Assembly: GCA_964650185.1 (NCBI GenBank)
Contig: CAZYRN010000003.1
Location: 2,025 to 66,024 of the forward strand
Direction: 5' to 3'
Length of the DNA: 64,000 bases
From: an uncultured Pseudomonadales bacterium
GTDB lineage: Bacteria > Patescibacteriota > Microgenomatia > UBA1400 > PJMF01
Shown here: one piece after another, positions 1 to 64,000 of the stretch
Position numbering within the stretch: position 1 is the stretch's first letter
Layout: every line of letters starts with the position of its first letter
Program-made: the position numbers and the translations under genes
Notes under the pieces: model-generated
Database searches by the model: none
Seen by the model: only the letters and a program-made list of their open reading frames with translations
Told to the model about the DNA's origin: nothing

Positions 1-74
1 CTCATAGCTATAGCATACTTGATACCCCAAGTTTTGTCGACTAGAATCATCTGTTATACTGACTTTAGCAACAT

Positions 75-740
75 ATGAAAAGATTGTTTTTTTCTTTCGC
101 GTGGATATTCTTAACAGTTGGGGTTATGCTCACCAGCATTGCGGGCTATGAATATCTACTGATGCCTAAAGATGAAGTTGAACCTGACGCCTCATCTCAG
201 CAAATTCTGGGTGCCAGCCGCGATCGGCAACTCTTATCATTCCTAGATGAGAGCAACTCTAATACTGAAACCATTGTGGCAGCTCATGATGCTCGAGCAG
301 AGATTGTGGCTCGATTTTTGGAGAGATATAACTCACCTCTGACACCATATGATTATTACGGCCAGGTTTTTGTTGATCTAGCCGATGAGCATGATTTTGA
401 TTTTAGACTACTGCCAGCCATAGCCATGCAGGAAAGCAATTTGTGCAAAAGTATTCCCGAGGGTTCTTATAACTGTCTTGGCTTTGGTATTCATGAGCGG
501 GGCACTTTGGCTTTTGAAAGTTTTGAGGCAAATTTTGATCGAGCCGCCAGAGAACTGAAACTCTACTACATCGATCAAGGCCTGACCACACCCACCGCTA
601 TTATGACTAAATACACTCCGAGCAGTGACGGCAGTTGGGCAGACTCTGTTAATCAGTGGATGACGGAAATGCGCTTTAATGACCGTGAATTGGGTAGAGA
701 ACTAGATCACAATAATAGCGTCCTCGAGTTCACCAGATAA
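75..740 (+). CDS. Membrane-anchored lysozyme-like / soluble lytic transglycosylase (SLT)-like protein (putative)
   Basis: 221-aa ORF with an N-terminal TM helix. Motif AIAMQESNL...GSYNCLGFGI resembles the SLT-domain AIAxQES...GxxGLMQ catalytic region. Assigned by eye only. Confidence 0.35.
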   Translation: MKRLFFSFAWIFLTVGVMLTSIAGYEYLLMPKDEVEPDASSQQILGASRDRQLLSFLDESNSNTETIVAAHDARAEIVARFLERYNSPLTPYDYYGQVFVDLADEHDFDFRLLPAIAMQESNLCKSIPEGSYNCLGFGIHERGTLAFESFEANFDRAARELKLYYIDQGLTTPTAIMTKYTPSSDGSWADSVNQWMTEMRFNDRELGRELDHNNSVLEFTR

Positions 741-884
741 GAAGGTTTTTTTTATTTCCCCGAGTAGTTTAGTCAATTAAACTGCTTTTTATTAGTCCAT
801 ATTGACATTATTATAAGATATGATATTATTATAAATACCTCAGAAGGTGTCCCTCACCGGGGATGACGTTCTGAGTTAAAAGAG

Positions 885-913
885 CCCCGCTTCGCAGTAT
901 GCGGGGTTTTTTT
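885..913. terminator. Rho-independent terminator hairpin (CCCCGC-N10-GCGGGG + T7), likely bidirectional
   Basis: GC stem 885-890/901-906 followed by a T-run at 907-913. An A-run upstream lets it work for the minus-strand tRNA-Leu as well. Confidence 0.6.
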
Positions 914-927
914 ATGGGAAAACTGCG

Positions 928-1009
928 TGCCACGGGTGGGACTCGAACCCACACGCCTCTCGGCACACGATTCTAAGTCGTGCTTGTCTGCCAATTCCAA
1001 CACCGTGGC
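928..1009 (-). tRNA. tRNA-Leu (anticodon TAG)
   Basis: Reverse complement gives GCCACGG...CCGTGGC-A with a cloverleaf. Anticodon loop is CUUAGAA, so anticodon UAG. Long variable arm is typical of a class II tRNA. No encoded CCA. Confidence 0.85.
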
Positions 1010-1067
1010 TGGTGTTTGTAGATCATATTGTACCTTATTTTTTGTTAAGATAAGATGATAGCCGCTC

Positions 1068-1661
1068 ATGCATGACTATCAGCATCACACCCATCCTCGT
1101 TCTCGATCGATTAAGATCAGAGTTGAACCACCCGATCAAGTTATCGTGGTGACTCCTCAGCACGTTCCTAAGCGTAAAATTGATGATTTTGTTAAGCAAA
1201 GTGCGGTCTGGATTGACCGCCAGCTAGCCAAGTTAAAAGAAAAGAATAACTTTACTCTAACAGATAAGTTTGTGATGATCTTTGGCAAGAAGCATGACCT
1301 AGATACTCTTGATATTAGTCCTTTTAGTCAACTTGAATCTTATTTAAAGGCTACAGCTGAAAAATATTTGCGTCAGCGCACCCGCCAGTTAGCTGAAAAA
1401 ATGAAGATTAGTTACGGAAATCTAACTGTTCGCCGCCAGAAAACCAGATGGGGAAGCTGTAGCAGTGAAGGAAATCTCAACTTTAATTGGAGCCTGGTCC
1501 ACTATCCGACCGAGGTCATTGATTACGTTATTATTCACGAACTGGCCCACAGGCGCGAGATGAATCATTCTGCAAAATTCTGGGAAATTGTCCGTCACTA
1601 TGACCCAGCCTTTCAACAGCATCGCGGCTGGTTAAAAAGACACGGCGTCGCAATTGGTTAA
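1068..1661 (+). CDS. YgjP/DUF45-family (M48/SprT-like) metal-dependent hydrolase
   Basis: 197 aa. HExxH motif (IIHELAHRREMNHS) in the position typical of YgjP-like zinc hydrolases. Conserved WGSC region. Confidence 0.65.
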   Translation: MHDYQHHTHPRSRSIKIRVEPPDQVIVVTPQHVPKRKIDDFVKQSAVWIDRQLAKLKEKNNFTLTDKFVMIFGKKHDLDTLDISPFSQLESYLKATAEKYLRQRTRQLAEKMKISYGNLTVRRQKTRWGSCSSEGNLNFNWSLVHYPTEVIDYVIIHELAHRREMNHSAKFWEIVRHYDPAFQQHRGWLKRHGVAIG

Positions 1662-2110
1662 TCAACTCGGCCCACTACGTTAGCCATCAGCCAACCCTGC
1701 ACCAAATTCAATACTAAGCCCAGCACCACCGCAACTAGCCAAGAGCTGATACCCAGCCCAGCAATTAAAGCAAATCTCGCTACCAGCCACACCGCCCCGG
1801 CATTTAACACCCAGTACAAGGCTAGCCACTGCGTATTACTAAAGTTCAGCTGATACCAATTAGCCACCCATTCCACAATCGGAATAATTCCCACTGCCAT
1901 CAGTGCCACAATTGTCATCGAGTACAAAGCCCCTTGAAATGGAGTTAAGAGCTGGTTACCTAAGACAACAGCCTGGGGGAAAAACATATTTGCCACAATT
2001 ACGACTAAGGTATTCCCAATGATAAATGCAAATAACGCCGCACTGAGTTGGGCGAAAGAAGTCATGGGTTGCTCAAGCAATGGTTTCCTAATTACACGAT
2101 TTCTGGCCAT
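1658..2110 (-). CDS. Hypothetical integral membrane protein
   Basis: 150-aa ORF with 4 predicted TM helices. 4-nt overlap with the convergent upstream gene. Confidence 0.45.
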   Translation of the reverse strand: MARNRVIRKPLLEQPMTSFAQLSAALFAFIIGNTLVVIVANMFFPQAVVLGNQLLTPFQGALYSMTIVALMAVGIIPIVEWVANWYQLNFSNTQWLALYWVLNAGAVWLVARFALIAGLGISSWLVAVVLGLVLNLVQGWLMANVVGRVD

Positions 2111-2180
2111 ACCCGCCTTTCATGATTTATTGAGTACTAATTTGATTAAGTTATATCATATCTTCTGCTATCATAACTAT

Positions 2181-2861
2181 ATGATGACCATTCTTCATGG
2201 AGAGAACACTGTTAAATCACGAGCCAGACTTGTAGAGCTGCTACAGGAAAAATCCGAGCAAGGAGCCGCGGTTGAAAGAGTCGAGGCTAAAACACTTGCT
2301 CGAGCTGAACTGGAAACTAAATTAGTTAAAACGGATCTGTTTGGGACGGAGCGGGTGGTGGTCATTGAAGAGCTGCACTCATTGCCAAAATCTCAGCGCA
2401 AAAATGAGTTGATTGAGCTAGCAGCCACTAGCAACACCGATTTAATTTTATGGGAAAAAAGATCTCTTACCAAAACGATGCTGAAAAAATTCCCCCAAGC
2501 AGAAGTGGAGGAGTTCAAGCTGAGCAACGCACTCTTTGGCTGGCTGGATACACTCCGGGGAAATGGCGGCCAGACCCAACAGCTAACCGCTTTACATCAA
2601 GCTTTGGCAGCTGAAGATGCATATCTCTGCTTAATCATGTTAGCAAGACAGGTGCGGCTACTGATAGAAATTAAAGATGGCAGTCAGCCAGCTGGACCAC
2701 CTTGGATGATGAAAAAAATGAGCCATCAAGCCGACTCATTTACCATGCCGCAGCTGCTGCAACTTCACTCGCGGCTACTGGAAATTGACCTGGCTCACAA
2801 AACATCTACAAACAACCTCGAACTGGATCAAGAACTTGATTTGTTAATTATTAACCTGTAA
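2181..2861 (+). CDS. holA: DNA polymerase III delta subunit (short form)
   Basis: From an internal ATG at 2181 (MMTILHGEN...) the protein matches the HolA N-terminus (xxLFYGED/N..L). The track start at 2019 would overlap the convergent gene. Short (227 aa) compared with typical delta subunits. Confidence 0.55.
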   Translation: MMTILHGENTVKSRARLVELLQEKSEQGAAVERVEAKTLARAELETKLVKTDLFGTERVVVIEELHSLPKSQRKNELIELAATSNTDLILWEKRSLTKTMLKKFPQAEVEEFKLSNALFGWLDTLRGNGGQTQQLTALHQALAAEDAYLCLIMLARQVRLLIEIKDGSQPAGPPWMMKKMSHQADSFTMPQLLQLHSRLLEIDLAHKTSTNNLELDQELDLLIINL

Positions 2862-2960
2862 AGTGAAGAAGCTAATGAACACTTCATTAAATTGGTGCTT
2901 TTATTACTACAACTTCGATAGCAAACAAGACAAGTATTAATAAAATTGTTAGGAGCATCA

Positions 2961-4334
2961 ATGAAAATTACCCCCTCGATATTTAAGGATTACGATATTA
3001 GAGCAGTAGTTGATGAACAACTGGATTTAGCTGGAGTCAAACGAATTGGGCAAGGTTTGGTTGAACTATTTAAGCCGTCTCGAATCGCGGTGGGTTATGA
3101 TATGCGTAATTCCAGCCCCGAATGGAAAGAGGCTTTAATCTCAGGAATTACAACTCAAGGTGCAGACGTGATTGACCTTGGTTTAATTGCTACTGATATG
3201 ACTTATTTTGCTGCTGGGACACTTGATGTAGATCTAGCTGTGATGATTTCCGCTTCACATAACCCCCCTCAATTTAATGGCTTTAAAATTGTCAAACGAG
3301 GCGCGATTGGTGTCAGCGGTAACTCTGGTATTTATGAATTAAGAGATCTAGTTATTTCAGATCATGAATTTATTCCAGCAGCTCAATCAGGTTTGGTAAC
3401 TTCTCAAGATATCCTTGAAGATTGGGTTAATCATGCCATTTCCATGGTTGATGTGAAGCAGATTAAACCGCTTAAGGTTGTCATTGATGCCGGTAATGGC
3501 ATGGCTGGAAAAATTATTCCCGCCATTGAAGACCAACTACCAATTCAAGTAATCCCTCTATATTTTGAACTAGATGGAACATTTCCCAATCACCTGGCCA
3601 ACCCACTCCTACCTGAAACTTGGGATACAATTCAAGAGACCATTGCAGAAGAGAAAGCTGATCTTGGCATCATGTTTGACGGCGATGGAGACCGTATGTT
3701 TTTATTTGATGAACAAGGTAACTTTATTTCCGGAACCATTACCACAGCCATGGTAGCTGCTCAAATGCTCAAGAAATTCCCCCGTAGCACCATTCTTTAT
3801 AATGCTATCTGTGGTCGAGTTGTTCCAGAAACTGTTGCTAATTTAGGTGGCAAATCTCAACGTGTCAGAGTGGGCCATACCTTGATTAAAGAAGATATGC
3901 GCAAATATGATGGTCTTTTTGCAGGTGAACACTCTGGCCATTATTACTTTAGAGACAATTTCTCAGCTGATAGCGGCTTAATAGCTTCTCTGGTAGTTTT
4001 GGAGTTAATTAGTCAAGAAAATAAACGCATGTCGGAACTGGTGACTCAATTTGACCTTTACCCCAGCAGTGGTGAGATTAATTTCAGCGTTGAAGATAAA
4101 GCGGAAATGATGAAAGCTCTTGAAACAAAGTTTGCTGATGCTGAATCAAGTGACTGGCTCGATGGTGTTTCTATCTGGTATCCAACCTGGTGGGCAAATA
4201 TTCGCCCATCTAACACTCAGCCCGTCTTAAGATTAAATGTGGAAGCAGATAACCAACAGATACTTCAAGAAAAAACAGCAGAAATTAAATCATTTATTCT
4301 CAGTCATGGTGGTGAAATCGCAGAAGAACATTAA
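2961..4334 (+). CDS. Phosphomannomutase/phosphoglucomutase (alpha-D-phosphohexomutase)
   Basis: Active-site serine loop ISASHNPPQFNGFKI, a metal-binding DGDGDR loop, and a C-terminal sugar-phosphate-binding region. AGGAG RBS sits 6 nt before the ATG at 2961. Confidence 0.85.
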   Translation: MKITPSIFKDYDIRAVVDEQLDLAGVKRIGQGLVELFKPSRIAVGYDMRNSSPEWKEALISGITTQGADVIDLGLIATDMTYFAAGTLDVDLAVMISASHNPPQFNGFKIVKRGAIGVSGNSGIYELRDLVISDHEFIPAAQSGLVTSQDILEDWVNHAISMVDVKQIKPLKVVIDAGNGMAGKIIPAIEDQLPIQVIPLYFELDGTFPNHLANPLLPETWDTIQETIAEEKADLGIMFDGDGDRMFLFDEQGNFISGTITTAMVAAQMLKKFPRSTILYNAICGRVVPETVANLGGKSQRVRVGHTLIKEDMRKYDGLFAGEHSGHYYFRDNFSADSGLIASLVVLELISQENKRMSELVTQFDLYPSSGEINFSVEDKAEMMKALETKFADAESSDWLDGVSIWYPTWWANIRPSNTQPVLRLNVEADNQQILQEKTAEIKSFILSHGGEIAEEH

Positions 4335-4352
4335 TAAGAAAGGACCTTTATC

Positions 4353-5429
4353 ATGTCACAAACTCGTCTCTTTGATTTTGCCGAGGCGATGGAAAAACTC
4401 GACAAATCCGGCAACATTAGCTCTATCGAACAATTGGGTGACCAGATTCAGCATGTCTGGGAGTTAGCTCAACAGGTTGAGTTTGACGACTCTTATCAAC
4501 AAGTAGATAAGGTCATCGTCGCCGGCATGGGCGGTTCTACCATTGGCACTCATGTTATTCAAACAGTTTTTAAAGATGAGTTGAAAGTGCCGGTCGTCGT
4601 CGCCAGTGACTACGATGTCCCCAATTACGTTGATGAAAATACCTTAGTCATTGCCTCTAGTTATTCCGGCAACACTGAAGAAACCCTGAGCGCCGTCAAA
4701 GATGCTCAGCAAAAAGGGGCGAAAATTGCCGGCATTTCCTCTGGTGGTAAGTTGGCTGATTTCCTCCACGAGCATCATTATCCCGCGCTAGTTTTTACAC
4801 CCACCTACAACCCGTGCGGCTCTCCTAGAATGGCCCTTGGTTACTCCGTTTTTGGCCAAATAGCTTTATTTGCCCAAGCCGGTTTACTGAAAGTGACGGA
4901 AGAAGATTATCAGCAGGTTTTGCAAACTATAGCGGAAGGCCAGTTAACCTCCAGCCGCCATGTCCCTCAGGAAGAAAACCCTGCCAAACTGTTAGCATTT
5001 AATCTACTCGAGAGAATTCCGGTAATTACTGTCGCTGAACATTTGGAAGGACCAGCTCATGTTTTTGCCAATCAAATTCATGAAAACTCCAAAACCTACG
5101 CCAGCTATCGCGTTATACCCGAGTTTAATCACTTTGGTTTAGAAGGTTTGCAGCATCCCGTTTCAAACCGCGACAATTTAATGTTTTTTGTCATTCATTC
5201 TGACTTGTACAAGGAGAATAATCAGCACCGGCTTAAATTAACCGAAGAAGCGGTAACGCAAAATCACATCGAGTACGTCCATCAAACTTTAACCGGTCCC
5301 ACCAAGCTGGCACAAGCATTTGAACTAATTTTGTTAGGCAGCTATACCAGTTATTACCTGGCCATTCTGAATCAGGTTGATCCAACTCCCAATCCTTGGG
5401 TGGATTGGTTCAAACAGCAGTTGGCTTAA
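4353..5429 (+). CDS. Bifunctional phosphoglucose/phosphomannose isomerase (SIS-domain, archaeal-type PGI/PMI)
   Basis: SIS-domain motifs (VIVAGMGGSTIG, SYSGNTEET) and the overall length and organisation of the PGI/PMI family. Confidence 0.7.
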   Translation: MSQTRLFDFAEAMEKLDKSGNISSIEQLGDQIQHVWELAQQVEFDDSYQQVDKVIVAGMGGSTIGTHVIQTVFKDELKVPVVVASDYDVPNYVDENTLVIASSYSGNTEETLSAVKDAQQKGAKIAGISSGGKLADFLHEHHYPALVFTPTYNPCGSPRMALGYSVFGQIALFAQAGLLKVTEEDYQQVLQTIAEGQLTSSRHVPQEENPAKLLAFNLLERIPVITVAEHLEGPAHVFANQIHENSKTYASYRVIPEFNHFGLEGLQHPVSNRDNLMFFVIHSDLYKENNQHRLKLTEEAVTQNHIEYVHQTLTGPTKLAQAFELILLGSYTSYYLAILNQVDPTPNPWVDWFKQQLA

Positions 5430-5501
5430 CTTGCTAACTGGTATAGTGGAGATAACTGGTATTACTGCTGAGATTAACAGTTAGTCTAGATAGGGGAGAC
5501 C

Positions 5502-6689
5502 ATGAGGCCTCAACCGATGTACATTATTCCGCTTTTAATCAAGCAACCCACTTGGGGCGGAAAATATATAGCCCAGTATAAAAAAATTCAGGATGAGGAA
5601 ACGCTGGCCGCTAATATTGGGCAAGCTTACGAGTTGGCCCAAGACTCTCTCTTGATAGATGAGCCGATTGATCTCAAGCCAGGTGATCAATTGCCTTATC
5701 AATTGGCTGAGGCAACAGATCTGGAACACCCGCACTGGTTTGGAAAAAAATACCGGACAATTTCCATGCCTGATTTAATTAAAAAAAATGTTAAAGATAT
5801 CTTGGGTGAAAAAGTAGCTGCCAAGATGAATAATCAGATGGCTGTTTTGAATAAGTTTACTCAAGCTCAAGAAAATTCTTACCAAGTCCACGTTCAGCCA
5901 GACCAAACTTTTGAGAAATGGCAGCCTAAACCTGAATCCTGGTATTTTTTTGAGCAGGGCAAAGCAACTCTGGGCTTGAAGACTAACGCTAATGTGCTGG
6001 CATATCAAAACCGGTGCACGGAAATTTATGAGTATTCACAAGAGTTAAGCCGACAAGTCCGAGAAGGAGAGCTGGATGTGGCTGCCGCCAGAGAAAAATT
6101 GGAGAAGTTTATCAATCATGATCATCCCCGCCATTACGTCAATACACTAGAGCTAAAAGCTGGACAGATTGTTGATTTAAGTGAGGGCGGGATTCACCAC
6201 TCATGGGAGGCAGATGCCAACTTCCCCAAAGGCAATATTGTATATGAGGTACAGCTGGATCAGCGTGATGATGTCAGCTCAATACGAGCTTTTGATCAAG
6301 GTAAAATCAAAGATGACGGCAGTGTCCGTCAACTGGCGATCGAGGCTTACTTCAAGGCACTAAATATCAATGCGGATGCAAACCTGCCAGATCAATACCT
6401 GCAGAGCCATGATTCATTTCAAGACGATGATGGCTTAATCACTCATCTATTTGACTGCGAACACTATCGCTTGACTATGATAGAGTTTGACAAAAATTAC
6501 GGGGGTTTAGAGACACAGCTGGATGATGAGTTTCATCATCTGTTTGTCAAAGAGGGAGAGGTGGAAGTGAGGTATGATGGCCGGCGCTGGTTGGTACCCG
6601 CTGGATGGTCGATTTTCATCCCGGCTGGCTGTCAGCAGTACCAGTTATCCAGTACCGCGCCGGCCGTGGTTCTAAAAACTACTGCTTAA
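5502..6689 (+). CDS. Type I mannose-6-phosphate isomerase-like cupin protein (ManA-like)
   Basis: N-terminal PLLIKQPTWGG (compare ManA xxYAWGS), QVHVQPD (compare QVHPNK), and a C-terminal cupin segment (HHLFVKEGEVEV...WLVPAG). Confidence 0.5.
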   Translation: MRPQPMYIIPLLIKQPTWGGKYIAQYKKIQDEETLAANIGQAYELAQDSLLIDEPIDLKPGDQLPYQLAEATDLEHPHWFGKKYRTISMPDLIKKNVKDILGEKVAAKMNNQMAVLNKFTQAQENSYQVHVQPDQTFEKWQPKPESWYFFEQGKATLGLKTNANVLAYQNRCTEIYEYSQELSRQVREGELDVAAAREKLEKFINHDHPRHYVNTLELKAGQIVDLSEGGIHHSWEADANFPKGNIVYEVQLDQRDDVSSIRAFDQGKIKDDGSVRQLAIEAYFKALNINADANLPDQYLQSHDSFQDDDGLITHLFDCEHYRLTMIEFDKNYGGLETQLDDEFHHLFVKEGEVEVRYDGRRWLVPAGWSIFIPAGCQQYQLSSTAPAVVLKTTA

Positions 6690-6727
6690 CTCTTTCTGCG
6701 GAGCTGAACTTACGCTACACTAGTTCT

Positions 6728-8902
6728 ATGGAGATACCTGCCCTAATTCCTTTGTCTGCCGCTGATGGCTATGCTCGATCAGAAATAGGCGAGAGCGCTT
6801 TCCTGTTACACCAGGCTGCAAAACTGAAAGTGCCAGTCGCTGATTCTGTGATTATTACCCAAGCGGCCTTAGAAAAGATTGCTAGTCAGGGTAATTTTGC
6901 CAAACAACTGGAAAAAGCACTCCTTTCTTTTTCATTTAAGTCAGATCAACTGCCAGCCGAACTGGAAAAAATCAAAAGACAAATCCGGCAATTTCATCTG
7001 CCAGCTCAATTGACTGCTCCAATTATCAATTGGTATCATCTCCAGCCAACTTTTGTTAGTGTTAGCACAGATTACAAAACTGATCACCAGCATCCGCTCA
7101 AGATTGAAAATATCAAGGGTGAAGCTAATTTAATTGAGAGCATCCTAGCCTTGTGGTCTGAACAGCTCCAGTTTGATCCTAAACTAAAACAGCTCAAACT
7201 TTATGCCGAGCCCATGCTGCTGCAGCGACAAGGACAACCGGAAATATCTGGTTACGTGGAAACTCGATCTGACTTAAGTAAAACTAAAGCTTATGTTTAC
7301 AGTGTGTGGGGAGTCTATCAGCCTTACCATCCTGAAATCATGGCCGATGAGGTGGTGGTCGACATTCGTACTAATCAAGTGGTGCAGCGCAAAAATCAGC
7401 TTCAGTACCTGAGCTTAGAAAGACGAACTGATCATCTTCAAGAAAAAGCCTTGCTTTACTACAAACAAGGCGAGCTCAGCATGACAGATGAGATTGCACT
7501 CGATCTAGCCAGCTCTGCTGCCAGCCTGAAACGAAAATTTTTCACTGACTGCCGACTTTATTGGTCTTATCAACAGCATCACTTGGTCATCACTGGTTTT
7601 GAACGACTGGACCCTGCTCAAACTGGAGTAGTTGCTGAACCCAATATTCTCCTGACTGGCGATAGCTTGCTTTCTGGAATTGTGGGCGGCAGAGTGGTAA
7701 CAGATCTGACTCCAAAAAATAAAATTGCGACCGGTGACGTTTTGGTGGTCACTGAACTAACTTCTAAACACGCTTTGCTGCTGAAAAAAGTCTCTGCTAT
7801 TGTCTGTGATCGCGGCATTAAATCTACCCTACTGGTCAAGCAGTTGAAAGAATATCACTTACCAGCGGTCGTTAACACCATTCATGCCACTCATAAACTT
7901 AAACCTGGGCAGTACGTGATTGTGAATGCTAACTCTGGAAAAATTTTACAGTCTCCACAGCCTTTGGCCAGCGATCATTCATCTGCCAGCACCAATATTC
8001 CCACCATTACCAAGGTTTATATTTCTGCGGGCAATCCCCATAAGGCTGAAAGCTATGTCACCTCAGCAGTTGATGGGGTGGGGGTGTTGAGAAGTGAGTT
8101 TACTTTTGCCAGATTTGGCGAACACCCACTTCATTTAATTAAATCGTCACGTCGCCATCAGTTAAAACAAGAGCTGAAGCAAGTTATTACCACTTATCAG
8201 CAGACTAGGTTAAATCTGCCCGTCATTTACCGGACACAAAACTTTACTACTCAGGAGCTGAGCTATCTCACGCATGCCAGCCGTTACGAACCGACTGAAA
8301 CTAATCCTTACTTGGGATTTAGGGGCGGCATTAAGATGATTAGTGAGTTTGAGCTGTTTGATTTTGAGTTGGAAGTAATTAGTGAAGTCTTAACAGACAG
8401 CAAAGCACCGCTGGCCATCTTGCTCCCCTTCATTAGAACTCCAGGAGAAATGAGGTTGGTAATGAATCGAATTGCCAAGCATCAACTCCAGCATCACCCC
8501 CACTTTGCTGTTTATCTGCAACTAAATACACCTGAAAATGTCTTACAGCTAAAACATTATTTTATACCTGGTTTAGCTGGCGTTTCCGTCAATAGCCGCA
8601 GCCTACATGCGTTGATGCACGGCATCGACCCGGATAATCCCGATCTTTACCGTCAATACGCTTACAACCTGCAGTTGATGGAAGAGCTACTCATTAGAGT
8701 GCAGCGGGTGGTACACACCGTTGACTTCCAGCCTCAGGCTCTCCAAACTAGACCGAAAATGTTTTTACACTTAGAAGATCCGAGCTTGGAACTAGCGGAA
8801 ATTGCGGCTAAACTCAACTATGACGCGATTACCGTCAAACCAGAATTTGCCCCACGGGTGAAATCACGTATTAGAGAACTCGAAGAACGAAGATATGGCT
8901 AG
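6728..8902 (+). CDS. PEP-utilizing enzyme family protein (PEP synthase / pyruvate-phosphate-dikinase-like), divergent
   Basis: Three-domain layout: an N-terminal PEP/pyruvate-binding ATP-grasp-like region, a central mobile-domain-like segment (VLVVTELT...KKVSAIVCDRG...LPAVV), and a C-terminal PEP-utilizing TIM-barrel (DGVGVLRSEF, NPYLGFRGG). The internal ATG at 6728 was chosen because the upstream extension from 6605 is non-homologous. The protein lies directly upstream of eno and gpmI. Confidence 0.65.
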   Translation: MEIPALIPLSAADGYARSEIGESAFLLHQAAKLKVPVADSVIITQAALEKIASQGNFAKQLEKALLSFSFKSDQLPAELEKIKRQIRQFHLPAQLTAPIINWYHLQPTFVSVSTDYKTDHQHPLKIENIKGEANLIESILALWSEQLQFDPKLKQLKLYAEPMLLQRQGQPEISGYVETRSDLSKTKAYVYSVWGVYQPYHPEIMADEVVVDIRTNQVVQRKNQLQYLSLERRTDHLQEKALLYYKQGELSMTDEIALDLASSAASLKRKFFTDCRLYWSYQQHHLVITGFERLDPAQTGVVAEPNILLTGDSLLSGIVGGRVVTDLTPKNKIATGDVLVVTELTSKHALLLKKVSAIVCDRGIKSTLLVKQLKEYHLPAVVNTIHATHKLKPGQYVIVNANSGKILQSPQPLASDHSSASTNIPTITKVYISAGNPHKAESYVTSAVDGVGVLRSEFTFARFGEHPLHLIKSSRRHQLKQELKQVITTYQQTRLNLPVIYRTQNFTTQELSYLTHASRYEPTETNPYLGFRGGIKMISEFELFDFELEVISEVLTDSKAPLAILLPFIRTPGEMRLVMNRIAKHQLQHHPHFAVYLQLNTPENVLQLKHYFIPGLAGVSVNSRSLHALMHGIDPDNPDLYRQYAYNLQLMEELLIRVQRVVHTVDFQPQALQTRPKMFLHLEDPSLELAEIAAKLNYDAITVKPEFAPRVKSRIRELEERRYG

Positions 8903-10226
8903 TATTCAAGCAATTCAAGCTAGAGAAATTCTAAACTCGCAGGGGTTGCCCACGATTGAGTGCAATTTGTGGCTGGATACTGGTTATTTTGTCAGCACCA
9001 GCGTCCCCACCAGTAATAATCCAGGCAAAAATGAAGCGATTGAGCTACACGACAATCAACCTGAACGGATGGTGGGGAGAGGTGTGCTGGAAGCGGTTAA
9101 TAATATTAATAACATTATTGCCCCTGCCTTAGTTGGCCATGATCCCACCCAGCAAACCACTGCCGACCAACTCATGATCGATCTAGACGGTACCGCCAAT
9201 AAGGAAAAATTGGGTGCCAATGCTATCTTGGCTGTTTCGCAAGCAGTTTTAAAAGCTGGTGCAGTTAGTGTGGGGATGTCGCTTTATTACTACCTGCAGC
9301 AAAAATACCAGCTGACTGACTCTCTCAGGATCCCCACCGTCATCTACAGCATGCTTAATGGCGGTGCTCACGGAGCGCAAAACCTTGATCTGAAGGACTT
9401 TTCCATTATTCCTGCCAGCAACTTAGACTATCCCACTTCACTCAATATGGCGGTTAATTTTTTCCATAAACTGGAAGAGGTGTTGATAACTAAGGAAGCG
9501 ATTCACTGCGTTGGTAAAGCCGGCGGTTTTGCGCCAAATTTATATTCCAACACTGACGCGCTGCATATTTTATTGGAAACTTCTAAAGCCACTCCTTATA
9601 CCTTTACTCAGGATCTCTTTTTTGGCCTAGATGCTTCAGCTTTTAATTTTGTTTCAGAAAGCAAGTATAAACTTAAAGACAGAGCTCAGCCTTATACCGC
9701 TGATGAACTATTTACTTACTATCAGAATCTGCGTAACTCACATCAGGTGACCTACTTTGAAGATCCATTTAGCGAAGATGACTGGAAAGCTTGGCAAAAA
9801 ATTACGGCAGAATTGGGACCAACCACTAATATTGTCGGTGATAGCCTGTTAGTGACCAGTCAGGCCAAAGTTGCCGAAGCTATTGAGAAAAAAGCCTGCA
9901 ATGGCATCTCCATTAAGCCCAATCAAGCCGGCAGTATCAGCGAAACTATTGGCGTCATTAAACAAGCTCAAGATGCGGGCTGGAAAGTGACTATCTCTCA
10001 TCGCAGTGGTGAGACAAATGATACTTTCCTGGCTGATCTAGCCGTCGGAGTAGGGGCAGATTTTGCCAAGTTTGGCGCACCTAATCGAGGCGAAAGAGTG
10101 GCTAAGTACAATCGCTTACTAGAAATTCAGGCTGAGCTGGAACAGTTGACGGCCGTCCAGCCCGCCGACATTGTAACTGATCAAGTCAATCCTACGACTG
10201 ATCAAACCACAGCTGCAACCAGCTAG
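8895..10226 (+). CDS. eno: Enolase (phosphopyruvate hydratase)
   Basis: Enolase signature SHRSGETNDTFLADLAV, the IKPNQAGSISE loop and an N-terminal barrel domain. 8-nt overlap with the upstream gene. Confidence 0.92.
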   Translation: MASIQAIQAREILNSQGLPTIECNLWLDTGYFVSTSVPTSNNPGKNEAIELHDNQPERMVGRGVLEAVNNINNIIAPALVGHDPTQQTTADQLMIDLDGTANKEKLGANAILAVSQAVLKAGAVSVGMSLYYYLQQKYQLTDSLRIPTVIYSMLNGGAHGAQNLDLKDFSIIPASNLDYPTSLNMAVNFFHKLEEVLITKEAIHCVGKAGGFAPNLYSNTDALHILLETSKATPYTFTQDLFFGLDASAFNFVSESKYKLKDRAQPYTADELFTYYQNLRNSHQVTYFEDPFSEDDWKAWQKITAELGPTTNIVGDSLLVTSQAKVAEAIEKKACNGISIKPNQAGSISETIGVIKQAQDAGWKVTISHRSGETNDTFLADLAVGVGADFAKFGAPNRGERVAKYNRLLEIQAELEQLTAVQPADIVTDQVNPTTDQTTAATS

Positions 10227-10261
10227 TGTTACCATGATTGAAATGATTTAGAATAGAGAAC

Positions 10262-11980
10262 ATGACTGATCAAATAATGGACCAAACTCAGCCCAACCCC
10301 ACCTCTCAGCCCAACCTTAGCTCTCAACCTTTCACTGAGACACATCCCCGCAACAGCTATCAAGGCATTAAACCAGTGGTCCTGCTGATTCTAGATGGCT
10401 GGGGCATTGGTCCCAACAATGCCGGCAATGCCATTACTCAAGCCCACACACCTAACATGGATAAATACTGGATCAGTTTTCCCCATACTCAGCTAGCTGC
10501 CAGCGGTGAAGCAGTTGGTTTGCCGCGCGGTGAGGATGGTAATACAGAGACTGGTCACCTCAATATTGGAGCTGGCCATATCGTTTACCAAGACTTACCC
10601 AGAATTAACATGTCCATTGCTGATGGCTCTTTTTTTAATAACCAAGCCCTCTTAAATGCGGTCCAGCATGTCAAACAAAATAACTCGGTGTTGCACCTGA
10701 TGGGCTTAATCGGCGCGGGCGGAGTTCATTCCAATATTGAACATCTCTATGCCTTGCTTAATTTTGCCAAAAAGAACAACTTAGAAAAAGTTTATATTCA
10801 TGGCTTTACCGATGGCCGAGACTCGCCGCCTACGGCAGGGGTTAATTACATCCAGCAGTTGCAGGAAAGATGCAAGCAGCTAGGAATAGGCCGCATCGCC
10901 ACACTCATGGGTCGTTACTATGGCATGGATCGTGACAAGCGCTGGGAAAGAATTGAAAAAGCCTACAACGCTCTCACCATTGGGGCAGCCGCCTGTACTC
11001 AAGATCCCATCGCAGCTTTACAAGAGCAGTACAGCCAAAATATCACTGACGAGTTTATTGAACCAATTGCCGTTTGTGATGAATCAGGCCAGCCACAAAC
11101 TATTCAGGATAATGATGCTGTCATCTTCTTTAACTATCGAATTGATCGGCCGCGGGAGCTGACCAGAGCCTTCGTTCAGCCTAATTTTGAAGAGGGCATT
11201 AAGCACCAAGCTTTTGACCCTTATACCGAAAAGTATGAGAAAACCAACATTCAGCCTCAAGTTCACATCTCCACTTTTCAGCGGCAAAAAATTATTAACA
11301 ATCTGTATTTTGTCACCATGACCAGATATGAAGAAGGTTTGCCAACTGATGTGGCTTTTCCGCCACAGTTTGTTAAAAACCCAATTGGCAAAGTTTTGGC
11401 CACTCATGGCATTAAACAATTGCGGATAACAGAGACTGAAAAAGAACGGTTTGTCACTTACTACATGAACGGCCAGATTGAAGAGCTTTTTCCAGGCGAA
11501 GATCGTGCCATCTTACCCTCCAAGGGAGTCAAATCTTATGATGAGGCACCTGAGATGAGCGCTCGAGAAATTACCGATCAAATGTTGGACCGGTTGTTTA
11601 AATATGACTATGACGTGGTCATTGCCAACATTTGCAATGGTGATATGGTGGGTCACACCGGCAACCTAGAAGCTGCCATCAAGGCTTGCGAAGTGGTGGA
11701 TGAAGTAGTAGGCAGAATTGTTGATGCCGTCTCTGCTCATGGCGGCATAGTCCTGATCACAGCTGATCATGGTAATGTTGAAGAAATGATTGATACTGAA
11801 ACCGGCCAAGTCGACACTGAACACTCCACTTATCCCGTGCCATTTATCGTCGTTGGTCCTCAATATGCTGGTCAGCCAGTCCAACTGCCGACGGGCATCT
11901 TGGCAGATATTGCACCAACTATGCTACACTTAATGGGTTTGCCCAAGCCTGATACTATGACGGGCCGGGCGTTAATTTAG
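10262..11980 (+). CDS. gpmI: 2,3-bisphosphoglycerate-independent phosphoglycerate mutase
   Basis: Typical iPGM N-terminus (VVLLILDGWGIG), metal/phospho-serine region, and C-terminal ITADHGN motif. Confidence 0.92.
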   Translation: MTDQIMDQTQPNPTSQPNLSSQPFTETHPRNSYQGIKPVVLLILDGWGIGPNNAGNAITQAHTPNMDKYWISFPHTQLAASGEAVGLPRGEDGNTETGHLNIGAGHIVYQDLPRINMSIADGSFFNNQALLNAVQHVKQNNSVLHLMGLIGAGGVHSNIEHLYALLNFAKKNNLEKVYIHGFTDGRDSPPTAGVNYIQQLQERCKQLGIGRIATLMGRYYGMDRDKRWERIEKAYNALTIGAAACTQDPIAALQEQYSQNITDEFIEPIAVCDESGQPQTIQDNDAVIFFNYRIDRPRELTRAFVQPNFEEGIKHQAFDPYTEKYEKTNIQPQVHISTFQRQKIINNLYFVTMTRYEEGLPTDVAFPPQFVKNPIGKVLATHGIKQLRITETEKERFVTYYMNGQIEELFPGEDRAILPSKGVKSYDEAPEMSAREITDQMLDRLFKYDYDVVIANICNGDMVGHTGNLEAAIKACEVVDEVVGRIVDAVSAHGGIVLITADHGNVEEMIDTETGQVDTEHSTYPVPFIVVGPQYAGQPVQLPTGILADIAPTMLHLMGLPKPDTMTGRALI

Positions 11981-11995
11981 CAAAAAGGGAATATT

Positions 11996-12682
11996 ATGGG
12001 TGGAATTACATCATTTCTAATCGAGTTAATGCAGGAGCTGGCTCAGCGTGTGCCGTTACCGCTCTTCACTGTGCTCGGTGCCATGATTGAAGAAATTTTG
12101 GCGCCAATTCCATCACCGGTCATCATGACCTTATCTGGTTCATTAGCTGCCGCTAGCAATCAGCCCATCTCGTATTTAGCATTTTTAGCCTTAATCGGTG
12201 CCATCGCCAAAACTTTTGGCAGCTGGGTAGTTTATCTTGTCGCTGATAAGGCGGAAGACTTCATTATTAGCAAATTTGGTCGAATTCTCGGTGTCAGCAA
12301 AGACGATACGGAAGGTTTTGGCAAATATCTCAACAAAGGCTGGCGGGATGACATTGTATTATTCTTACTCAGAGCCCTACCCATCATGCCTACCGCCCCA
12401 GTCTCAGTTGTGTGTGGCTTAATTAAGCTCAATCTGCGCACCTATCTGGTATCAACCTTTTTCGGCACCATCGTCCGCAATGCTTTTTATCTTTACTTTG
12501 GCTACACCAGCCTGCATGCTTTGGAAACAATCAATGAAGGCTTTGACAGTCTAGAAACCATTGGCTACATCATTTTGGCTGTCTTGTTTGGCGGTTTGAC
12601 ACTCTGGTTCTACAAAAAAAGACGATCTGGCCAAGAGCTGTCCTTCTTTGACCGAGTGACTAAGATCCTCAAAATTAAATAA
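11996..12682 (+). CDS. DedA/TVP38 (VTT-domain) family membrane protein
   Basis: 228-aa polytopic membrane protein with DedA-like re-entrant-loop motifs. Assignment is moderate. Confidence 0.5.
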   Translation: MGGITSFLIELMQELAQRVPLPLFTVLGAMIEEILAPIPSPVIMTLSGSLAAASNQPISYLAFLALIGAIAKTFGSWVVYLVADKAEDFIISKFGRILGVSKDDTEGFGKYLNKGWRDDIVLFLLRALPIMPTAPVSVVCGLIKLNLRTYLVSTFFGTIVRNAFYLYFGYTSLHALETINEGFDSLETIGYIILAVLFGGLTLWFYKKRRSGQELSFFDRVTKILKIK

Positions 12683-12824
12683 TTAGTACCAAAAAGACGA
12701 ATCACCTCACTTTCACCCGAACTCAACTGAATTTTGATACTGCCTCATTCTTGATGTTTGTTATATTTTGATAGCTTAAGATCATATTGCATCTTCGCTT
12801 CTCTTTCGGTTATGCTGTATTTAA

Positions 12825-12845
12825 TTCGGGAAGTTTACGCCCGAA
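12825..12845. promoter_or_regulatory. Perfect inverted repeat TTCGGG-N9-CCCGAA 28 nt upstream of the lexA start (candidate operator or 5'-UTR hairpin)
   Basis: 6-bp perfect inverted-repeat arms seen directly. Position fits a LexA autoregulatory box, but the motif matches no LexA-box consensus known to me. Confidence 0.3.
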
Positions 12846-12873
12846 GCAGTAGTTAAGTTCAGAAAGGATTCAG

Positions 12874-13494
12874 GTGGCGGTAACTCTCTACAAACGGCAA
12901 CGGCAAATTTTAGATTTTATTGCTCAGTATATTCAGAGCAATGGTTATGCGCCCACCCTACAGGAAATTGCGACAGCAATTGGCGTTTCTTCTTTAGCAA
13001 CTGTTCATGAACATCTCCAAGCTTTAGAGCGGAAGAAAGTGATCCGCCGCTTTGATGGTCAAGTGAGAGGCATTGAAGTTGTTGATCGAACTTTCCTTAA
13101 TTCTGATGAAGGCATTGATGTCCCCATCATGGGTTTTATCGCGGCCGGCAAGCCAATTGAGCCTTATCAGGATCCCGATGCTTCTTTTAAAGTCTCACCA
13201 GAAATGATTTCAGGTAAAAAACGCGCATACGTCTTGCAAGTTAAAGGTCAGTCAATGATCGAGGATCATATTGATGACGGCGACTACGTGGTCATTGAGG
13301 AAACTCAAGAAGTCAGTGATGGCGATATCGTGGTAGCTCTGTTGGATAATGGGCTAGCTACTTTAAAGCGCTACTACAAAGAGGTGACACGAGTCAGACT
13401 TGAACCAGCTAACTCCAACATGAGCCCCATCTATGCCGTCAACGTGCAGATTCAGGGTAGAGTAGTGGGGCTGATTCGGAAGTTTAAGTATTAA
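12874..13494 (+). CDS. lexA: LexA repressor (S24 peptidase)
   Basis: N-terminal winged HTH. Ala-Gly cleavage-site region (FIAAGKPIEP). Catalytic Ser in the GQSM motif and Lys in LATLKR. GTG start with an AAGGA RBS. Confidence 0.88.
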   Translation: MAVTLYKRQRQILDFIAQYIQSNGYAPTLQEIATAIGVSSLATVHEHLQALERKKVIRRFDGQVRGIEVVDRTFLNSDEGIDVPIMGFIAAGKPIEPYQDPDASFKVSPEMISGKKRAYVLQVKGQSMIEDHIDDGDYVVIEETQEVSDGDIVVALLDNGLATLKRYYKEVTRVRLEPANSNMSPIYAVNVQIQGRVVGLIRKFKY

Positions 13495-13539
13495 GAACTT
13501 CTTCTTATTTTCGTATCTTAATATATCTAACTATATAAA

Positions 13540-13561
13540 AGCAGTTACTAAGCAGTTACTA
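13540..13561. repeat. Tandem direct repeat (AGCAGTTACTA x2)
   Basis: Two perfect 11-nt copies lying directly next to the CIRCE-like element. Confidence 0.5.
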
Positions 13562-13565
13562 ATCA

Positions 13566-13592
13566 TTAGCACTCCCATCGTCAGACTGCTAA
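13566..13592. promoter_or_regulatory. CIRCE-like inverted repeat TTAGCACTC-N9-GACTGCTAA
   Basis: Matches the HrcA operator consensus TTAGCACTC-N9-GAGTGCTAA at 17 of 18 positions. Unusually, it sits in the 3' intergenic region between the convergent lexA and PduO-like genes. Confidence 0.4.
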
Positions 13593-13627
13593 TTCACCAT
13601 TTTCATTTTTTTAATTGATGTACAGGG

Positions 13628-14212
13628 TTATTTCTTACTCTTTAATTCTTTTTCTTGGTATTGTTGCAACTGATTAATTTGGCATCTTAACAAATATAGA
13701 TAGTCAGACAAGCGGTTAAGAAATTTTAAAATCACTGGTGAGACAGTGGTTACTTCACTTAACTTAAAACCAACTCTTTCCGCTCGCCGCGCTACTGTCC
13801 GCGCCACATCAAAATATCCACCCAGCACCGTACCGCCAGGAAACAAAAACTGCCGGTGCCAATCATCAGCCAACTGCTCTTGTAGCACGTCAGCCTTGGC
13901 TTCTAAATCTGCCAAATCAGCTTCCTGATATTTTTTGCCAGGGTATTGAGCTACTTCCGCACTAATTTCATATAACTGCTGCTGAATTTTTTCTAAATCA
14001 GCCCTCATGGCTGGAGCGGAAAACTTTTCTGTCGCCGCCTTGGCCAAATCAGCCTCTTTTTCTCTCAACTCAGCCACAATTAAACCCAGCCAAGAACTCA
14101 ACTCATCCAGCCCACCTATAAACTCCATCACCAGGCTATGTTTAGGCACGCGCTTGCCATTCGCCAAGCTGGTCTGACCTTGGTCACCGGTTTTAGTTGA
14201 GATAGAGATCAT
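13628..14212 (-). CDS. PduO-type ATP:cob(I)alamin adenosyltransferase-family protein
   Basis: N-terminal ISTKTGDQGQTSLANGKRVPK (compare the PduO/MMAB motif TKTGDxGxTSLxxGxRxxK) and the helical-bundle remainder. ATGA start/stop overlap with the upstream CofE-like gene. Confidence 0.7.
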   Translation of the reverse strand: MISISTKTGDQGQTSLANGKRVPKHSLVMEFIGGLDELSSWLGLIVAELREKEADLAKAATEKFSAPAMRADLEKIQQQLYEISAEVAQYPGKKYQEADLADLEAKADVLQEQLADDWHRQFLFPGGTVLGGYFDVARTVARRAERVGFKLSEVTTVSPVILKFLNRLSDYLYLLRCQINQLQQYQEKELKSKK

Positions 14213-14997
14213 TTCTTAGTCTCCCAAGGAGCTGCTAACAACATCGGTCCGTAAACATCATCTTTCATCTTGATCTGCAGCTCGTTAATTTCTTTTTGAG
14301 TGGTAGCGCGATTTTGAAACTGCACCATTTTTGAATCTTGAATCAGGCAAAGTGGCTGAGCTTCGTCCGTTTCACCCATTTCCAAGACTGCCGCTACTGC
14401 TAAAGCTTCCGCCACTGCAACTTGAGTCATCTGCATCTGGTGACCAAATAAATCAGCTTGACCAATCTTATTATTCAGCGCCTTAAAACCACAATGACCC
14501 AAGCTGGTGCCAATCACACCCCACTTGAGAGGAAAAGTTCGACTGTCAGTAATCACCACCCCGACTTCTTTAACTCCAAACTCTTTTCTTAAAAATTGCC
14601 AGATCTGACGTGCGGACCGATAGGGATTTTCCGGCAGCAAAATGTAGTGACCATTGGCATTTGACTCATCAACACCGGCATTGACCGCCACCGTGCTGTG
14701 TTTGACAGTAATCATGATCTGGTACTGCGAGTGCGAAGCATCGATATAGGCTTCAGCCTCCTGCTTAGCCAGCAGTTGTTTTTCTTCTTTAGTGCCTGTC
14801 TGGATGGGCACCAGCCGGCCTTCGCAGATGGCAACTACCTTAGAAGTGACCGCCAGAACGCTTTTCTCGGGCAATTCTCGGACAGAATCTCTAATTAAAG
14901 CCAATAAATCATAGCCTTCATGAATGACTGGCGTAGCAATGGGTGTAACTCTCATAACCCGAATTATAACGCCTTTAGCTGTATAATGAAGATTCAT
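14209..14997 (-). CDS. CofE-like F420-0:gamma-glutamyl ligase family protein
   Basis: PF01996-like motifs: SKVVAICEGR, VVITDSRTFPLKWGVIGTSLG, and a C-terminal DLFGHQMQMTQVAVAEALAVAAVLEMGETDEAQPLCLI. An alternative start at M15 (14955) is possible. Confidence 0.65.
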   Translation of the reverse strand: MNLHYTAKGVIIRVMRVTPIATPVIHEGYDLLALIRDSVRELPEKSVLAVTSKVVAICEGRLVPIQTGTKEEKQLLAKQEAEAYIDASHSQYQIMITVKHSTVAVNAGVDESNANGHYILLPENPYRSARQIWQFLRKEFGVKEVGVVITDSRTFPLKWGVIGTSLGHCGFKALNNKIGQADLFGHQMQMTQVAVAEALAVAAVLEMGETDEAQPLCLIQDSKMVQFQNRATTQKEINELQIKMKDDVYGPMLLAAPWETKK

Positions 14998-15025
14998 GCC
15001 TAAGTTACATTTCTTATAATTTCTA

Positions 15026-17407
15026 ATGCTTAAACTAAAATCTGCTTACCAGCCTACCGGCGATCAGCCCCAAGCAATTGAGGCTTTGACTGCTGGAGTC
15101 CAAAATGGCAATCCGCACCAGGTTTTACTAGGTGTGACGGGCTCAGGCAAGACATATTCGATCGCCAATGTCATTGAAAAAACGCAAAAACCGACTTTAG
15201 TTATCGCTCACAACAAAACTTTAGCAGCTCAGCTCTATCAAGAGTTTAGAGATTACTTTCCTAATAATGCGGTCAGTTACTTTGTTTCTTACTACGATTA
15301 CTACCAACCAGAGGCGTACATTCCCACCACTGATACCTATATCGAGAAGGAAACCGATATTAACGATGAGATTGATAAACTACGCCTGGCCGCTACCACC
15401 AACTTGCTGACTCGAGATGATGTGATAGTCGTGTCGTCTGTATCATGTATTTATAACTTGGGTTCACCGGTGCAGTATGGCAAGTATGTGCTGGAAATAG
15501 TCGAGGGGGAGTTGATCGGCAGGAAAGATTTACTGCTGAGGCTATCTCAGTTGCAATACGAAAACTCTGCAGCTGATTTACGGCGCGGTACTTATCGAGT
15601 CCGAGGCGATACGATTCAGCTCTGGCCAGCCTATGAAGACCGAGCACTGCGGATTGAAACTTTAGAAAATAAGATCACCCAAATCAAGTGGATTGATCCC
15701 GTCACTGGCAGCAATATTCCTCAACATCAGCTTGATCAATACGAGCAGCAGCAGCGGGCATTCACCATCTACCCCGCCAAGCACTACATGATTAACCCCA
15801 AAACTCAGGATCAGGCCTTGGCTGAGATCAAGCGTGATCTTGAGGTCAGGCTGAAGGAGTTGCAGGCAGAAAACAAAGTTTTTGAGGCTCATCGACTGCA
15901 GCAGCGAGTTAATTATGATATGGAGATGATTCGCGAGTTTGGCTTCGTCAATGGTATTGAGAACTACTCGAGGTATTTTGACGGTCGTCAAGCCAATGAT
16001 CCGCCTTTCTCATTACTGGATTATTTTCAGCATAATGCCCAAGAGTTTGGCCACGACTCATTTTTAACCATAATTGACGAAAGTCATATGACGATTCCGC
16101 AAATTAGAGGTATGTACGCTGGGGACCAGTCAAGAAAAAGTACCCTGGTAGATTACGGTTTCCGACTGCCCAGTGCTTTAGATAATCGGCCACTGCGTTT
16201 TGATGAGTTTTTAGCCAGAACCCCTCAAACGATTTATGTCTCCGCCACTCCTAAAGAATGGGAAATAGAACAAGCGAGAGGGAAAGTAGTGGAGCAGCTG
16301 GTGCGGCCAACTGGACTGCTTGACCCAGAAATTGAACTGCGGCCAACTCAAAGCCAGATTGAAGACTTAATTATTGAGATCATTAAGCGGAAGTTAATTG
16401 GCCAACGGGTGCTAGTAACCACTTTAACTAAAAAAATGGCTGAAGCCTTGACTGAGTACCTCAATGATCGGCACAAAATTGACCAGCTAGTCCAAAGTTT
16501 TATTGAGAAACAGCGCCAGCAGCAGGCACAGCTTGATCCAGAGCGGGTGATTAACGCTAACGAGATGCTGCCAGTGGGTGAGTTGGAAATTGGTAAGCTT
16601 GATCATCGCTACCAGACGCAGGCTGAGCTACCGCCAGAGATGCTGAGATACTTTGAGGCGGTGAATCGGGGAGAAGAGCAGGGAGAAGCCGTGGGTAATG
16701 CAAGTGAAGGCGCCGACCCAAGTGAAGCCACGGCTGAGTGGTATCCAAAAGTTGCCTACTTGCACGCGGATGTGGAAACTTTTGAGCGGTCGGACATCTT
16801 AGATGAGCTACGGCAGGGAGCATATGACGTGGTGGTGGGAATAAACTTGCTGCGGGAAGGACTAGACTTGCCCGAAGTGACGCTGGTGGCTATTTTAGAC
16901 GCAGATAAAGAGGGCTTTTTAAGATCACGCATCTCCTTAATTCAGACGATGGGGAGGGCGGCGCGACACGTCGAGGGGCAAGCGATTTTATACGCTGACA
17001 ATTTAACCGGCTCGATGCGGGAGGCGATCGCGGAAACCCAGCGCCGCCGCCTAGTTCAGCTCGAGTACAATCAACAACATGGCATTGATCCGCAAACAAT
17101 TGTGAAGCCAATTCGAGAACGACTGATTGAAAAAAAAGAAGAGACTGAAGACAGCACCACACTTACTAGAGGTTTTCGCTTCCAGGATCAGGGTCAAGCT
17201 ACCTATGGTCAGCCGCTGATGATTGACCTCGATGGTAAACAAATTGACCTGAACCAGGTTGATTTTGATGCCATGACCCCACCTGATTTGAAAAAGTTTT
17301 TGAAAAAAATCTCCCAGCGAATGCGTCAGGCTGCCGCTGAGATGGACTTTGAACTCGCTGCAGTCTTGCGAGATTGGATTAAAGCTCAGTCTGACTCAGC
17401 AAACTAA
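15026..17407 (+). CDS. uvrB: Excinuclease ABC subunit B, with a ~90-aa insertion
   Basis: Walker A GVTGSGKT, a YYDYYQPEAY beta-hairpin region, helicase motifs (GINLLREGLD, QTMGRAAR), and a C-terminal UVR domain. 793 aa against ~670 typical; the extra segment falls between LTEYL...H and KVAYLH. Confidence 0.92.
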   Translation: MLKLKSAYQPTGDQPQAIEALTAGVQNGNPHQVLLGVTGSGKTYSIANVIEKTQKPTLVIAHNKTLAAQLYQEFRDYFPNNAVSYFVSYYDYYQPEAYIPTTDTYIEKETDINDEIDKLRLAATTNLLTRDDVIVVSSVSCIYNLGSPVQYGKYVLEIVEGELIGRKDLLLRLSQLQYENSAADLRRGTYRVRGDTIQLWPAYEDRALRIETLENKITQIKWIDPVTGSNIPQHQLDQYEQQQRAFTIYPAKHYMINPKTQDQALAEIKRDLEVRLKELQAENKVFEAHRLQQRVNYDMEMIREFGFVNGIENYSRYFDGRQANDPPFSLLDYFQHNAQEFGHDSFLTIIDESHMTIPQIRGMYAGDQSRKSTLVDYGFRLPSALDNRPLRFDEFLARTPQTIYVSATPKEWEIEQARGKVVEQLVRPTGLLDPEIELRPTQSQIEDLIIEIIKRKLIGQRVLVTTLTKKMAEALTEYLNDRHKIDQLVQSFIEKQRQQQAQLDPERVINANEMLPVGELEIGKLDHRYQTQAELPPEMLRYFEAVNRGEEQGEAVGNASEGADPSEATAEWYPKVAYLHADVETFERSDILDELRQGAYDVVVGINLLREGLDLPEVTLVAILDADKEGFLRSRISLIQTMGRAARHVEGQAILYADNLTGSMREAIAETQRRRLVQLEYNQQHGIDPQTIVKPIRERLIEKKEETEDSTTLTRGFRFQDQGQATYGQPLMIDLDGKQIDLNQVDFDAMTPPDLKKFLKKISQRMRQAAAEMDFELAAVLRDWIKAQSDSAN

Positions 17408-17594
17408 TTTAACCAACCAACTCAGCGAACTGACGCTACTGATAATTAATACCCGCTTCTTACTTACCGACCCTGCCAGCCGAGACGGAAAAGCGGTATA
17501 ATGTAGGTTTGCGTTTTTTGCGATTTACGCACAAAATTACGTACGGATCAAATACAAAAAACTAAAAAATTTATACAAAAAAACTAAATAACTT

Positions 17595-20588
17595 ATGCCA
17601 CAGACAAAAATTACGATTACTGGCGCCCGGGAACACAATCTTAAAGATATTAATGTTGAAGTCCCTAAGAACAAACTAGTTGTTTTCACTGGTTTATCTG
17701 GTAGTGGCAAAAGTTCTCTGGCATTTGATACTCTTTACGCCGAGGGGCAGCGCCGCTACGTCGAAAGTCTTAGCTCTTACGCTCGGCAATTTTTAGGAGT
17801 GATGAGCAAACCTGATGTTGATCAAATTGAAGGTCTGTCGCCGGCCATCTCCATAGACCAAAAAACCACTTCTCATAATCCGCGTTCAACCGTGGGTACG
17901 ATCACGGAAATTTATGACTATCTGCGGCTGCTTTATGCTCGAGTTGGACATCCGCACTGCCCTGAATGCGGCCAAGAAGTGGCTACCCAAAGTGTCGATC
18001 AAATTGTTGAGCATGTGCTGACAGAGCTAAACTCACGCACCATTAACGGCACACCCACTCGACTGATGATCTTATCGCCAGTCGTGCGTGATCGCAAAGG
18101 CGAGTTTAGCGGGCTAATCGATAATTTACAGAAAAAGGGTTATGTCAGAGCCAGAATTGACGGTCGCATTTACGATTTATCTCAAGAACTAAATCTGCTA
18201 AAAAATAATCGGCACACCATTGAAGCTTTGCTAGATAGACTAACAATTTCCAAAAAACAATTGCGCGATGACTCGTCCCGCCAATCTTTCCGTTCTCGTT
18301 TAGCTCAATCACTTGAGGAAGCACTGAAGTTATCAGATGGTTTTGTCGTCATTAGTTTTATTAATGATGACTCACTCGACTTTCCCGAGCAGCCCAAAAA
18401 TGTTGAAGATCGTTTATTTAGTGAAAAATTAGCCTGCAGCAACTGTGGCATCTCAATTGATGAACTAGAGCCGCGACTGTTTTCATTTAACGCACCGCAA
18501 GGAGCCTGTGAAACTTGTCATGGCCTGGGATCTTTACTCAAAATTGATGTAGAAAAGATTATCGCGACTGATTTATCGCTGAGTGAAGGGGCCATTATTC
18601 CCTTAGCCAGCCAACTAACACATGAAACCTGGTGGAGTAGAGTAGTAATGGCAGTAGTCGAGGCAGCTGGTTATGATTTTCGCTCAACAGCTTGGCACGA
18701 TTTTGATGAAAAAACTCAGCAGCAACTGCTCTATGGCACTGGCTCTAAAAAATACACCGTTTATGGTGAAAATCGACAGGGCAGACCCACTTCAATTCAT
18801 GAAACTTTTGCAGGTTTTGTGCCTGAATTGGAAAAACGTTATCAAGAAAGTGACTCGGATTATGTTCGGCACAAGATCGAAGAGTTCATGCAGAATGAAA
18901 CTTGTCCGGATTGTCATGGTGCCAGATTAAAAGAAGAAGCTTTAGCAGTAACAATTGAGGGCAAAAACATCGCGGATATTACTGGCTTGCCCATTGATCA
19001 ATCTTTAGCCTGGGTAAAACATCTGGCGGCAGAACAGATCCTTAGTCCCAAGGAACAGGTCATTGCTGATTCCATCTTAAGAGAAATCACTTCCAGACTT
19101 ACTTTTTTGTCCTCCGTTGGCTTAGATTACATCAGTTTACATCGAGAAGCAGCCACTTTAGCTGGCGGTGAGGCCCAACGAATTCGGTTGGCCTCTCAAA
19201 TTGGAACTGGTTTAACTGGCGTGCTCTACATTCTGGATGAACCAACCATTGGCTTGCACCAAAGCGACAACCACCGCTTAATCAAAACTTTAGAAAATCT
19301 GCGCGATAAAGGCAATTCAGTGGTAGTAGTTGAGCATGATCGAGACGTTATTCTCTCTGCAGACTATGTCATCGACTTTGGTCCGCTGGCTGGCAATCAA
19401 GGAGGGCAGATAGTGGCTCAAGGCACCCCCGCCGAAGTAATGCAGTCCAACACCTTAACCGGTCAGTACTTGTCTCGAAAAAAAGAAGTTACTCGCCATG
19501 GTCCTCCTCAGCAATCATCAGCTCAAACCAATGAACGTCGCTACATTGATCCTGACGAAGTAGCGGTCTCAATTAAAACTGAGCCAGTCATCAGATTAGA
19601 AGGAGCTAGCAAGCATAATTTAAAACAAATTGATGTGGAGTTTCCGCTGCGTAGCTTTACCTGCATTACTGGTCTTTCCGGTAGTGGTAAATCTACTTTA
19701 CTGCACGACACTTTGTATCATCAGTTAGCCGCTAACTTAGGTTATAAAACCAATGATAAGCCTGGTCACGTTGATAAAATCACTATTCCAGATGAAGTGA
19801 GAAAGATCGCTTTAATTGATCAAAGTCCGATTGGCAAAACGCCACGCTCCAATCCTGCTACTTATACTAAAGTTTTTGACTACATTCGCAAGATTTTTGC
19901 CAATACGCAAGAGGCCCAGATCAGAGGATTTAATGCTGGCCGGTTTAGCTTTAATGTTAAAGGCGGCCGCTGTGAAGCTTGCGCCGGGGATGGTCAGATC
20001 AAAATTGAGATGCAGTTTTTACCTGATATTTATGTCACCTGCGATGTCTGCGAAGGCAAGCGCTACAACGAAGAAACATTGCAAGTCAAATATCGAGATC
20101 TGACGATTCATGATGTCTTGAAATTAACTATTGAAGAAGCTTATGACTTTTTTGAGCATCACAGCACTTTACGTGAGAAGCTGAAAACTTTACTTGAGGT
20201 AGGCTTGGGCTATCTAGAACTCGGCCAGCCGGCCCCTACTCTCAGCGGTGGTGAAGCCCAGCGGGTAAAATTAGCCAAAGAACTTTCCGGTCGTCAGTAT
20301 GATCATGTGGTTTATTTACTTGATGAACCAACCACCGGTCTTCATTTTCATGATGTACAAAAACTGCTGAATGTACTGCATCAATTAGTCGAAAATAATA
20401 ACACCGTCATTGTCATTGAGCATAATTTAGATGTGATTAAAAATGCTGATTACCTGATTGATCTTGGACCCGAGGGTGGAGAAAAGGGCGGGCAAGTAGT
20501 TGCCACTGGCACTCCTCAGGAAGTGGCAGAATTAAGCGATTCTTACACCGGCCGTTACCTCAAAGCAGAGTTTAGTCAGGTGAAGTGA
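17595..20588 (+). CDS. uvrA: Excinuclease ABC subunit A
   Basis: Two ABC ATPase modules (GLSGSGKSSL twice; LSGGEAQR twice) and zinc-finger cysteine clusters (CPECG, CSNCG...CETCHG, CEAC...CDVCEG). 997 aa. Confidence 0.95.
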   Translation: MPQTKITITGAREHNLKDINVEVPKNKLVVFTGLSGSGKSSLAFDTLYAEGQRRYVESLSSYARQFLGVMSKPDVDQIEGLSPAISIDQKTTSHNPRSTVGTITEIYDYLRLLYARVGHPHCPECGQEVATQSVDQIVEHVLTELNSRTINGTPTRLMILSPVVRDRKGEFSGLIDNLQKKGYVRARIDGRIYDLSQELNLLKNNRHTIEALLDRLTISKKQLRDDSSRQSFRSRLAQSLEEALKLSDGFVVISFINDDSLDFPEQPKNVEDRLFSEKLACSNCGISIDELEPRLFSFNAPQGACETCHGLGSLLKIDVEKIIATDLSLSEGAIIPLASQLTHETWWSRVVMAVVEAAGYDFRSTAWHDFDEKTQQQLLYGTGSKKYTVYGENRQGRPTSIHETFAGFVPELEKRYQESDSDYVRHKIEEFMQNETCPDCHGARLKEEALAVTIEGKNIADITGLPIDQSLAWVKHLAAEQILSPKEQVIADSILREITSRLTFLSSVGLDYISLHREAATLAGGEAQRIRLASQIGTGLTGVLYILDEPTIGLHQSDNHRLIKTLENLRDKGNSVVVVEHDRDVILSADYVIDFGPLAGNQGGQIVAQGTPAEVMQSNTLTGQYLSRKKEVTRHGPPQQSSAQTNERRYIDPDEVAVSIKTEPVIRLEGASKHNLKQIDVEFPLRSFTCITGLSGSGKSTLLHDTLYHQLAANLGYKTNDKPGHVDKITIPDEVRKIALIDQSPIGKTPRSNPATYTKVFDYIRKIFANTQEAQIRGFNAGRFSFNVKGGRCEACAGDGQIKIEMQFLPDIYVTCDVCEGKRYNEETLQVKYRDLTIHDVLKLTIEEAYDFFEHHSTLREKLKTLLEVGLGYLELGQPAPTLSGGEAQRVKLAKELSGRQYDHVVYLLDEPTTGLHFHDVQKLLNVLHQLVENNNTVIVIEHNLDVIKNADYLIDLGPEGGEKGGQVVATGTPQEVAELSDSYTGRYLKAEFSQVK

Positions 20589-20827
20589 TAAAATACGCGC
20601 ATGACTTCCAGCCTATTAACTGAGCAAAGACGAACTGAGCTCGAGTCCTATCTTCCTATGTGGGCGGTGTTATTTGTAATTGCTTTTATTGAATTTGCGA
20701 GTGATTTACAAACAAGCCAATTTGCATTTTTCTAGGTTACGAAGGACCAGTTGTAGTCGAGGGACAAAATTTTTCAGAGCTAAGGAACTTTTTTGAGCAA
20801 CATGCTGGCGATGTCTATGAAACTATC

Positions 20828-21085
20828 ATGCTGTTTTTCTTGCTTCAAAACATCATTTATCTGATGAATAAATTTCTTAAACATCAAAAATTAGCAATAA
20901 TTACTAAGGAACAAAGTACTGCTCTTACTCTAGTCGCTTCATCGTTCATTATCACTTTTTTCGAGCTTGAAGGCATTTATAATACAGCTGATCCTCTCGA
21001 TCTACTGGGAGTTGGATTAGGAGCAGTTAGCATCTATCTGGCCTACAAATTATCTGGCATACTAGAGGCATCTACCCAGTCATAA
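20828..21085 (+). CDS. Hypothetical small membrane protein
   Basis: 85-aa ORF with two hydrophobic helices. No recognisable family. Confidence 0.3.
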   Translation: MLFFLLQNIIYLMNKFLKHQKLAIITKEQSTALTLVASSFIITFFELEGIYNTADPLDLLGVGLGAVSIYLAYKLSGILEASTQS

Positions 21086-21152
21086 TATAAGTTCTGCCCT
21101 TTTCATATAAAGAAACCTGATTTGCAAGCGATCTGGTTTATTGTAATATGAT

Positions 21153-23192
21153 ATGCTTAAGGACCTAATGATCGTCAATAATTTTCTGCCAAAAATACGC
21201 TCTCATCATCACTTGAGCTTAATCACTTTGCTTTTCACAGTTTTCACTCTGATAGTTATTTCCTTTTTCACGGATTTTCACGGAATTATTACAGGCTTAA
21301 GTAGTTTTCACGCATTTTCACAGAAACACTTTTCCTCAATAAGTTTAACAGCTCAAGCCCAAACTGAAACGCAGCCTAGTTCGGGGCTTTTCCAGACAAA
21401 TCTTACTACCACCGTCACTGTCAATGAAAATGGTCTGAGTCGAATTAAGCAAGATTTTGAAATAGTTAACCTCACGCCAACAAGTTATATCAGTCAATAC
21501 GGCTTAAAAATCAGCTCTAATCAGCTTAAAAATATCGTTGTCACCAGTGATGGTCAACTCATCGAACCAGAGATAAATTATCTTAATCCAAGCACAACTA
21601 GTGGTCCCGGACAAACCAGTATCGGCATTACTTTTGATGACAAAGTGGTAGGGGAAGGTAAGTCACGCCAATTTAGCATTTCCTATCTTCATCCAGATGC
21701 AGCTATTATTAGCGGCTCCGTGTTGGAAGTGTCGCTACCGCCTCAAGCCAACCCAGCAGACTACCAACAATATACCGTGCACTTGGTTACGCCTGCTCGT
21801 TTTGGGCCGCCGGTGAGAACTACCCCAGATCAGCATTCTTACACTACTCAAGACGATCAGGTAGTGACTACTTTTGAACAAAATGGCACAGCAGGGATTT
21901 TTGCGTTGTATGGCTCAGAACAAATTTTTGATCTGATGATAAATTATCACCTTGATAATGACACTAATAATCCTGGCATCTCTCAAATTGCCCTTGTCCC
22001 AGACACAGCATACCAGCGCGTTTATTATCACCAGCTAGATCCGCTCCCAGACCAAATGGAACTCGATCCAGACGGCAACTGGATTGCAACTTACCACCTG
22101 CCAGCGGGCAGTAAAACCACAGTAAAACTACAGGCAGCGGTCAAACTCAGTTTAGAACCAGCTGCTAACCTCCCCATAGCAGAACCAAACTCTACTCATC
22201 TGGCAGCTTTGCCATACTGGCCGGTAGATCAGGCGGAGATTAAAGAGTTGGCGGGTCAGCACCAAACTGCCGCCGCCATCAATGATTATGTGGTAAAAAC
22301 GCTCAGCTATAACACCCAGCGGGCGTTAAATAATCCCGAGCGAATGGGAGCGGCGGCGGCCCTCAATCAGCCCGACCAAGCAGTTTGTCAAGAATTTACC
22401 GATCTTTTTATCACCCTGGCTCGAGCTGCCAACATTCCGGCCCGCCGCATGACCGGCTATGCCTACACCCAAAACAGCGATCTGAGGCCACTGAGCTTAG
22501 TCGAGGATGTTCTACATGCTTGGCCAGAATACTATCATCAAGACTTAAAACAATGGGTGCCCATTGATCCCACCTGGGAAAATACCACTGGCGGCATTGA
22601 TTATTTCAGCCAAGTCGACTTAAGCCACATCGTCTTTGCTATCAATGGCCAGCACAGCGAGACTCCCTATCCCGCCGGTAGCTACAAGGCTGATGCGGCG
22701 GAAAAAACTGTTGAAGTTAATTTTGGTAGCAGCTTTCCTGAACTTAATGCCAGCGCCCTAACCACTTCCCAAGAACTGGTTCCCAGAAAAATCCTTGGCC
22801 TTAACATTCCGGGTCTTTACACACTCAAAATCACTAACCTATCTGGAGAAGCGGGTTACTATTTACCGATTGAGGTCAGCGCTCAACAAGTTCAAGTTGT
22901 TAAAACAAGAACTTCCGGCAATATCAAGGCATTGCTGCCTTTTCAAACGTTAGAAATTCCGTTACAGTTACAGGCCAGTTCAGGTTTCTTGCCCGAAAAG
23001 GATACAATAACAATTAGTATTAACCATGACAGTCAAACCTACCAAGTCACCAGCGGACCCAGACTCAGCGACTCCATCCCGCAGCCGTACCTCTTCATTG
23101 GCGTGGCTGCCATCCTGGTCGTCAGTACCCTCATCGCCGGGAGTGTACTGGTTTTTAGAAAACGACCAGGTTCTGTACGTCGGAAAAGCTAA
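21153..23192 (+). CDS. Transglutaminase-like (cysteine-protease fold) extracytoplasmic protein with membrane anchors at both ends
   Basis: N-terminal TM helix, large beta-rich ectodomain, and a transglutaminase core (CQEFTDLFITLARAANIPARRMTGYA ... HAWPEYY ... WVPIDPT) with Cys, His and Asp all present. C-terminal TM helix plus basic tail (RKRPGSVRRKS). Confidence 0.7.
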   Translation: MLKDLMIVNNFLPKIRSHHHLSLITLLFTVFTLIVISFFTDFHGIITGLSSFHAFSQKHFSSISLTAQAQTETQPSSGLFQTNLTTTVTVNENGLSRIKQDFEIVNLTPTSYISQYGLKISSNQLKNIVVTSDGQLIEPEINYLNPSTTSGPGQTSIGITFDDKVVGEGKSRQFSISYLHPDAAIISGSVLEVSLPPQANPADYQQYTVHLVTPARFGPPVRTTPDQHSYTTQDDQVVTTFEQNGTAGIFALYGSEQIFDLMINYHLDNDTNNPGISQIALVPDTAYQRVYYHQLDPLPDQMELDPDGNWIATYHLPAGSKTTVKLQAAVKLSLEPAANLPIAEPNSTHLAALPYWPVDQAEIKELAGQHQTAAAINDYVVKTLSYNTQRALNNPERMGAAAALNQPDQAVCQEFTDLFITLARAANIPARRMTGYAYTQNSDLRPLSLVEDVLHAWPEYYHQDLKQWVPIDPTWENTTGGIDYFSQVDLSHIVFAINGQHSETPYPAGSYKADAAEKTVEVNFGSSFPELNASALTTSQELVPRKILGLNIPGLYTLKITNLSGEAGYYLPIEVSAQQVQVVKTRTSGNIKALLPFQTLEIPLQLQASSGFLPEKDTITISINHDSQTYQVTSGPRLSDSIPQPYLFIGVAAILVVSTLIAGSVLVFRKRPGSVRRKS

Positions 23193-24429
23193 AGATTTAA
23201 AAAAGCGTCTCCGCCAGTACACCCAATTAAAGCGTCTGCCTACCAAGATTAAACGGATGGTTCACGAAGCAGCCACTGTCAAATGGCAGGAGTTGGAGAG
23301 TGAGTTTGAAGCACTGCTGATCGAAGCAGAGCTGATTCGCCTCCATCAGCCCAACTATAATTCATTGCTGAAAGATGATAAAAGTCCCATCTATCTGCAG
23401 CTCACCAATGAGATCTATCCTAGATTACTGACTGTCCGCAAGCGAGACTTAGATCACCGCCAACTTTCAGGCACAATCTTAGGTCCGTTTCCCAGCGCGT
23501 ATCGGCTGCGCGAGGTCTTAAAAATTGTCAGGAAGATTTTTCCCTGGTGCAACCAAGCAGGGCAGAGCAGTCGGCAAGAACTCGTCGGCAGTACAGCCTG
23601 TTTTTATTATCATTTAGATCAGTGCCCAGGCGCATGTGTGGGTGCGATCTCACCAGCTGATTATCGAGCTCAACTCCAACAATTGGTTTTATTTTTACGA
23701 GGTAAGAAAAAAACCGTTATCACCAATTTGGAACAAGAATTAAAATCCGCTGCCGAACAAGAAAAATATGAAATAGCAGCCGAGCTGCGTGACCGAATTC
23801 AATTAATTAAATCGGTCACGACTCAGCAGTATCAACTCAAACCATCATTGGTGCTGCCTCAACTAACAGGCCAATATCGCGAACAAGCTCTGTTGCATCT
23901 ACGCAAACTACTGTCCACCTATCTTTATCTGCCAAAAACTTATCCCTTATCGAGAGTTGAAGGCTATGATGTCAGCAATACTTCCGGCCAACTAGCTAGT
24001 GTCTCCATGGTGACGTTTGTCAATGGTCAGCCGGCTAAAGAACATTACCGGCTGTTTAACATCCGCACTCTTGATACCCCCAATGACTTTCAGATGCTAC
24101 AGGAAGCCGTTCTTAGGCGGCAAAATCACCCAGAATGGGGTGAGCCCGATCTACTTGTTATTGATGGCGGCAAAGGCCAGCTACGGGCCGCTCTGCAGGG
24201 CTGGTATTGGCCAGCACCAGTCATTAGCATTGCCAAAAATCCAGATCGAATTATTCTGCCCACCCAAATTGAGCGCCCCGAATCCGGCCGGCTTAAAATT
24301 AAATACCAGATCATTAGACTACCGGCCAACCACCCTACGCTGCACTTGATCCAACACATTCGTGATGAATCACACCGTTTTTCCAAAAAACAACATACTA
24401 GCCGTCGCTTGAAAAAGATGTTTAAATAA
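23098..24429 (+). CDS. uvrC: Excinuclease ABC subunit C (truncated form lacking the C-terminal HhH domain)
   Basis: GIY-YIG motif PGVYWFLENDQVLYVGKAKDLKKRLRQY, a Cys-rich UvrC middle region, and the RNase-H-like endonuclease region (IDGGKGQL, HIRDESHRF). The start is ambiguous: TTG at 23098 was chosen; GTG at 23140 and ATG at 23026 are alternatives. The N-terminus overlaps the upstream gene by 53-167 nt. Ends right after the endonuclease domain (~445 aa against ~600). Confidence 0.75.
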   Translation: MAWLPSWSSVPSSPGVYWFLENDQVLYVGKAKDLKKRLRQYTQLKRLPTKIKRMVHEAATVKWQELESEFEALLIEAELIRLHQPNYNSLLKDDKSPIYLQLTNEIYPRLLTVRKRDLDHRQLSGTILGPFPSAYRLREVLKIVRKIFPWCNQAGQSSRQELVGSTACFYYHLDQCPGACVGAISPADYRAQLQQLVLFLRGKKKTVITNLEQELKSAAEQEKYEIAAELRDRIQLIKSVTTQQYQLKPSLVLPQLTGQYREQALLHLRKLLSTYLYLPKTYPLSRVEGYDVSNTSGQLASVSMVTFVNGQPAKEHYRLFNIRTLDTPNDFQMLQEAVLRRQNHPEWGEPDLLVIDGGKGQLRAALQGWYWPAPVISIAKNPDRIILPTQIERPESGRLKIKYQIIRLPANHPTLHLIQHIRDESHRFSKKQHTSRRLKKMFK

Positions 24430-24433
24430 CAGT

Positions 24434-24799
24434 ATGGGATTTCTCAAAGCTGTTATAAACACCGGTCTCACCTTATTTATCTTGGCTTATTTTCTGCCTA
24501 CCGTCAGCTATATGGACTGGTCGACACTGATTATTGCGGCCATCGTCTTTACCCTGGTTCATAAAATTATTAAGCCAATTCTTAAGTTGCTCTTTTTACC
24601 CATTAACATCATCACCCTCGGCTTCTTCTCACTCGTTCTCAACGTGATTTTACTCTGGTTGGTCACTTATCTTGTACCCGGCTTTCGCATCGCTCCCATG
24701 GTAATTCTAGGAGTTGAGTTTAACCAATTTTTCTCTTTGCTCATCATCTCGGCTTTAATTGGTTTTATTCAGTCATTTTTGGGTATCTTTATCAAGTAA
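24434..24799 (+). CDS. DUF360 / YvlD-like (holin superfamily IV-like) small membrane protein
   Basis: 121 aa with 4 TM helices. Family-like motif LVTYLVPGFRI. Confidence 0.45.
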   Translation: MGFLKAVINTGLTLFILAYFLPTVSYMDWSTLIIAAIVFTLVHKIIKPILKLLFLPINIITLGFFSLVLNVILLWLVTYLVPGFRIAPMVILGVEFNQFFSLLIISALIGFIQSFLGIFIK

Positions 24800-24855
24800 A
24801 ACGCTCGGCCCAGCTGCCTGTACTTGTAGGGGTAGGATTTAGTATAATAATCCTC

Positions 24856-25800
24856 ATGAGAAAATTTTTGGCCAGCCTTCTAGTCTTGTTAAGTTTAACC
24901 ATAGCCGTTTCCACTCCTGTCGTGGCTCAGACTAATCTGCGGGTCAGTCCTTCACCAAGTCTATTAGATGAAGAGGCAACTGAGTCTGCAGATGCTACCG
25001 CCGAAGCTGAGCTAGCCACCGCCTCTGCTGAAACTGAGCAACGCATTCAAGAGAAAAAAGCTCGCGATATCACCGAACCGACTGTGGAGCAGAAAAGTAA
25101 ATTAGTCAGATATCTCGAGGAAAATCCTGTTGAAAATCCCTCTGTTACCAACGCCTTAGCGAGAGCCATTCGCAGTGCCGTTGCTGAAGGAGTCCCACCC
25201 AACGTCATCGTCTTAGTTCTACTGTTCCCCTTAGTCTCATCTTTTATTGCCGCCTCCAGACACGTCATTGGTCTCAGAGGTTTCGGCATTTACATTCCAG
25301 CCGTCTTGTCCGTAGCTTTAGTCTCAACCGGCATAATCGAAGGCACCGCTATCTTTTTAGCCATTGCCTTAGTCGCTTTACCAGCCAAGCGCATCTTGAT
25401 GAAATCTAGACTGCCATACTTGCCGCGGACAGCCATCTTATTGTGGTTTGTCTCTTTAGCAATTTTGGCCTTACTCTTGGCCGCACCACTTTTAGATCTG
25501 GTCTCACTGATGAGCGTCAACATTTTCCCCATCTTAATTTTGGTATTGTTGGCTGAAAACTTCTTAGACGCTCAAGTCAGAACTAAACCTAGTGACGCCA
25601 TGGCGCTGACACTAGAAACTTTAGGCTTAGCTTTCTTATCTGGCTTAATCTTAAAATGGGAAACACTGCAAAAGTTCGCCTTAATCGAACCAGAGCTACT
25701 CATTATTGCCATCCTGTTGTTTAACCTCATCATCGGCAAATTTGTCGGCTTGAGGTTTTCTGAGTACTTCCGCTTCAGAACGATGATGGAAGAGGAATAA
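24856..25800 (+). CDS. Signal-peptide 7-TM membrane protein (first gene of the 7TM / ATP-grasp / QEGLA cassette)
   Basis: Cleavable-looking signal peptide, a ~100-aa acidic ectodomain, then seven hydrophobic helices. Positioned immediately upstream of the RimK-like and QEGLA genes. Confidence 0.6.
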   Translation: MRKFLASLLVLLSLTIAVSTPVVAQTNLRVSPSPSLLDEEATESADATAEAELATASAETEQRIQEKKARDITEPTVEQKSKLVRYLEENPVENPSVTNALARAIRSAVAEGVPPNVIVLVLLFPLVSSFIAASRHVIGLRGFGIYIPAVLSVALVSTGIIEGTAIFLAIALVALPAKRILMKSRLPYLPRTAILLWFVSLAILALLLAAPLLDLVSLMSVNIFPILILVLLAENFLDAQVRTKPSDAMALTLETLGLAFLSGLILKWETLQKFALIEPELLIIAILLFNLIIGKFVGLRFSEYFRFRTMMEEE

Positions 25801-25837
25801 TTATCCCATCAAGAGCAGCAATAACTAGGCAACTATT

Positions 25838-27127
25838 ATGGCAATTAAACCCTCCCAAATTCTCGGGCACAACGGACGCAATCGCTACACTTCCATGAAT
25901 AGTCGCGAAGCTAAAAAATATGGTTTTTCTAAGTTAAGAACCAAAGAACTGCTGCGCCAGCATAATATTCCCACTGCCGAGTTGTATCATGTTTTTGAAA
26001 CTCCCGAAGATCTCAATCTAGTTTCTTGGGAAACTTTGCCCGTGCCTTTTGTGATTAAGCCTGCCAGTGGCAGTGCTGGTAAAGGGATTTGGATTATTAA
26101 AAAGAAACTCAAAGATCAATCGGTTTGGGTCAATGAACGCCAGGAACACCTAACTAAAGCCGATCTGGAACTGCATGTCTTAAACATTCTTGATGGTGAG
26201 TTTAGTACCTGGGGCAGTCAGCATCGAGCGTTGGTGGAAGAGATGATTCCTCCCCATCCTAAATTGGCTAAGATTTCTTATAAAGGCACCCCCGATATTC
26301 GGATTATCATTTTTAACTCCATTCCAGTCATGGCTATGGCACGGATTCCAACTGAAGAATCTCAAGGTCGAGCCAACCTGGATCAAGGCGCAATTGGTCT
26401 CGGCATCGATTTGGCCACCGGCATCACCATTCATGGAGTGAGAGGCAAGAAAACTGTTATTTCTAAACTGCCTGGGAAAAAAGGCCGAAAAGTGACCGGA
26501 ATAAAAATTCCCATGTGGAATAAAGCTCTGGAAATTGCAGTTAAAGCCGCCAACGCTGCTGGCTACACTTTTATGGGAGCTGATCTTTTTATTCATGAGG
26601 AAAAAGGACCAATGGTGGTGGAGCTGAATGGTTTTCCAGGTTTGTCAATTCAATTGGCTAATGATGCCGGTTTGAAAGCACGCCTAAAAAGGGTTGAGGA
26701 TGTTGAGGTGCTGAATGCTAAACATGGGGTCAAAATTGCTCAAGCTTTATTTGCCAAGATCTTTATTGATGAAAATACTGTGGAAGAAGGTCTGCAAATT
26801 TTATCCTACCGGCCAACCATTGAACTCTATGATGATCAAAACAAGCCCCACCAAGTTGAAGCATTGGTCAATACGAGCCGTTATCGATCTGCCATCAGCC
26901 AAGAACTAGCTGAAGAGCTTGGTCATTTTGATATTGAAGACTTGCTGTGGCGGCAAACTGAAATTGTTGAGGGCAATGTGCCAGTGGTGGAGATTCAAAC
27001 CAAGATCGGTGACCGACAAGTGACGACTGCGATGCTGGTCATTAAAAGACTGAACCGCACCCAACACAAAGTAGAGTTGGGCAGAAGAGATATTCAAGGC
27101 TTCTTAATTGGCGAAGGAGCACAATGA
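25838..27127 (+). CDS. RimK-like ATP-grasp ligase (alpha-L-glutamate ligase-related) with a ~140-aa C-terminal extension
   Basis: ATP-grasp motifs (FVIKPASGSAGKGIWII, EEMIPP, VELNGFPG). The C-terminal extension (residues ~290-429) has no clear family. Confidence 0.7.
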   Translation: MAIKPSQILGHNGRNRYTSMNSREAKKYGFSKLRTKELLRQHNIPTAELYHVFETPEDLNLVSWETLPVPFVIKPASGSAGKGIWIIKKKLKDQSVWVNERQEHLTKADLELHVLNILDGEFSTWGSQHRALVEEMIPPHPKLAKISYKGTPDIRIIIFNSIPVMAMARIPTEESQGRANLDQGAIGLGIDLATGITIHGVRGKKTVISKLPGKKGRKVTGIKIPMWNKALEIAVKAANAAGYTFMGADLFIHEEKGPMVVELNGFPGLSIQLANDAGLKARLKRVEDVEVLNAKHGVKIAQALFAKIFIDENTVEEGLQILSYRPTIELYDDQNKPHQVEALVNTSRYRSAISQELAEELGHFDIEDLLWRQTEIVEGNVPVVEIQTKIGDRQVTTAMLVIKRLNRTQHKVELGRRDIQGFLIGEGAQ

Positions 27128-28083
27128 CTTTACTGCAGCGCCTTATTCCAGTTAATTTACTCGAGGAAAAAGAAAAGTTTATGGCGGATCAGACCTATAA
27201 TCCTCAGTTTATTTACGAAGAACCAGTGCCAGCAGATTTTTTAACTAAATATGGCCAGCCCCAACAGAACAAGCTGGACTTGGCTAAGACTATTGTAGAT
27301 CGAGCTTTTAGCCAAAATAATGCTACCGCGTTAAGAGAAACAGAAGGAAGAATCCTGTCACAGGATGAAACAGAGCGGCAAATCAAGCGGTTTTTAAGAC
27401 TTCATCAACTGGAAGACAGATTTAATTTAACTTGGTCCAGTTCGTTTGTAATTCGCACTTCGATCTCATCGAATACGATTAAGCTTAGACATCCAGCCAA
27501 GTTTCGCCAAGATGGCTTGCTGGGCATGCTTTACCATGAGATCGGGACCCACATCTTACGGCGCATTAATTATGAGCAGCAGCCTTGGTATAAGAAGAAA
27601 AAGAAATATGGCTTTCAAGAGTATCTGTTTACCGAAGAAGGCTTGGCTATTTTAAATGGTCTCTTGCCTAAAAAGTTTCAACTTGCGTATAAGTCGGCAC
27701 TAAAATACTTGGGTGTAGCAGCTGCTCAGGAAAAATCTTTCGCTGAGCTCTGGTCTTTCTTTGAAAAATATGCTGATGAACCTAGCCGACGGTGGGGGAT
27801 GACTTTTCGTCAAAAACGCGGCCTTGAAGATACCAGTCAGCCTGGAGGATTTACTAAAGATATTACCTACTTTGAAGGCCTGGTAGATGTCTGGCGATAT
27901 TTAAAGAGTCAAGACTTTAATCCTACTGAGCTTTATTACGGTAAATTAGCTTATCAAGATGTCGATAAAGCCCGCCAGCTTAATCCAGATTATCAGCCGA
28001 TTCTTCCCAGCTTCTACTTAGTTGATCCAGAAAAATACGCCGCAGAACTAGCCAAAATTGGCCGGCTGAACTATTTGGATTAA
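27124..28083 (+). CDS. HExxxH / QEGLA-motif protein (DUF1704-like; 'flavohemoglobin expression-modulating QEGLA motif' family)
   Basis: HEIGTH followed ~30 residues later by TEEGLA, the family's paired signature. ATGA overlap with the ATP-grasp gene implies translational coupling. Confidence 0.7.
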   Translation: MTLLQRLIPVNLLEEKEKFMADQTYNPQFIYEEPVPADFLTKYGQPQQNKLDLAKTIVDRAFSQNNATALRETEGRILSQDETERQIKRFLRLHQLEDRFNLTWSSSFVIRTSISSNTIKLRHPAKFRQDGLLGMLYHEIGTHILRRINYEQQPWYKKKKKYGFQEYLFTEEGLAILNGLLPKKFQLAYKSALKYLGVAAAQEKSFAELWSFFEKYADEPSRRWGMTFRQKRGLEDTSQPGGFTKDITYFEGLVDVWRYLKSQDFNPTELYYGKLAYQDVDKARQLNPDYQPILPSFYLVDPEKYAAELAKIGRLNYLD

Positions 28084-28096
28084 AATTAACTTAAAC

Positions 28097-28495
28097 ATGA
28101 CCCAAATTTTACTGTTCGACTTTTTCAATACCCTTTACTTTCCCCAACATCTTCGCGAACCACTTAACCAAGAATTGATTGAGTTTGTCCGCCAGCATGC
28201 CAGCCAGCATCCCAGCTATATTTTCACTTCAGCCGCACCCATTTTTCTAGAACGACAGCGGTCAAAGCTGGTGCCGCCGTTTATTGATCTTTTTTCCAGC
28301 AAAAAAATCGGCTCTAAGAATGATCCTCAGAGTTACCTCCAACTGGCAGATCAGCTGCAGCTAACACCTGCTGAAATTATCTTTGTTGATGATGGTGAAA
28401 CTAAACTGGCGGCAGCGACCACAGCAGGGTTGATAACAGTTCATTACACCACTAATGACCAGGTCATTAGACAGCTCACTCAACTTCTCTCATGA
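28097..28495 (+). CDS. Small HAD-like hydrolase-fold protein (degenerate motif I)
   Basis: LLFDFFNTL in place of hhhDxDGT, and a C-terminal FVDDG. Only 132 aa, so possibly non-catalytic. Confidence 0.35.
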   Translation: MTQILLFDFFNTLYFPQHLREPLNQELIEFVRQHASQHPSYIFTSAAPIFLERQRSKLVPPFIDLFSSKKIGSKNDPQSYLQLADQLQLTPAEIIFVDDGETKLAAATTAGLITVHYTTNDQVIRQLTQLLS

Positions 28496-29265
28496 TTTCC
28501 GCACTCTATAAACCGCTCGGCGCTTCTACCCACCAGCTAGCTCAGCGCTGGGGAGAGTTGCAGCAGCAGTCCACAACTCACACTGGTACTCTAGATCCCA
28601 TGGCAGATGGGGTGGTAATCGTTTTGAGTGGTCTAGATCGTTTCAACAAAACTGCCTTGTCCAACTGGCAAAAAACCTATCAATTTGAGATTTGGTGGGG
28701 AGTGCAAACAGACTCACTGGACTTGTTGGGTTTAACTACCAAAATTGCCAAATTTGATCTGAATCAATTTCCCTCAACCGGCCTGGATACTGATCAATTA
28801 CAGGATCAGCTAGCTATGGTTCTGCCAAAATTTTTAGGTCCACAGCCGCAGACCTTGCCTCACTTTGCTGCCAAACGCATGGCCGGCCAATCTTATTTTG
28901 ACTTGGCTAAAAGAGGAGAGAAGTTTCAACCAGCTGTAGAAGAAGTTGTCATTCATCAACTGCAGCTACTAGCTAATTTTTCCTTAGCTAAAAACCAGCT
29001 TCATCAAATCATCCAGCAACGGCTTTCTTTGGTTGAAGGTGATTTTCGCCAAACAGAGATTTTAGCTAACTGGGCCAACCAAATTCCTCAACTGCCGCCG
29101 CAGCTATTTGTTTCGCGCCTAATCGCCACTACTTCCAAACGCACTTACATCCGCGCCTTAGTTCGTGATTTAGCTTTGGCAGTGGGTCTGCCCGCTACTA
29201 CCTTTGCTTTAACTCGGACTCAAAATGGACCTTATGGCATCCAAGATTGCCTGTGCCTGATCTAA
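28492..29265 (+). CDS. truB: tRNA pseudouridine(55) synthase
   Basis: HTGTLDPMADGVVIV catalytic-Asp motif and N-terminal KPxGxTS. 4-nt overlap with the upstream gene. Confidence 0.8.
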   Translation: MISALYKPLGASTHQLAQRWGELQQQSTTHTGTLDPMADGVVIVLSGLDRFNKTALSNWQKTYQFEIWWGVQTDSLDLLGLTTKIAKFDLNQFPSTGLDTDQLQDQLAMVLPKFLGPQPQTLPHFAAKRMAGQSYFDLAKRGEKFQPAVEEVVIHQLQLLANFSLAKNQLHQIIQQRLSLVEGDFRQTEILANWANQIPQLPPQLFVSRLIATTSKRTYIRALVRDLALAVGLPATTFALTRTQNGPYGIQDCLCLI

Positions 29266-29326
29266 ATGCCGATGTCTGATTTAAATATCCGACTTTTCTT
29301 GCCACCATTGATATAATGACTGCCTG

Positions 29327-30406
29327 ATGACAAATACCAAAAAGCGCGTCGCGCTGGGAATGTCTGGCGGTGTTGACTCATCCCTTTCGGCTCACTTATT
29401 GATCGAGCAAGGGTATGAAGTTGTTGGAGTTTACCTCGAGTGTTGGCGAGCTCCTGGTTGCCGGACTGATCAGGATCGGCAGGATGCGTTGAAAGTTGCT
29501 TTAGAGCTCGGCATGCCATTTCAAGTTTTGGACTTTAAACAGCAATACCGCCATCAAGTGGTGGAGTATTTCTTTAACGAATACAAAGCTGGCCGCACCC
29601 CTAATCCAGACGTAATGTGCAACAAAGAAATTAAGTTTGGCTTATTTTATGACTGGGCTATGACTCATGATTTTGATTATGTTGCCACTGGTCACTACGC
29701 TAAGTCAACTGAAGCAGGCGAACTGCTGATTCCGAAGGATGACTGGAAAGATCAGACTTACTTTTTATATCTGCTGACTCAAGATCAGTTGCAGCACACT
29801 CTCTTTCCTTTGGCAAAATTAACTAAAGACGAGGTCCGAGCCGAAGCCGAACGGCGCGGCATTCACGTGGCAGAGAAAAAAGACTCAGTTGGCATCTGCT
29901 TTATTGGGGATATTGATGTGCGCGAGTTCTTACGCGAACGGCTAGGGGAGAAGCCAGGCGAAGTGGTTGACCACCAAGGCAATGTGCTGGGTTCACATCA
30001 GGGAGTCTGGTTTTACACCATTGGTCAGCGGCACGGTTTCACCATTCATCCTAAATCTCAAATCACTCAAGCTGATGGCCAGGTAGTAGAGCGGACTAAC
30101 TTGCCGCCGTTTTATGTGATTGGTAAAGATGCGGTCAAAAACCAGCTGGTGGTTGGATTTGGCGCGGATGCTTATCGTCAGACATTTGCTTTTACAGATC
30201 TGCATTTAATTGATGAAGGTGCCAGGCTACCGACACAGCTTTTAGCCAGAATTAGGCATACCGGTGAAAAAATTCCGGCTCAGATTGAAGACAATCGGGT
30301 CAAGTTAGCTAAAGAAGTCAAAGGAATTTCTCCAGGTCAAAGCGTAGTGTTTTATGCGGAGACTCAGGATGGAGTGAAGTGTCTGGGCGGAGCGGTGATA
30401 AATTGA
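29327..30406 (+). CDS. mnmA: tRNA-specific 2-thiouridylase
   Basis: PP-loop SGGVDSS, catalytic cysteines, and a C-terminal tRNA-binding domain. Confidence 0.9.
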   Translation: MTNTKKRVALGMSGGVDSSLSAHLLIEQGYEVVGVYLECWRAPGCRTDQDRQDALKVALELGMPFQVLDFKQQYRHQVVEYFFNEYKAGRTPNPDVMCNKEIKFGLFYDWAMTHDFDYVATGHYAKSTEAGELLIPKDDWKDQTYFLYLLTQDQLQHTLFPLAKLTKDEVRAEAERRGIHVAEKKDSVGICFIGDIDVREFLRERLGEKPGEVVDHQGNVLGSHQGVWFYTIGQRHGFTIHPKSQITQADGQVVERTNLPPFYVIGKDAVKNQLVVGFGADAYRQTFAFTDLHLIDEGARLPTQLLARIRHTGEKIPAQIEDNRVKLAKEVKGISPGQSVVFYAETQDGVKCLGGAVIN

Positions 30407-30419
30407 GATTAATTCGCCA

Positions 30420-31538
30420 TTAACTGTTTTGTGATTGAAATATTTGGCTGTGAATTTCAATCCTGGCCCCAACCGGCTTTCCATTATCGTCAAAAATCGT
30501 ACCACAGATCATCTCTGTCCCTGGAAAATCATGATTAAGAGCTTGGTGTAGTTCTGATAAACCGATACCCTGCCCTGAAGCCACTTCACTCCAGTTACTC
30601 ACTCCCTTAGCGGGAACGAACTCCAATAACTCTGCTCCGTCCAGCTCGCTATAAATTATTTCGGATCCTAGCTCATTTACACCATTCATTTTTTGAGCAT
30701 TGGGAAACCCTACTGCTGCATCGGTGAAGGAAATTATCAATTTATCCGCTCTAACAGCAAATTCGACCCATAGCTTTGTTGGATATCGCTCAGCCAATTC
30801 TTCATCAGACAGTTCTTCTTGTGTGGCTTTGACCCGGTATGCCTTAGATAGGTTCTGTAGAATGTTAAAAAAAACTCGACTCATCACTGGAAAGTTGATG
30901 TTGGTCCATAAATTATTATTCTCCAAAAAATTATCTGGATCATCCACAGAAAATATAATAAAATTTTTCGACGCTTCAGTTGCTGTCTGACGATTGATTA
31001 TCTTTCTTAGTTTATTGACTAGACTAATGAGTGGCTCAGAATGAAGAGGTATACCAAATGTTTCTATACGAAATGCGTTTAGGGTAGCTAGAGCACCCTC
31101 CACACCTTCTTGAATTTGGTATAAAAAAGCTTGATCACCATAGTCTTTGTAGAGCGAAATAAAACCAACAAAATTTTGAATCGAGTTGCCTAGATCATGA
31201 AAAAAAAGAGTTAGGTAATCTATTTTCTCAAAAATATCACCAGAGTATTGACTCCCTCTCATTTCCTTCAACATCTGATCAAATCTATTCCTGGTTTTCA
31301 TAAAAAGATCGACAAATTCATTTCGCTGTTGAACTTGTTTCTTAACCTTATCCTCGGCATCACTCGCATGAATCAAAATCGGATCCGCTTGGAATTTTTC
31401 TAAAATTTCCCGCCACTGCTTAGCTTGATCTTGAAAATATCTTATTTCTCCCCTCACCTCCTCTTCACTTAAGCCCTGTTTTTCGACTCCTACATCACTG
31501 TTTAACTCATCTTGCTCGGGAATAGTTTGTTCAGTCAT
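30420..31538 (-). CDS. Cytoplasmic sensor histidine-kinase-like protein (orphan)
   Basis: H-box-like FFHDLGNSIQNFVGFISL, N-box NILQNLSKA, G-box GQGIGLSELHQAL. No TM helices, and no adjacent response regulator. Confidence 0.5.
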   Translation of the reverse strand: MTEQTIPEQDELNSDVGVEKQGLSEEEVRGEIRYFQDQAKQWREILEKFQADPILIHASDAEDKVKKQVQQRNEFVDLFMKTRNRFDQMLKEMRGSQYSGDIFEKIDYLTLFFHDLGNSIQNFVGFISLYKDYGDQAFLYQIQEGVEGALATLNAFRIETFGIPLHSEPLISLVNKLRKIINRQTATEASKNFIIFSVDDPDNFLENNNLWTNINFPVMSRVFFNILQNLSKAYRVKATQEELSDEELAERYPTKLWVEFAVRADKLIISFTDAAVGFPNAQKMNGVNELGSEIIYSELDGAELLEFVPAKGVSNWSEVASGQGIGLSELHQALNHDFPGTEMICGTIFDDNGKPVGARIEIHSQIFQSQNS

Positions 31539-31580
31539 ATGCCTTAAATATATCTAACTATTTACCCTTTATCCACCCCA

Positions 31581-31608
31581 TTGACCCCCCACCTCAATTT
31601 GGTATAAT
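31581..31608 (+). promoter_or_regulatory. Sigma-70-type promoter for the 16S rRNA gene (TTGACC-N16-TGgTATAAT)
   Basis: -35 box at 31581-31586 and an extended -10 at 31600-31608. About 315 nt upstream of the mature 16S, with hairpins in the leader at ~31766-31785 and ~31826-31843. Confidence 0.55.
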
Positions 31609-31921
31609 GACAATCCTGACGAGGTTAAAGTCCGCTTCGGATACTGATCTTCGCGGTTTCACATTAAGTGAGAGTTCTAAATAAGCTAACAGCATTCCCA
31701 TCTGGAATACTGCTTAACTTTTTCTGTTCATTAACAAGTTAAGAGTGCCAAATATATAGACCAATCATGTCTGTTTCAGACATGGTGGTAGAAAACGCTA
31801 ATTCAAAAGATAACGAAAACAAATAATGTCCTTCGCGGGACATTAAAACAATAAGAGCCTAAATTTCTCTTCGTGTTCCCACATTGAAGAGAAACTCGAA
31901 AACCAAACTTCTGTGGAAGTT

Positions 31922-33421
<1,500 letters not shown>

Positions 33422-33590
33422 AAGGAGTAGGGTGGGAGAATCACGACCTCCCTATCCCGTTCATGCAGTAATGCGGAACGAAAAATAAAAAGACCTGAGA
33501 TCACCATATCCAGGCTGAAAAAACGTTTCTACCACCATGTTTGGATCAGAGATTTGTCAAAAAATATAATTTCTGGCACGAAATAAAAAA

Positions 33591-33616
33591 ACCGCTTGTA
33601 GCAGGCGGTTTTTTTA
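33591..33616. terminator. Rho-independent terminator (ACCGC-N9-GCGGT + T8), likely bidirectional
   Basis: Stem-loop flanked by an A-run upstream and a T-run downstream, 170 nt after the 16S 3' end. Confidence 0.6.
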
Positions 33617-33946
33617 TGCCTTCTCATCCTGCTGCTGATTACGAAATCAATAAAAAAATATAAGGTTTGGGAACTCCAAGCAACCCAGAGGGCCAAATAG
33701 TCAGTGAGTTGAGAAGACCTAATTATTTCACCAAAAAATCTTAATCGCCACCACCTGAGGCACGTAAGAGGCCAGCGCTACCTTCAGCATCTGCAGATAA
33801 TTTATTAATCTTTCTTTTTCTGAAGCCTGTATATCAACGGGCGGCAAGTCATACCAAGACTTAAAACTGCGCTGACGAGGCCGCTCCTCATTCATGTAAA
33901 TAGCTTAGTTGGTTACGGTAAGGAAATGGCAAGAAGCTGGTCGGAG

Positions 33947-34279
33947 TTAAGTAACTCGGTTTGCTCTTAATTTAATTAGTTCTCGAATGGAAGTTGCTAA
34001 CATCATGGCAAGAAATGCCCGTGTGGTGGAAAATTCCTTGTCACCGGCGGCTGTAAATAATAAGTAGAATACAATTGTTAAAAGATAATTATGAATAAAT
34101 TCTGTTGTCACCTCTCTTAACTCAATTCTTTGACGCATTCTTTCAATTCTTTTCACCATATCAGCGATTGATATACTCTGATCTGCATCCATCTGAGCCA
34201 TCAGCTCCTCTAGGGTTTTCGGCTTAAGTAATTTATCACTCGAAATGTCAGGCCCACGCTTGCGATGATTTTGATCCAT
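33947..34279 (-). CDS. Hypothetical protein (helical N-terminus, one TM segment)
   Basis: 110-aa ORF transcribed divergently from clpB. No recognisable family. Confidence 0.35.
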   Translation of the reverse strand: MDQNHRKRGPDISSDKLLKPKTLEELMAQMDADQSISIADMVKRIERMRQRIELREVTTEFIHNYLLTIVFYLLFTAAGDKEFSTTRAFLAMMLATSIRELIKLRANRVT

Positions 34280-34344
34280 TTTTATGTATATTTATATACT
34301 AGTATATATATTGATGTATCAATGAGAATTTTCACAAGCTTATT

Positions 34345-34371
34345 TTAGCACTCTAACCCCTGCTCTGCCAA
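34345..34371. promoter_or_regulatory. Degenerate CIRCE-like element upstream of clpB (TTAGCACTC-N9-CTCTGCCAA)
   Basis: Left half matches the CIRCE consensus 9/9; right half about 5/9. Lies 72 nt upstream of the clpB ATG. Confidence 0.3.
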
Positions 34372-34442
34372 TTACCACTTCACAGATTTTAGGCTAAAGG
34401 TTAAAATTAAAGCCGGTGTATTAGTTTACTATTAATCTATAT

Positions 34443-37007
34443 ATGGCATTTGATCCCAACCAACTCACTACTAAATCTGCTGAAGCTGTCCAGGAAGCAA
34501 TGCAGCTGGCAGGCCAGCTTAATCATGCGGAAATTACTCCTTGGCATTTACTAAAAGTACTAGTTGAGCAGCCCAATGGCATTGTGCCGTCACTTTTGCA
34601 AAGACTTAACATCAATCCTGCCTCAATTTCCGATCAGCTTTCAGCTCAACTGACTTCTCTCCCAACTGTCTCCAGCCCAACTAAATCTTTAGTCTCCACT
34701 GATTTAAATAAAGCACTTAATACGGCTGAAACCGAAGCCGGCAAGCTCAATGATGAGTTTATCAGCACTGAACATCTTTTCTTAGGCTTACTTCAATTGA
34801 CTGAAGTGAAAGACTTGCTTAAGATTGATGATCAAGCGGTCAGGCAGGAATTAGCTGAAGTGAGAGGTTCGCAGCGAGTCACAGATCGTGACCCAGAAGA
34901 CAAGTATCAAGCTTTAGAAAAATACACCATTGATTTTACGCAGCTGGCTAGCGAAGGTAAGATTGATCCTGTCATTGGTCGCGACCAAGAAATTAGACGC
35001 ATCACCCAAATTCTTTCTCGCCGCACTAAAAACAATCCTGTTTTGGTCGGGGAGCCTGGGACTGGTAAGACCGCCATCGTCGAAGGCCTAGCAAAAAAAA
35101 TTGTTGACCGGGATGTGCCTGACGCTTTGCTTAATAAAAAGATTTTATCTTTAGATTTGGGAGCTTTAATCGCCGGCAGTAAATACCGCGGTGAGTTTGA
35201 AGATCGCCTCAAAGCGGTCATTAAAGAAATTGAAAAGTCAGCCGGTCAGATTATTCTTTTTATCGACGAGCTGCACACGATTGTCGGTGCTGGAGCTCAG
35301 GAAGGCAGTACCGATGCTGGTAATTTATTAAAGCCAGCTTTAGCTCGGGGTACTTTACAAACAGTGGGCGCGACCACTCTCCAAGAGTATCGCAAGTATG
35401 TCGAAAAGGACGCTGCTTTAGAACGCCGCTTCCAGCCGATTATGATCAACGAGCCTTCAGTTGAAGATGCTATTTCTATTTTGCGCGGCATTAAGGATAA
35501 ATATGAATCTCATCACGGAGTGCGTATCCGCGACAACGCTTTAGTCGCCGCCGTTAAACTCTCCGATCGCTACATCGCCGACCGCTTTTTGCCAGACAAA
35601 GCCATCGACTTAATGGATGAGGCTGCTTCAGCTATCAGAATTGAGATTGATAGCAAGCCGGCTGAACTGGATGCACTAGAAAGAAAAATCCGTCAGTTAG
35701 AAATTGAAAAGGAGGCTCTTAAGAAAGAACAAGATCAGCAATCTAAAAAACGCTTAAAAGATTTGGAAAAAGAGTTAGCTGATCTGAAAGAAAAATATCG
35801 AGAATTGGAAACTCATTGGCAAAATGAAAAGCAGTCCATTGACCAGATTAAACTGATTAATCAAGAAATGGATGAGCTGCGAGCTGAGGCTGAAAGGGCG
35901 GAAAGAGATCTAGATTTGCAGCGAGTGGCAGAAATTAACTACGGCCAACTTCCAGAACTAGAAAAAAAGCTGTCTGCCGCTCAAGAGTCATTAGCTAAAA
36001 CCCAATCCAATAAACAAATTTTGCGGGAAGAAGTAACCGAGCAGGATATTGCACGGATTGTGGCACGCTGGACTAATATTCCAGTCGAGAAAATGCTGGA
36101 AAGTGAAAGCCAAAAGTTGGCCCAGATGGAGAAACTACTGGCTAAGCGAGTAATTGGTCAAGAAGAAGCGGTGCAAGCGGTCGCTAATGCCATTCGCCGC
36201 AGCCGTGCTGATCTCAAAGAAGAGGGGAGACCAATTGGTTCATTTCTCTTCCTCGGTCCAACTGGCGTGGGTAAAACAGAGCTGGCCAAAGCCTTAGCTG
36301 AATTTATGTTTGATGATGAAAACAAACTGATTAGAATTGATATGAGCGAGTACATGGAACAGCATTCAGTGGCGCGTTTGGTGGGGTCGCCACCCGGTTA
36401 TGTTGGCTATGAAGAAGGCGGTCAGCTGACAGAATCGGTCAGACGCAATCCTTACACCATCATCTTGTTGGATGAGATCGAAAAAGCCCATAATCAGGTC
36501 TTTAACATTCTGCTGCAAGTTTTAGATGATGGCCGACTGACTGATAGTAAAGGCCGGACAGTTGACTTTAAAAACACTGTCATTATTATGACGTCAAATT
36601 TAGGCACAGAATTGATTCAGGAACAAAAAGATCGGGATCAGCTTCAGACACAAGTTCAGCAGCTCCTCCAGCAAGCATTTCGACCAGAATTCTTAAATCG
36701 GATTGATGACATCGTCATCTTTGACCCTCTCTCTGAAAAAGAACTAGAAAAAATCATTGAACTGCAGCTGCAGCTAGTCGAGGAAAGATTGGCTGAAAAG
36801 CAAATCAAGCTCACTGTGACGCCGGCTGCCAAAAAGTACTTGGCTGAAGCTGGCTTTAGCCCTACTTTTGGCGCCAGACCACTGAAACGATTAATTCAAA
36901 ACACCATCTTGGATGAACTTTCCATGGGGATCATTGAAGGAGAAATTACTGAAAATAGCGCGGTGACAGTTGACTACCAAAAAGGGAAAATCATCCTTCA
37001 GAATTAA
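34443..37007 (+). CDS. clpB: ATP-dependent chaperone ClpB
   Basis: Two AAA+ modules ([16 protein letters not shown]), a long coiled-coil M-domain, and a ClpB N-domain. 854 aa. Confidence 0.95.
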
Positions 37008-37032
37008 CGACTCTGTGATACAATAAAAAACT

Positions 37033-37106
37033 CTGCAACACAGGGTGTGTAGCTCAGTTGGTTAGAGCGCAGTCCTGATAAGACTGAGGTCCCTCGTTCG
37101 AGTCGA
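37033..37106 (+). tRNA. tRNA-Ile (anticodon GAT)
   Basis: GGGTGTGTAGCTCAGTTGGTTAGAGC...TTCGAGTC...CACACCCA. Anticodon loop CUGAUAA. No encoded CCA. Confidence 0.9.
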
Positions 37107-37178
37107 GGCACACCCACCCTCACTTTAAAATCACAACTTAATGTCATTAAACTAACCTCTTGTCTATGTGATTTCCCA

Positions 37179-39710
37179 TTGCCAATTAGCAGTCAAGCGT
37201 TTAGAATGCTAATTGCTATGATAGATGATTCATCAGAAAAAAACGATCAAGGTCAAGTGGTCTTTAGCAAGAGTCAGTCTAGCGAAAGCGACTCCGATAA
37301 AATCCTACCTTTAGATCAGCTTGTTCTACCAGTAGTACCAATTAGGGAAGGTGTCCTTTTTCCCAGTACTGAGTCGGTGCTGACATTTGGTCGGGATTTA
37401 TCACTGAATGCTATTAATCAAGCAGCTGAAAGTGACAACAAATACGTGGTGTTGCTAACGCAAAAAGATCCAACTGTTGATCTGCCTGGCCCCGATGACC
37501 TGTATCAAATAGGCAGCTTAGCTGAAGTTGATCGCACCCTCAATACCGAGGGCAGGGTCAATGCGCTGGTACGAGGCATTGGCCGAGTTAAAGTCGCTTC
37601 TTTTGAGACCAAAGAACCATTTTATCAAGCTAAAGTAACCCAGTTATCAGATTTTGTCGAACGTGATGAAGAGATGAAGGCTCTGACCAGCCATTTGCAA
37701 AAGATCTTTCGCAAAGCAATTCACATGGGCAAGCCGGTGGAGTTTTTAAACTTCATGAAGTTGATGAGCGGCGTCACTGAAGGTGAGTTGGCTGATCAAA
37801 TTGCCAGTACCTTAAATGTGAAAACTGAAGAAAAACAAGCCATTTTGGAAACTACCGAGGTTAAAAAACGCATCAAGCTCATCATCAAGTACTTAACTCG
37901 TGAGATGAAAGTCCTTGAGATTGAAAAAGATGTAGTCCATAAAACTCAGGAAAAATTTGACAAAACCATGCGGGAAAATGTGTTGCGGGAAAGACTGCGC
38001 ACCATTCAAAAAGAGCTAGGTGATCTGGAAGATGAAGAAGAAGTAGCTAGCACTTATGAAGATCAACTGAAGGACTTGCAGTTAGCTCCAGAGGTAAAAG
38101 AAAAAATTTCAAAAGAGATTAAACGCCTCCGAACCATGTCTCCCAATAATCCTGAGTCAGGTTATGTCCGCAGTTGGCTGGATACAGTTTTTGATATTCC
38201 TTGGAATAATGTGAAGACGAGCGAGATTACACTGCAGGAAGCAGAACAGATTTTAAATAAGAGTCACTATGGCTTAGAGGAAGTTAAGGATCGGATTTTA
38301 GAATACTTAGCTGTGCTGAAACTTAAACAACAGCAAACAGCAGATGAAGCTGCCACTGTCCCTACTATTTTATGTTTTGTGGGACCACCCGGAGTAGGGA
38401 AGACCAGTATTGGCAAATCAATTGCTGATTCGCTGGGCAGAAAATTTACTAAAGCTTCATTGGGTGGCATCCGCGATGAGGCGGAGATTCGCGGTCACCG
38501 TCGGACATATGTCGGCGCCATGCCTGGCAGAATTGTCAGCAGCATTATTCAGTCCGGCAGCATGAATCCAGTTTTTATGCTGGATGAGGTCGATAAGATT
38601 GGCACTGATTTCCGTGGCGATCCTTCTGCAGCCCTTTTAGAAGCTCTCGACCCCGAGCAGAACAAATCATTTGAGGATCACTACCTTGATATTCCTTTAG
38701 ATCTATCTCGGGTTATTTTTATTACTACTGCTAATACTCTAGACACCATTCCACCGGCACTGCGAGATCGGCTGGAGATTATTCGCTATTCTGGTTACAC
38801 CGAGTTAGAAAAATTTCATATTGCCAAAGACCACTTACTCAATAAACAGTTACAGGCTAATGGCTTGTCTCCAGATGTGATTGAGATGCCAGATGAGTCT
38901 TTGCAGTACATCATCAAGCGTTATACTCAAGAGGCTGGGGTGCGTGATTTAGAAAGAACCATCGGCAAAGTGCTACGGAAAGTAGCGCGGCGCATTGCAG
39001 AACAACAGACGGCTGAGATTGATGCCGTCAAGAAGCAGGATCAAGTTATTACGGTAAACCCAAAACAAGTCCGCGAGCATTTAGGTCCAGAACAGTTTGA
39101 CGTCAATCGAACTGAAGAAGTGGATCGCATTGGTGTGGCAACTGGCCTAGCTTGGACAAGTGTCGGTGGTGATATCTTATTTATTGAGGTAGCCTTAACT
39201 CCAGGTAAAGGTCGGGTCCAACTCACTGGAAAGCTAGGAGACGTGATGAAGGAGTCCGCTCAGGCTGCTTTAACCTACGTCAAATCTAATCTGAAAAAAT
39301 TGGGTATTGATGAGAAAACTTTTGAAAAAACCGATGTCCACGTGCATATTCCCGAAGGCGCCACTCCAAAAGAAGGCCCGTCAGCTGGTATTACCATTGC
39401 CACAGCCATGGTCTCAGCTTTCACCAACACACCCATTAACCGTGAAATTGCTATGACTGGAGAAGTGACATTAAGAGGACGAGTGTTAAGAATTGGTGGC
39501 CTCAAAGAGAAAGCCATTGCCGCTCATCGAGCCGGCAGCCGCATTGTCCTAATTCCTGAGGAAAATGAGCGCGATCTAGTTGATGTACCAGATCAAGTGA
39601 AGGATGACATTACCTTTAAGCCCGTGGCGACTATGACCGAAGTACTAAAACTAGCCCTGGTGAAACCAAAAAAGACTTCAGCCAAGAAATCTTCAGCCAA
39701 GAAAAAGTAG
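37179..39710 (+). CDS. lon: ATP-dependent protease Lon
   Basis: Lon N-domain, AAA+ GPPGVGKTS, and a protease domain with the catalytic Ser in [11 protein letters not shown] start in the track; ATG at 37206 is an alternative. Confidence 0.9.
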
Positions 39711-39757
39711 CTTACAGTTCCTCAAGTAGATCTGGCGGCTTGTGTTACACTAACGGT

Positions 39758-40699
39758 ATGCCTTTAAGCCTAAAATTACTCAGCAAACTGAGCCTTGTTT
39801 TCTTAGCTGGCGTGCTGTTAAGCGGCTGCACTGGCTTAGAACGCAAGAATGTTGGCGGTCTGCAGGTAATCACGGAGAATAGCAGTGCCAGTCTTTTTTT
39901 AGATGGGCAATATCTTGATAAATCGCCCTACATTAATAAATCTATTAAACCAGGCCAGTATACGTTGCGGATTGAGCCAGAGGATAAAAATCTCACTCCT
40001 CACGAAACTCAGGTAGCAATTCGTCGCAGTTTGCTGACAGTGGTCACTTGGAAACCAGGACCCACCGCTGAAACCAGTGGGGGAGTTGTCTATGAGATGG
40101 AGCCGATTCAAAGCCGGCACGGTGAGTTAGTTTTTATTACCATTCCTGATAACGCTTTAGTCAAAGTAGATCAGCAAGAACAACAGTTTTCACCAGTAAC
40201 CATTAAAGATCTTGAACCAGGACTGCATCAGTACGAAATTTTTCTAACTGCCTATGAAACTCAACAGCACTCAATTAACATTTTGGCAGGTCATCGAGTC
40301 ACAGTGACGGCCAAGCTAGCTCGTCTGCCAGAAATTGATCAAGAAACCACTCGCAGTTCCAACACCCCACCAGCATCGAATTCTACTGCTTTAACTGCAG
40401 CCAGCGGTGCCAATGCTACTCAAAGTGCCAGCACCTCTCAAAGTGCCTCTGCTGCGGCCAATCTGGCCGGACGAATTCCTAAACCTAGAGTCACCATTAC
40501 TACCACAAATTATTTTCAGGATGAAGTCGAAGTGCTGCGCGTGAGAGATAAAGCCAGCAATGCCGGGCAGGAAGTAGGTTTGGCAGAGGTTGGAGCAGTT
40601 TATCCTTATGCTGGTGAAACCAGTCAGGGTTGGTATAAAATTAATTTCAACGGCAAACAAGGTTGGGTCAGTACACAATTTTCTCAACTAGAGGAATAG
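39758..40699 (+). CDS. Lipoprotein with PEGA-like repeats and a C-terminal bacterial SH3 domain
   Basis: Lipobox LLSGC. Two PEGA-like segments (GQYTLRIE, GLHQYEIFL). An S/T/A-rich linker. SH3b-like C-terminus (GAVYPYAGETSQGWYKINFNGKQGWVS). Confidence 0.55.
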   Translation: MPLSLKLLSKLSLVFLAGVLLSGCTGLERKNVGGLQVITENSSASLFLDGQYLDKSPYINKSIKPGQYTLRIEPEDKNLTPHETQVAIRRSLLTVVTWKPGPTAETSGGVVYEMEPIQSRHGELVFITIPDNALVKVDQQEQQFSPVTIKDLEPGLHQYEIFLTAYETQQHSINILAGHRVTVTAKLARLPEIDQETTRSSNTPPASNSTALTAASGANATQSASTSQSASAAANLAGRIPKPRVTITTTNYFQDEVEVLRVRDKASNAGQEVGLAEVGAVYPYAGETSQGWYKINFNGKQGWVSTQFSQLEE

Positions 40700-40705
40700 A
40701 TCCTT

Positions 40706-42352
40706 ATGCTAACAGGTGATCGCAAGTATGTGGTAATTTTCTTTGCCTTTTGGATTTTGTATTTTTTTCTATTTTGGTCGCAAGCAATCAAAATTGACCA
40801 ACTCGGTCATGTTATGGTCGGCAGCGTCAACATTTGGGGTGACTGGGCGGCTCACTTTACCATTGGCTCACACTTAGCCGAACAACAGCTACTACCAACT
40901 GCTAGCCCTTTTTTAATAAATCATGCTTTTAGCTATCCATTTTTAGCTGATGCAATTTCGGCTTTTTTAATCAGATTTGGCATGCCGTTTTTCCAAGCTT
41001 TCGTTATTCCTAGTTTTATCTTTTCAGTTGGTTTAGTAGCAGCACTGTATTACTTTTATCAACAGCTTTTTTCTTCTAAAAAATTAGCCATTGCCGCCGC
41101 GTTAGTATTCCTGCTCAATGGCGGTCTAGGTTTTGCTTATTACTTTCAAGATATTGCTAACTCCACTCATCCTTGGCACACTGCTCTTAATCCGCCCCGC
41201 AAGTACACCAATATAGAGCCGTTACACATCAGGTGGATTTCCGTGATAGATAGCATGGTCATTCCACAGCGAGCATTCACACTCGGCTTTCCGCTAGCCT
41301 TAGTCATCTTAACATTGGCTTTTCAGCAAATTGAGGAGAAAAAAGTCGGGTCAAAAAAGTTTTTCCTGACTGCGCTATTATTAGGCATCCTGCCGCTGGC
41401 CCATACACACTCCTTTTTAGCAGTTATCATTATCTTAACCAGTTGGGGCATAGCTGACTTAATCACCAGTCAAAATAAAAAGAAAGCCGCACGGTTTTGG
41501 ATTGGGTTGGGAAGCAGTTCGGCAATTTTGGCCACACCAGTTATTTTGAGCTATTTCTGGAACACAGTCAGTGAGTCGGGCTTTATCAAGTGGTTTCCCG
41601 GTTGGTACGCTTTTGAGTTTGCTGAGTTAGGTTGGTTAGAATTTTGGGTGAAAAATTGGGGAGTAATCCCACTCTTAAGCATCCTTGGCTTGATTCTTTA
41701 TCTGACTCCCCAAGGCAAGTTTAATAAATTCAGAATAGGTCTCTTTGCGCCATTTTTTATAATTTTTATCTTGCTCAATCTATTTTTATTTCAGCCTTTC
41801 ATTTGGGATAACACCAAGCTCTTAGTTTGGGCGGCAGTGGGCATGGCTGGGTTGGCAGCCTATAGCCTGCGCTATCTTTGGCACTGGTGGAAACCGGCTG
41901 CTGTAGTGCTTTTCTTCATCAGTATTTTTGCCGGCTCACTCGATGCTTATCACGTGGTGCGAACTGATCTTAACGCATTTCAAATGTATACTGCTGGTGA
42001 TCTGGAATTAGCAAGCTGGGTCAAAGAAAATACTCCCACCAATTCAATCTGGCTCACCGGCGATCAGCACAATCACTGGCTTTACAATCTGACAGGCCGT
42101 CAATCACTATTGACTTTCCGCGGCTGGCTGTGGACCCATGGCTATAACTACGCTGCTATTGAAGATGATGTCCTTACCATGTACAGCACCCCATTGCAAA
42201 ATCAAGCTTTATTTGAAAAATATGGCGTGGATTACGTCATTATTGGACCCAATGAATTTAATAATTGGCAGGCAAATCAAGATGCTTTTCAAAAATTTCC
42301 TATTGTCAAAGAAAATGAGTACTATCGGATTTACGCCATCTCAACTAACTGA
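40706..42352 (+). CDS. Polytopic membrane protein, GT-C-fold glycosyltransferase-like (putative)
   Basis: 548 aa with ~12 TM helices and extracytoplasmic loops carrying conserved acidic/aromatic residues. Architecture only. Confidence 0.4.
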   Translation: MLTGDRKYVVIFFAFWILYFFLFWSQAIKIDQLGHVMVGSVNIWGDWAAHFTIGSHLAEQQLLPTASPFLINHAFSYPFLADAISAFLIRFGMPFFQAFVIPSFIFSVGLVAALYYFYQQLFSSKKLAIAAALVFLLNGGLGFAYYFQDIANSTHPWHTALNPPRKYTNIEPLHIRWISVIDSMVIPQRAFTLGFPLALVILTLAFQQIEEKKVGSKKFFLTALLLGILPLAHTHSFLAVIIILTSWGIADLITSQNKKKAARFWIGLGSSSAILATPVILSYFWNTVSESGFIKWFPGWYAFEFAELGWLEFWVKNWGVIPLLSILGLILYLTPQGKFNKFRIGLFAPFFIIFILLNLFLFQPFIWDNTKLLVWAAVGMAGLAAYSLRYLWHWWKPAAVVLFFISIFAGSLDAYHVVRTDLNAFQMYTAGDLELASWVKENTPTNSIWLTGDQHNHWLYNLTGRQSLLTFRGWLWTHGYNYAAIEDDVLTMYSTPLQNQALFEKYGVDYVIIGPNEFNNWQANQDAFQKFPIVKENEYYRIYAISTN

Positions 42353-42984
42353 ATAAACTCAGTTGCATCAAGACTGGCCGTGCCTACCAACACCCCATCG
42401 CTGACCGCGGTATAGTCCATCACATTAGCTGGAGTGACGCTGCCGCCATATAAGACAAACACTTCACCAAAGAGCTGGATAATTCTGTCTTTCATCTCCG
42501 AGACTTCTGCCACCGGTACATTTTCTCCTGAGCCAATCGCAGCCACTGGTTCAAAAGCTACCAGACATTGAGCTAACTGGTCATCAGCAATCGCCGCCGC
42601 TTGCTCGGCGAGATAACCTGTATCAACACAAACAATGGGGGTAAGTCCATTTTGCAAAGCTTGGTCTACTTTCCGCGCTACCTCTTGAGAGGTTTCGTGA
42701 AAATATTGACGTCTTTCTGAATGACCAAGTAGCGCATATTTCACCCCCAGTCCGATTAAGTTGTGCGCTGCCACAGCACCAGTGTAGCTGCCAGCCGCAT
42801 AGGGGCTTAAATCCTGAACGGCTGCAGAAATAGTGGGTGGGACTAAGTGCAAAAAAGGGTAGGGTGGGGCCACAATTAGTTCGCTGTCCGGATGAGCTGA
42901 TGGATACTCAGCCAAAGTTTTCAGCCAGCTTTCAGCCTCTGATAAATTCTTATTTGCTTTCCAGTTTGCCACCACATATTTCAT
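42331..42984 (-). CDS. tpiA: Triosephosphate isomerase (short form)
   Basis: VVANWKAN, GHSERR, AFEPVAAIGSG, YGGSV. 217 aa. Confidence 0.85.
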   Translation of the reverse strand: MKYVVANWKANKNLSEAESWLKTLAEYPSAHPDSELIVAPPYPFLHLVPPTISAAVQDLSPYAAGSYTGAVAAHNLIGLGVKYALLGHSERRQYFHETSQEVARKVDQALQNGLTPIVCVDTGYLAEQAAAIADDQLAQCLVAFEPVAAIGSGENVPVAEVSEMKDRIIQLFGEVFVLYGGSVTPANVMDYTAVSDGVLVGTASLDATEFIQLVEMA

Positions 42985-43033
42985 AAGTTTCTCCCTCTAT
43001 TACTATATCATTGATCATCAGCTTTATGTTACC

Positions 43034-44938
43034 ATGTGGAACGTGTCACAACTGCTCACTCAACTCAACAGCCAACAACAACAAGCCGTCATTCACGCCG
43101 AGGGACCTGCGGTCATTTTGGCTGGTGCCGGCTCAGGTAAAACCAGAGTTTTAACCTCTCGGGTCGCTTGGCTATTGGAACAAAAGTTGGCAACACCCGA
43201 ACAGATTCTCCTAGTCACTTTTACGAATAAAGCAGCTCAAGAAATGAATCAAAGAGTGGAAAAATTAGCCGGCACCAGATTGCCATTTTCCGGTACTTTT
43301 CACCGTATTTGTGCCTTAATTTTAAGACGACATGGCCACCACCTGCACCTCAGTCCCAATTACACCATTTACGACTCTCAAGATCAGGATGCACTAATTA
43401 AAAGCATTTACAAAGATAAGGGTTTTGATAACAAAAAATACAATTGGCGAGTGGTGCAATCACAAATTTCCCAGGCAAAAAATAACATGCTAACTTACAA
43501 TGATCTAGCTGATCAAGCGGCTTCTGAATTTGATGAGCATGTGGTCCGCGTCTATCAACTCTATCAGCGCCAGTTGCGCCAAAATCAAGCTGTTGATTTT
43601 GATGATCTGCTTTTGGAAACAGTGCGGTTGTTTACAGAAATTGATCAAGTGGCACAGCTCTATCAAGACCAATTTTCTCATGTGCTGGTGGATGAGTATC
43701 AGGATACGAACACTGCGCAGTATCAACTGACAAAACACCTCGCCTTGCCGCAGAATAATGTCTATGTCGTGGGGGATTTTTCCCAAAGCATTTATGCCTG
43801 GAGAGGTGCTGACTACCGCAATTTGCAGCACTTGAAAACAGAGTTTCCACAAATTAAAGAGTACCGGCTAGAACAAAATTACCGCTCCACTCAAGCTATT
43901 TTAGATGCTGCCACTCAAGTCATCTCACAAAACACGGGGCATCCCATTCTTTCACTTTGGACAGAAAAAACTGAGTTTCAGCCCATTACTTTATTAGAAA
44001 ACAGCGACAATGATACTGAAGCCAGCAATATTTTGCATGAGATTAAGTATCGATTGCAGGATTATGAGTATCGGGATATTGCAATTTTATATCGGGTCAA
44101 TGCTCAGTCGCGATCATTTGAAGAGGCTTGTGTACACTTAGGCATACCTTACCAGTTGGTGGGAGGCTTTAAATTCTATGAAAGAGCTGAGGTAAAGGAT
44201 GTCTTAGCCTACTTAAGAGTGCTGTTAAATCCGGTAGACTTAGTTAGTGTGCAGCGGCTGCAAAAACTTGGTAAGCGGCGTTATCAAAAGTTCCATCAGT
44301 GGGCTCAAAAACAAGCTGCACCCCTGACACCTTTGCAGGCATTGGAAGAAATATTACGAGTTACCGGCTATTTGGAAAAATATGATGAAGAAGATCCTCA
44401 GGATCAAGCTAGAATTGAAAACATTCAAGAGCTGCTCAATGTCTCCTCACAGTTCCAAGATATTGCTACTTTTTTGGAAAACGTAGCTTTAGTCCAAGAT
44501 AAACAGCTGGCAGATGTTGAAAACAGCAATGGCCAGAATGCCATCTCGATGATGAGTCTGCACTCAGCCAAAGGCCTAGAATTTCCAGTGGTGTTTTTAG
44601 TCGGTTTAGAGGAAGGGCTGCTGCCACACTCCCGCTCTGTTTATGATCCAGATCAATTAGAAGAAGAAAGAAGGCTCTGCTACGTGGGCATTACTCGAGC
44701 ACAGGAAAAACTGTACCTGTCTTATGCGCGCAAGCGCTGGCAGTATGGCAGCAGCAGTCAAACCTTGCCCAGCCGGTTTATTAGCGAAATCAACAGTAGC
44801 TTAATTAAACGGGTGCGAGTCGGAGAAAAGGGTTACTCTGCCACTGATGCAACTAAGCGCCGGCTAGTGATCGATGATGAAGCCTTAGACTCAGTCTTGG
44901 CAGGAGAGATGGATCTTGACGCGTTCCTCGACTCTTAA
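43034..44938 (+). CDS. uvrD: UvrD/PcrA-family ATP-dependent DNA helicase
   Basis: SF1 motifs: AGAGSGKTRVL (I), VDEYQDTN (II), YRST, and a helicase C-terminal domain. 634 aa. Confidence 0.9.
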   Translation: MWNVSQLLTQLNSQQQQAVIHAEGPAVILAGAGSGKTRVLTSRVAWLLEQKLATPEQILLVTFTNKAAQEMNQRVEKLAGTRLPFSGTFHRICALILRRHGHHLHLSPNYTIYDSQDQDALIKSIYKDKGFDNKKYNWRVVQSQISQAKNNMLTYNDLADQAASEFDEHVVRVYQLYQRQLRQNQAVDFDDLLLETVRLFTEIDQVAQLYQDQFSHVLVDEYQDTNTAQYQLTKHLALPQNNVYVVGDFSQSIYAWRGADYRNLQHLKTEFPQIKEYRLEQNYRSTQAILDAATQVISQNTGHPILSLWTEKTEFQPITLLENSDNDTEASNILHEIKYRLQDYEYRDIAILYRVNAQSRSFEEACVHLGIPYQLVGGFKFYERAEVKDVLAYLRVLLNPVDLVSVQRLQKLGKRRYQKFHQWAQKQAAPLTPLQALEEILRVTGYLEKYDEEDPQDQARIENIQELLNVSSQFQDIATFLENVALVQDKQLADVENSNGQNAISMMSLHSAKGLEFPVVFLVGLEEGLLPHSRSVYDPDQLEEERRLCYVGITRAQEKLYLSYARKRWQYGSSSQTLPSRFISEINSSLIKRVRVGEKGYSATDATKRRLVIDDEALDSVLAGEMDLDAFLDS

Positions 44939-44963
44939 CTTTAACTAAACTATAATCAAACTT

Positions 44964-46001
44964 ATGCTAATCAGAGCCATTAGAGCTGAAGAAAAAGATC
45001 TTTACAATCGGGTAGTCAGCCATCCTCTTCAATCTTGGGAGTGGGGTGAGTTTCGCCAAGAAACAGGTGTCAATACCGCCCGTGTAGGTTTTTTTGACAA
45101 TGGTCAGCTAAAAAAAGGCATTCAAGTCACTTTTCATCAGCTGCCAGTTCCTGGTTTCAACCAAGTTGTCGGCTACTGTCCTCGAGGATTTATGCCCGAT
45201 GACGAACAGTTGTCAGCCCTGAAACAGTTGGGCCAAGCTCATCGTGCTTTATTTATTAAACTGGAACCGAATGTAGCTCAGGAAGTCGGCATTCCATCAG
45301 GACATAAAAAAATTGCCCAGTTTTTGATCAATAAAGGTGCCCAACCAGGGCGACCGCTCTTCACCAAATATACCTTTCACCTTGATCTAACTAAACCTGA
45401 AGATGAACTCTTTGCAGGCTTACAAAGTAAGACTCGTTACAATGTTAACTTAGCTTACAAAAAAGGCGTGAAAATTTTTGAAAATACTTCTGCTGAGGGG
45501 ATGGAGCAGTATATTTCTATCTTAGAAGAAACTATGAAACGGCAGGGATTTTACGCCCATACTCCTGAATATTTTAGGAAAATGTGGGCCAAGCTCGGCG
45601 ACTCAGGCATGCTGAGAATTTTCAACGCAGTTTACGAAGACACCATTATTGTGTCCTGGATTATGTTCGTTTTTAACGGCGTGATTTACTACCCCTATGG
45701 CTCATCCCGAGATCTGCATCGCGACGTCATGGCTAGTAATTTGATGATGTGGGAGATGATTAGATTTGGTAAGGAAATTGGCTGTCATACCTTTGATATG
45801 TGGGGCTCACTCGGGCCTGAGCCAGATAAAAAACACGCTTGGTTCGGTTTTCACCGATTTAAAAAAGGGTATGGAGGCAAATTAATGGAGTTTGTCGGCA
45901 CTTATGATCTCGTGCTGAACGAGCCTATTTACCGGTTGTACCGAATCGCCGAAGATTTACGCTGGAAAGTCTTGCGACTCAGAGCCAGATTGCCCTTCTA
46001 A
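44964..46001 (+). CDS. FemAB-family peptidoglycan interpeptide-bridge aminoacyltransferase
   Basis: PF02388-like regions (KTRYNVNLAYKKGVK; GNAT-like fold halves). Consistent with cell-wall branch synthesis. Confidence 0.6.
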   Translation: MLIRAIRAEEKDLYNRVVSHPLQSWEWGEFRQETGVNTARVGFFDNGQLKKGIQVTFHQLPVPGFNQVVGYCPRGFMPDDEQLSALKQLGQAHRALFIKLEPNVAQEVGIPSGHKKIAQFLINKGAQPGRPLFTKYTFHLDLTKPEDELFAGLQSKTRYNVNLAYKKGVKIFENTSAEGMEQYISILEETMKRQGFYAHTPEYFRKMWAKLGDSGMLRIFNAVYEDTIIVSWIMFVFNGVIYYPYGSSRDLHRDVMASNLMMWEMIRFGKEIGCHTFDMWGSLGPEPDKKHAWFGFHRFKKGYGGKLMEFVGTYDLVLNEPIYRLYRIAEDLRWKVLRLRARLPF

Positions 46002-46026
46002 AATAATTATCGTATCATCAATAACA

Positions 46027-46392
46027 ATGACAAATTCAAACGGCAACTCATTTCTCACTAAAGCAACCATTTTTTTAGTCAAAAGATTTGGCTCCTGGTA
46101 CAGCGTTTTATTTCATACGATAATTTTTGTTGGCTGGTTTTTACTGAAGTTGGAACTTGAGGTATTGTTAGTGTTGGTGTCCCTGGAGGCGATCTACATT
46201 GGTATCTTTATTTTGATGGCCGAAAATGTGGAAGCAGAGCAGAAAGAAAGGCGATTACAGCGCCAACGAGCCAAAGATAATCAGATCATTAAGGAAGATG
46301 CAAAGATTGATGAGCAATCACTATCACACATCAAAACTTTACGAAAAGAAATTAAAGACATTAAAGAAGGACTCAAACTACCCAATCAGTAG
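46027..46392 (+). CDS. DUF1003-family membrane protein
   Basis: FGSW motif followed by two TM helices and a charged C-terminal helix (MAENVEAEQKERR), typical of DUF1003. Confidence 0.45.
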   Translation: MTNSNGNSFLTKATIFLVKRFGSWYSVLFHTIIFVGWFLLKLELEVLLVLVSLEAIYIGIFILMAENVEAEQKERRLQRQRAKDNQIIKEDAKIDEQSLSHIKTLRKEIKDIKEGLKLPNQ

Positions 46393-46425
46393 CTGTGGGT
46401 GAATTACTTAAATAGAGGAGAACAC

Positions 46426-47490
46426 ATGCGCACTTTCGGCATTAATGGATTTGGCAGAATTGGCAGAATTAGCTGTCGAGTTTGGTGGCAGCACTACCAA
46501 GACCAGTTAGATTTAAAAATGATCAACACTTCAGGCTCGATGGAGCTGGAAGAGTGGGCCCATCTGCTGAAGTACGACTCCAACTATGGTACATTTGCAG
46601 CCGAAATTTCCACTGATCGTCACCAATCTAAAGAAGACGTCACAGATGAGAACCCAGTTTTGGGAACGCTAACTATCACCTCAGCTGGCCGCTCTGCGAC
46701 GATAGTCGTGACTGCTCAGCGTGATCCCAATAAATTGCCTTGGGCGGCTCATGATGTTGAAGTAGTGCTGGAAAGCACCGGTGCTTTTAACACTGAAGAA
46801 AAGGCTGCTCAGCACCTCAATGGCGGGGCTAAATTTGTCATGCTATCTGCACCTGCTAAGGATGGTGATGTAAGCTCCTCAGTCAAGGGAGTGAATAGTT
46901 TTGAACCAGGAAAAAAGATTTTATCCAATGTCTCTTGTACCACCAACAGCGTCGCGCCAGTGATGCAGGTGATTGATCAAGTTTTTGGCATCGAAAAAGC
47001 TATGCTTACTACCATTCATTCTTATACTGATAATCAAAATACCTTAGATAACTCGCATAAAGATCTGCGCCGGGGCAGAACAGCTGCTAAAAACATTATT
47101 CCCACTACCACCGGAGCGGCTAAAGCTACCTGTAAAGTTATGCCTCAACTGCAAAATAGATTTGATGGCATGGCAATGCGTGTTCCCACTTCAGTTGGCT
47201 CAATTTCTGATTTAGTGTTTTTAACCAAACAAGAAACCACTGTGGCGGCAGTTAATGAGGCCCTGATTAATGCTGCTGCTCAGCCTCAGTGGCAAGGTAT
47301 CCTGGCAGTCACTGATGAACCAATTGTCTCATCAGACATTGTCGGCAGATCCGAGTCAGCCATTGTTGATTTGAGCTTTACCATGGTTGTCGCCGGTAAC
47401 CTGGTTAAGATTTTAAGCTGGTATGACAATGAGTGGGGCTATAGTCACCGCTTGATGGATCAAATTCAAGCTATTCCTACAGTTGGCTAA
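46426..47490 (+). CDS. gap: Type I glyceraldehyde-3-phosphate dehydrogenase
   Basis: NAD-binding INGFGRIGR, catalytic SCTTNS, and the C-terminal WYDNEWGYS. ATG at 46426 with an AGAGGAG RBS is preferred over the GTG at 46399. Confidence 0.9.
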   Translation: MRTFGINGFGRIGRISCRVWWQHYQDQLDLKMINTSGSMELEEWAHLLKYDSNYGTFAAEISTDRHQSKEDVTDENPVLGTLTITSAGRSATIVVTAQRDPNKLPWAAHDVEVVLESTGAFNTEEKAAQHLNGGAKFVMLSAPAKDGDVSSSVKGVNSFEPGKKILSNVSCTTNSVAPVMQVIDQVFGIEKAMLTTIHSYTDNQNTLDNSHKDLRRGRTAAKNIIPTTTGAAKATCKVMPQLQNRFDGMAMRVPTSVGSISDLVFLTKQETTVAAVNEALINAAAQPQWQGILAVTDEPIVSSDIVGRSESAIVDLSFTMVVAGNLVKILSWYDNEWGYSHRLMDQIQAIPTVG

Positions 47491-47515
47491 AACTAGTTGT
47501 GCTTGAATTAGTCGT

Positions 47516-49036
47516 GTGCTGGCCCGAACCTACACTGCCACTATTCGTGGTTTAACTCCGATTAAAATTGAAGTGGAAGTCGTCAGCACGCGCGGTACTC
47601 CCAACTTGATTATCATTGGTTTGCCTGGCAGAGCAGTAGAAGAGGCAAAAGAACGCATTACCGCAGCCTTGCTGAAATGCGGCATCCGCATCAGAAGCCG
47701 CCGCACCATCGTTAACCTTGCTCCGGCAGATATTAGTAAAAATGACTCAGTGTTTGAGCTAGCCATTGCCGTGGGCATGATGAAAATGTACGGTGAGATT
47801 AAAATTAACACCGCTCACACCATCTTCTTTGGCGAACTATCATTAAATGGTGAGCTCAAACCGATTCGCGGGGCACTGCCTCTAGTACTGGCAGCCCAGC
47901 AAATGGGGTTTAAAAAAATAGTGCTGCCAGCACAAAATGCGACCGAAGTAGCGATGGTTCAGCAACTGACAATTCATCCGCTCCAACACTTACAGGAGTT
48001 TATAAACTATGCTCGCGGGCAAGCTTCTTTACCAATCTTAACTCCACGCCAGCTTGATCTAAGCCAGGCGGCCGCGGAGCGACTAGATTATGCTGATATT
48101 CATGGTCAAGTTGGAGCGAAAAGAGCTTTGGAGATAGCGGCGGCAGGCGGTCATAACTTACTGATGATTGGACCACCCGGCGCCGGCAAAAGTCTCCTCG
48201 CTAAAACTTTACCCACCATTCTGCCGCCGCTGACAACTGCTGAAGCGCTAGAGATTAACTCTATTTATTCCATTGCTGGCTTAAACAATCAGCAGTTTCT
48301 CACGCACCGCCCTTTCCGTGCTCCCCATCACACCATTTCCAAAGCAGGTTTAGTTGGTGGCGGACCGCGGCTCCTGCCTGGCGAGCTATCTTTATCACAT
48401 CGGGGCGTGCTTTTTATGGATGAACTTACCGAGTTTTCCAGTCCGCTGTTAGAAACGCTTCGCCAGCCTCTAGAAGATAGTCAAATCACAATTACCAGAG
48501 CTGCTGGTTCACAAACCTTTCCTGCTGCTTTTACCTTAGTTTCAGCCGCCAATCCCTGCCGCTGTGGCTGGTACGGCTCAGCTGCACACGCTTGTCGTTG
48601 TTCACCTTTTCAGTTACAGCAGTATCAGCAAAAATTGTCTGGACCAATTTTAGATCGAATTGATCTCATCATTAATATCAAACCAATTTCGCTCCAACAA
48701 TTAACGCTTTCATCTGCCACTGCCCAAAGCTCTTCGTCGGAATCTTCCGCTGTGATCAGAACTCGAGTTATAGCAGCCCGAAATATGCAAACCTTAGCTC
48801 TAGCAAAAACTGGAGTTTTAACCAATGCGGAGTTGAGTTCTAAACAATGCCGACAGCTATTAAAATTGGTGCCCGCTGCGCATAAATTGCTCATTAAAGC
48901 TGCTGCTGAACTGCAACTCTCAGCCAGAAGTTATTACAAAGTTATGAAAGTGAGCCAAACAATTGCTCAGTTAGCGGGAGAAAAGTTGATCCAAACAGAT
49001 CATTTAGCTGAAGCACTGCAGTATCGCGCTAGATAA
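47516..49036 (+). CDS. comM: YifB/ComM-family Mg-chelatase-like AAA+ ATPase
   Basis: N-terminal Lon-like domain and AAA+ Walker A GPPGAGKS. Typical ComM length. Confidence 0.8.
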   Translation: MLARTYTATIRGLTPIKIEVEVVSTRGTPNLIIIGLPGRAVEEAKERITAALLKCGIRIRSRRTIVNLAPADISKNDSVFELAIAVGMMKMYGEIKINTAHTIFFGELSLNGELKPIRGALPLVLAAQQMGFKKIVLPAQNATEVAMVQQLTIHPLQHLQEFINYARGQASLPILTPRQLDLSQAAAERLDYADIHGQVGAKRALEIAAAGGHNLLMIGPPGAGKSLLAKTLPTILPPLTTAEALEINSIYSIAGLNNQQFLTHRPFRAPHHTISKAGLVGGGPRLLPGELSLSHRGVLFMDELTEFSSPLLETLRQPLEDSQITITRAAGSQTFPAAFTLVSAANPCRCGWYGSAAHACRCSPFQLQQYQQKLSGPILDRIDLIINIKPISLQQLTLSSATAQSSSSESSAVIRTRVIAARNMQTLALAKTGVLTNAELSSKQCRQLLKLVPAAHKLLIKAAAELQLSARSYYKVMKVSQTIAQLAGEKLIQTDHLAEALQYRAR

Positions 49037-49811
49037 TAATTAAGACCGCTACACCTGCTAACAAACAATAAATACCAAAAATTCTTAATTTTGATTTCTC
49101 AATAACGAGTCGGAGCAGATACAAGCTAGCAAGCCCCACTACAAATGACATTACAAAACCAAATGCCCAGGGTAAAACCGCAATCGTTACATCTTGCTGG
49201 AGCGCTTCAATTAATTGAAGTATCATTGCGCCGATGATAACTGGCACTGACATGATGAATGAAAACTTAAAGGCTTGCCGGCGATCAATTCCCTGAATAA
49301 TACTGCCAAGCACCGTTGATCCTGATCTAGAAATTCCTGGTATTAAAGCAACAGCTTGAAATAAACCTACTACCAGCGCTTGCTGAACAGTATATGACTG
49401 CACAGTTTGACTAGACTGAGCACTCTGAACTGCAGTCTGATCCCGCTGAGTTAGTTTTTGATCGCTGATTAAATTCATCAACCCTGTAACCAACAGCGCA
49501 CCACCCACAATTACCTCAAGATTAAAAATCTGCGTCAAGATATCCCCAAACAAGAGTCCGACCAGTGCGGCGGGAATGGCACTGACCAAAATCAATCTGA
49601 CTTCATGCAGAGACAACGAGATTAATTCCCGCCAAAAAAATATCATTACCGCCAGTAAAGTTCCGGCATGTAAAAAGACACTAAACAAGAGATCTGATTC
49701 CACCCAACCCATAAAATATTGCGCCATCACCAAATGGCCAGAACTGGAAATGGGCAAAAATTCAGCCACACCCTGAATTAAACCCAGAATAAGAGCTTGG
49801 GCTATATTCAT
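49029..49811 (-). CDS. uppP: Undecaprenyl-diphosphate phosphatase
   Basis: BacA/UppP N-terminus (IQGVAEFLPISSSGHLV) and 8 TM helices. Confidence 0.85.
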   Translation of the reverse strand: MNIAQALILGLIQGVAEFLPISSSGHLVMAQYFMGWVESDLLFSVFLHAGTLLAVMIFFWRELISLSLHEVRLILVSAIPAALVGLLFGDILTQIFNLEVIVGGALLVTGLMNLISDQKLTQRDQTAVQSAQSSQTVQSYTVQQALVVGLFQAVALIPGISRSGSTVLGSIIQGIDRRQAFKFSFIMSVPVIIGAMILQLIEALQQDVTIAVLPWAFGFVMSFVVGLASLYLLRLVIEKSKLRIFGIYCLLAGVAVLIII

Positions 49812-49817
49812 AAAATT

Positions 49818-50507
49818 TTATTTTTTCTTGACTTCTTTAGAGGTCTGATCGTACCAATTTCGCAGCACCTCTCTGACCACATCCTGACCGCCTAGTCCTA
49901 AAGCTAGAGCCAACCCCAAGGAGAGCATAGAAACAAATCCGATGAAGATGACCATGATGAACTCGCTGGCAATTCTTAACTCATTAATTGCTGCCAGGAC
50001 AAAGATAATCATGACCAAATAGCTTGAGACTCTGCCTAGTAACCGTGCACTTTTGCCGTCAATACTTCGAATTGAACCTTTGACTAAGCTTTCCACCACT
50101 CCCGCCACCAGCACCCCAAAGAAGAGGACTAAAATTGACGAAATGATATGGGGAATGTAGTTGATAACTCGATCTAAAACACCGCTCAAAGAGGATAGTC
50201 CTAGCACAGAAACCGTCGTGTGAATAACCACCAGCATTAGCAGCCAATAGACAATGCTGCCCAAAACTCCTTCAATCTTTTCACCAAATTCTGCGTTGGC
50301 AAAAAAATGTTCCACCGGGGTATTTTTAATCCAGCTGGAAACTTTGACTGTTTCCAAAAGTTTAACCACCACTTTCTTTAAACCACGTGCCAAAGCAGCC
50401 CCAATAATCAAGATTAAAATAGCGGCAATGAGCCGAGGAAGATAAGAGGAAATTTCCGACACAGTTTCGACTGTCATGAGTTGTAATGAGTTATAAAACT
50501 CTGGCAT
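49818..50507 (-). CDS. Membrane protein with repeated TM-helix modules (possible small mechanosensitive-channel-like)
   Basis: 229 aa with 5-6 TM helices and no catalytic motifs. Confidence 0.35.
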   Translation of the reverse strand: MPEFYNSLQLMTVETVSEISSYLPRLIAAILILIIGAALARGLKKVVVKLLETVKVSSWIKNTPVEHFFANAEFGEKIEGVLGSIVYWLLMLVVIHTTVSVLGLSSLSGVLDRVINYIPHIISSILVLFFGVLVAGVVESLVKGSIRSIDGKSARLLGRVSSYLVMIIFVLAAINELRIASEFIMVIFIGFVSMLSLGLALALGLGGQDVVREVLRNWYDQTSKEVKKK

Positions 50508-50548
50508 AGATTCCTCCTTTTATTACTCTTCATTATAAGCTTATCATA

Positions 50549-50578
50549 CACAAAAGCGTAGAGTGGAATGCTCTACGC
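50549..50578 (-). terminator. Rho-independent terminator of rnpB (GCGTAGAG-N7-CTCTACGC + U-run on the minus strand)
   Basis: 8-bp stem seen directly. A T-run follows on the transcribed (minus) strand. Confidence 0.55.
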
Positions 50579-50588
50579 CTTTGAAAAA

Positions 50589-50856
50589 GTGTAACCCGTA
50601 AGCCGGATTCTGTTTTAGACAATGATTTATCTATGCCTGAAACCTTATCACCATCATAGGGAACAAGTCCATTAAGGTGAAAATCGTCAGTCGCAGCGGG
50701 GAGGATTACCCTCGCCGAGGCGAGACCCAATCGCTTGGCCGTTTCACGCGGCGCTACCCGCATCGTCACTGTGGCTCTAACTACACCCTTTGTTCTGCTG
50801 TCCGGACTTTCCTCTCCAACGGCAGGCCGTTTGGAGCCATTGTCCAGTTACACAGT
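50589..50856 (-). ncRNA. rnpB: RNase P RNA (bacterial type, unusually compact at ~270 nt)
   Basis: The minus strand carries GGAAAGTCCGGAC (P4 5' strand), GTGAAACGGC, and the 3' ACAGAATCCGGCTTACGGGTTACAC (compare E. coli ACAGAACCCGGCUUAUCGG...). The P1 pairing GTGTAAC/GTTACAC frames the molecule. Confidence 0.75.
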
Positions 50857-50891
50857 TATAGGATATCATTAGCCGCCGAATTTTGAAACTA

Positions 50892-51905
50892 TTAATCAAT
50901 TAAATGATCTTTAACCCAAGTCGAGTAGATAGTGCGAAGAATAATGTATATGGGGATGGCCAGTAAAGCACCAATTACTCCCGCCAACTTTAATCCAATT
51001 AAAATACTCACAATTGAGATGAGTGGGCTGACGTCAACATTATCTTTCATTATTTTCGGCACTAACAAGTTATTTTCAAACTGCTGCACTAAGATATAAA
51101 AAAGCAGAGTAAATAGTCCCATCAATGGTCCGGCAGTAATGTAGGCAATCACGACTGCTGGTACCGCTGCTAAAGTTGGACCTAAATTAGGCAATATTTC
51201 CAATGAAGCAGCCAGTAAAGCCAGAGGCAAAGCATAAGGCAGACCGAGCAGCAATAAACCAATGTAGGTTAGGATCCCAATGACCAACATTAAGATAATT
51301 TGACCTCTAACCCAGCCGCCAAGCTGATATTCTAAAGAATCTATAAAATCTTTGGCCTGCTCCAAATGTTCTTTACGCTGGGTAAACCAGGCTATTCTCA
51401 AATGCAGATTGCGTCGGTCTAACATCAAGTAGAAAGACATGACCATGATGGTGAAAACAGTGAAAACTCCGCTGAAAGTTGAGCTGACAATAGAGTAGAG
51501 CGTGTTGGCAGAACTGCCAAACCGATCAATTAAATTTCCCACCTCGTTGAGATTAAGCGTAAAGTTGGATAGTTGATCTTGTAGCCAAGGTAGTTGGAAA
51601 GTCTTGACAAATCCATACAGCTCAGTCGCTAACGGCGGTACTAACAGTGCTAAAACAGAACTGATGGCAATAAAAAGCAACACGTAAGCAATCACAATCG
51701 ATAACAGTCGCGGAAATCTAAGCTTTCCTTCCATTCTTCTAACTAGCGGATTCAAAGCCACCATGATAATGAATGACATGAATAACAAAATGATGATGGA
51801 TCTAATTAGAAAGATAAAATAAAGCAAGAGTAGCAGCGACACCGCAAAGACTACAATTGAGGGGGAAATTTCTACTGCATTTTTCCGGCGGATTATTTTG
51901 AACAT
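50892..51905 (-). CDS. AI-2E family transporter (PerM/YhhT/TqsA-like, UPF0118)
   Basis: 337 aa with ~8 TM helices and the family's characteristic loop and topology. Confidence 0.75.
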   Translation of the reverse strand: MFKIIRRKNAVEISPSIVVFAVSLLLLLYFIFLIRSIIILLFMSFIIMVALNPLVRRMEGKLRFPRLLSIVIAYVLLFIAISSVLALLVPPLATELYGFVKTFQLPWLQDQLSNFTLNLNEVGNLIDRFGSSANTLYSIVSSTFSGVFTVFTIMVMSFYLMLDRRNLHLRIAWFTQRKEHLEQAKDFIDSLEYQLGGWVRGQIILMLVIGILTYIGLLLLGLPYALPLALLAASLEILPNLGPTLAAVPAVVIAYITAGPLMGLFTLLFYILVQQFENNLLVPKIMKDNVDVSPLISIVSILIGLKLAGVIGALLAIPIYIILRTIYSTWVKDHLID

Positions 51906-52927
51906 AAAGTCAGTATATAATCGAAAGCCTTGCTTTTCCAGTCAATATTATCAAGCTGAAACCACTCTACCGGCTGATCTTGCCACCAGGTCAGCTGACG
52001 CTTGGCATACTGCACCTCCCGCTGCGACCACAACTCGAGGCACTGGGCTTCGTCCAGCTGTCCAGTCAAATACTGGTGCAGCTCTGTCACGCCAGTTGCA
52101 CTTAAGGCAGGCAGCTGAGGATCTGCATAGTGACTCAGTAACTCTTTCACTTCAGTCAAGGCACCTTGATCAAACCTCTCTTTCACTCGGAGGGAAATTC
52201 TAGAGCTGATCTCGTCAAAATTGTCACTCAAACCAACATATTCGTGTCTAACAGCAGGAATCTCAGTAAAATTAGGTGGAGATGAAGAGATTGCCGCTGA
52301 CTTGATTTCCTCAGCTGCCAAGCCAAACTCAATGACTCTCACTAATCTTCGCGGGTTCTGCCGGTCAGAATGATTAAGACTCGCTAGCTTTTCCGGATTA
52401 ACCTCTTCCGCCCAGGATTGCAGCTCAGTCAGACTCATTTGCTCCGCCCGCTTTCTCACTTCAGGATTGGGACCAACTCTCAGTTGCGGATCTCTTTCTA
52501 AGGCTCGATCGTGATAGAGGCCGGTTCCGCCGACTAAAATGACCAGCCGCTGATCTGCTGTAGCTGCTGCTAGAACCTCCAAAACCAGCTCTTGGAAGTG
52601 CTTTACTGACCATTCTTGATCAGGTGCAACTATGGCCACACCATGCAGCCGCAGCTGGCCTGGTTGATCTTGGTCTGGTTCATCAGATTTTTGTTGATCT
52701 GGCTCTGATTCATAAAATGGATAAGAAAAATTGGGATTAGTTTGCTGGGAAAAACCAACCGGTAAGTCTGCTCCTGAAACAATCTCCAAACCCTGATAGA
52801 CCTGTCTGGAATCAGCCGAAACCAAATCAATCCCTTGATAGTCAGTGCTGTGAATAATCTCTTGAGCCACCGCCAAAGCAAAACCAGTTTTACCGACTGC
52901 TGTTGGACCGACAATTGACAGTAACAT
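51893..52927 (-). CDS. miaA: tRNA dimethylallyltransferase
   Basis: P-loop GPTAVGKTG and a DSRQVY substrate motif. 13-nt overlap with the downstream gene. Confidence 0.85.
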   Translation of the reverse strand: MLLSIVGPTAVGKTGFALAVAQEIIHSTDYQGIDLVSADSRQVYQGLEIVSGADLPVGFSQQTNPNFSYPFYESEPDQQKSDEPDQDQPGQLRLHGVAIVAPDQEWSVKHFQELVLEVLAAATADQRLVILVGGTGLYHDRALERDPQLRVGPNPEVRKRAEQMSLTELQSWAEEVNPEKLASLNHSDRQNPRRLVRVIEFGLAAEEIKSAAISSSPPNFTEIPAVRHEYVGLSDNFDEISSRISLRVKERFDQGALTEVKELLSHYADPQLPALSATGVTELHQYLTGQLDEAQCLELWSQREVQYAKRQLTWWQDQPVEWFQLDNIDWKSKAFDYILTLCSK

Positions 52928-54120
52928 TAAACAATCCTTGGCCTTTCCGCCAGATGTTTTTGATTAATTAAATTTTCTAAAATCTGCCAGCGCTTTTTCT
53001 TGACGGGATGAGGAATATCATCTTCATAAATCCGCCAGCTGGCTGTACCGGGTCGAGGAGAGTAGATAGCCACAAAGGCAATATGCCAATCAACCTGCTT
53101 AGCTAACTCCACCGTCTCTTGAAACTCAGCATCTGTCTCACCCGGAAAACCAACAATAATATCCGTCCCTATGGTAATTTTAGGATCTGCTTGTTTGAGC
53201 TTATTCATTACTTCGAGATATGTTTCGCGCGTGTACCCTCTGTTCATTCGGTACAAAACTGCGTTGCTGCCAGACTGAACAGGCAGATGAATGTAACGAT
53301 CAATTTTCTTATTTCGACCCACCTCTTCAATCAGTTCATCATGAAAATCCCACGGATTGCTGGTTAAAAATCTGATTTTTTTGACTTGCTTAAAGGCTGA
53401 GATATCACGCAACAACTGCACAAACGGCGGCGTTCCATCAGGAGTAAGATATTGAGACTGATTTTCTGGCAAATCTTCTCTGGAAAAACCGTCTTGTTTC
53501 ATCATCAATTTGCGAAAACCAATCCCAACTTTTTCTAAACCCCAAGAATTAACATTCATTCCTAACAAAGTTAGCTCTTCATAACCATCAGCCACCAGTT
53601 TTTCCACTTCCTCCATGATTGATTCTTGACTCCGCGACTGCTCCCGACCTCGAGAGTAGGGCACAATACAGTAAGTACAAAAGGAATTGCAGCCTGTAGA
53701 GATAGGAATCCAGGCGTGCTTTTTATCCTTGCGAATAGCTGCTTGATTAAAACCAACCTCGTTGATGGGTAAAATCTCATCCACCATCGGCATCATCTGA
53801 TAAAGCTTGTCGTGACCGTGATGAGTCATGCAGCCAGTTAAGATAATTTTCGGCCGCTGCTGGCCGATTTCATTAAAGTGAACTACCACATTATGCAAAA
53901 AGCCACGCGCCCGGTCCTCAGCCCGTTGGCGCACCGCACAGGTGTTGACAACTAATTCTGCACATTCTTGCCAATTTTCAGCCTCACAATAACCCCGAGC
54001 TTCATAATCACCCGCAATCCGCTCTGAATCTGATTTGTTAGATTGGCAGCCAAAGGTATGGATGAAATAAGTTTTAGGCTTTATCATTGGGAGAGTATTG
54101 TACGAATTAAGCTGGAACAA
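52927..54120 (-). CDS. miaB: tRNA-i6A37 methylthiotransferase (radical SAM, MiaB-like)
   Basis: UPF0004 N-terminus (TFGCQSN), radical-SAM CNSFCTYC, and a C-terminal TRAM domain. Overlaps miaA by 1 nt. Confidence 0.85.
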   Translation of the reverse strand: MFQLNSYNTLPMIKPKTYFIHTFGCQSNKSDSERIAGDYEARGYCEAENWQECAELVVNTCAVRQRAEDRARGFLHNVVVHFNEIGQQRPKIILTGCMTHHGHDKLYQMMPMVDEILPINEVGFNQAAIRKDKKHAWIPISTGCNSFCTYCIVPYSRGREQSRSQESIMEEVEKLVADGYEELTLLGMNVNSWGLEKVGIGFRKLMMKQDGFSREDLPENQSQYLTPDGTPPFVQLLRDISAFKQVKKIRFLTSNPWDFHDELIEEVGRNKKIDRYIHLPVQSGSNAVLYRMNRGYTRETYLEVMNKLKQADPKITIGTDIIVGFPGETDAEFQETVELAKQVDWHIAFVAIYSPRPGTASWRIYEDDIPHPVKKKRWQILENLINQKHLAERPRIV

Positions 54121-56128
54121 GACAAGCAGACTTCTGTGTTAATCCTGCGCCGCCGCCTCCGCCGCCGCCGCCTCCGCCACCTCCGCCGCTAGCCCCACCA
54201 GAAGAACCGACTCCAGAAGCCCCGTAGCTTGATGAAGCGGCTGTGGAAATTGAGGATAGAGCAGAGGAGAGATCTGAGAAACTTTCGCTAATTGAACTCA
54301 TACCAGTCACACCCCCATCGGCTAGGTTCATCCCGGCCCAATAGGTGCCCACTGCCGTGGCTTGAGCAGGATCAAATTTCACCGGAAATTCCGCCAAGGC
54401 TTTAGCAGAAATCCCAAAAAGCATTCCGTAAACCAAATATTTTTCCCAAATAACTATCGAATCGAGCGGGTACTTTTTCGTTTTTTCATAATCTTTCATG
54501 TGTTTTTTAAAGGCCTGCCACTTGCCAGCTTCCAGACGCCCCAACTCAGTCCTTTTTTCACCAAACATCAATAAAAATACTTCAATCATAATAAATAGGA
54601 AGTTCAAACCAATCCCCGCCAACCCGATTAACAGACCTATCCTCATATCTTGACTGCCCGCAAAGAGTGTCATCAACACAAAAAATGCTAGTAACAGGGC
54701 ATAAACTGACAGCCATCTATAGCTGGTAGTGTCTCGATGAGCTCTTTCATCAAATAAGCCAGCGGCTAAATTTTCTTGCAGCGCTACTTTTTCCAAATTT
54801 TTGAAAAATTGATAAGAGCTTTGACGATGATTTTTGCAATAAGCAGCAATCTTAGTGAGCGGAATAGCTTGTACCTTATTTTCTCCCACCTCTTCAGAAA
54901 CATCCTGCACCCCCACTTGCATTAAAAACTGTCTTACAGCCTCTTCCACCTGGCTTAATTTAACTTTCTGCCCGACAGCAGCCTCCTCTGATAATGGCTC
55001 AAGATAATAGCGGTGTTTCTTACTCAAAAACCCTTTCTTTTCTTGACTGCGCAGTAATCTAAAAACTCGTTTATGAATTAGGTTCAGCACCGTCGCTGTA
55101 AAAGCTTTGGGCGTCAATGTGGGTGCAGCAGCCAGAAGCTGTTCAACTTGGGCAGGACTCAACTCACTGGGAGGTTCCCACAGCGTACCGGCTAAATTTG
55201 GCTTAATAATCGGCAAATCACGACTAGTCTTCCAGAAATTAATTAAACGCCGAATAAAGTGAATTAAACTGTAAATAAGCAACGCTCCGCCTACTACTAC
55301 CGCCAGCCGCTCCAAAAAGCGAAAGCGGGCAATTTTCCGTTCGGTTTCTTTAATAAAACCAGCTTCTTGAGCTTGAATATCTGTCAGGTTAGAGCTGCCG
55401 GTAGCTCCAGAAAAAAACATCTCTTTGGGCAATAAAATTCTGCCTTCAAAAAACTCACCTGCCGGCAACCGATCTAATTCATACTTCACTAACTCGTTGG
55501 AGAGAATACTAACTTTTCCACTCAAGGGACCATGTGCCCACGCTTGAATGGCATCATCAGCAATTCCAGCCGGCAAAATTACTTCAGCTGTAATATCTCG
55601 CTGAGACACTTCCCATTCTGTTCCAATAAATTGCCAATAAAATTCCGCTGTGTCTTGATGAAGGGTGATGCCATTTTCAATCAAGTAAGAAATAGTGAAA
55701 GTTTTCGTCTCGGAAAATGCCTGATAATACCACTCCAAATGGTAGTTGTCGGCTGTTTCTAAAACATAAAATTTTCCTGCCCGAGCAGAAAAATCCATGT
55801 TCTCTAAACTTGGATCACCTTTTGTATAACAACGGTCCTCATCACAAACTTGGAAATTACTTAGTTGATAAGGTTCATCGCGGCGACTGCCTAATTCATG
55901 AGAGGGATTTTTAGTTTTATCAAAATATGCAAAAGAAAAACTGCCGTCAAAATCATAAGTTCTGGTTTCCGTGATTAAGACCGTGCCATTAGTAAAAAGC
56001 TGCGCGGAAATATTAACTGGTCTAACTTCATACTCTTTAGCGAAAACAGGAGTAGGGCTAATTAAAATTATCAGTAGCAAAGTTGAGAGAGAAATAACTA
56101 GGGTAGAGAAGAAAGAAAGCTGGCGCAT
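54107..56128 (-). CDS. DUF2207-family membrane protein with a poly-glycine C-terminal tail
   Basis: Signal peptide, extracytoplasmic domain, TM helices, and a C-terminal ...SSGGASGGGGGGGGGGGGGAG. Co-directional with miaB-miaA and overlapping miaB. Confidence 0.65.
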   Translation of the reverse strand: MRQLSFFSTLVISLSTLLLIILISPTPVFAKEYEVRPVNISAQLFTNGTVLITETRTYDFDGSFSFAYFDKTKNPSHELGSRRDEPYQLSNFQVCDEDRCYTKGDPSLENMDFSARAGKFYVLETADNYHLEWYYQAFSETKTFTISYLIENGITLHQDTAEFYWQFIGTEWEVSQRDITAEVILPAGIADDAIQAWAHGPLSGKVSILSNELVKYELDRLPAGEFFEGRILLPKEMFFSGATGSSNLTDIQAQEAGFIKETERKIARFRFLERLAVVVGGALLIYSLIHFIRRLINFWKTSRDLPIIKPNLAGTLWEPPSELSPAQVEQLLAAAPTLTPKAFTATVLNLIHKRVFRLLRSQEKKGFLSKKHRYYLEPLSEEAAVGQKVKLSQVEEAVRQFLMQVGVQDVSEEVGENKVQAIPLTKIAAYCKNHRQSSYQFFKNLEKVALQENLAAGLFDERAHRDTTSYRWLSVYALLLAFFVLMTLFAGSQDMRIGLLIGLAGIGLNFLFIMIEVFLLMFGEKRTELGRLEAGKWQAFKKHMKDYEKTKKYPLDSIVIWEKYLVYGMLFGISAKALAEFPVKFDPAQATAVGTYWAGMNLADGGVTGMSSISESFSDLSSALSSISTAASSSYGASGVGSSGGASGGGGGGGGGGGGGAGLTQKSACLVPA
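54146..54190 (-). repeat. Low-complexity (GGC/GGA)n codon repeat encoding the poly-Gly tail
   Basis: GCC/TCC trinucleotide run on the plus strand. Confidence 0.6.
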
Positions 56129-56182
56129 AGATCCATCATATCACCAGCCTAATACTTGAAAAAGTGATTTAGAAAAAAAATG

Positions 56183-56257
56183 AGGCGCGGGCGGGATTCG
56201 AACCCGCGGCACGAAGGTTTTGCAGACCTCGCCATTCGACCACTCTGGCACCGCGCC
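56183..56257 (-). tRNA. tRNA-Cys (anticodon GCA)
   Basis: Reverse complement GGCGCGGTGCCAGAGTGGTCGAATGGCGAGGTCTGCAAAACC...GGTTCGAATCC...CCGCGCC-T. Anticodon loop CUGCAAA. Discriminator U. Confidence 0.85.
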
Positions 56258-56355
56258 TAACTTCACCGCCTCAACCAAATGGCTGCTGACAGTGCTAAGC
56301 CTATATTATAGCCAACAATGCTAGTTATGGTTAGCTGACTTTGTAAGCAAGCAGA

Positions 56356-57183
56356 TTAGCTCAGCTTGCGAATTTCAAATGGTGTACCGCCGGCCGGATA
56401 ATCAAAACGCATCGCCGCTGTTTTTTCAGTCATATGATGAACTCTTAAAAATAACTCCACAAATGGATCATCATACCCAGACGAGCCAGCATTGACCGCC
56501 AACACACCTCGTTCCACGGTAAAACCGCCATCGGCAATCACACCCACTAAACTAACCCCATTCAAGATGACCTGCACCTTTTCACCAGGTTTAAAACCCT
56601 GTTTGACTAAGTCAGACTTGCGCATGGTTGTCTTAACGTTGCCAAAGCCATCGGTCCAAGCTACTAAATTATTGGGTACCTCCTCAATCTCAGACACATT
56701 TAGCTCATCAGTTAAAATTTCTCGGTCACCGTTAATCAATTTCGCTACTCGCTCAGGAAAGTAATCGCGAGAACGAAACTGTGATCCAGCCGCAGGTGAA
56801 GCCACATCTCTAAATTCCACAATCTCATCTTTCAAAAAGCTCAATGAATATTGAGAGTAAACCTGCATAATTTCTACACCATTTTTAAGCCTGACATACT
56901 TCAACCCGCTCCCCACATTATTTTCCTGTGCCTCCCGCTGATCCCGCCGCGGTGCAGCATTACCATAAATAAACATTCGACCATCAACCGGCGCTAAAGC
57001 CAGCTGATAAGTCACAAAGCCAACCGCAATTGTATCTAGGGGCGGGGTAGCTAACTGCTGAATTGTAACTTGATGGGGATCAGCCAAATGAAACTGAATC
57101 CGGCTCATAATTTCTGCAAACTCCAGTCCATTGGGTGCGTAGTCACAAATGACATGAAGTAAAGTTGAGTCTTTGTCAGGCAT
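56356..57183 (-). CDS. SAM hydroxide adenosyltransferase (DUF62) family protein (divergent N-terminus)
   Basis: C-terminal WTDGFGNVKTT (compare family IDRFGNLITN) and SRDYFPERVA (compare GRDIFAP). N-terminal DYAPNG in place of the DFGxxD motif. Confidence 0.45.
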   Translation of the reverse strand: MPDKDSTLLHVICDYAPNGLEFAEIMSRIQFHLADPHQVTIQQLATPPLDTIAVGFVTYQLALAPVDGRMFIYGNAAPRRDQREAQENNVGSGLKYVRLKNGVEIMQVYSQYSLSFLKDEIVEFRDVASPAAGSQFRSRDYFPERVAKLINGDREILTDELNVSEIEEVPNNLVAWTDGFGNVKTTMRKSDLVKQGFKPGEKVQVILNGVSLVGVIADGGFTVERGVLAVNAGSSGYDDPFVELFLRVHHMTEKTAAMRFDYPAGGTPFEIRKLS

Positions 57184-57231
57184 GCAGATCCTCTCGAGAT
57201 AAATATACTAACTGGTGTATAATACCAGCCT

Positions 57232-58281
57232 ATGCCAAACCAGAAAACCACAAAAAAGACTAATAAAAACACCAAATCAGCAACTGAAGAACCAAAAAAA
57301 GCTGCTGACTCTAAGCAACCCGAGGTGGTGGTGGACAATACTAAGCTAAAGATGACCTTAACTTGGAATGATGTCAAAACCGCCTATGACCAGGAATTAA
57401 AAAAAGCTGCTCGAAATCTGAAGTTAAAAGGATTCCGCAAAGGCAAAGTGCCAGCGCACGTGGCTGAAAGTCAGATTGGACGAGTCAACCTAGTACAGAG
57501 TACTTTGGAAGCAACTGTTCCCCAAGCTTATCAAGAACTAATTGTGGCTAGCGGCAAACGGCCATTAACCCCTCCCCAAATTACCCCCACTTCACTGGAA
57601 TGGGAAAAGGACTGGGAGCTGGAGGTTGAAATTGCGGAAACACCTCAAGTTAAACTAGGCAATTATCGCACCACCATCAAAAAAGCCCTCAAAAAAGCGG
57701 AGAAAACCATTAAAGAAGAAGCTAAACAAGCAGCTAAACCAGCTGCCAAGAAAGCTCAGGCTGATGCCGACCATAATCATGCCCATGATCACGATCACGA
57801 TCACGCTCATGACCATGACCACCATCACGATCATGCCCAACAGCCCAGCCCAGAGGAAAAAGCTCGAGAAACTAAACTAAGACAGATTTTTAATCAACTC
57901 ATTGAGGAAATTCAGCCCAAAATTCCTGAGCTGCTTTTGAAAGAAGAAACCAAGCGAGAGTTAAATAATTTAGCCAATGAACTCGACAGGATTGGCTTAA
58001 AGATGGATGATTATTTAGCTAGAATTGGCCAATCATTTGAGGATTTATCAGCTCGAACCGCTGCGCAAAAATTAGGCCAGTTGCAGTTAGAATTTATTCT
58101 GCAAAAGATTCAAGAAGAAGAAAAGGTTGAAGTAACTGAACAAGATTTTACTCAAGAACTAACCAAAATTGAAGATGAAAAAGTCAGAGAGCAGATTGCC
58201 TCAAATCCTCAGTATCGCCAATACATGGAAAAAGAAATTGAGCGCAAAAAACTGCTGGAAGTGCTGTTGGCAGTTAAATAA
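57232..58281 (+). CDS. tig: Trigger factor lacking the PPIase domain, with a His/Asp-rich linker
   Basis: Ribosome-binding signature GFRKGKVP in an N-domain, and a C-terminal trigger-factor helical arm domain. About 349 aa against ~430. The FKBP segment is replaced by a K/A-rich linker plus HNHAHDHDHDHAHDHDHHHDH. Confidence 0.65.
   Translation: MPNQKTTKKTNKNTKSATEEPKKAADSKQPEVVVDNTKLKMTLTWNDVKTAYDQELKKAARNLKLKGFRKGKVPAHVAESQIGRVNLVQSTLEATVPQAYQELIVASGKRPLTPPQITPTSLEWEKDWELEVEIAETPQVKLGNYRTTIKKALKKAEKTIKEEAKQAAKPAAKKAQADADHNHAHDHDHDHAHDHDHHHDHAQQPSPEEKARETKLRQIFNQLIEEIQPKIPELLLKEETKRELNNLANELDRIGLKMDDYLARIGQSFEDLSARTAAQKLGQLQLEFILQKIQEEEKVEVTEQDFTQELTKIEDEKVREQIASNPQYRQYMEKEIERKKLLEVLLAVK
57769..57837 (+). 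repeat. (CAY-GAY)n codon repeat encoding the (His-Asp)n tract
   Basis: Repeated gatcac / gaccat hexamers. Confidence 0.6.
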
Positions 58282-58459
58282 AAAACTTAAGCCGCTTTTT
58301 TGAGCCACTTTATGGCTATTTTTCGCTAAGCCAAATTATTACAAAATTACGCTTCACCCAGCCGAAATCAACGGTATAATACCAGTATCTGACTTGTACT
58401 AGTTAGATGGGGTTTAACTATCCTATAATGTTGTTTTTATGGTATAATAATAGGTTAAG

Positions 58460-59149
58460 ATGAATAATCTCGGACAAAACAACCAGCTCCCAGGATCCAA
58501 AAAGTCAACTCATGCTGCGACCAATCCGTTCGCCAGAGCCTTAGCGGAAACTGAGAAAGGTGCTTACTCTAAACAGGATCAGGCTCAATCAGCTGGCCTC
58601 AATCCTTTTAGTGAAGCGCTGGCTCGGGCTGGTGGAAATTTGCCTACCGATTTTAGTCCGCAAGATTTTTCTCCTGAAGATATGTTGGCTGAACAGCAAA
58701 AATTAGCTGAGCAGCAGCGCAAAGCCGAGATGCGCAAAAAACTTCATGATCAGGTTAATCCTGTTGATCAAACTGATATCTTTAGTGCTCGCCGTGAGCG
58801 AACCAAAAAAGAACTGGAAGATGTCAGAAAAGAGCTGAAAGCTTTAGCAAGTGAAATCAGCAAATTTTACAAGGAAGTTGACATTCAAACTACTCTCCAA
58901 ATCACTGAGCAAGGTGATGAAGGAACTGGTTTGAAAACTTACTATCAAAAGTTAAAAGCTTTTATCGTTTTATTGACTAAAAAAGTCCGCAGTGCTAGAA
59001 CCTGGATGCAGCAGCAGCAATCAATTTCCGCTAAGAAAAAACGCAAAATTAAAGGTGGTTTAATGATGCAGGGCGGGGGAGTCCAGGAAACCAAAACTGT
59101 CTTTGACATGATGCATCATGAGCGAGGCAGCACTTATAGCGGCGGATAA
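58460..59149 (+). CDS. Hypothetical protein (Q/K-rich, predicted coiled coil)
   Basis: 229-aa ORF with several TATAAT-like boxes upstream. No recognisable family. Confidence 0.4.
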   Translation: MNNLGQNNQLPGSKKSTHAATNPFARALAETEKGAYSKQDQAQSAGLNPFSEALARAGGNLPTDFSPQDFSPEDMLAEQQKLAEQQRKAEMRKKLHDQVNPVDQTDIFSARRERTKKELEDVRKELKALASEISKFYKEVDIQTTLQITEQGDEGTGLKTYYQKLKAFIVLLTKKVRSARTWMQQQQSISAKKKRKIKGGLMMQGGGVQETKTVFDMMHHERGSTYSGG

Positions 59150-59179
59150 TTCCAATTTTATTAAAAGAAAAAGGAGAAA

Positions 59180-59256
59180 TGGTGAACTCGAGTGGACTCG
59201 AACCACTGACCTCGTCGATGTCAACGACGCGCTCTAACCAACTGAGCTACGAGTTC
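59180..59256 (-). tRNA. tRNA-Val (anticodon GAC), CCA encoded
   Basis: Reverse complement GAACTCGTAGCTCAGTTGGTTAGAGCGCGTCGTTGACATCGACG...GGTTCGAGTCC...CGAGTTC-A-CCA. Confidence 0.9.
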
Positions 59257-59319
59257 TAATTTAGAGTTTACATTATACCGAACCAATCCCCATTTCACAA
59301 TCTCTTAACACCTGGTATA

Positions 59320-59913
59320 ATGCGAAATTCATGTATAAGTAAAAATAAGAAAGTAAATTTAACCTCGGTGGTAAAAAATAAATACTATCAACGTAGAGTC
59401 AATGACGGCATCGTGGCAAATAAAGCGATTCGCTTTCCTGAAGTCAGAGTCATCGATGCACAAGGCCAGCAATTAGGCGTCATGTCCAGCAGAGATGCTT
59501 TAGAAGAAGCACATCGGCAGGGAAAAGACATGGTCTTAATTACTGCCCAAGCCCAACCACCCGTAGTAAAAATAATTGAACTTTCAAAATATAAATATCG
59601 CTTGCAGCAAAAAGAAGCTGAGCAGAGAAAAAGTGCTCGGCAGCAAGAGATTAAAGGAGTTAGACTCACCCCTTTTATTGAGGAAGCTGACTTTCAAACC
59701 AGATTAAGACAAGTGAAACGGTTTTTGAAAGATGGGGACAAAGTCAGAGTTGAAGCCGACTTTAAACGCGGCCGACAACGCAGTAAAAAGGAGTTCGGCT
59801 TTAGAAATTTTGAAAGAATTATTGAAGAAGTTGGAGATCAAGCGGAGGTCGAAATTGCACCTAAATCAATCGGCACGAAGATTATGATGCAGTTGACACC
59901 AACCAAAAAGTAG
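59320..59913 (+). CDS. infC: Translation initiation factor IF-3
   Basis: INDGIVANKAIRFPEVRVIDAQGQQLGVMS...VVKIIELSKYKY. The true start may be a non-ATG codon downstream of 59320, as is common for infC. Confidence 0.85.
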   Translation: MRNSCISKNKKVNLTSVVKNKYYQRRVNDGIVANKAIRFPEVRVIDAQGQQLGVMSSRDALEEAHRQGKDMVLITAQAQPPVVKIIELSKYKYRLQQKEAEQRKSARQQEIKGVRLTPFIEEADFQTRLRQVKRFLKDGDKVRVEADFKRGRQRSKKEFGFRNFERIIEEVGDQAEVEIAPKSIGTKIMMQLTPTKK

Positions 59914-59934
59914 CAATAATACAACAGTTCAATC

Positions 59935-60138
59935 ATGAAAAAGTTAAAGAGCAAGACCAGAAATTCAGCAGTGAAGCGATTTAAAGTTACCGGCAGCGGT
60001 AAAATTATGCGTCGCAAGCAAAATGCTCGTCACTTACGGCATAACAAAAGCAAGCGCACTCGCCGAGCCTACCGCACTCCAGTTGAAGTATCTGGAAGAA
60101 TGGCTAAGAAAATTAAGCAAATGATGGGTCTCGCCTAA
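59935..60138 (+). CDS. rpmI: 50S ribosomal protein L35
   Basis: 67-aa basic protein with KTRNSAVKRFKVTGSGKIMRRK. Confidence 0.9.
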   Translation: MKKLKSKTRNSAVKRFKVTGSGKIMRRKQNARHLRHNKSKRTRRAYRTPVEVSGRMAKKIKQMMGLA

Positions 60139-60147
60139 GGAGTTATT

Positions 60148-60507
60148 ATGTCACGTACTAAAACAGGAGTAGTCAGAAGCCGCCGCCATAAAAAAGTTCT
60201 CAATAGAACTAAAGGCTATCGCGGTACCAACAACCGACTTTTTAAACGAGCTCATGAAGCCATGCTTCATGCTTTTGAGTATTCATTCCGTGGCCGAAAA
60301 TTACGCAAGCGTGATTTCCGTAAGTTATGGATTATGAGAATTAATGGCGCTTTAAGACAGCTTGATGCAGAATTCAAATATTCAAGATTTATCAATGCCT
60401 TAAAAACTGCCAATATTGAAATTAATCGGAAGATGCTCGCAGATTTAGCTGTCAATCATCCCAATGCTTTCAAGGCAGTAGTTGACAAGTCAGGCCTGAA
60501 AAAATAA
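60148..60507 (+). CDS. rplT: 50S ribosomal protein L20
   Basis: MSRTKTGVVRSRRHKKVL...RKRDFRKLWIMRINGALR. Confidence 0.95.
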   Translation: MSRTKTGVVRSRRHKKVLNRTKGYRGTNNRLFKRAHEAMLHAFEYSFRGRKLRKRDFRKLWIMRINGALRQLDAEFKYSRFINALKTANIEINRKMLADLAVNHPNAFKAVVDKSGLKK

Positions 60508-60620
60508 GATTTGTCAGCATGTTAATTTCACGTCATCTCACCACTAATTATATTTTTAGCCTGCGCTAAATAGGGGTGTGATTAACGTGATTTAAACAAG
60601 TTTATTAAAAATTTAATCAA

Positions 60621-60649
60621 GCCCCGCCCAAACAGCGGGGCTTTTTTTT
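60621..60649 (+). terminator. Rho-independent terminator of the infC-rpmI-rplT operon (GCCCCGC-N7-GCGGGGC + T8)
   Basis: Perfect 7-bp GC stem followed by a T-run. Confidence 0.8.
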
Positions 60650-61021
60650 GGTTTTAAACCAAAAAAGGAAAGGAGAAAAGTGGCGAGAAACCATGAGGAA
60701 CAACCAAATGGAAACGGAGGGGGAAAACAATACTACAAACCATATCAGCATGATCGCTGGAGTGTTGTGGCAGATATAGAAAATCCTCAACAGATTAGCA
60801 AGTTAAACTAAAGCCGAACACCACGCAACTCCTTGTTTAAAGTTAACTGACGGAAATTATTTGGGTTGTTGTAATGCTCTCCTCGATAATCATGCACTTT
60901 TAGAAATGAGAAATGACTTAGCAAACTTAGGTACTGCGACTAATCGTCGAGAAGAAAACTTATTTGGTCAGTAGTACTTTTCCGGCTCAACTCAAAATGC
61001 GTTACAATAGGAACACACGTC

Positions 61022-62080
61022 ATGACTGCAAAAATAAACTCCTTATCAGCCTTAAAAAAAGCCATTGCCAATCTTCATCAGCAATTTGATCAGGAAGATA
61101 AGTTGGATCAAGAGCTGCTGAAACAGCAATACCTGGGTAAAAAGGGTTTCGTTAATGAGTTGCTGAAAGAGTTAAAGGATTTACCAGCTGAAGTCAGACC
61201 CCAAGCTGGCCAGTTACTAAATCAGTTAAAAAACAGCCTTCAGCAGCAATTTGAATTGCTGGCAGAAGGCGATCAAACACCGCTTGAGACCATTGACCTA
61301 ACACTGCCGGGAATTAAGCCTCAGGTCGGTCATCTTCATCCCATTTCGCAAGCCATGGCCAGAATTACTAATATTTTTGAAAAAATTGGCTTTAGCCGCG
61401 CCCGCTATCCAGAGGTTGATTGGGATTGGTATGTATTTGAGTCTTTAAACATGCCTCAAGATCATCCAGCTCGCGATGAGTGGGAAACTTTTTTTGTCGA
61501 TGCTCCTGAACATCCCGAGCAAGGCAAGATGGTTCTGACCACTCATACTTCTAATGGTCAGGTGAGAGAGATGGAACGGTTAAATCATCAGCCGCCGATC
61601 AGAATGATTAATATTGCCCGCTGCTACCGCCGTCAGCAAGATGCAACTCATACTCAAATGTTTCATCAGTTTGAAGGCCTGGTGGTAGATGAAGGCATCA
61701 ACATTCAGCACCTGAAAGGCACACTAGATTACTTCGCTGAGGAATTTTATGGACCAGGTACCAAAAGCCGGATTAGGCCTTTTCATTTTCAATTTACCGA
61801 ACCTTCATTTGAAGTAGATTTTAGCTGCCATATTTGTGGCGGCACTGGTGTGAAAGATGGTGAGAAGTGCAAGTTATGCAAATCTGGCTGGCATGAAGTT
61901 GGCGGAGCTGGCATGGTTCATCCCAATGTCTTGAAAGCTGGCGGGATCGATCCGGAAAAATACACTGGCTTTGCTTTTGGCTGGGGAGTTGAACGAACCT
62001 ACACCCTTCAAGATGGTTTAAATATTGATGACATCCGGTTGTTTTATTCAGGAGAGCTGAGATTTTTAGAACAATTTTAA
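61022..62080 (+). CDS. pheS: Phenylalanine--tRNA ligase alpha subunit
   Basis: Class II motifs FQFTEPSFEVD, the zinc-binding CxxC...CxxC insertion, and GAGMVHPNVL. Confidence 0.9.
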   Translation: MTAKINSLSALKKAIANLHQQFDQEDKLDQELLKQQYLGKKGFVNELLKELKDLPAEVRPQAGQLLNQLKNSLQQQFELLAEGDQTPLETIDLTLPGIKPQVGHLHPISQAMARITNIFEKIGFSRARYPEVDWDWYVFESLNMPQDHPARDEWETFFVDAPEHPEQGKMVLTTHTSNGQVREMERLNHQPPIRMINIARCYRRQQDATHTQMFHQFEGLVVDEGINIQHLKGTLDYFAEEFYGPGTKSRIRPFHFQFTEPSFEVDFSCHICGGTGVKDGEKCKLCKSGWHEVGGAGMVHPNVLKAGGIDPEKYTGFAFGWGVERTYTLQDGLNIDDIRLFYSGELRFLEQF

Positions 62081-62090
62081 GAAATAAATT

Positions 62091-64000
62091 ATGAATATTT
62101 TAATTCCACACCGCTGGCTGTTAGATCATCTCGACACACAGGCTGAACCTACCGAAATTCAGGCTCAGTTGTCGTTAGCTGGACCTTCAGTCGAGCGAAT
62201 TATTGAAGCTGGAGATGAAAAAGTTTATGACATTGAGGTCACTACCAATCGAGTGGATGCCATGAGCGTCAGGGGAATCGCTCGTGAGGCAGCAGTAATT
62301 CTGCCCAAGTCTTCATTAAAGAAACAGTCACTGATTGATCTGACTCAACTTCAACCCGACCCCAATGTCACCGTCCGACCACTGCCAAAAATTATCAATC
62401 ATCCTGAGCTTAATCAGCGAACTTTGTGCGTGGTGCTAACTGATCTTAAACGAAAAGCCACTCCCAAGTGGATGGCTGAGCGATTAGCTCAAGTCGACCT
62501 GAACGTTCATGAAGCTGTCATCGACATTACCAACTATGTCACTCATGATCTCGGTCACCCTTGCCATGCTTTTGACTACGATAAACTGATGGCGGCAGGC
62601 GGTGAAATTGAGATCGTGGAAGCAGGTGCTGGAGAAAAGTTTGTCACTTTAGATGGAGAAGAATTTGAGACAGTGGGTGGAGAGGTGGTTTTTAAAAATG
62701 GTCAGGGTGAGATCATTGATTTACCTTCAATTAAAGGCACCGCCAACACTTCAATTGATAAAAGTACTAAAAATATCCTGTTATTAATCGAGTCGATTCG
62801 ACCCGACAAAGTCCGTTTTGCCAGCATGACCCACGCCATCCGCACCACTGCGGCTCAGCTGATGGAAAAAGGAGTAGATCCGCGCTCAGCTGACCAGGTG
62901 ATGGCTAAGGGCATTCAGCTGTATCAGGAAATTTGCCAAGCTAAAGTAGCCAGTCCCGTTTTTGATGAAAAAGTAGCTTTAACTCAGCCCGCTACCATTA
63001 AACTAAGTTTGAAAAAGATTGATCAATATTTAGGTCTGGAACTTAAATCAAGTTTAATCATCCAGATTTTAGAAAAATTAGGCTGCGAGGTCGTTATTGA
63101 GGATCCAGAAAAACAATCACCACGCGCAGCTAGCTTGATAGTTACGCCACCTACTTTCAGACCTGACCTCACCATTCCAGCAGACATAGTTGAGGAAATT
63201 GCTCGGATTTATGGTTACCATCAATTGCCCAGTCAAATTATGGCCACCGCCATCCCACTGCAAAAACAAGCCGGAGTTGATTTTGATTTTGAACATGAAA
63301 TGAAAAGTTTTTTGGCCGCGATTGGCTGGCAAGAAGTTTATACCTACTCATTAGTGAGCCAAGAAATTGCTCTACAATCAGGCTATGAGTTATCTGATCA
63401 GTTACAGCTGGCTAATCCGTTGACAACTGATAGAGTTTATTTACGCCGCTCACTACTGCCATCTTTAGCAGAAGTAATTGAGGCAAATTCTCAACGCGAT
63501 GTCAGCTCTGTTTTTGAATTAGCCAATGTCTATCATCCACAAGCGAAACATCGGCTGCCTAAAGAGGAACTGCAGTTAGGTCTGGTTTCAAATCGATCTT
63601 ACCGGCAGGTGAGAGGAGAGCTGGCAGTACTGTTAGATCACTTTTATGTCAGTCAGTATGAAATAATACCCAGCGCCACCCCACCCAAACAATTTGCCCA
63701 AGCCGCTAAGATTACGGCTGTTAGGAAAGACAAACAAGCCGCATCAGCGGAAGCAAAACAAGTGGAGTTGGGGTGGATTGGCCAATTAAAGTCAGGCTTA
63801 TTTGCTGTTGAACTAAAAATAGCTGCCTTACTCTTAGTTAAAAATAATCACCCTCAATATCAGCCGCTCTCAAAGTACATGCCCATTGTGGAAGATTTAA
63901 CCTTTACCTTGCCCGCCTCAACTCAGGTCGGAGCAGTGATGAAGACCATTCAGCAGGAAGCAAAAATTATTGCTCATATTGAGTTAAAAGATATCTATCA
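62091..64000 (+). CDS. pheT: Phenylalanine--tRNA ligase beta subunit (partial; continues past the window end)
   Basis: ATG at 62091, 10 nt after the pheS stop. B3/4-domain motif EVTTNRVDAMSVRGIAREAA near residue 50. The reading frame stays open to position 64000. Confidence 0.85.
   Translation, partial: MNILIPHRWLLDHLDTQAEPTEIQAQLSLAGPSVERIIEAGDEKVYDIEVTTNRVDAMSVRGIAREAAVILPKSSLKKQSLIDLTQLQPDPNVTVRPLPKIINHPELNQRTLCVVLTDLKRKATPKWMAERLAQVDLNVHEAVIDITNYVTHDLGHPCHAFDYDKLMAAGGEIEIVEAGAGEKFVTLDGEEFETVGGEVVFKNGQGEIIDLPSIKGTANTSIDKSTKNILLLIESIRPDKVRFASMTHAIRTTAAQLMEKGVDPRSADQVMAKGIQLYQEICQAKVASPVFDEKVALTQPATIKLSLKKIDQYLGLELKSSLIIQILEKLGCEVVIEDPEKQSPRAASLIVTPPTFRPDLTIPADIVEEIARIYGYHQLPSQIMATAIPLQKQAGVDFDFEHEMKSFLAAIGWQEVYTYSLVSQEIALQSGYELSDQLQLANPLTTDRVYLRRSLLPSLAEVIEANSQRDVSSVFELANVYHPQAKHRLPKEELQLGLVSNRSYRQVRGELAVLLDHFYVSQYEIIPSATPPKQFAQAAKITAVRKDKQAASAEAKQVELGWIGQLKSGLFAVELKIAALLLVKNNHPQYQPLSKYMPIVEDLTFTLPASTQVGAVMKTIQQEAKIIAHIELKDIY

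Follow-up and report, generated by a model that had tools for sequence, protein, structure and literature searches.

A probable non-dikinase ortholog of PEP synthase beside enolase in a CPR genome

The gene that lies immediately upstream of enolase in the stretch of DNA analysed here (64 kb in full, from an uncultured bacterium of the CPR, or Patescibacteria, hereafter the window) is very probably an ortholog of PEP synthase (PEPS) that no longer works as a dikinase. Because catalytic residues of all three reaction centres have been lost, the encoded protein, judging from its alignment, cannot carry out the reaction pyruvate + ATP <-> PEP + AMP + Pi. Of 16 residues that serve catalysis or substrate binding, 3 are kept and 13 are replaced or deleted in an HMM-anchored alignment. 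A preliminary description had proposed a non-canonical or non-catalytic protein; as regards the dikinase reaction this holds, with the phospho-carrier His and the nucleotide-site residues missing across the orthologous family and some members lacking the swivel domain altogether.

Results

Gene and fold

The gene has the following position, with a start codon that is shared by independent gene callers.

6728-8902, plus strand: PEP-synthase-like protein, whole gene, 724 aa (stop codon 8900-8902; from the ORF list)

An identical 724-aa gene call is found on eight other contigs. An alternative ATG at 6605 was rejected, as a start there would overlap the gene before, the Met encoded at 6728 is where the family alignment begins, and the other gene calls agree.

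Pfam recognises PEP-utilizers_C (PF02896, 8e-20), PEP-utilizers (PF00391, 6e-8), and PPDK_N (1.6e-4), the last with a match that falls below the gathering score and covers 74 residues (31-104). The closest PDB sequence match is PEPS from P. furiosus (8a8e, 6.7e-34), and with the Pfam domains it bears out the initial assignment as a PEPS/PPDK-like protein. When the AF2 model of the protein (mean pLDDT 86.5) is used as a Foldseek query, PEPS 2ols and PPDKs come out on top. The order of domains, ATP-grasp, swivel, and TIM barrel, is found both in the Pfam matches and in the comparison of the model with 2ols and PPDKs. The bit scores against the family models are nonetheless far below threshold: 185.4 for NF005057 (cut-off 598) and 167.5 for TIGR01418 (cut-off 739.75), and the protein also scores below the relaxed CPR-specific PEPS cut-off of Jaffe et al. 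(591.8).

The ATP-grasp-like domain

The N-terminal domain resembles in fold the ATP-binding domain of RPH and HpeI.

6728-7615, plus strand: N-terminal ATP-grasp-like domain, residues 1-296, nucleotide-site residues lost (partial PPDK_N match; fold)
6785-6817, plus strand: IGESAFLLHQA, residues 20-30, where VGGKGANLGEM is expected from the alignment; Ser23 at the Lys position
7055-7093, plus strand: VSVSTDYKTDHQH, residues 110-122, where VAVRSSATAEDLPxASFAGQQ is expected; loop about 7 residues shorter (alignment, three-group consensus)

The nucleotide-site residues of the PEPS/PPDK ATP-grasp domain (the GGK Lys, the RSS Arg loop, the DxEW Glu, and the QxR Gln and Arg) are all missing. As had been noticed at the outset, the GGK motif is replaced: VGGKGANLGEM aligns to IGESAFLLHQA, the equivalent of K22 is Ser23, and the family consensus at this site is VGEQ. 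The RSSATAEDLP loop is deleted, and the Glu of DIEW and the Gln and Arg of QTRP are replaced. In summary, the equivalents of K22, R92, the Glu, the Gln, and R337 are Ser, a deleted loop, Tyr, Gly, and Glu, respectively.

The swivel domain and the phospho-carrier position

The second domain has the swivel fold and lacks the residue that would carry the phosphate.

7643-7960, plus strand: swivel-like (PEP-utilizers mobile) domain, residues 306-411, without the phospho-carrier His (PF00391 match over residues 335-404)
7808-7852, plus strand: DRGIKSTLLVKQLKE, residues 361-375, where GGxT(S/C)HAAIVSRE is expected; Leu368 (7829-7831) at the His position

The GGxT(S/C)HAA motif is highly conserved in PEPS of all species (PMC12167813). 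At the place of the GGxT(S/C)HAA(I/V) motif the window protein reads DRGIKSTLLV, and in the HMMER alignment S366-T367-L368 face T440-S441-H442 of 8a8e. A Leu thus occupies the phospho-carrier position, in agreement with the preliminary description, which had found no His there. The aligned family has L, M, I, T, S, or N at this position and His in no member; the phospho-carrier His is missing in 133 of the 168 relatives examined. Other histidines of the domain (H348, H377, and H386/H389) were considered as substitute carriers and rejected, as they sit 9-21 residues off the carrier position. Two of them, the His of TSKHALL and that of EYHL, had been named early on as residues that a rigorous alignment might place at the carrier position; neither aligns, with H348 20 residues upstream and H377 9 residues downstream. 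Both H348 (SKHALL) and H377 (EYHLP) are unconserved in the family, and H386 is common in the long forms and Gln in several members. The swivel region also matches the NCBIfam pyruvate kinase model NF004978, the type with a PEPut domain (2.8e-6).

The TIM barrel

The barrel is the most conserved of the three domains, with 19% of its columns invariant (58/300) versus 9-10% in the other two, and comparison with the barrel of 8a8e gives a TM-score, normalised to the target, of 0.86.

8000-8899, plus strand: C-terminal TIM barrel (PEP-utilizers_C, PF02896), residues 425-724; most conserved domain, pocket remodelled
8075-8101, plus strand: GVGVLRSEF, residues 450-458; Arg455, the LRxE Arg, retained (alignments with PEPS and with Enzyme I, which has GVGLFRTEF)
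8222-8257, plus strand: VIYRTQNFTTQE, residues 499-510; Arg502 retained, DFK Lys replaced by Thr507
8303-8329, plus strand: NPYLGFRGG, residues 526-534; Arg532 retained, Met replaced by Tyr528
8516-8539, plus strand: LQLNTPEN, residues 597-604; Mg-ligand Glu (of MMVEIP) replaced by Asn600, which is invariant in the long forms, and Met by Gln598
8579-8614, plus strand: GVSVNSRSLHAL, residues 618-629; Asn-Asp (Mg ligand) replaced by Arg624-Ser625, Thr by His627
8621-8641, plus strand: GIDPDNP, residues 632-638; DRD Arg replaced by Pro635
8756-8779, plus strand: KMFLHLED, residues 677-684, where xICGQxPS is expected; catalytic Cys replaced by Phe679, with His681 and Glu683 new and conserved
8828-8848, plus strand: ITVKPEF, residues 701-707; Lys704, specific to the family, where the last barrel strand ends (consensus comparison)

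The preliminary description had taken the barrel motifs to be retained, which is true in part. The LRxE, xYRxxD, and NPxLGxRG motifs are kept together with R455, R502, and R532, but the Mg ligands (N600, S625), the DRD Arg (P635), the DFK Lys (T507), and the catalytic Cys have been replaced. R502 and R532 are invariant in the family and R455 is at least 90% conserved. Across the relatives this Arg triad is the most persistent feature (145/168, 124/168, and 94/168), with Arg532, at 145/168, the most persistent catalytic-site residue. The DFK Lys is Thr in 98 of 168 relatives, and Pro stands at the position of the DRD Arg in 103 of 168. There is no cysteine anywhere in residues 425-724; in P. 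furiosus PEPS, for which we follow the residue roles given in a preprint on 8a8e, Cys756 is the proton donor to the pyruvate enolate. With the Mg ligands and the acid/base Cys lost, the barrel has no intact PEP/pyruvate site, and the earlier suggestion that the protein binds PEP or pyruvate only is therefore one possibility and not a given.

The residues that have taken the place of the catalytic ones are themselves conserved, N600, S625, H627, and P635 being invariant. The GSNDLT of PEPS is NSRSLH in the window protein, and S625 and H627 of this segment do not vary in the long forms. The substitutions found in the window protein are fixed in about 20 orthologs at 39-47% identity. Relative to canonical PEPS, 19 sites are conserved but different (type II), and 15 of the 19 lie in the barrel, where they take in former Mg-ligand, Lys, and Arg positions. 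A signature of N600, S625, H627, H681, E683, and K704 is common to the long forms and the nearest short forms; two divergent members, L007 and L013, miss several of these residues. R/K624 is not universal and is T or Q in some short forms. In the extended set, conservation is 63% for N600, 34% for S625, 63% for H627, and 46% for E683.

Synteny and orthology

The PEPS-like gene lies in an operon for sugar metabolism and is part of a block of genes that recurs on related contigs.

2019-20588, plus strand: syntenic block of holA-like, PMM/PGM, PGI, (cupin), PEPS-like, eno, iPGM, (VTT/DedA), LexA, (two minus-strand genes), UvrB, UvrA
8895-10226, plus strand: enolase, with an 8-nt overlap between its start and the end of the PEPS-like gene

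The overlap between the stop codon of the PEPS-like gene and the enolase ATG (ATGGCTAG), with iPGM next, confirms the placement directly upstream of enolase and iPGM that was first given. Adjacency to enolase is kept in all 13 related loci and also in the loci with a canonical PEPS. Since the linkage is also seen with the canonical enzyme, it is inherited and gives no evidence of a complex between the two proteins.

Two contigs (L020 and L021) have the gene order of the window over a nine-gene block, holA-PMM-PGI-X-eno-iPGM-LexA-UvrB-UvrA, with a canonical PEPS in slot X, and a third (L022) shares part of it. The slot PEPS of related CPR contigs has 16 of 16 catalytic residues, and the cluster akin to one of these canonical slot-holders (P0023) has a member named as a Candidatus Collierbacteria PEPS. 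By synteny across the 64-kb window and the flanks of related loci, which could be read for up to 10 kb, the PEPS-like gene is the positional ortholog of canonical CPR PEPS. The word paralog, used in the preliminary description, is not supported, as the same nine-gene slot holds the canonical enzyme in related CPR contigs. The 64-kb window contains no second PEPS, PPDK, or pyruvate kinase.

Sister lineages have short forms of about 610 aa in which the swivel domain has been cleanly deleted and the slot kept. Because these forms hold the same slot, the phospho-relay is dispensable. The ATP-grasp-like domain is present in every form, long or short. More than 100 clusters, formed at 50% identity, have an intact ORF, and relatives with intermediate states keep 5-13 of the 16 catalytic residues in a mosaic pattern of loss.

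Selection

All three domains are under purifying selection, and the gene is no pseudogene. Omega is 0.06-0.18 overall by domain, 0.09-0.18 in the ATP-grasp domain and 0.06-0.13 in the swivel domain of the long forms; these values are approximate, upper-bound figures because synonymous sites are saturated (pN 0.11-0.37 versus pS 0.6-0.8), and finite estimates, of about 0.06-0.13, come from the closest pairs only, with pS at 0.65-0.8 in distant pairs. Non-synonymous divergence of the PEPS-like gene is about twice that of enolase.

Discussion

The closest known system is PEPS itself (PpsA, pyruvate, water dikinase, EC 2.7.9.2; TIGR01418/NF005057), which has the same three-domain order and fold and the same CPR operon slot. 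The nearest type is represented by the short CPR/archaeal-type enzymes of about 750-780 aa with GGxTSH. Both PEPS and the window protein have the Arg triad, the NPxLGxRG loop, PFxRT, and GxHP. The window protein, however, scores 167-185 bits against cut-offs of 598-740 and is without the carrier His, the nucleotide-site Lys/Arg/Glu/Gln/Arg, the Mg ligands, and the catalytic Cys. PPDK (EC 2.7.9.1) belongs to the same fold family and provides the next-best structural matches (E about 1e-25), but identity is only 11-14%, and the equivalents of its K22, R337, T453, and His455 are missing. These four are presumably the positions targeted in the PPDK mutant structures (entries 1jde, 2dik, and 1ggo).

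The barrel aligns to GVGLFRTEF, IRTLD, and NPFLGYRA of PTS Enzyme I (PtsI), and the three Arg of the window protein therefore have counterparts there, which we take to be R296, R332, and R358 (E. coli numbering). The similarity is very weak (E 0.16-4e-3), and several features of Enzyme I have no counterpart in the window protein: the Mg ligands, Cys502, a carrier of the His189 type, and the HPr-binding domain. Homologous ATP-grasp and swivel domains, with TM-scores normalised to the target of 0.71-0.77 for ATP-grasp, are found in small-molecule dikinases whose third domain has been swapped (rifampin phosphotransferase, HpeHI, and phenylphosphate synthase), which are a precedent for repurposing of the scaffold. 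In all these enzymes the catalytic His is present and the ATP site active (PMC12167813), and another substrate domain stands in place of the barrel, whereas the window protein keeps the barrel and loses the chemistry. HpeI was considered as a repurposed barrel and ruled out, as it is the ATP-grasp component (PMC12167813). PykA of B. subtilis uses its PEPut (swivel) domain for regulation, in a non-metabolic role, and not for a dikinase relay (PMC9009071). There, PEPut is joined to an active kinase, whereas the His-less swivel domain of the window protein lies inside a wholly inactive scaffold. The PykA PEPut domain, we assume, retains the TSH motif.

Our tentative reading is that the window protein is a PEPS-derived pseudoenzyme with a non-dikinase role, probably the binding of a metabolite. 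Ancestral essential residues have been lost (13/16) under purifying selection, as in a pseudoenzyme. The window protein is very probably the direct descendant of a working PEP synthase in a Pacebacteria/Woesebacteria-type branch of CPR, and in that branch catalytic residues have gone from the ATP site and the PEP/pyruvate-Mg site as well as from the phospho-histidine position, with the operon slot beside enolase kept and selection continuing to act. The barrel is the most persistent part, with its three putative anion-binding Arg (R455, R502, and R532) in a pocket that appears to have been re-tooled and made more polar by T507, Y528, Q598, N600, S625, H627, H681, E683, and K704; R/K624 adjoins the position of the lost metal ligand. 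We infer this arrangement from the strand ends and from homology. Such a protein could bind or sense a C3 metabolite with a phosphate or carboxyl group, for example PEP or phosphoglycerate, independently of a metal and without catalysis.

A rival to be taken seriously, if on the unlikely side, is that the protein is a neofunctionalised enzyme, with the barrel rebuilt on H627, H681, E683, K704, Y528, N600, and S625 to carry out another reaction on a phosphorylated intermediate, using no metal or a His/Glu-bound metal, and with the other domains structural. The invariant, catalytic-type replacements (His, Glu, Lys, Ser, and Tyr) would fit a new enzyme no less well than they fit a binder, and it is in the barrel, the most constrained domain, that most type-II sites fall, at the C-terminal ends of predicted strands, where the active sites of TIM barrels sit. 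The signature that the long and nearest short forms have in common points the same way. Such an enzyme could fill a step that CPR seem to lack, for example a sugar-phosphate step or the conversion of PEP to pyruvate where there is no pyruvate kinase; that kinase is reported in only about one-third of CPR genomes (PMC7304191). In the wider radiation, however, the new residues are far from universal, as the extended set and the two divergent members show, and they point to no reaction that can be named. A streamlined genome should, moreover, have dropped a dead ATP-grasp domain of about 300 aa, yet every form keeps one. A related proposal, which we consider unlikely, is an unrecognised enzyme or metabolite-gated regulator on the PEPS chassis, with a Mg-independent pocket made of the three Arg and of the His, Glu, Lys, Tyr, Asn, and Ser that are new. 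Its substrate would be PEP or a phospho-intermediate close to it, and it would fill a step that seems to be missing in CPR; the two-domain short form would be its minimal version.

An improbable alternative is that the protein binds no small molecule and has a protein-protein or assembly role taken over from ancestral PEPS, for example in an oligomer or in the docking of enolase or another glycolytic enzyme. Purifying selection is similar in all three domains, including the His-less swivel, and the nearest solved relatives (8a8e, 9dae) are archaeal-type PEPS, in which the barrel domain mediates large assemblies. What the protein has in common with canonical enzymes, however, is the triad of anion-binding Arg with the NPxLGxRG loop, and not surface patches, and sister lineages do without the swivel domain. 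The protein also ends near the end of short canonical PEPS, and a 24-mer of the archaeal type is unlikely because the C-terminal extension tied to that assembly is absent.

That the gene is a decaying relic, rendered redundant by pyruvate kinase or another route and heading for deletion, is very improbable, and the selection analysis largely refutes it. The mosaic loss of catalytic residues with its many intermediate states, the non-synonymous divergence relative to enolase, and the deletion of the swivel domain in some lineages are what decay might leave. Against these stand full-length ORFs with no frameshift or stop across lineages at 39-47% identity and beyond, omega of about 0.1 in every domain with saturated synonymous sites, and the 58 invariant columns of the barrel; small CPR genomes are also unlikely to keep 2.2 kb of useless DNA for so long. 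Finally, it is scarcely credible that the protein is still a dikinase using non-canonical residues such as Ser366/Thr367 as phosphate carrier: these residues align with T440-S441 of P. furiosus PEPS, for which a preprint argues that Thr440 is the phosphorylated intermediate, but across the family these positions vary among S, I, N, V, D, and T, destruction extends to the ATP and Mg/Cys sites, orthologs exist without the entire swivel domain, and related dikinases with the His mutated are inactive (PMC12167813).

Full-text searches of the literature gave no description of His-less PEPS homologs in CPR. The finding bears on metabolic reconstructions of these organisms. It has been suggested that CPR without pyruvate kinase, about two-thirds of genomes, interconvert PEP and pyruvate by PEP synthase (PMC7304191), and members of the present family are annotated by JGI, the one source for this, as 'pyruvate, water dikinase'. 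If that label is trusted, glycolysis would be wrongly closed at its last step, or gluconeogenesis at its first, in these genomes. For the evolution of pseudoenzymes, the family appears to be a case in which an essential-looking enzyme has lost three separate active sites in place and, in some lineages, then a whole domain, a natural experiment with selection throughout and with intermediate states preserved in relatives. The retention of 2.2 kb of dead enzyme in small genomes points to a so far unrecognised function beside enolase, for which the family offers a defined set of residues for testing.

Results

The PEP synthase (PEPS)-like gene encodes a protein of 724 residues. A longer reading from 6605 was rejected; it overlaps the preceding gene, and the family alignment and independent gene calls are against it. 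The gene is a member of a same-strand run that extends from PMM/PGM to iPGM.

2946–4334, same-strand run: PMM/PGM
4353–5429, same-strand run: PGI, bacterial-type
5502–6689 (+): cupin/MPI-like ORF, 395 residues, between PGI and the PEPS-like gene; cupin and mannose-6-phosphate isomerase matches all sub-threshold
6728–8902 (+): PEPS-like gene
8895–10226, same-strand run: enolase, directly after the PEPS-like gene
10262–11980, same-strand run: iPGM, after enolase

The enolase start overlaps the PEPS-like stop by 8 nt (…TAT GGC TAG / ATG GCT AGT…). Among related loci, the cupin/MPI-like ORF is shared with L003 only (55% identity). Enolase carries a Q/T/P/D-rich C-terminal tail of ~25 residues (10150–10226; …QPADIVTDQVNPTTDQTTAATS), and iPGM carries an N-terminal extension of ~35 residues with similar composition (10262–10370; MTDQIMDQTQPNPTSQPNLSSQP…). 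These tails look lineage-specific because alignments with relatives stop short of them, beginning at about residue 11–20 in iPGM and ending at about residue 415–439 in enolase. The source genome belongs to the CPR/Patescibacteria. The nearest relatives are MAGs that carry the labels Candidatus Pacebacteria, Paceibacterota, or Patescibacteria, and one more distant degenerate member comes from Candidatus Woesebacteria.

Homology to PEPS and PPDK is clear from sequence, though weak for an "equivalog." Pfam matches include PEP-utilizers_C (8e-20) and PEP-utilizers (6e-8), PPDK_N lies under its gathering score (1.6e-4), and the NCBIfam PEPS models score 167–185 bits against cutoffs of 598–740. An AlphaFold model computed from a 30-sequence alignment (mean pLDDT 86.5) matches Neisseria meningitidis PEPS (2ols, E = 2e-38) and PPDKs from end to end. 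Taken by itself, the barrel matches Pyrococcus furiosus PEPS with a TM-score of 0.86 (normalised to the target), and the N-domain matches the ATP-grasp domains of RPH and HpeI.

In P. furiosus PEPS, the phospho-carrier is His442 and the catalytic cysteine is Cys756. HMMER sets D361-R-G-I-K-S-T-L368 of our protein opposite D435-E-G-G-R-T-S-H442, placing Leu368 at the His position. The preliminary description had reported that this His is missing and that the GGK motif is replaced, and both observations are borne out. Neither of the alternative histidines that it named rescues the site: H348 aligns 20 residues upstream, H377 aligns 9 downstream, and neither is conserved. VGGKGANLGEM has become IGESAFLLHQA, the RSSATAEDLP loop has been lost, and the DIEW Glu and the QTRP Gln and Arg are replaced. 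The accompanying claim of retained barrel motifs stands for three arginines, R455 (LRSE), R502 (IYRT), and R532 (GFRG), which align with Enzyme I and PEPS motifs. It does not stand for the metal site, where the Mg-ligand Glu is N600 and the Asn-Asp pair is R624-S625, or for the DRD Arg (P635), the DFK Lys (T507), and the Cys position (F679); cysteine is absent from the entire barrel. The original observation is real and, with all three sites dead, stronger than its reader thought. Architecture, the Arg triad, and synteny place the protein with PEPS, but score, His, nucleotide site, Mg ligands, and Cys do not.

Identical replacements are found in ~20 full-length orthologs (39–47% identity). A locus scan with one genome per species gave 13 loci. 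Wherever a locus reaches upstream of the slot in question (X), the order is PMM-PGI-(cupin)-X-eno-(iPGM)-LexA; L005 and L009 break off immediately upstream of X. Shorter proteins (~610–640 residues) are present in five loci and as the homologs P0021 and P0022. In the alignment of these short forms, the swivel and its linkers are cleanly excised and the ATP-grasp-like domain is joined directly to the barrel; they hold the same genomic slot as the long forms. Two more divergent slot-holders, in L007 (10007–12175) and L013 (10001–11794), are 28–31% identical and further decayed. The former keeps a His-less swivel, carries D in place of N600, and lacks E683; in the latter the LRSE Arg is gone (YNSG), as is the signature formed by H681, E683, and K704. 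They may be at a more advanced point of decay or may serve another function.

Searching 1.84 billion representative proteins with a profile gave 963 matches below 1e-30. We combined the window protein with its 21 closest homologs and the 150 top-ranking representatives into a census of 168 distinct sequences, anchored to a profile of canonical PEPS and scored at 16 catalytic or binding residues. The His is absent in 133 of the 168, and in 53 of those 133 the swivel is missing or unalignable. Most sequences retain 1–5 of the 16 residues, with a tail of intermediates at 6–15; the three arginines are the most persistent (145, 124, and 94 of 168). A rough neighbor-joining ordering of the barrels gives a gradient of canonical enzymes, intermediates, and a strongly degenerate clade, with the short forms adjoining the window's long-form clade, but this mosaic of losses is indicative only, given a crude tree and a census that is sensitive to the quality of the alignment.

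The nearest canonical sequences (P0023–P0031) are 24–28% identical and have all 16 catalytic residues. On the 604-kb contig of one of them, P0024, the order is holA-like, PMM, PGI, PEPS, eno, iPGM, LexA, UvrB, and UvrA: nine genes in common with the window, in identical order (neighbors 27–62% identical, the PEPS pair 26%). Another, P0023, is flanked by PGI, PMM, and enolase, and its 90%-identity cluster contains a Candidatus Collierbacteria "phosphoenolpyruvate synthase." Because canonical PEPS fills the shared syntenic slot, we conclude that the His-less protein is the in-place descendant of a working PEPS in an inherited operon. The earlier proposal of a non-catalytic paralog is right as to loss of the canonical reaction, given the missing catalytic residues, but the synteny indicates an ortholog.

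Every pair shows saturation at synonymous sites (pS 0.59–0.81; pN 0.11–0.37). With that saturation, ω in the closest pairs is ~0.06–0.13 for the PEPS-like gene versus ~0.06 for enolase from these genomes; by domain it is 0.09–0.18 (N-domain), 0.06–0.13 (swivel), and at most 0.09 for the barrel where dS is finite. The barrel is the most conserved domain (57% mean pairwise identity, 19% invariant columns), compared with 47–49% and 9–10% for the N-domain and swivel.

Several other features of the window were recorded. LexA (12874–13494 (+)) is much better conserved than the genes around it, being 79–91% identical in amino acids to its counterparts in L001–L013, the related loci; in the same comparison, enolase is 48–66%, PGI 42–68%, and the PEPS-like protein 26–47% identical. 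In each of the 13 loci LexA adjoins UvrB/UvrA and the glycolytic genes; it is inverted in L020, which has a canonical PEPS in the slot. A cobalamin adenosyltransferase-like gene (PF01923) lies beside an F420-0:γ-glutamyl-ligase-like gene (PF01996) at 13628–14997 (−), odd cargo in a reduced genome and also found on the organism's other contigs. A cluster at 21153–28083 (+) encodes a transglutaminase-core protein, a 7TM domain of the type "usually fused to an inactive transglutaminase," a sugar-transfer-associated ATP-grasp, and a MATCAP-like peptidase; UvrC (23026–24429) lies within it, and as listed its ORF shares 167 nt with that of the transglutaminase. A solitary, complete 16S rRNA gene is present at 31921–33419 (+), with ClpB beginning ~1 kb downstream. 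An Rfam search of the full 64 kb turned up neither 23S nor 5S, and the rRNA genes appear unlinked. GAPDH (46399–47490 (+)) lies ~35 kb from eno/iPGM, alone between FemAB-like and Mg-chelatase/ComM-like genes, and the window ORFs that were scanned include no pyruvate kinase, PPDK, PGK, or TIM. Three ORFs lack any Pfam match at E ≤ 1e-5:

75–740 (+): 221 residues
30420–31538 (−): 372 residues
40706–42352 (+): 548 residues

Discussion

The alignments demonstrate that every residue set required by the dikinase mechanism is missing and that, as far as sequence predicts function, the protein is no PEP synthase. In sister lineages the carrier domain is gone entirely. The feature held longest under selection would be an anion-binding barrel without a metal site, and from this we tentatively favor a non-catalytic role in binding or sensing a phospho- or carboxy-metabolite from lower glycolysis, in which the dead domains could serve as structural or interaction modules.

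The chief alternative is a barrel remodelled with new catalytic residues. At 19 sites, at least 90% of canonical PEPS share one residue and at least 90% of the long-form family share another; 15 of the 19 are in the barrel. They include former catalytic positions (among the changes are K to T507, M to Y528, M to Q598, E to N600, D to S625, T to H627, R to P635, and P to E683) and lie at or just past predicted barrel strands; K704 and H681 are further family-specific residues. We regard such remodelling as possible but less likely. A pure scaffold is improbable. That the protein is a relic is very unlikely, as simple decay does not produce this "conserved but different" pattern. Least credible is a non-canonical dikinase: in this class, mutation of the His by itself abolishes activity (PMC12167813). 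The tight coupling to enolase cannot serve as evidence of a complex because canonical PEPS has the same arrangement.

PEPS, PPDK, Enzyme I, RPH, and HpeHI all rely on a His relay (PMC12167813), and the PEPS-like protein works like none of them. The nearest functional analogy is the regulatory use of the PEPut domain in Bacillus subtilis pyruvate kinase (PMC9009071). Full-text literature searches turned up no description of this family. Annotation of the family is inconsistent, with "pyruvate, water dikinase" at JGI and "hypothetical protein" or "PEP/pyruvate-binding domain-containing protein" at NCBI. Jaffe et al. suggested that CPR without pyruvate kinase could employ PEPS (PMC7304191) and used a custom TIGR01418 cutoff of 591.8 bits, which would have silently left these proteins out. 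The family bears on both pseudoenzyme evolution and the metabolic reconstruction of CPR.

Follow-up and report, generated by a model that had tools for sequence, protein, structure and literature searches.

The window, the 64-kb stretch of DNA that was analysed, carries two minus-strand genes between a divergent uvrB gene and a convergent lexA gene (Table 1). One encodes a gamma-glutamyl ligase of the CofE superfamily and the other a single-domain PduO-type ATP:cob(I)alamin adenosyltransferase. A sequence-only reading of this DNA had reported that the two genes overlap by ATGA, which was confirmed by the open reading frame list and by the junction sequence (...aag aaA TGA tct...), in which the ligase stop codon TGA occupies 14211-14209 and the pduO start codon ATG occupies 14212-14210, with 4 bases common to the two genes. 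The overlap implies that the ligase and pduO genes would be co-transcribed in the source organism, in which they are probably also translationally coupled. The true ligase start is probably the ATG at 14955-14953 (248 aa) and not the ATG at 14997, because in all 31 aligned homologues the first residue is the one that corresponds to M15 (query coverage of 93-95%). In the divergent intergenic region that is bounded by this probable start, a consensus promoter scan found sites that were no more numerous than in shuffled sequence; promoters in this region are putative.

Table 1. Features of the ligase-pduO locus and its two edges.
Feature	Position	Strand	Remarks
lexA, convergent neighbour, other block edge	12874..13494	plus	Pfam LexA_DNA_bind and Peptidase_S24
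PduO-type ATP:cob(I)alamin adenosyltransferase gene, single-domain, MMAB/YvqK-like	13628..14212	minus	194 aa ORF
ATGA stop/start overlap of the ligase and pduO genes	14209..14212	minus	Read from the sequence
CofE-superfamily gamma-glutamyl ligase gene, probably FolC2-like	14209..14997	minus	262 aa ORF
Divergent intergenic region, ligase (probable start) to uvrB	14956..15025		TATAAT-like hexamers on both strands
uvrB, divergent neighbour, one block edge	15026..17407	plus	Pfam UvrB, UvrB_inter and Helicase_C

The ligase had been placed in the CofE family (PF01996), and this was borne out by a full-length match to the Pfam F420_ligase profile (E=3.4e-39; 135 bits, cut-off of 25; profile positions 2-218 of 218); the protein is a member of PF01996/COG1478, the CofE superfamily. 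The top NCBIfam model was TIGR04132 (FolC2), named 'putative folate metabolism gamma-glutamate ligase', which scored 240.2 bits and led the next model by 93 bits; its curated cut-off of 350 was not reached. The CofE models scored 123-147 bits, with 147.3 bits for TIGR01916 (CofE), below its curated cut-off of 180.65, and NF009809 gave 134.9 bits, short of its cut-off of 274. The ligase is a probable FolC2-like protein and a candidate folylpolyglutamate synthase; strict FolC2 membership is not established at 240 bits against 350. Homologues of 48-56% identity have database names that include 'putative folate metabolism gamma-glutamate ligase' and 'dihydrofolate synthase / folylpolyglutamate synthase'. 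Many homologue entries are named 'coenzyme F420-0:L-glutamate ligase', which is an automatic superfamily-level label.

Residues 17-220 of the ligase aligned with the CofE structures from A. fulgidus (2PHN and 7ULD, E=1e-22), including the D-x-S-N, I-T-D-S/T and M-G-E segments (AGIDASN, ITDT and MGE in 2PHN), and identity to archaeal CofE proteins was 30-33%. In an alignment of 32 sequences, S112, N113, D151, S152 and E209 were invariant and D110 was nearly so. We take the three segments to hold the metal and nucleotide ligands in the A. fulgidus enzyme, in which D109, D150, T151 and E208 are presumably the metal- and nucleotide-site residues that match the conserved ligase positions.

The second gene had been assigned to the PduO/MMAB-type adenosyltransferases on the basis of a TKTGDxGxTSL signature. 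The signature is present at residues 6-16 (TKTGDQGQTSL) and the assignment was right. The protein matched PF01923 (Pfam Cob_adeno_trans; E=8.1e-43, 146.9 bits, cut-off of 24) and scored 141.1 bits against TIGR00636 (PduO_Nterm), above the curated equivalog-domain cut-off of 108.45. When 34 clade members were aligned (33 relatives and the window protein), the ATP-loop residues T6, K7, T8, G9, D10 and G12 were invariant, as were the NRLSD motif and residues F122, P125, G126, G127, R138, R142, E145 and R146, with R143 nearly so. F-x2-PGG and R-x3-R-R-x-E are the corrin-site and active-site motifs of the family, and the latter presumably maps to R186/R190/R191/E193 of human MMAB. Solved corrinoid adenosyltransferases, including YvqK (1RTY), LrPduO (3CI1) and human MMAB (2IDX), were matched at E=2.5e-24 to 1e-16, and their F-x2-PGG and R-x3-R-R-x-E segments aligned with those of the window protein. 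A 13-residue insertion at approximately residues 59-71 (EKEADLAKAATEK) was absent from all 33 aligned relatives. The gene is predicted to encode an ordinary corrinoid adenosyltransferase. PduO is a salvage and activation enzyme, for which imported cobalamin suffices and which does not imply corrin biosynthesis.

Neither a B12-dependent enzyme or B12 transporter nor a folate-dependent enzyme or folate transporter was found in the 64-kb window, the approximately 6.5 kb upstream or the 10 kb downstream. The seven closest loci contained no B12 client enzyme or uptake system, and there was no cobalamin riboswitch in the window, its flanks or these seven loci. The cofC, cofD and fbiC/cofGH genes were absent from the window and from the DNA fetched beyond its ends. 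That additional DNA carried only translation, tRNA-synthetase and recombinase genes. An ATP-grasp gene is present at 25.8 kb, as had been stated when the window was said to encode two amide-ligase-type systems, but it sits in an unrelated cluster of 7TM-transglutaminase, ATP-grasp and MATCAP-like peptidase genes. A search of all loci for ribonucleotide reductase active-site motifs revealed a class I NrdA-type gene in one Patescibacterium (L069) and an AdoCbl-dependent RTPR gene, 1 kb from a PduO gene, in contig L099. The latter was ruled out as evidence on the CPR, since a homologue search identified L099 as Lactobacillus. An AdoCbl-dependent ribonucleotide reductase has been reported in CPR genomes (PMC7427843); literature searches on CPR and cobalamin, adenosyltransferases or ribonucleotide reductases otherwise brought up nothing relevant.

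The genomic context of the ligase was surveyed in loci from 71 Patescibacteria species, with 10 kb flanks on each side. In 17 of the 71 species a DHFR gene was located directly downstream of the ligase orthologue on the same strand, often overlapping it, and genes encoding dUTPase, dCMP deaminase and ThyA were located within three genes of the orthologue in 13, 13 and 11 loci, respectively; at least one of these four genes was near the ligase in 19 species. The ThyA neighbours passed TIGR03284 and the DHFR neighbours passed the Pfam threshold. Ligase orthologues from the folate clusters scored 216-248 bits against TIGR04132, like the window protein; they are more distant (42-50% identity) and belong outside the window's own clade. 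No folate-pathway genes adjoin the ligase in the window itself. A different arrangement was seen in six more distant species, in which a MATCAP-like peptidase gene precedes the ligase gene and an unannotated gene of approximately 450-540 aa follows it; a Pfam scan of the unannotated neighbours in these MATCAP-type loci gave no matches.

Canonical FolC fills the ligase slot in two relatives that retain the whole synteny of the window, with scores of 353 and 355 bits against TIGR01499 (cut-off of 162.65). In the first relative (L088/L089) the folC gene is on the minus strand; in the second (L178/L179) it is on the plus strand upstream of a PIG-L gene, the same layout as that of the CofE-like gene in L026/L028/L034. 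Because the two FolC proteins share only 30% identity, the replacements appear to have been independent. There was no CofE-like gene within the loci fetched from these two relatives (10 kb and 5 kb flanks), and no FolC gene was found within 10 kb in any of the 71 CofE-like loci.

In 26 of the 71 species a PduO gene was located no more than 10 kb from the ligase, in every case inside a UvrB...LexA block with the order uvrA-uvrB, ligase, variable genes, pduO, lexA and the glycolysis genes iPGM-enolase, and in all 26 loci it was downstream of the ligase on the same strand. UvrB was within 400 nt of the ligase in 22 of the 71 loci and within 10 kb in 28; lexA was downstream of PduO in 25, each time with the block. 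In the 43 species that showed no trace of the block, PduO was absent from the 10 kb on either side of the ligase, and it was near the ligase in none of the 19 folate-cluster loci. As a negative control, 80 non-CPR PduO loci were taken from among the matches listed in a metagenome scan with the PduO alignment (generic PduO genes, 33-42% identity); none had a CofE-like or FolC gene within 10 kb.

Spacing within the block varied. The ligase and pduO genes overlap or nearly touch in about eight species: the ATGA junction recurs in L007 and L009, and in L006, L008, L012, L013 and L015 the gap is 2-16 nt. In 19 of the 26 block species between one and three unrelated genes intervene, mostly with the opposite orientation. 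These intervening genes are heterogeneous (NUDIX, PIG-L or FkbM genes, or an oppositely oriented FemAB-like GNAT gene), and no third conserved partner gene was found between the ligase and pduO. The FolC gene of L088 is co-oriented with uvrB rather than with pduO, and in L176 PduO adjoins UvrB and the ligase is absent. The pairing is conserved, and tight, in the closest relatives; it forms part of one lineage-specific syntenic block, and Patescibacteria as a whole do not conserve it as a module. The juxtaposition of the ligase and pduO is most likely an ordinary matter of gene order inherited within one clade, with no shared pathway. The tight spacing in about eight species and the landing of FolC near PduO on two occasions leave room for some selected linkage. 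A conserved candidate LexA dyad (TTCGGG-N9-CCCGAA) is located upstream of lexA and was absent upstream of uvrB/ligase and upstream of uvrA, a distribution that led to the rejection of SOS regulation as the reason for the pairing.

The two genes probably encode separate enzymes of conventional kinds, each completing a cofactor for a Patescibacterium (Microgenomates-type) that scavenges vitamins, and are neighbours by gene order. The ligase would be a nucleotide- and metal-dependent FolC2-type enzyme that attaches glutamate to imported folate through gamma linkages; the resultant polyglutamylation would keep folate in the cell and render it well suited as a substrate of thymidylate synthase and the other enzymes of one-carbon metabolism. 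The ligase would take the place of FolC, which the source genome probably lacks. PduO would convert imported reduced cobalamin and ATP into adenosylcobalamin, for which the most likely client would be an AdoCbl-dependent ribonucleotide reductase. In the source organism expression of the two genes would be joined by co-transcription and by translational coupling through the ATGA overlap. The substrates of both enzymes, the nucleotide used and the AdoCbl client are putative assignments.

It is unlikely that the ligase and pduO form a functional vitamin-salvage operon that feeds DNA-precursor synthesis (dTMP through ThyA, dNTPs through an AdoCbl-dependent ribonucleotide reductase) and whose position between uvrB and lexA has been favoured by selection, for instance because it allows co-regulation with DNA repair. 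The ATGA overlaps or 2-16 nt gaps in about eight species, the downstream, same-strand placement of PduO in 26 of 26 loci and the presence of DNA-repair genes as neighbours fit such an operon, as does the refilling of the ligase slot by FolC, for which chance insertion is hard to invoke given two events, two orientations and 30% identity. However, the unrelated and mostly opposite-strand genes between the pair in 19 of 26 species indicate that co-transcription is not required, the L088 and L176 arrangements break the unit, the LexA dyad is missing from uvrB/ligase and uvrA, and the glycolysis genes in the block point to plain synteny; outside the clade, the ligase goes with folA/thyA and never with pduO. 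Quite improbable, too, is the idea that the uvrB-lexA slot is a selected 'DNA-precursor cofactor island', in which a folate ligase of either fold, CofE-like or, following two independent replacements, canonical FolC, is kept beside the B12 adenosyltransferase. If it were true, thymidylate synthesis and AdoCbl-dependent ribonucleotide reduction would be provisioned together with nucleotide-excision repair, the pair would work as a genuine unit and selection on position would account for the in-situ replacements.

The sequence-only reading had suggested that the pair may have some other substrate, for instance in the salvage or activation of a nucleotide or cofactor. Such a substrate would be both adenosylated and glutamylated, and the pathway would be new. 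The ligase does fall under the cut-offs of both the CofE and the FolC2 models, the window holds no B12- or folate-dependent enzyme, and the MATCAP-like neighbour in six distant species hints at other acceptors for some family members. Against this, a CofE homologue without F420 is explained by FolC2, the folate context of the orthologues and the in-situ FolC genes indicate a specific, conventional substrate, PduO scores above the cut-off of an equivalog-level model and has every family-invariant motif, and the two genes are unlinked outside one clade, with no third conserved partner and heterogeneous genes between them. A new substrate is very improbable. Scarcely credible, and with still less to recommend it, is the reading in which the ligase is a genuine CofE, synthesising F420 polyglutamate in a lineage whose F420 or deazaflavin salvage pathway has gone unrecognised. 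Clear PF01996 membership, 30-33% identity to archaeal CofE and the many F420-0 ligase names in the databases would favour it, but these names are automatic, the TIGR01916 score (147.3 against 180.65 bits) is well under the FolC2 model score, and the in-situ substitute is canonical FolC and not an F420 enzyme. Furthermore, the recurring annotated neighbours in the 71 species are folate/thymidylate or unrelated housekeeping genes, with no F420 gene among them.

The value of the reading as two conventional cofactor-finishing enzymes lies mainly in annotation, and no new pathway is revealed. The label 'coenzyme F420-0:L-glutamate ligase', carried by many Patescibacteria entries for this protein, wrongly suggests F420 metabolism in organisms that are almost certainly without F420. 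Renaming the clade as FolC2-type folylpolyglutamate synthases is supported by the occurrence of folA/thyA/dut clusters in 19 species and of canonical FolC in the ligase slot of two relatives. The range of FolC2, so far chlamydiae and a small number of intracellular bacteria, would then include much of the candidate phyla radiation. This reading fits the view that these episymbionts import vitamins and keep only the last 'trapping/activation' steps, here folate polyglutamylation and B12 adenosylation.

Among known systems, FolC2 is a CofE homologue that stands in for folylpolyglutamate synthase in Chlamydia. The Chlamydia trachomatis protein (CT611) complements an E. coli folC mutant, and the chlamydial folC2 gene clusters with folate genes (PMC1971073). 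The window ligase resembles it as a COG1478/PF01996 protein of a reduced-genome bacterium without F420, for which TIGR04132 is the best curated model, whose orthologues cluster with folA and thyA, and whose type is exchangeable in situ with canonical FolC. It differs in its score, 240 bits against a cut-off of 350, which points to a separate Patescibacteria clade, and in its location beside pduO and uvrB with no folate genes. The chlamydial gene belongs to de novo folate synthesis (folP/folK), whereas the source organism probably only salvages folate, so that polyglutamylation would be expected and not a dihydrofolate synthase role.

With CofE of A. fulgidus (2PHN/7ULD) the ligase shares a fold family and the conserved D-x-S-N, I-T-D-S/T and M-G-E segments, but it is below the TIGR01916 cut-off and has no F420 context, and the folate context and FolC replacement point to another acceptor. 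The window PduO protein is, like the solved PduO-type enzymes (3CI1, 1RTY and 2IDX), a single-domain protein of approximately 190 aa with the TKTGDxGxT, F-x2-PGG, R-x3-RR-x-E and NRLSD motifs; it differs in the 13-residue insertion and is without the C-terminal PduO DUF336 domain. As for YvqK and MMAB, its host would make no corrinoids and would have to import them. Finally, FolC (bifunctional dihydrofolate synthase / folylpolyglutamate synthase, Mur-ligase family, TIGR01499) is proposed to catalyse the same reaction as the window ligase and occupies the identical genomic slot in two relatives, but it has an unrelated fold (an ATP-dependent Mur ligase of 430-451 aa), which would make the two proteins functional analogues rather than homologues.

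At the junction of the two minus-strand genes (aag-aaA-TGA-tct), the four bases ATGA (14209-14212) serve both the stop of the CofE-like gene and the start of PduO, as the sequence-only reading had described. The family assignments made there were upheld: the first ORF covered the entire PF01996 profile (Pfam, E = 3.4e-39) and the second matched PF01923 (E = 8.1e-43), with the TKTGDxGxTSL signature at residues 6-16. Since the aligned homologues of the CofE-like protein start at the M15-equivalent residue in 31 of 31 cases, the true start is probably the ATG at 14955, not the first ATG of the ORF (14997); the spacer to the divergent uvrB gene is then 70 nt. A TATAAT hexamer was observed 8 nt upstream of ATG 14955 on the minus strand, and at this distance the leader might be very short or absent.

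Features of the window and of related loci (L numbers; own coordinates). Positions without a locus number refer to the window.
Feature	Position	Strand	Remarks
CofE-like ORF	14209..14997	-	262 aa; PF01996 (F420_ligase)
PduO-type ORF	13628..14212	-	194 aa; PF01923 (Cob_adeno_trans)
Transglutaminase-core protein	21153-23192		
7TM_transglut protein	24856-25800		
ATPgrasp_ST (PF14397)	25838-27127		'RimK-like ligase' of the sequence-only reading
MATCAP-like peptidase	27124-28083		Overlaps ATP-grasp stop
Canonical FolC in ligase slot	L088 8590-9945 (L088/L089)	-	Co-oriented with uvrB
Canonical FolC in ligase slot	L178 1019-2311 (L178/L179)	+	Upstream of PIG-L gene
Ligase-DHFR cluster	L017, L025, L027, L036, L039, L041, L042, L044, L046, L049, L051, L053, L055, L056, L058, L062, L076, around 10001-11400	same strand	DHFR copy divergent

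The best NCBIfam model for the CofE-like protein was the FolC2 family model TIGR04132 ('putative folate metabolism gamma-glutamate ligase', 240 bits), compared with only 123-147 bits for true CofE models; all of these scores are under the curated cut-offs. Because the catalytic-core segments common to the A. fulgidus CofE structures are conserved, the protein is predicted to be an active ligase. For the chlamydial CofE homologue CT611, De Crecy-Lagard et al. (PMC1971073) showed both clustering with folate genes and complementation of an E. coli folC mutant. Some automatic database names of homologues already imply a folylpolyglutamate synthase.

The CofE-like gene was surveyed in 71 Patescibacteria species by clustering the neighbours in 10-kb flanks. 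In 17 species the next same-strand gene after the ligase, often overlapping it, encoded dihydrofolate reductase (DHFR; Pfam DHFR_1/RibD_C). Three more enzymes recurred within three genes of the ligase: dUTPase (13 species, all among these 17), dCMP deaminase (13) and a thymidylate synthase passing TIGR03284 (11). A typical layout is thyA <> ligase-folA-dut, and the ligase-DHFR-dUTPase group with ThyA and dCMP deaminase alongside is a compact thymidylate-cycle cluster. Ligase orthologues from these clusters scored 216-248 bits against TIGR04132, like the window protein.

Two relatives with the whole window gene order carried a canonical FolC in precisely the position of the CofE-like gene, with TIGR01499 scores of 353 and 355 bits (cut-off 162.65). 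L026, L028 and L034 have a CofE-like gene in the same layout as the L178/L179 FolC. The two FolC proteins are in opposite orientations and, because they are only 30% identical, suggest two separate in-situ non-orthologous replacements. Such a swap for an unrelated enzyme whose function is known, at one and the same position, is a classic sign that the two are functionally equivalent. Together, folate neighbours and FolC replacement, two independent context results, identify folate as the predicted acceptor, and the CofE-like gene probably encodes a FolC2-type folylpolyglutamate synthase.

Other neighbours were also recorded. Six species are more remote (40-42% identity; L061 2-1896; L064-L067 and L075, around 8885-10747) and carry, one or two genes upstream of the CofE-like gene and in the same orientation, a gene for a MATCAP-like (PF08014) metallopeptidase, which might act as a partner that hydrolyses glutamate tails or might point to another acceptor. 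In the maps of L061, L066, L067 and L075 the CofE-like gene is followed by a gene of some 450-540 aa that has no annotation. A NUDIX hydrolase gene overlaps the CofE-like gene start in L001-L005 (7544-8011) and L022, and one directly follows the CofE-like gene in L011 (10786-11280); this neighbour had no specific NCBIfam assignment and matched dihydroneopterin triphosphate diphosphatase weakly.

Of the 71 species, 26 had a PduO gene no more than 10 kb from the ligase, in each case downstream of it and in the same orientation, and all 26 loci sit in a larger block, uvrA-uvrB / ligase / ... / pduO / lexA / iPGM-enolase; UvrB and LexA were within 10 kb in 28 and 25 species, respectively. The genes touch or overlap in seven species, the window and L086/L087 (L007 and L009 share the ATGA overlap, and the other five of the seven have gaps of 2-16 nt), but one to three unrelated genes, usually an opposite-strand FemAB-like GNAT and otherwise NUDIX, PIG-L or FkbM, separate them in 19, and PduO was absent within 10 kb in 45, with no trace of the block in 43 of these. 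PduO was near the ligase in none of 19 folate-cluster loci, adjoins UvrB at L176, where the ligase is absent, and had no CofE-like or FolC neighbour at any of the 80 non-CPR PduO loci among the matches listed. Since PduO lies near the ligase only inside the block, and often apart from it there, the pairing is lineage-specific synteny, in a block that also contains repair and glycolysis genes. The ATGA overlap is ordinary operon compaction inside an inherited gene order, and co-transcription in the window's subclade is probably a local, secondary state. Canonical FolC did, however, arrive twice at this one position next to PduO and UvrB, which leaves a small probability that the position was selected, with two cofactor-finishing steps co-provisioned for DNA-precursor synthesis.

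A perfect dyad, TTCGGG-N9-CCCGAA, occurs once in the window, at 12825-12845, and precedes the GTG start of lexA (12874) by 49 nt. At least 14 of 28 related species (including L006, L007, L009, L013-L015, L018, L021, L072 and L088) retain it 36-75 nt ahead of lexA; it matches neither the E. coli consensus nor that of the Cheo box and is a candidate LexA operator of the clade. The block was rejected as an SOS unit, since the dyad was not found upstream of uvrB/ligase or uvrA.

Close homologues of both proteins all came from Patescibacteria/CPR assemblies (labelled Woesebacteria, Pacebacteria, Microgenomates or Beckwithbacteria). Many TPA_asm MAG records, L007, L011, L013-L015 and L019-L021 among them, bear 'uncultured Pseudomonadales' or 'Gammaproteobacteria bacterium' in their titles despite clear Patescibacteria gene content and synteny, and these labels should not be trusted. 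The window encodes glycolysis genes, uvrA, uvrB, uvrC, lexA, clpB, lon, tRNA-modification genes and 16S rRNA. The 64 kb contain neither folate-dependent nor B12-dependent enzymes, and vitamin transporters and riboswitches are likewise missing; about 6.5 kb upstream and 10 kb downstream added none of these. The complete 16S rRNA gene (31921-33419) is solitary, followed in the window by clpB (34443) and tRNA-Ile (37043) without 23S or 5S; the rRNA genes appear to be unlinked. The second amide-ligase system proposed earlier at 25.8 kb does include an ATP-grasp gene, but this belongs to an ATP-grasp/peptidase cluster (21153-28083), parts of which are syntenic in L086/L087, that looks unrelated to the pair.

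The PduO protein passed the equivalog-domain model TIGR00636 (141 bits, cut-off 108) and matched solved corrinoid adenosyltransferases (E about 1e-24 to 1e-15). Invariant or nearly so in 34 clade members were the ATP loop TKTGDxG, F122-x2-PGG, R138-x3-R142-R143-x-E145 and NRLSD, which correspond to the ATP site and the corrin site of LrPduO and MMAB. Its sole peculiarity is a 13-residue insertion, EKEADLAKAATEK (about residues 59-71), absent from 33 of 33 aligned clade members. By these matches the gene is predicted to encode a standard adenosyltransferase. Such an enzyme requires imported cobalamin, not corrin biosynthesis, and humans and B. subtilis are precedents. The unexpected substrate proposed for the pair is not needed.

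One published account (PMC7427843) reports AdoCbl-dependent ribonucleotide reductase in CPR genomes, a plausible client for PduO within CPR. The conventional PduO-client pairing is exemplified by a Lactobacillus contig (L099, 6836-9073 and 10001-10531), in which PduO lies 1 kb from this reductase. Within the known FolC2 kind, the CofE-like gene would be a new member from Patescibacteria; in practice this reading would correct the name 'F420 ligase', which is widespread in CPR genomes.
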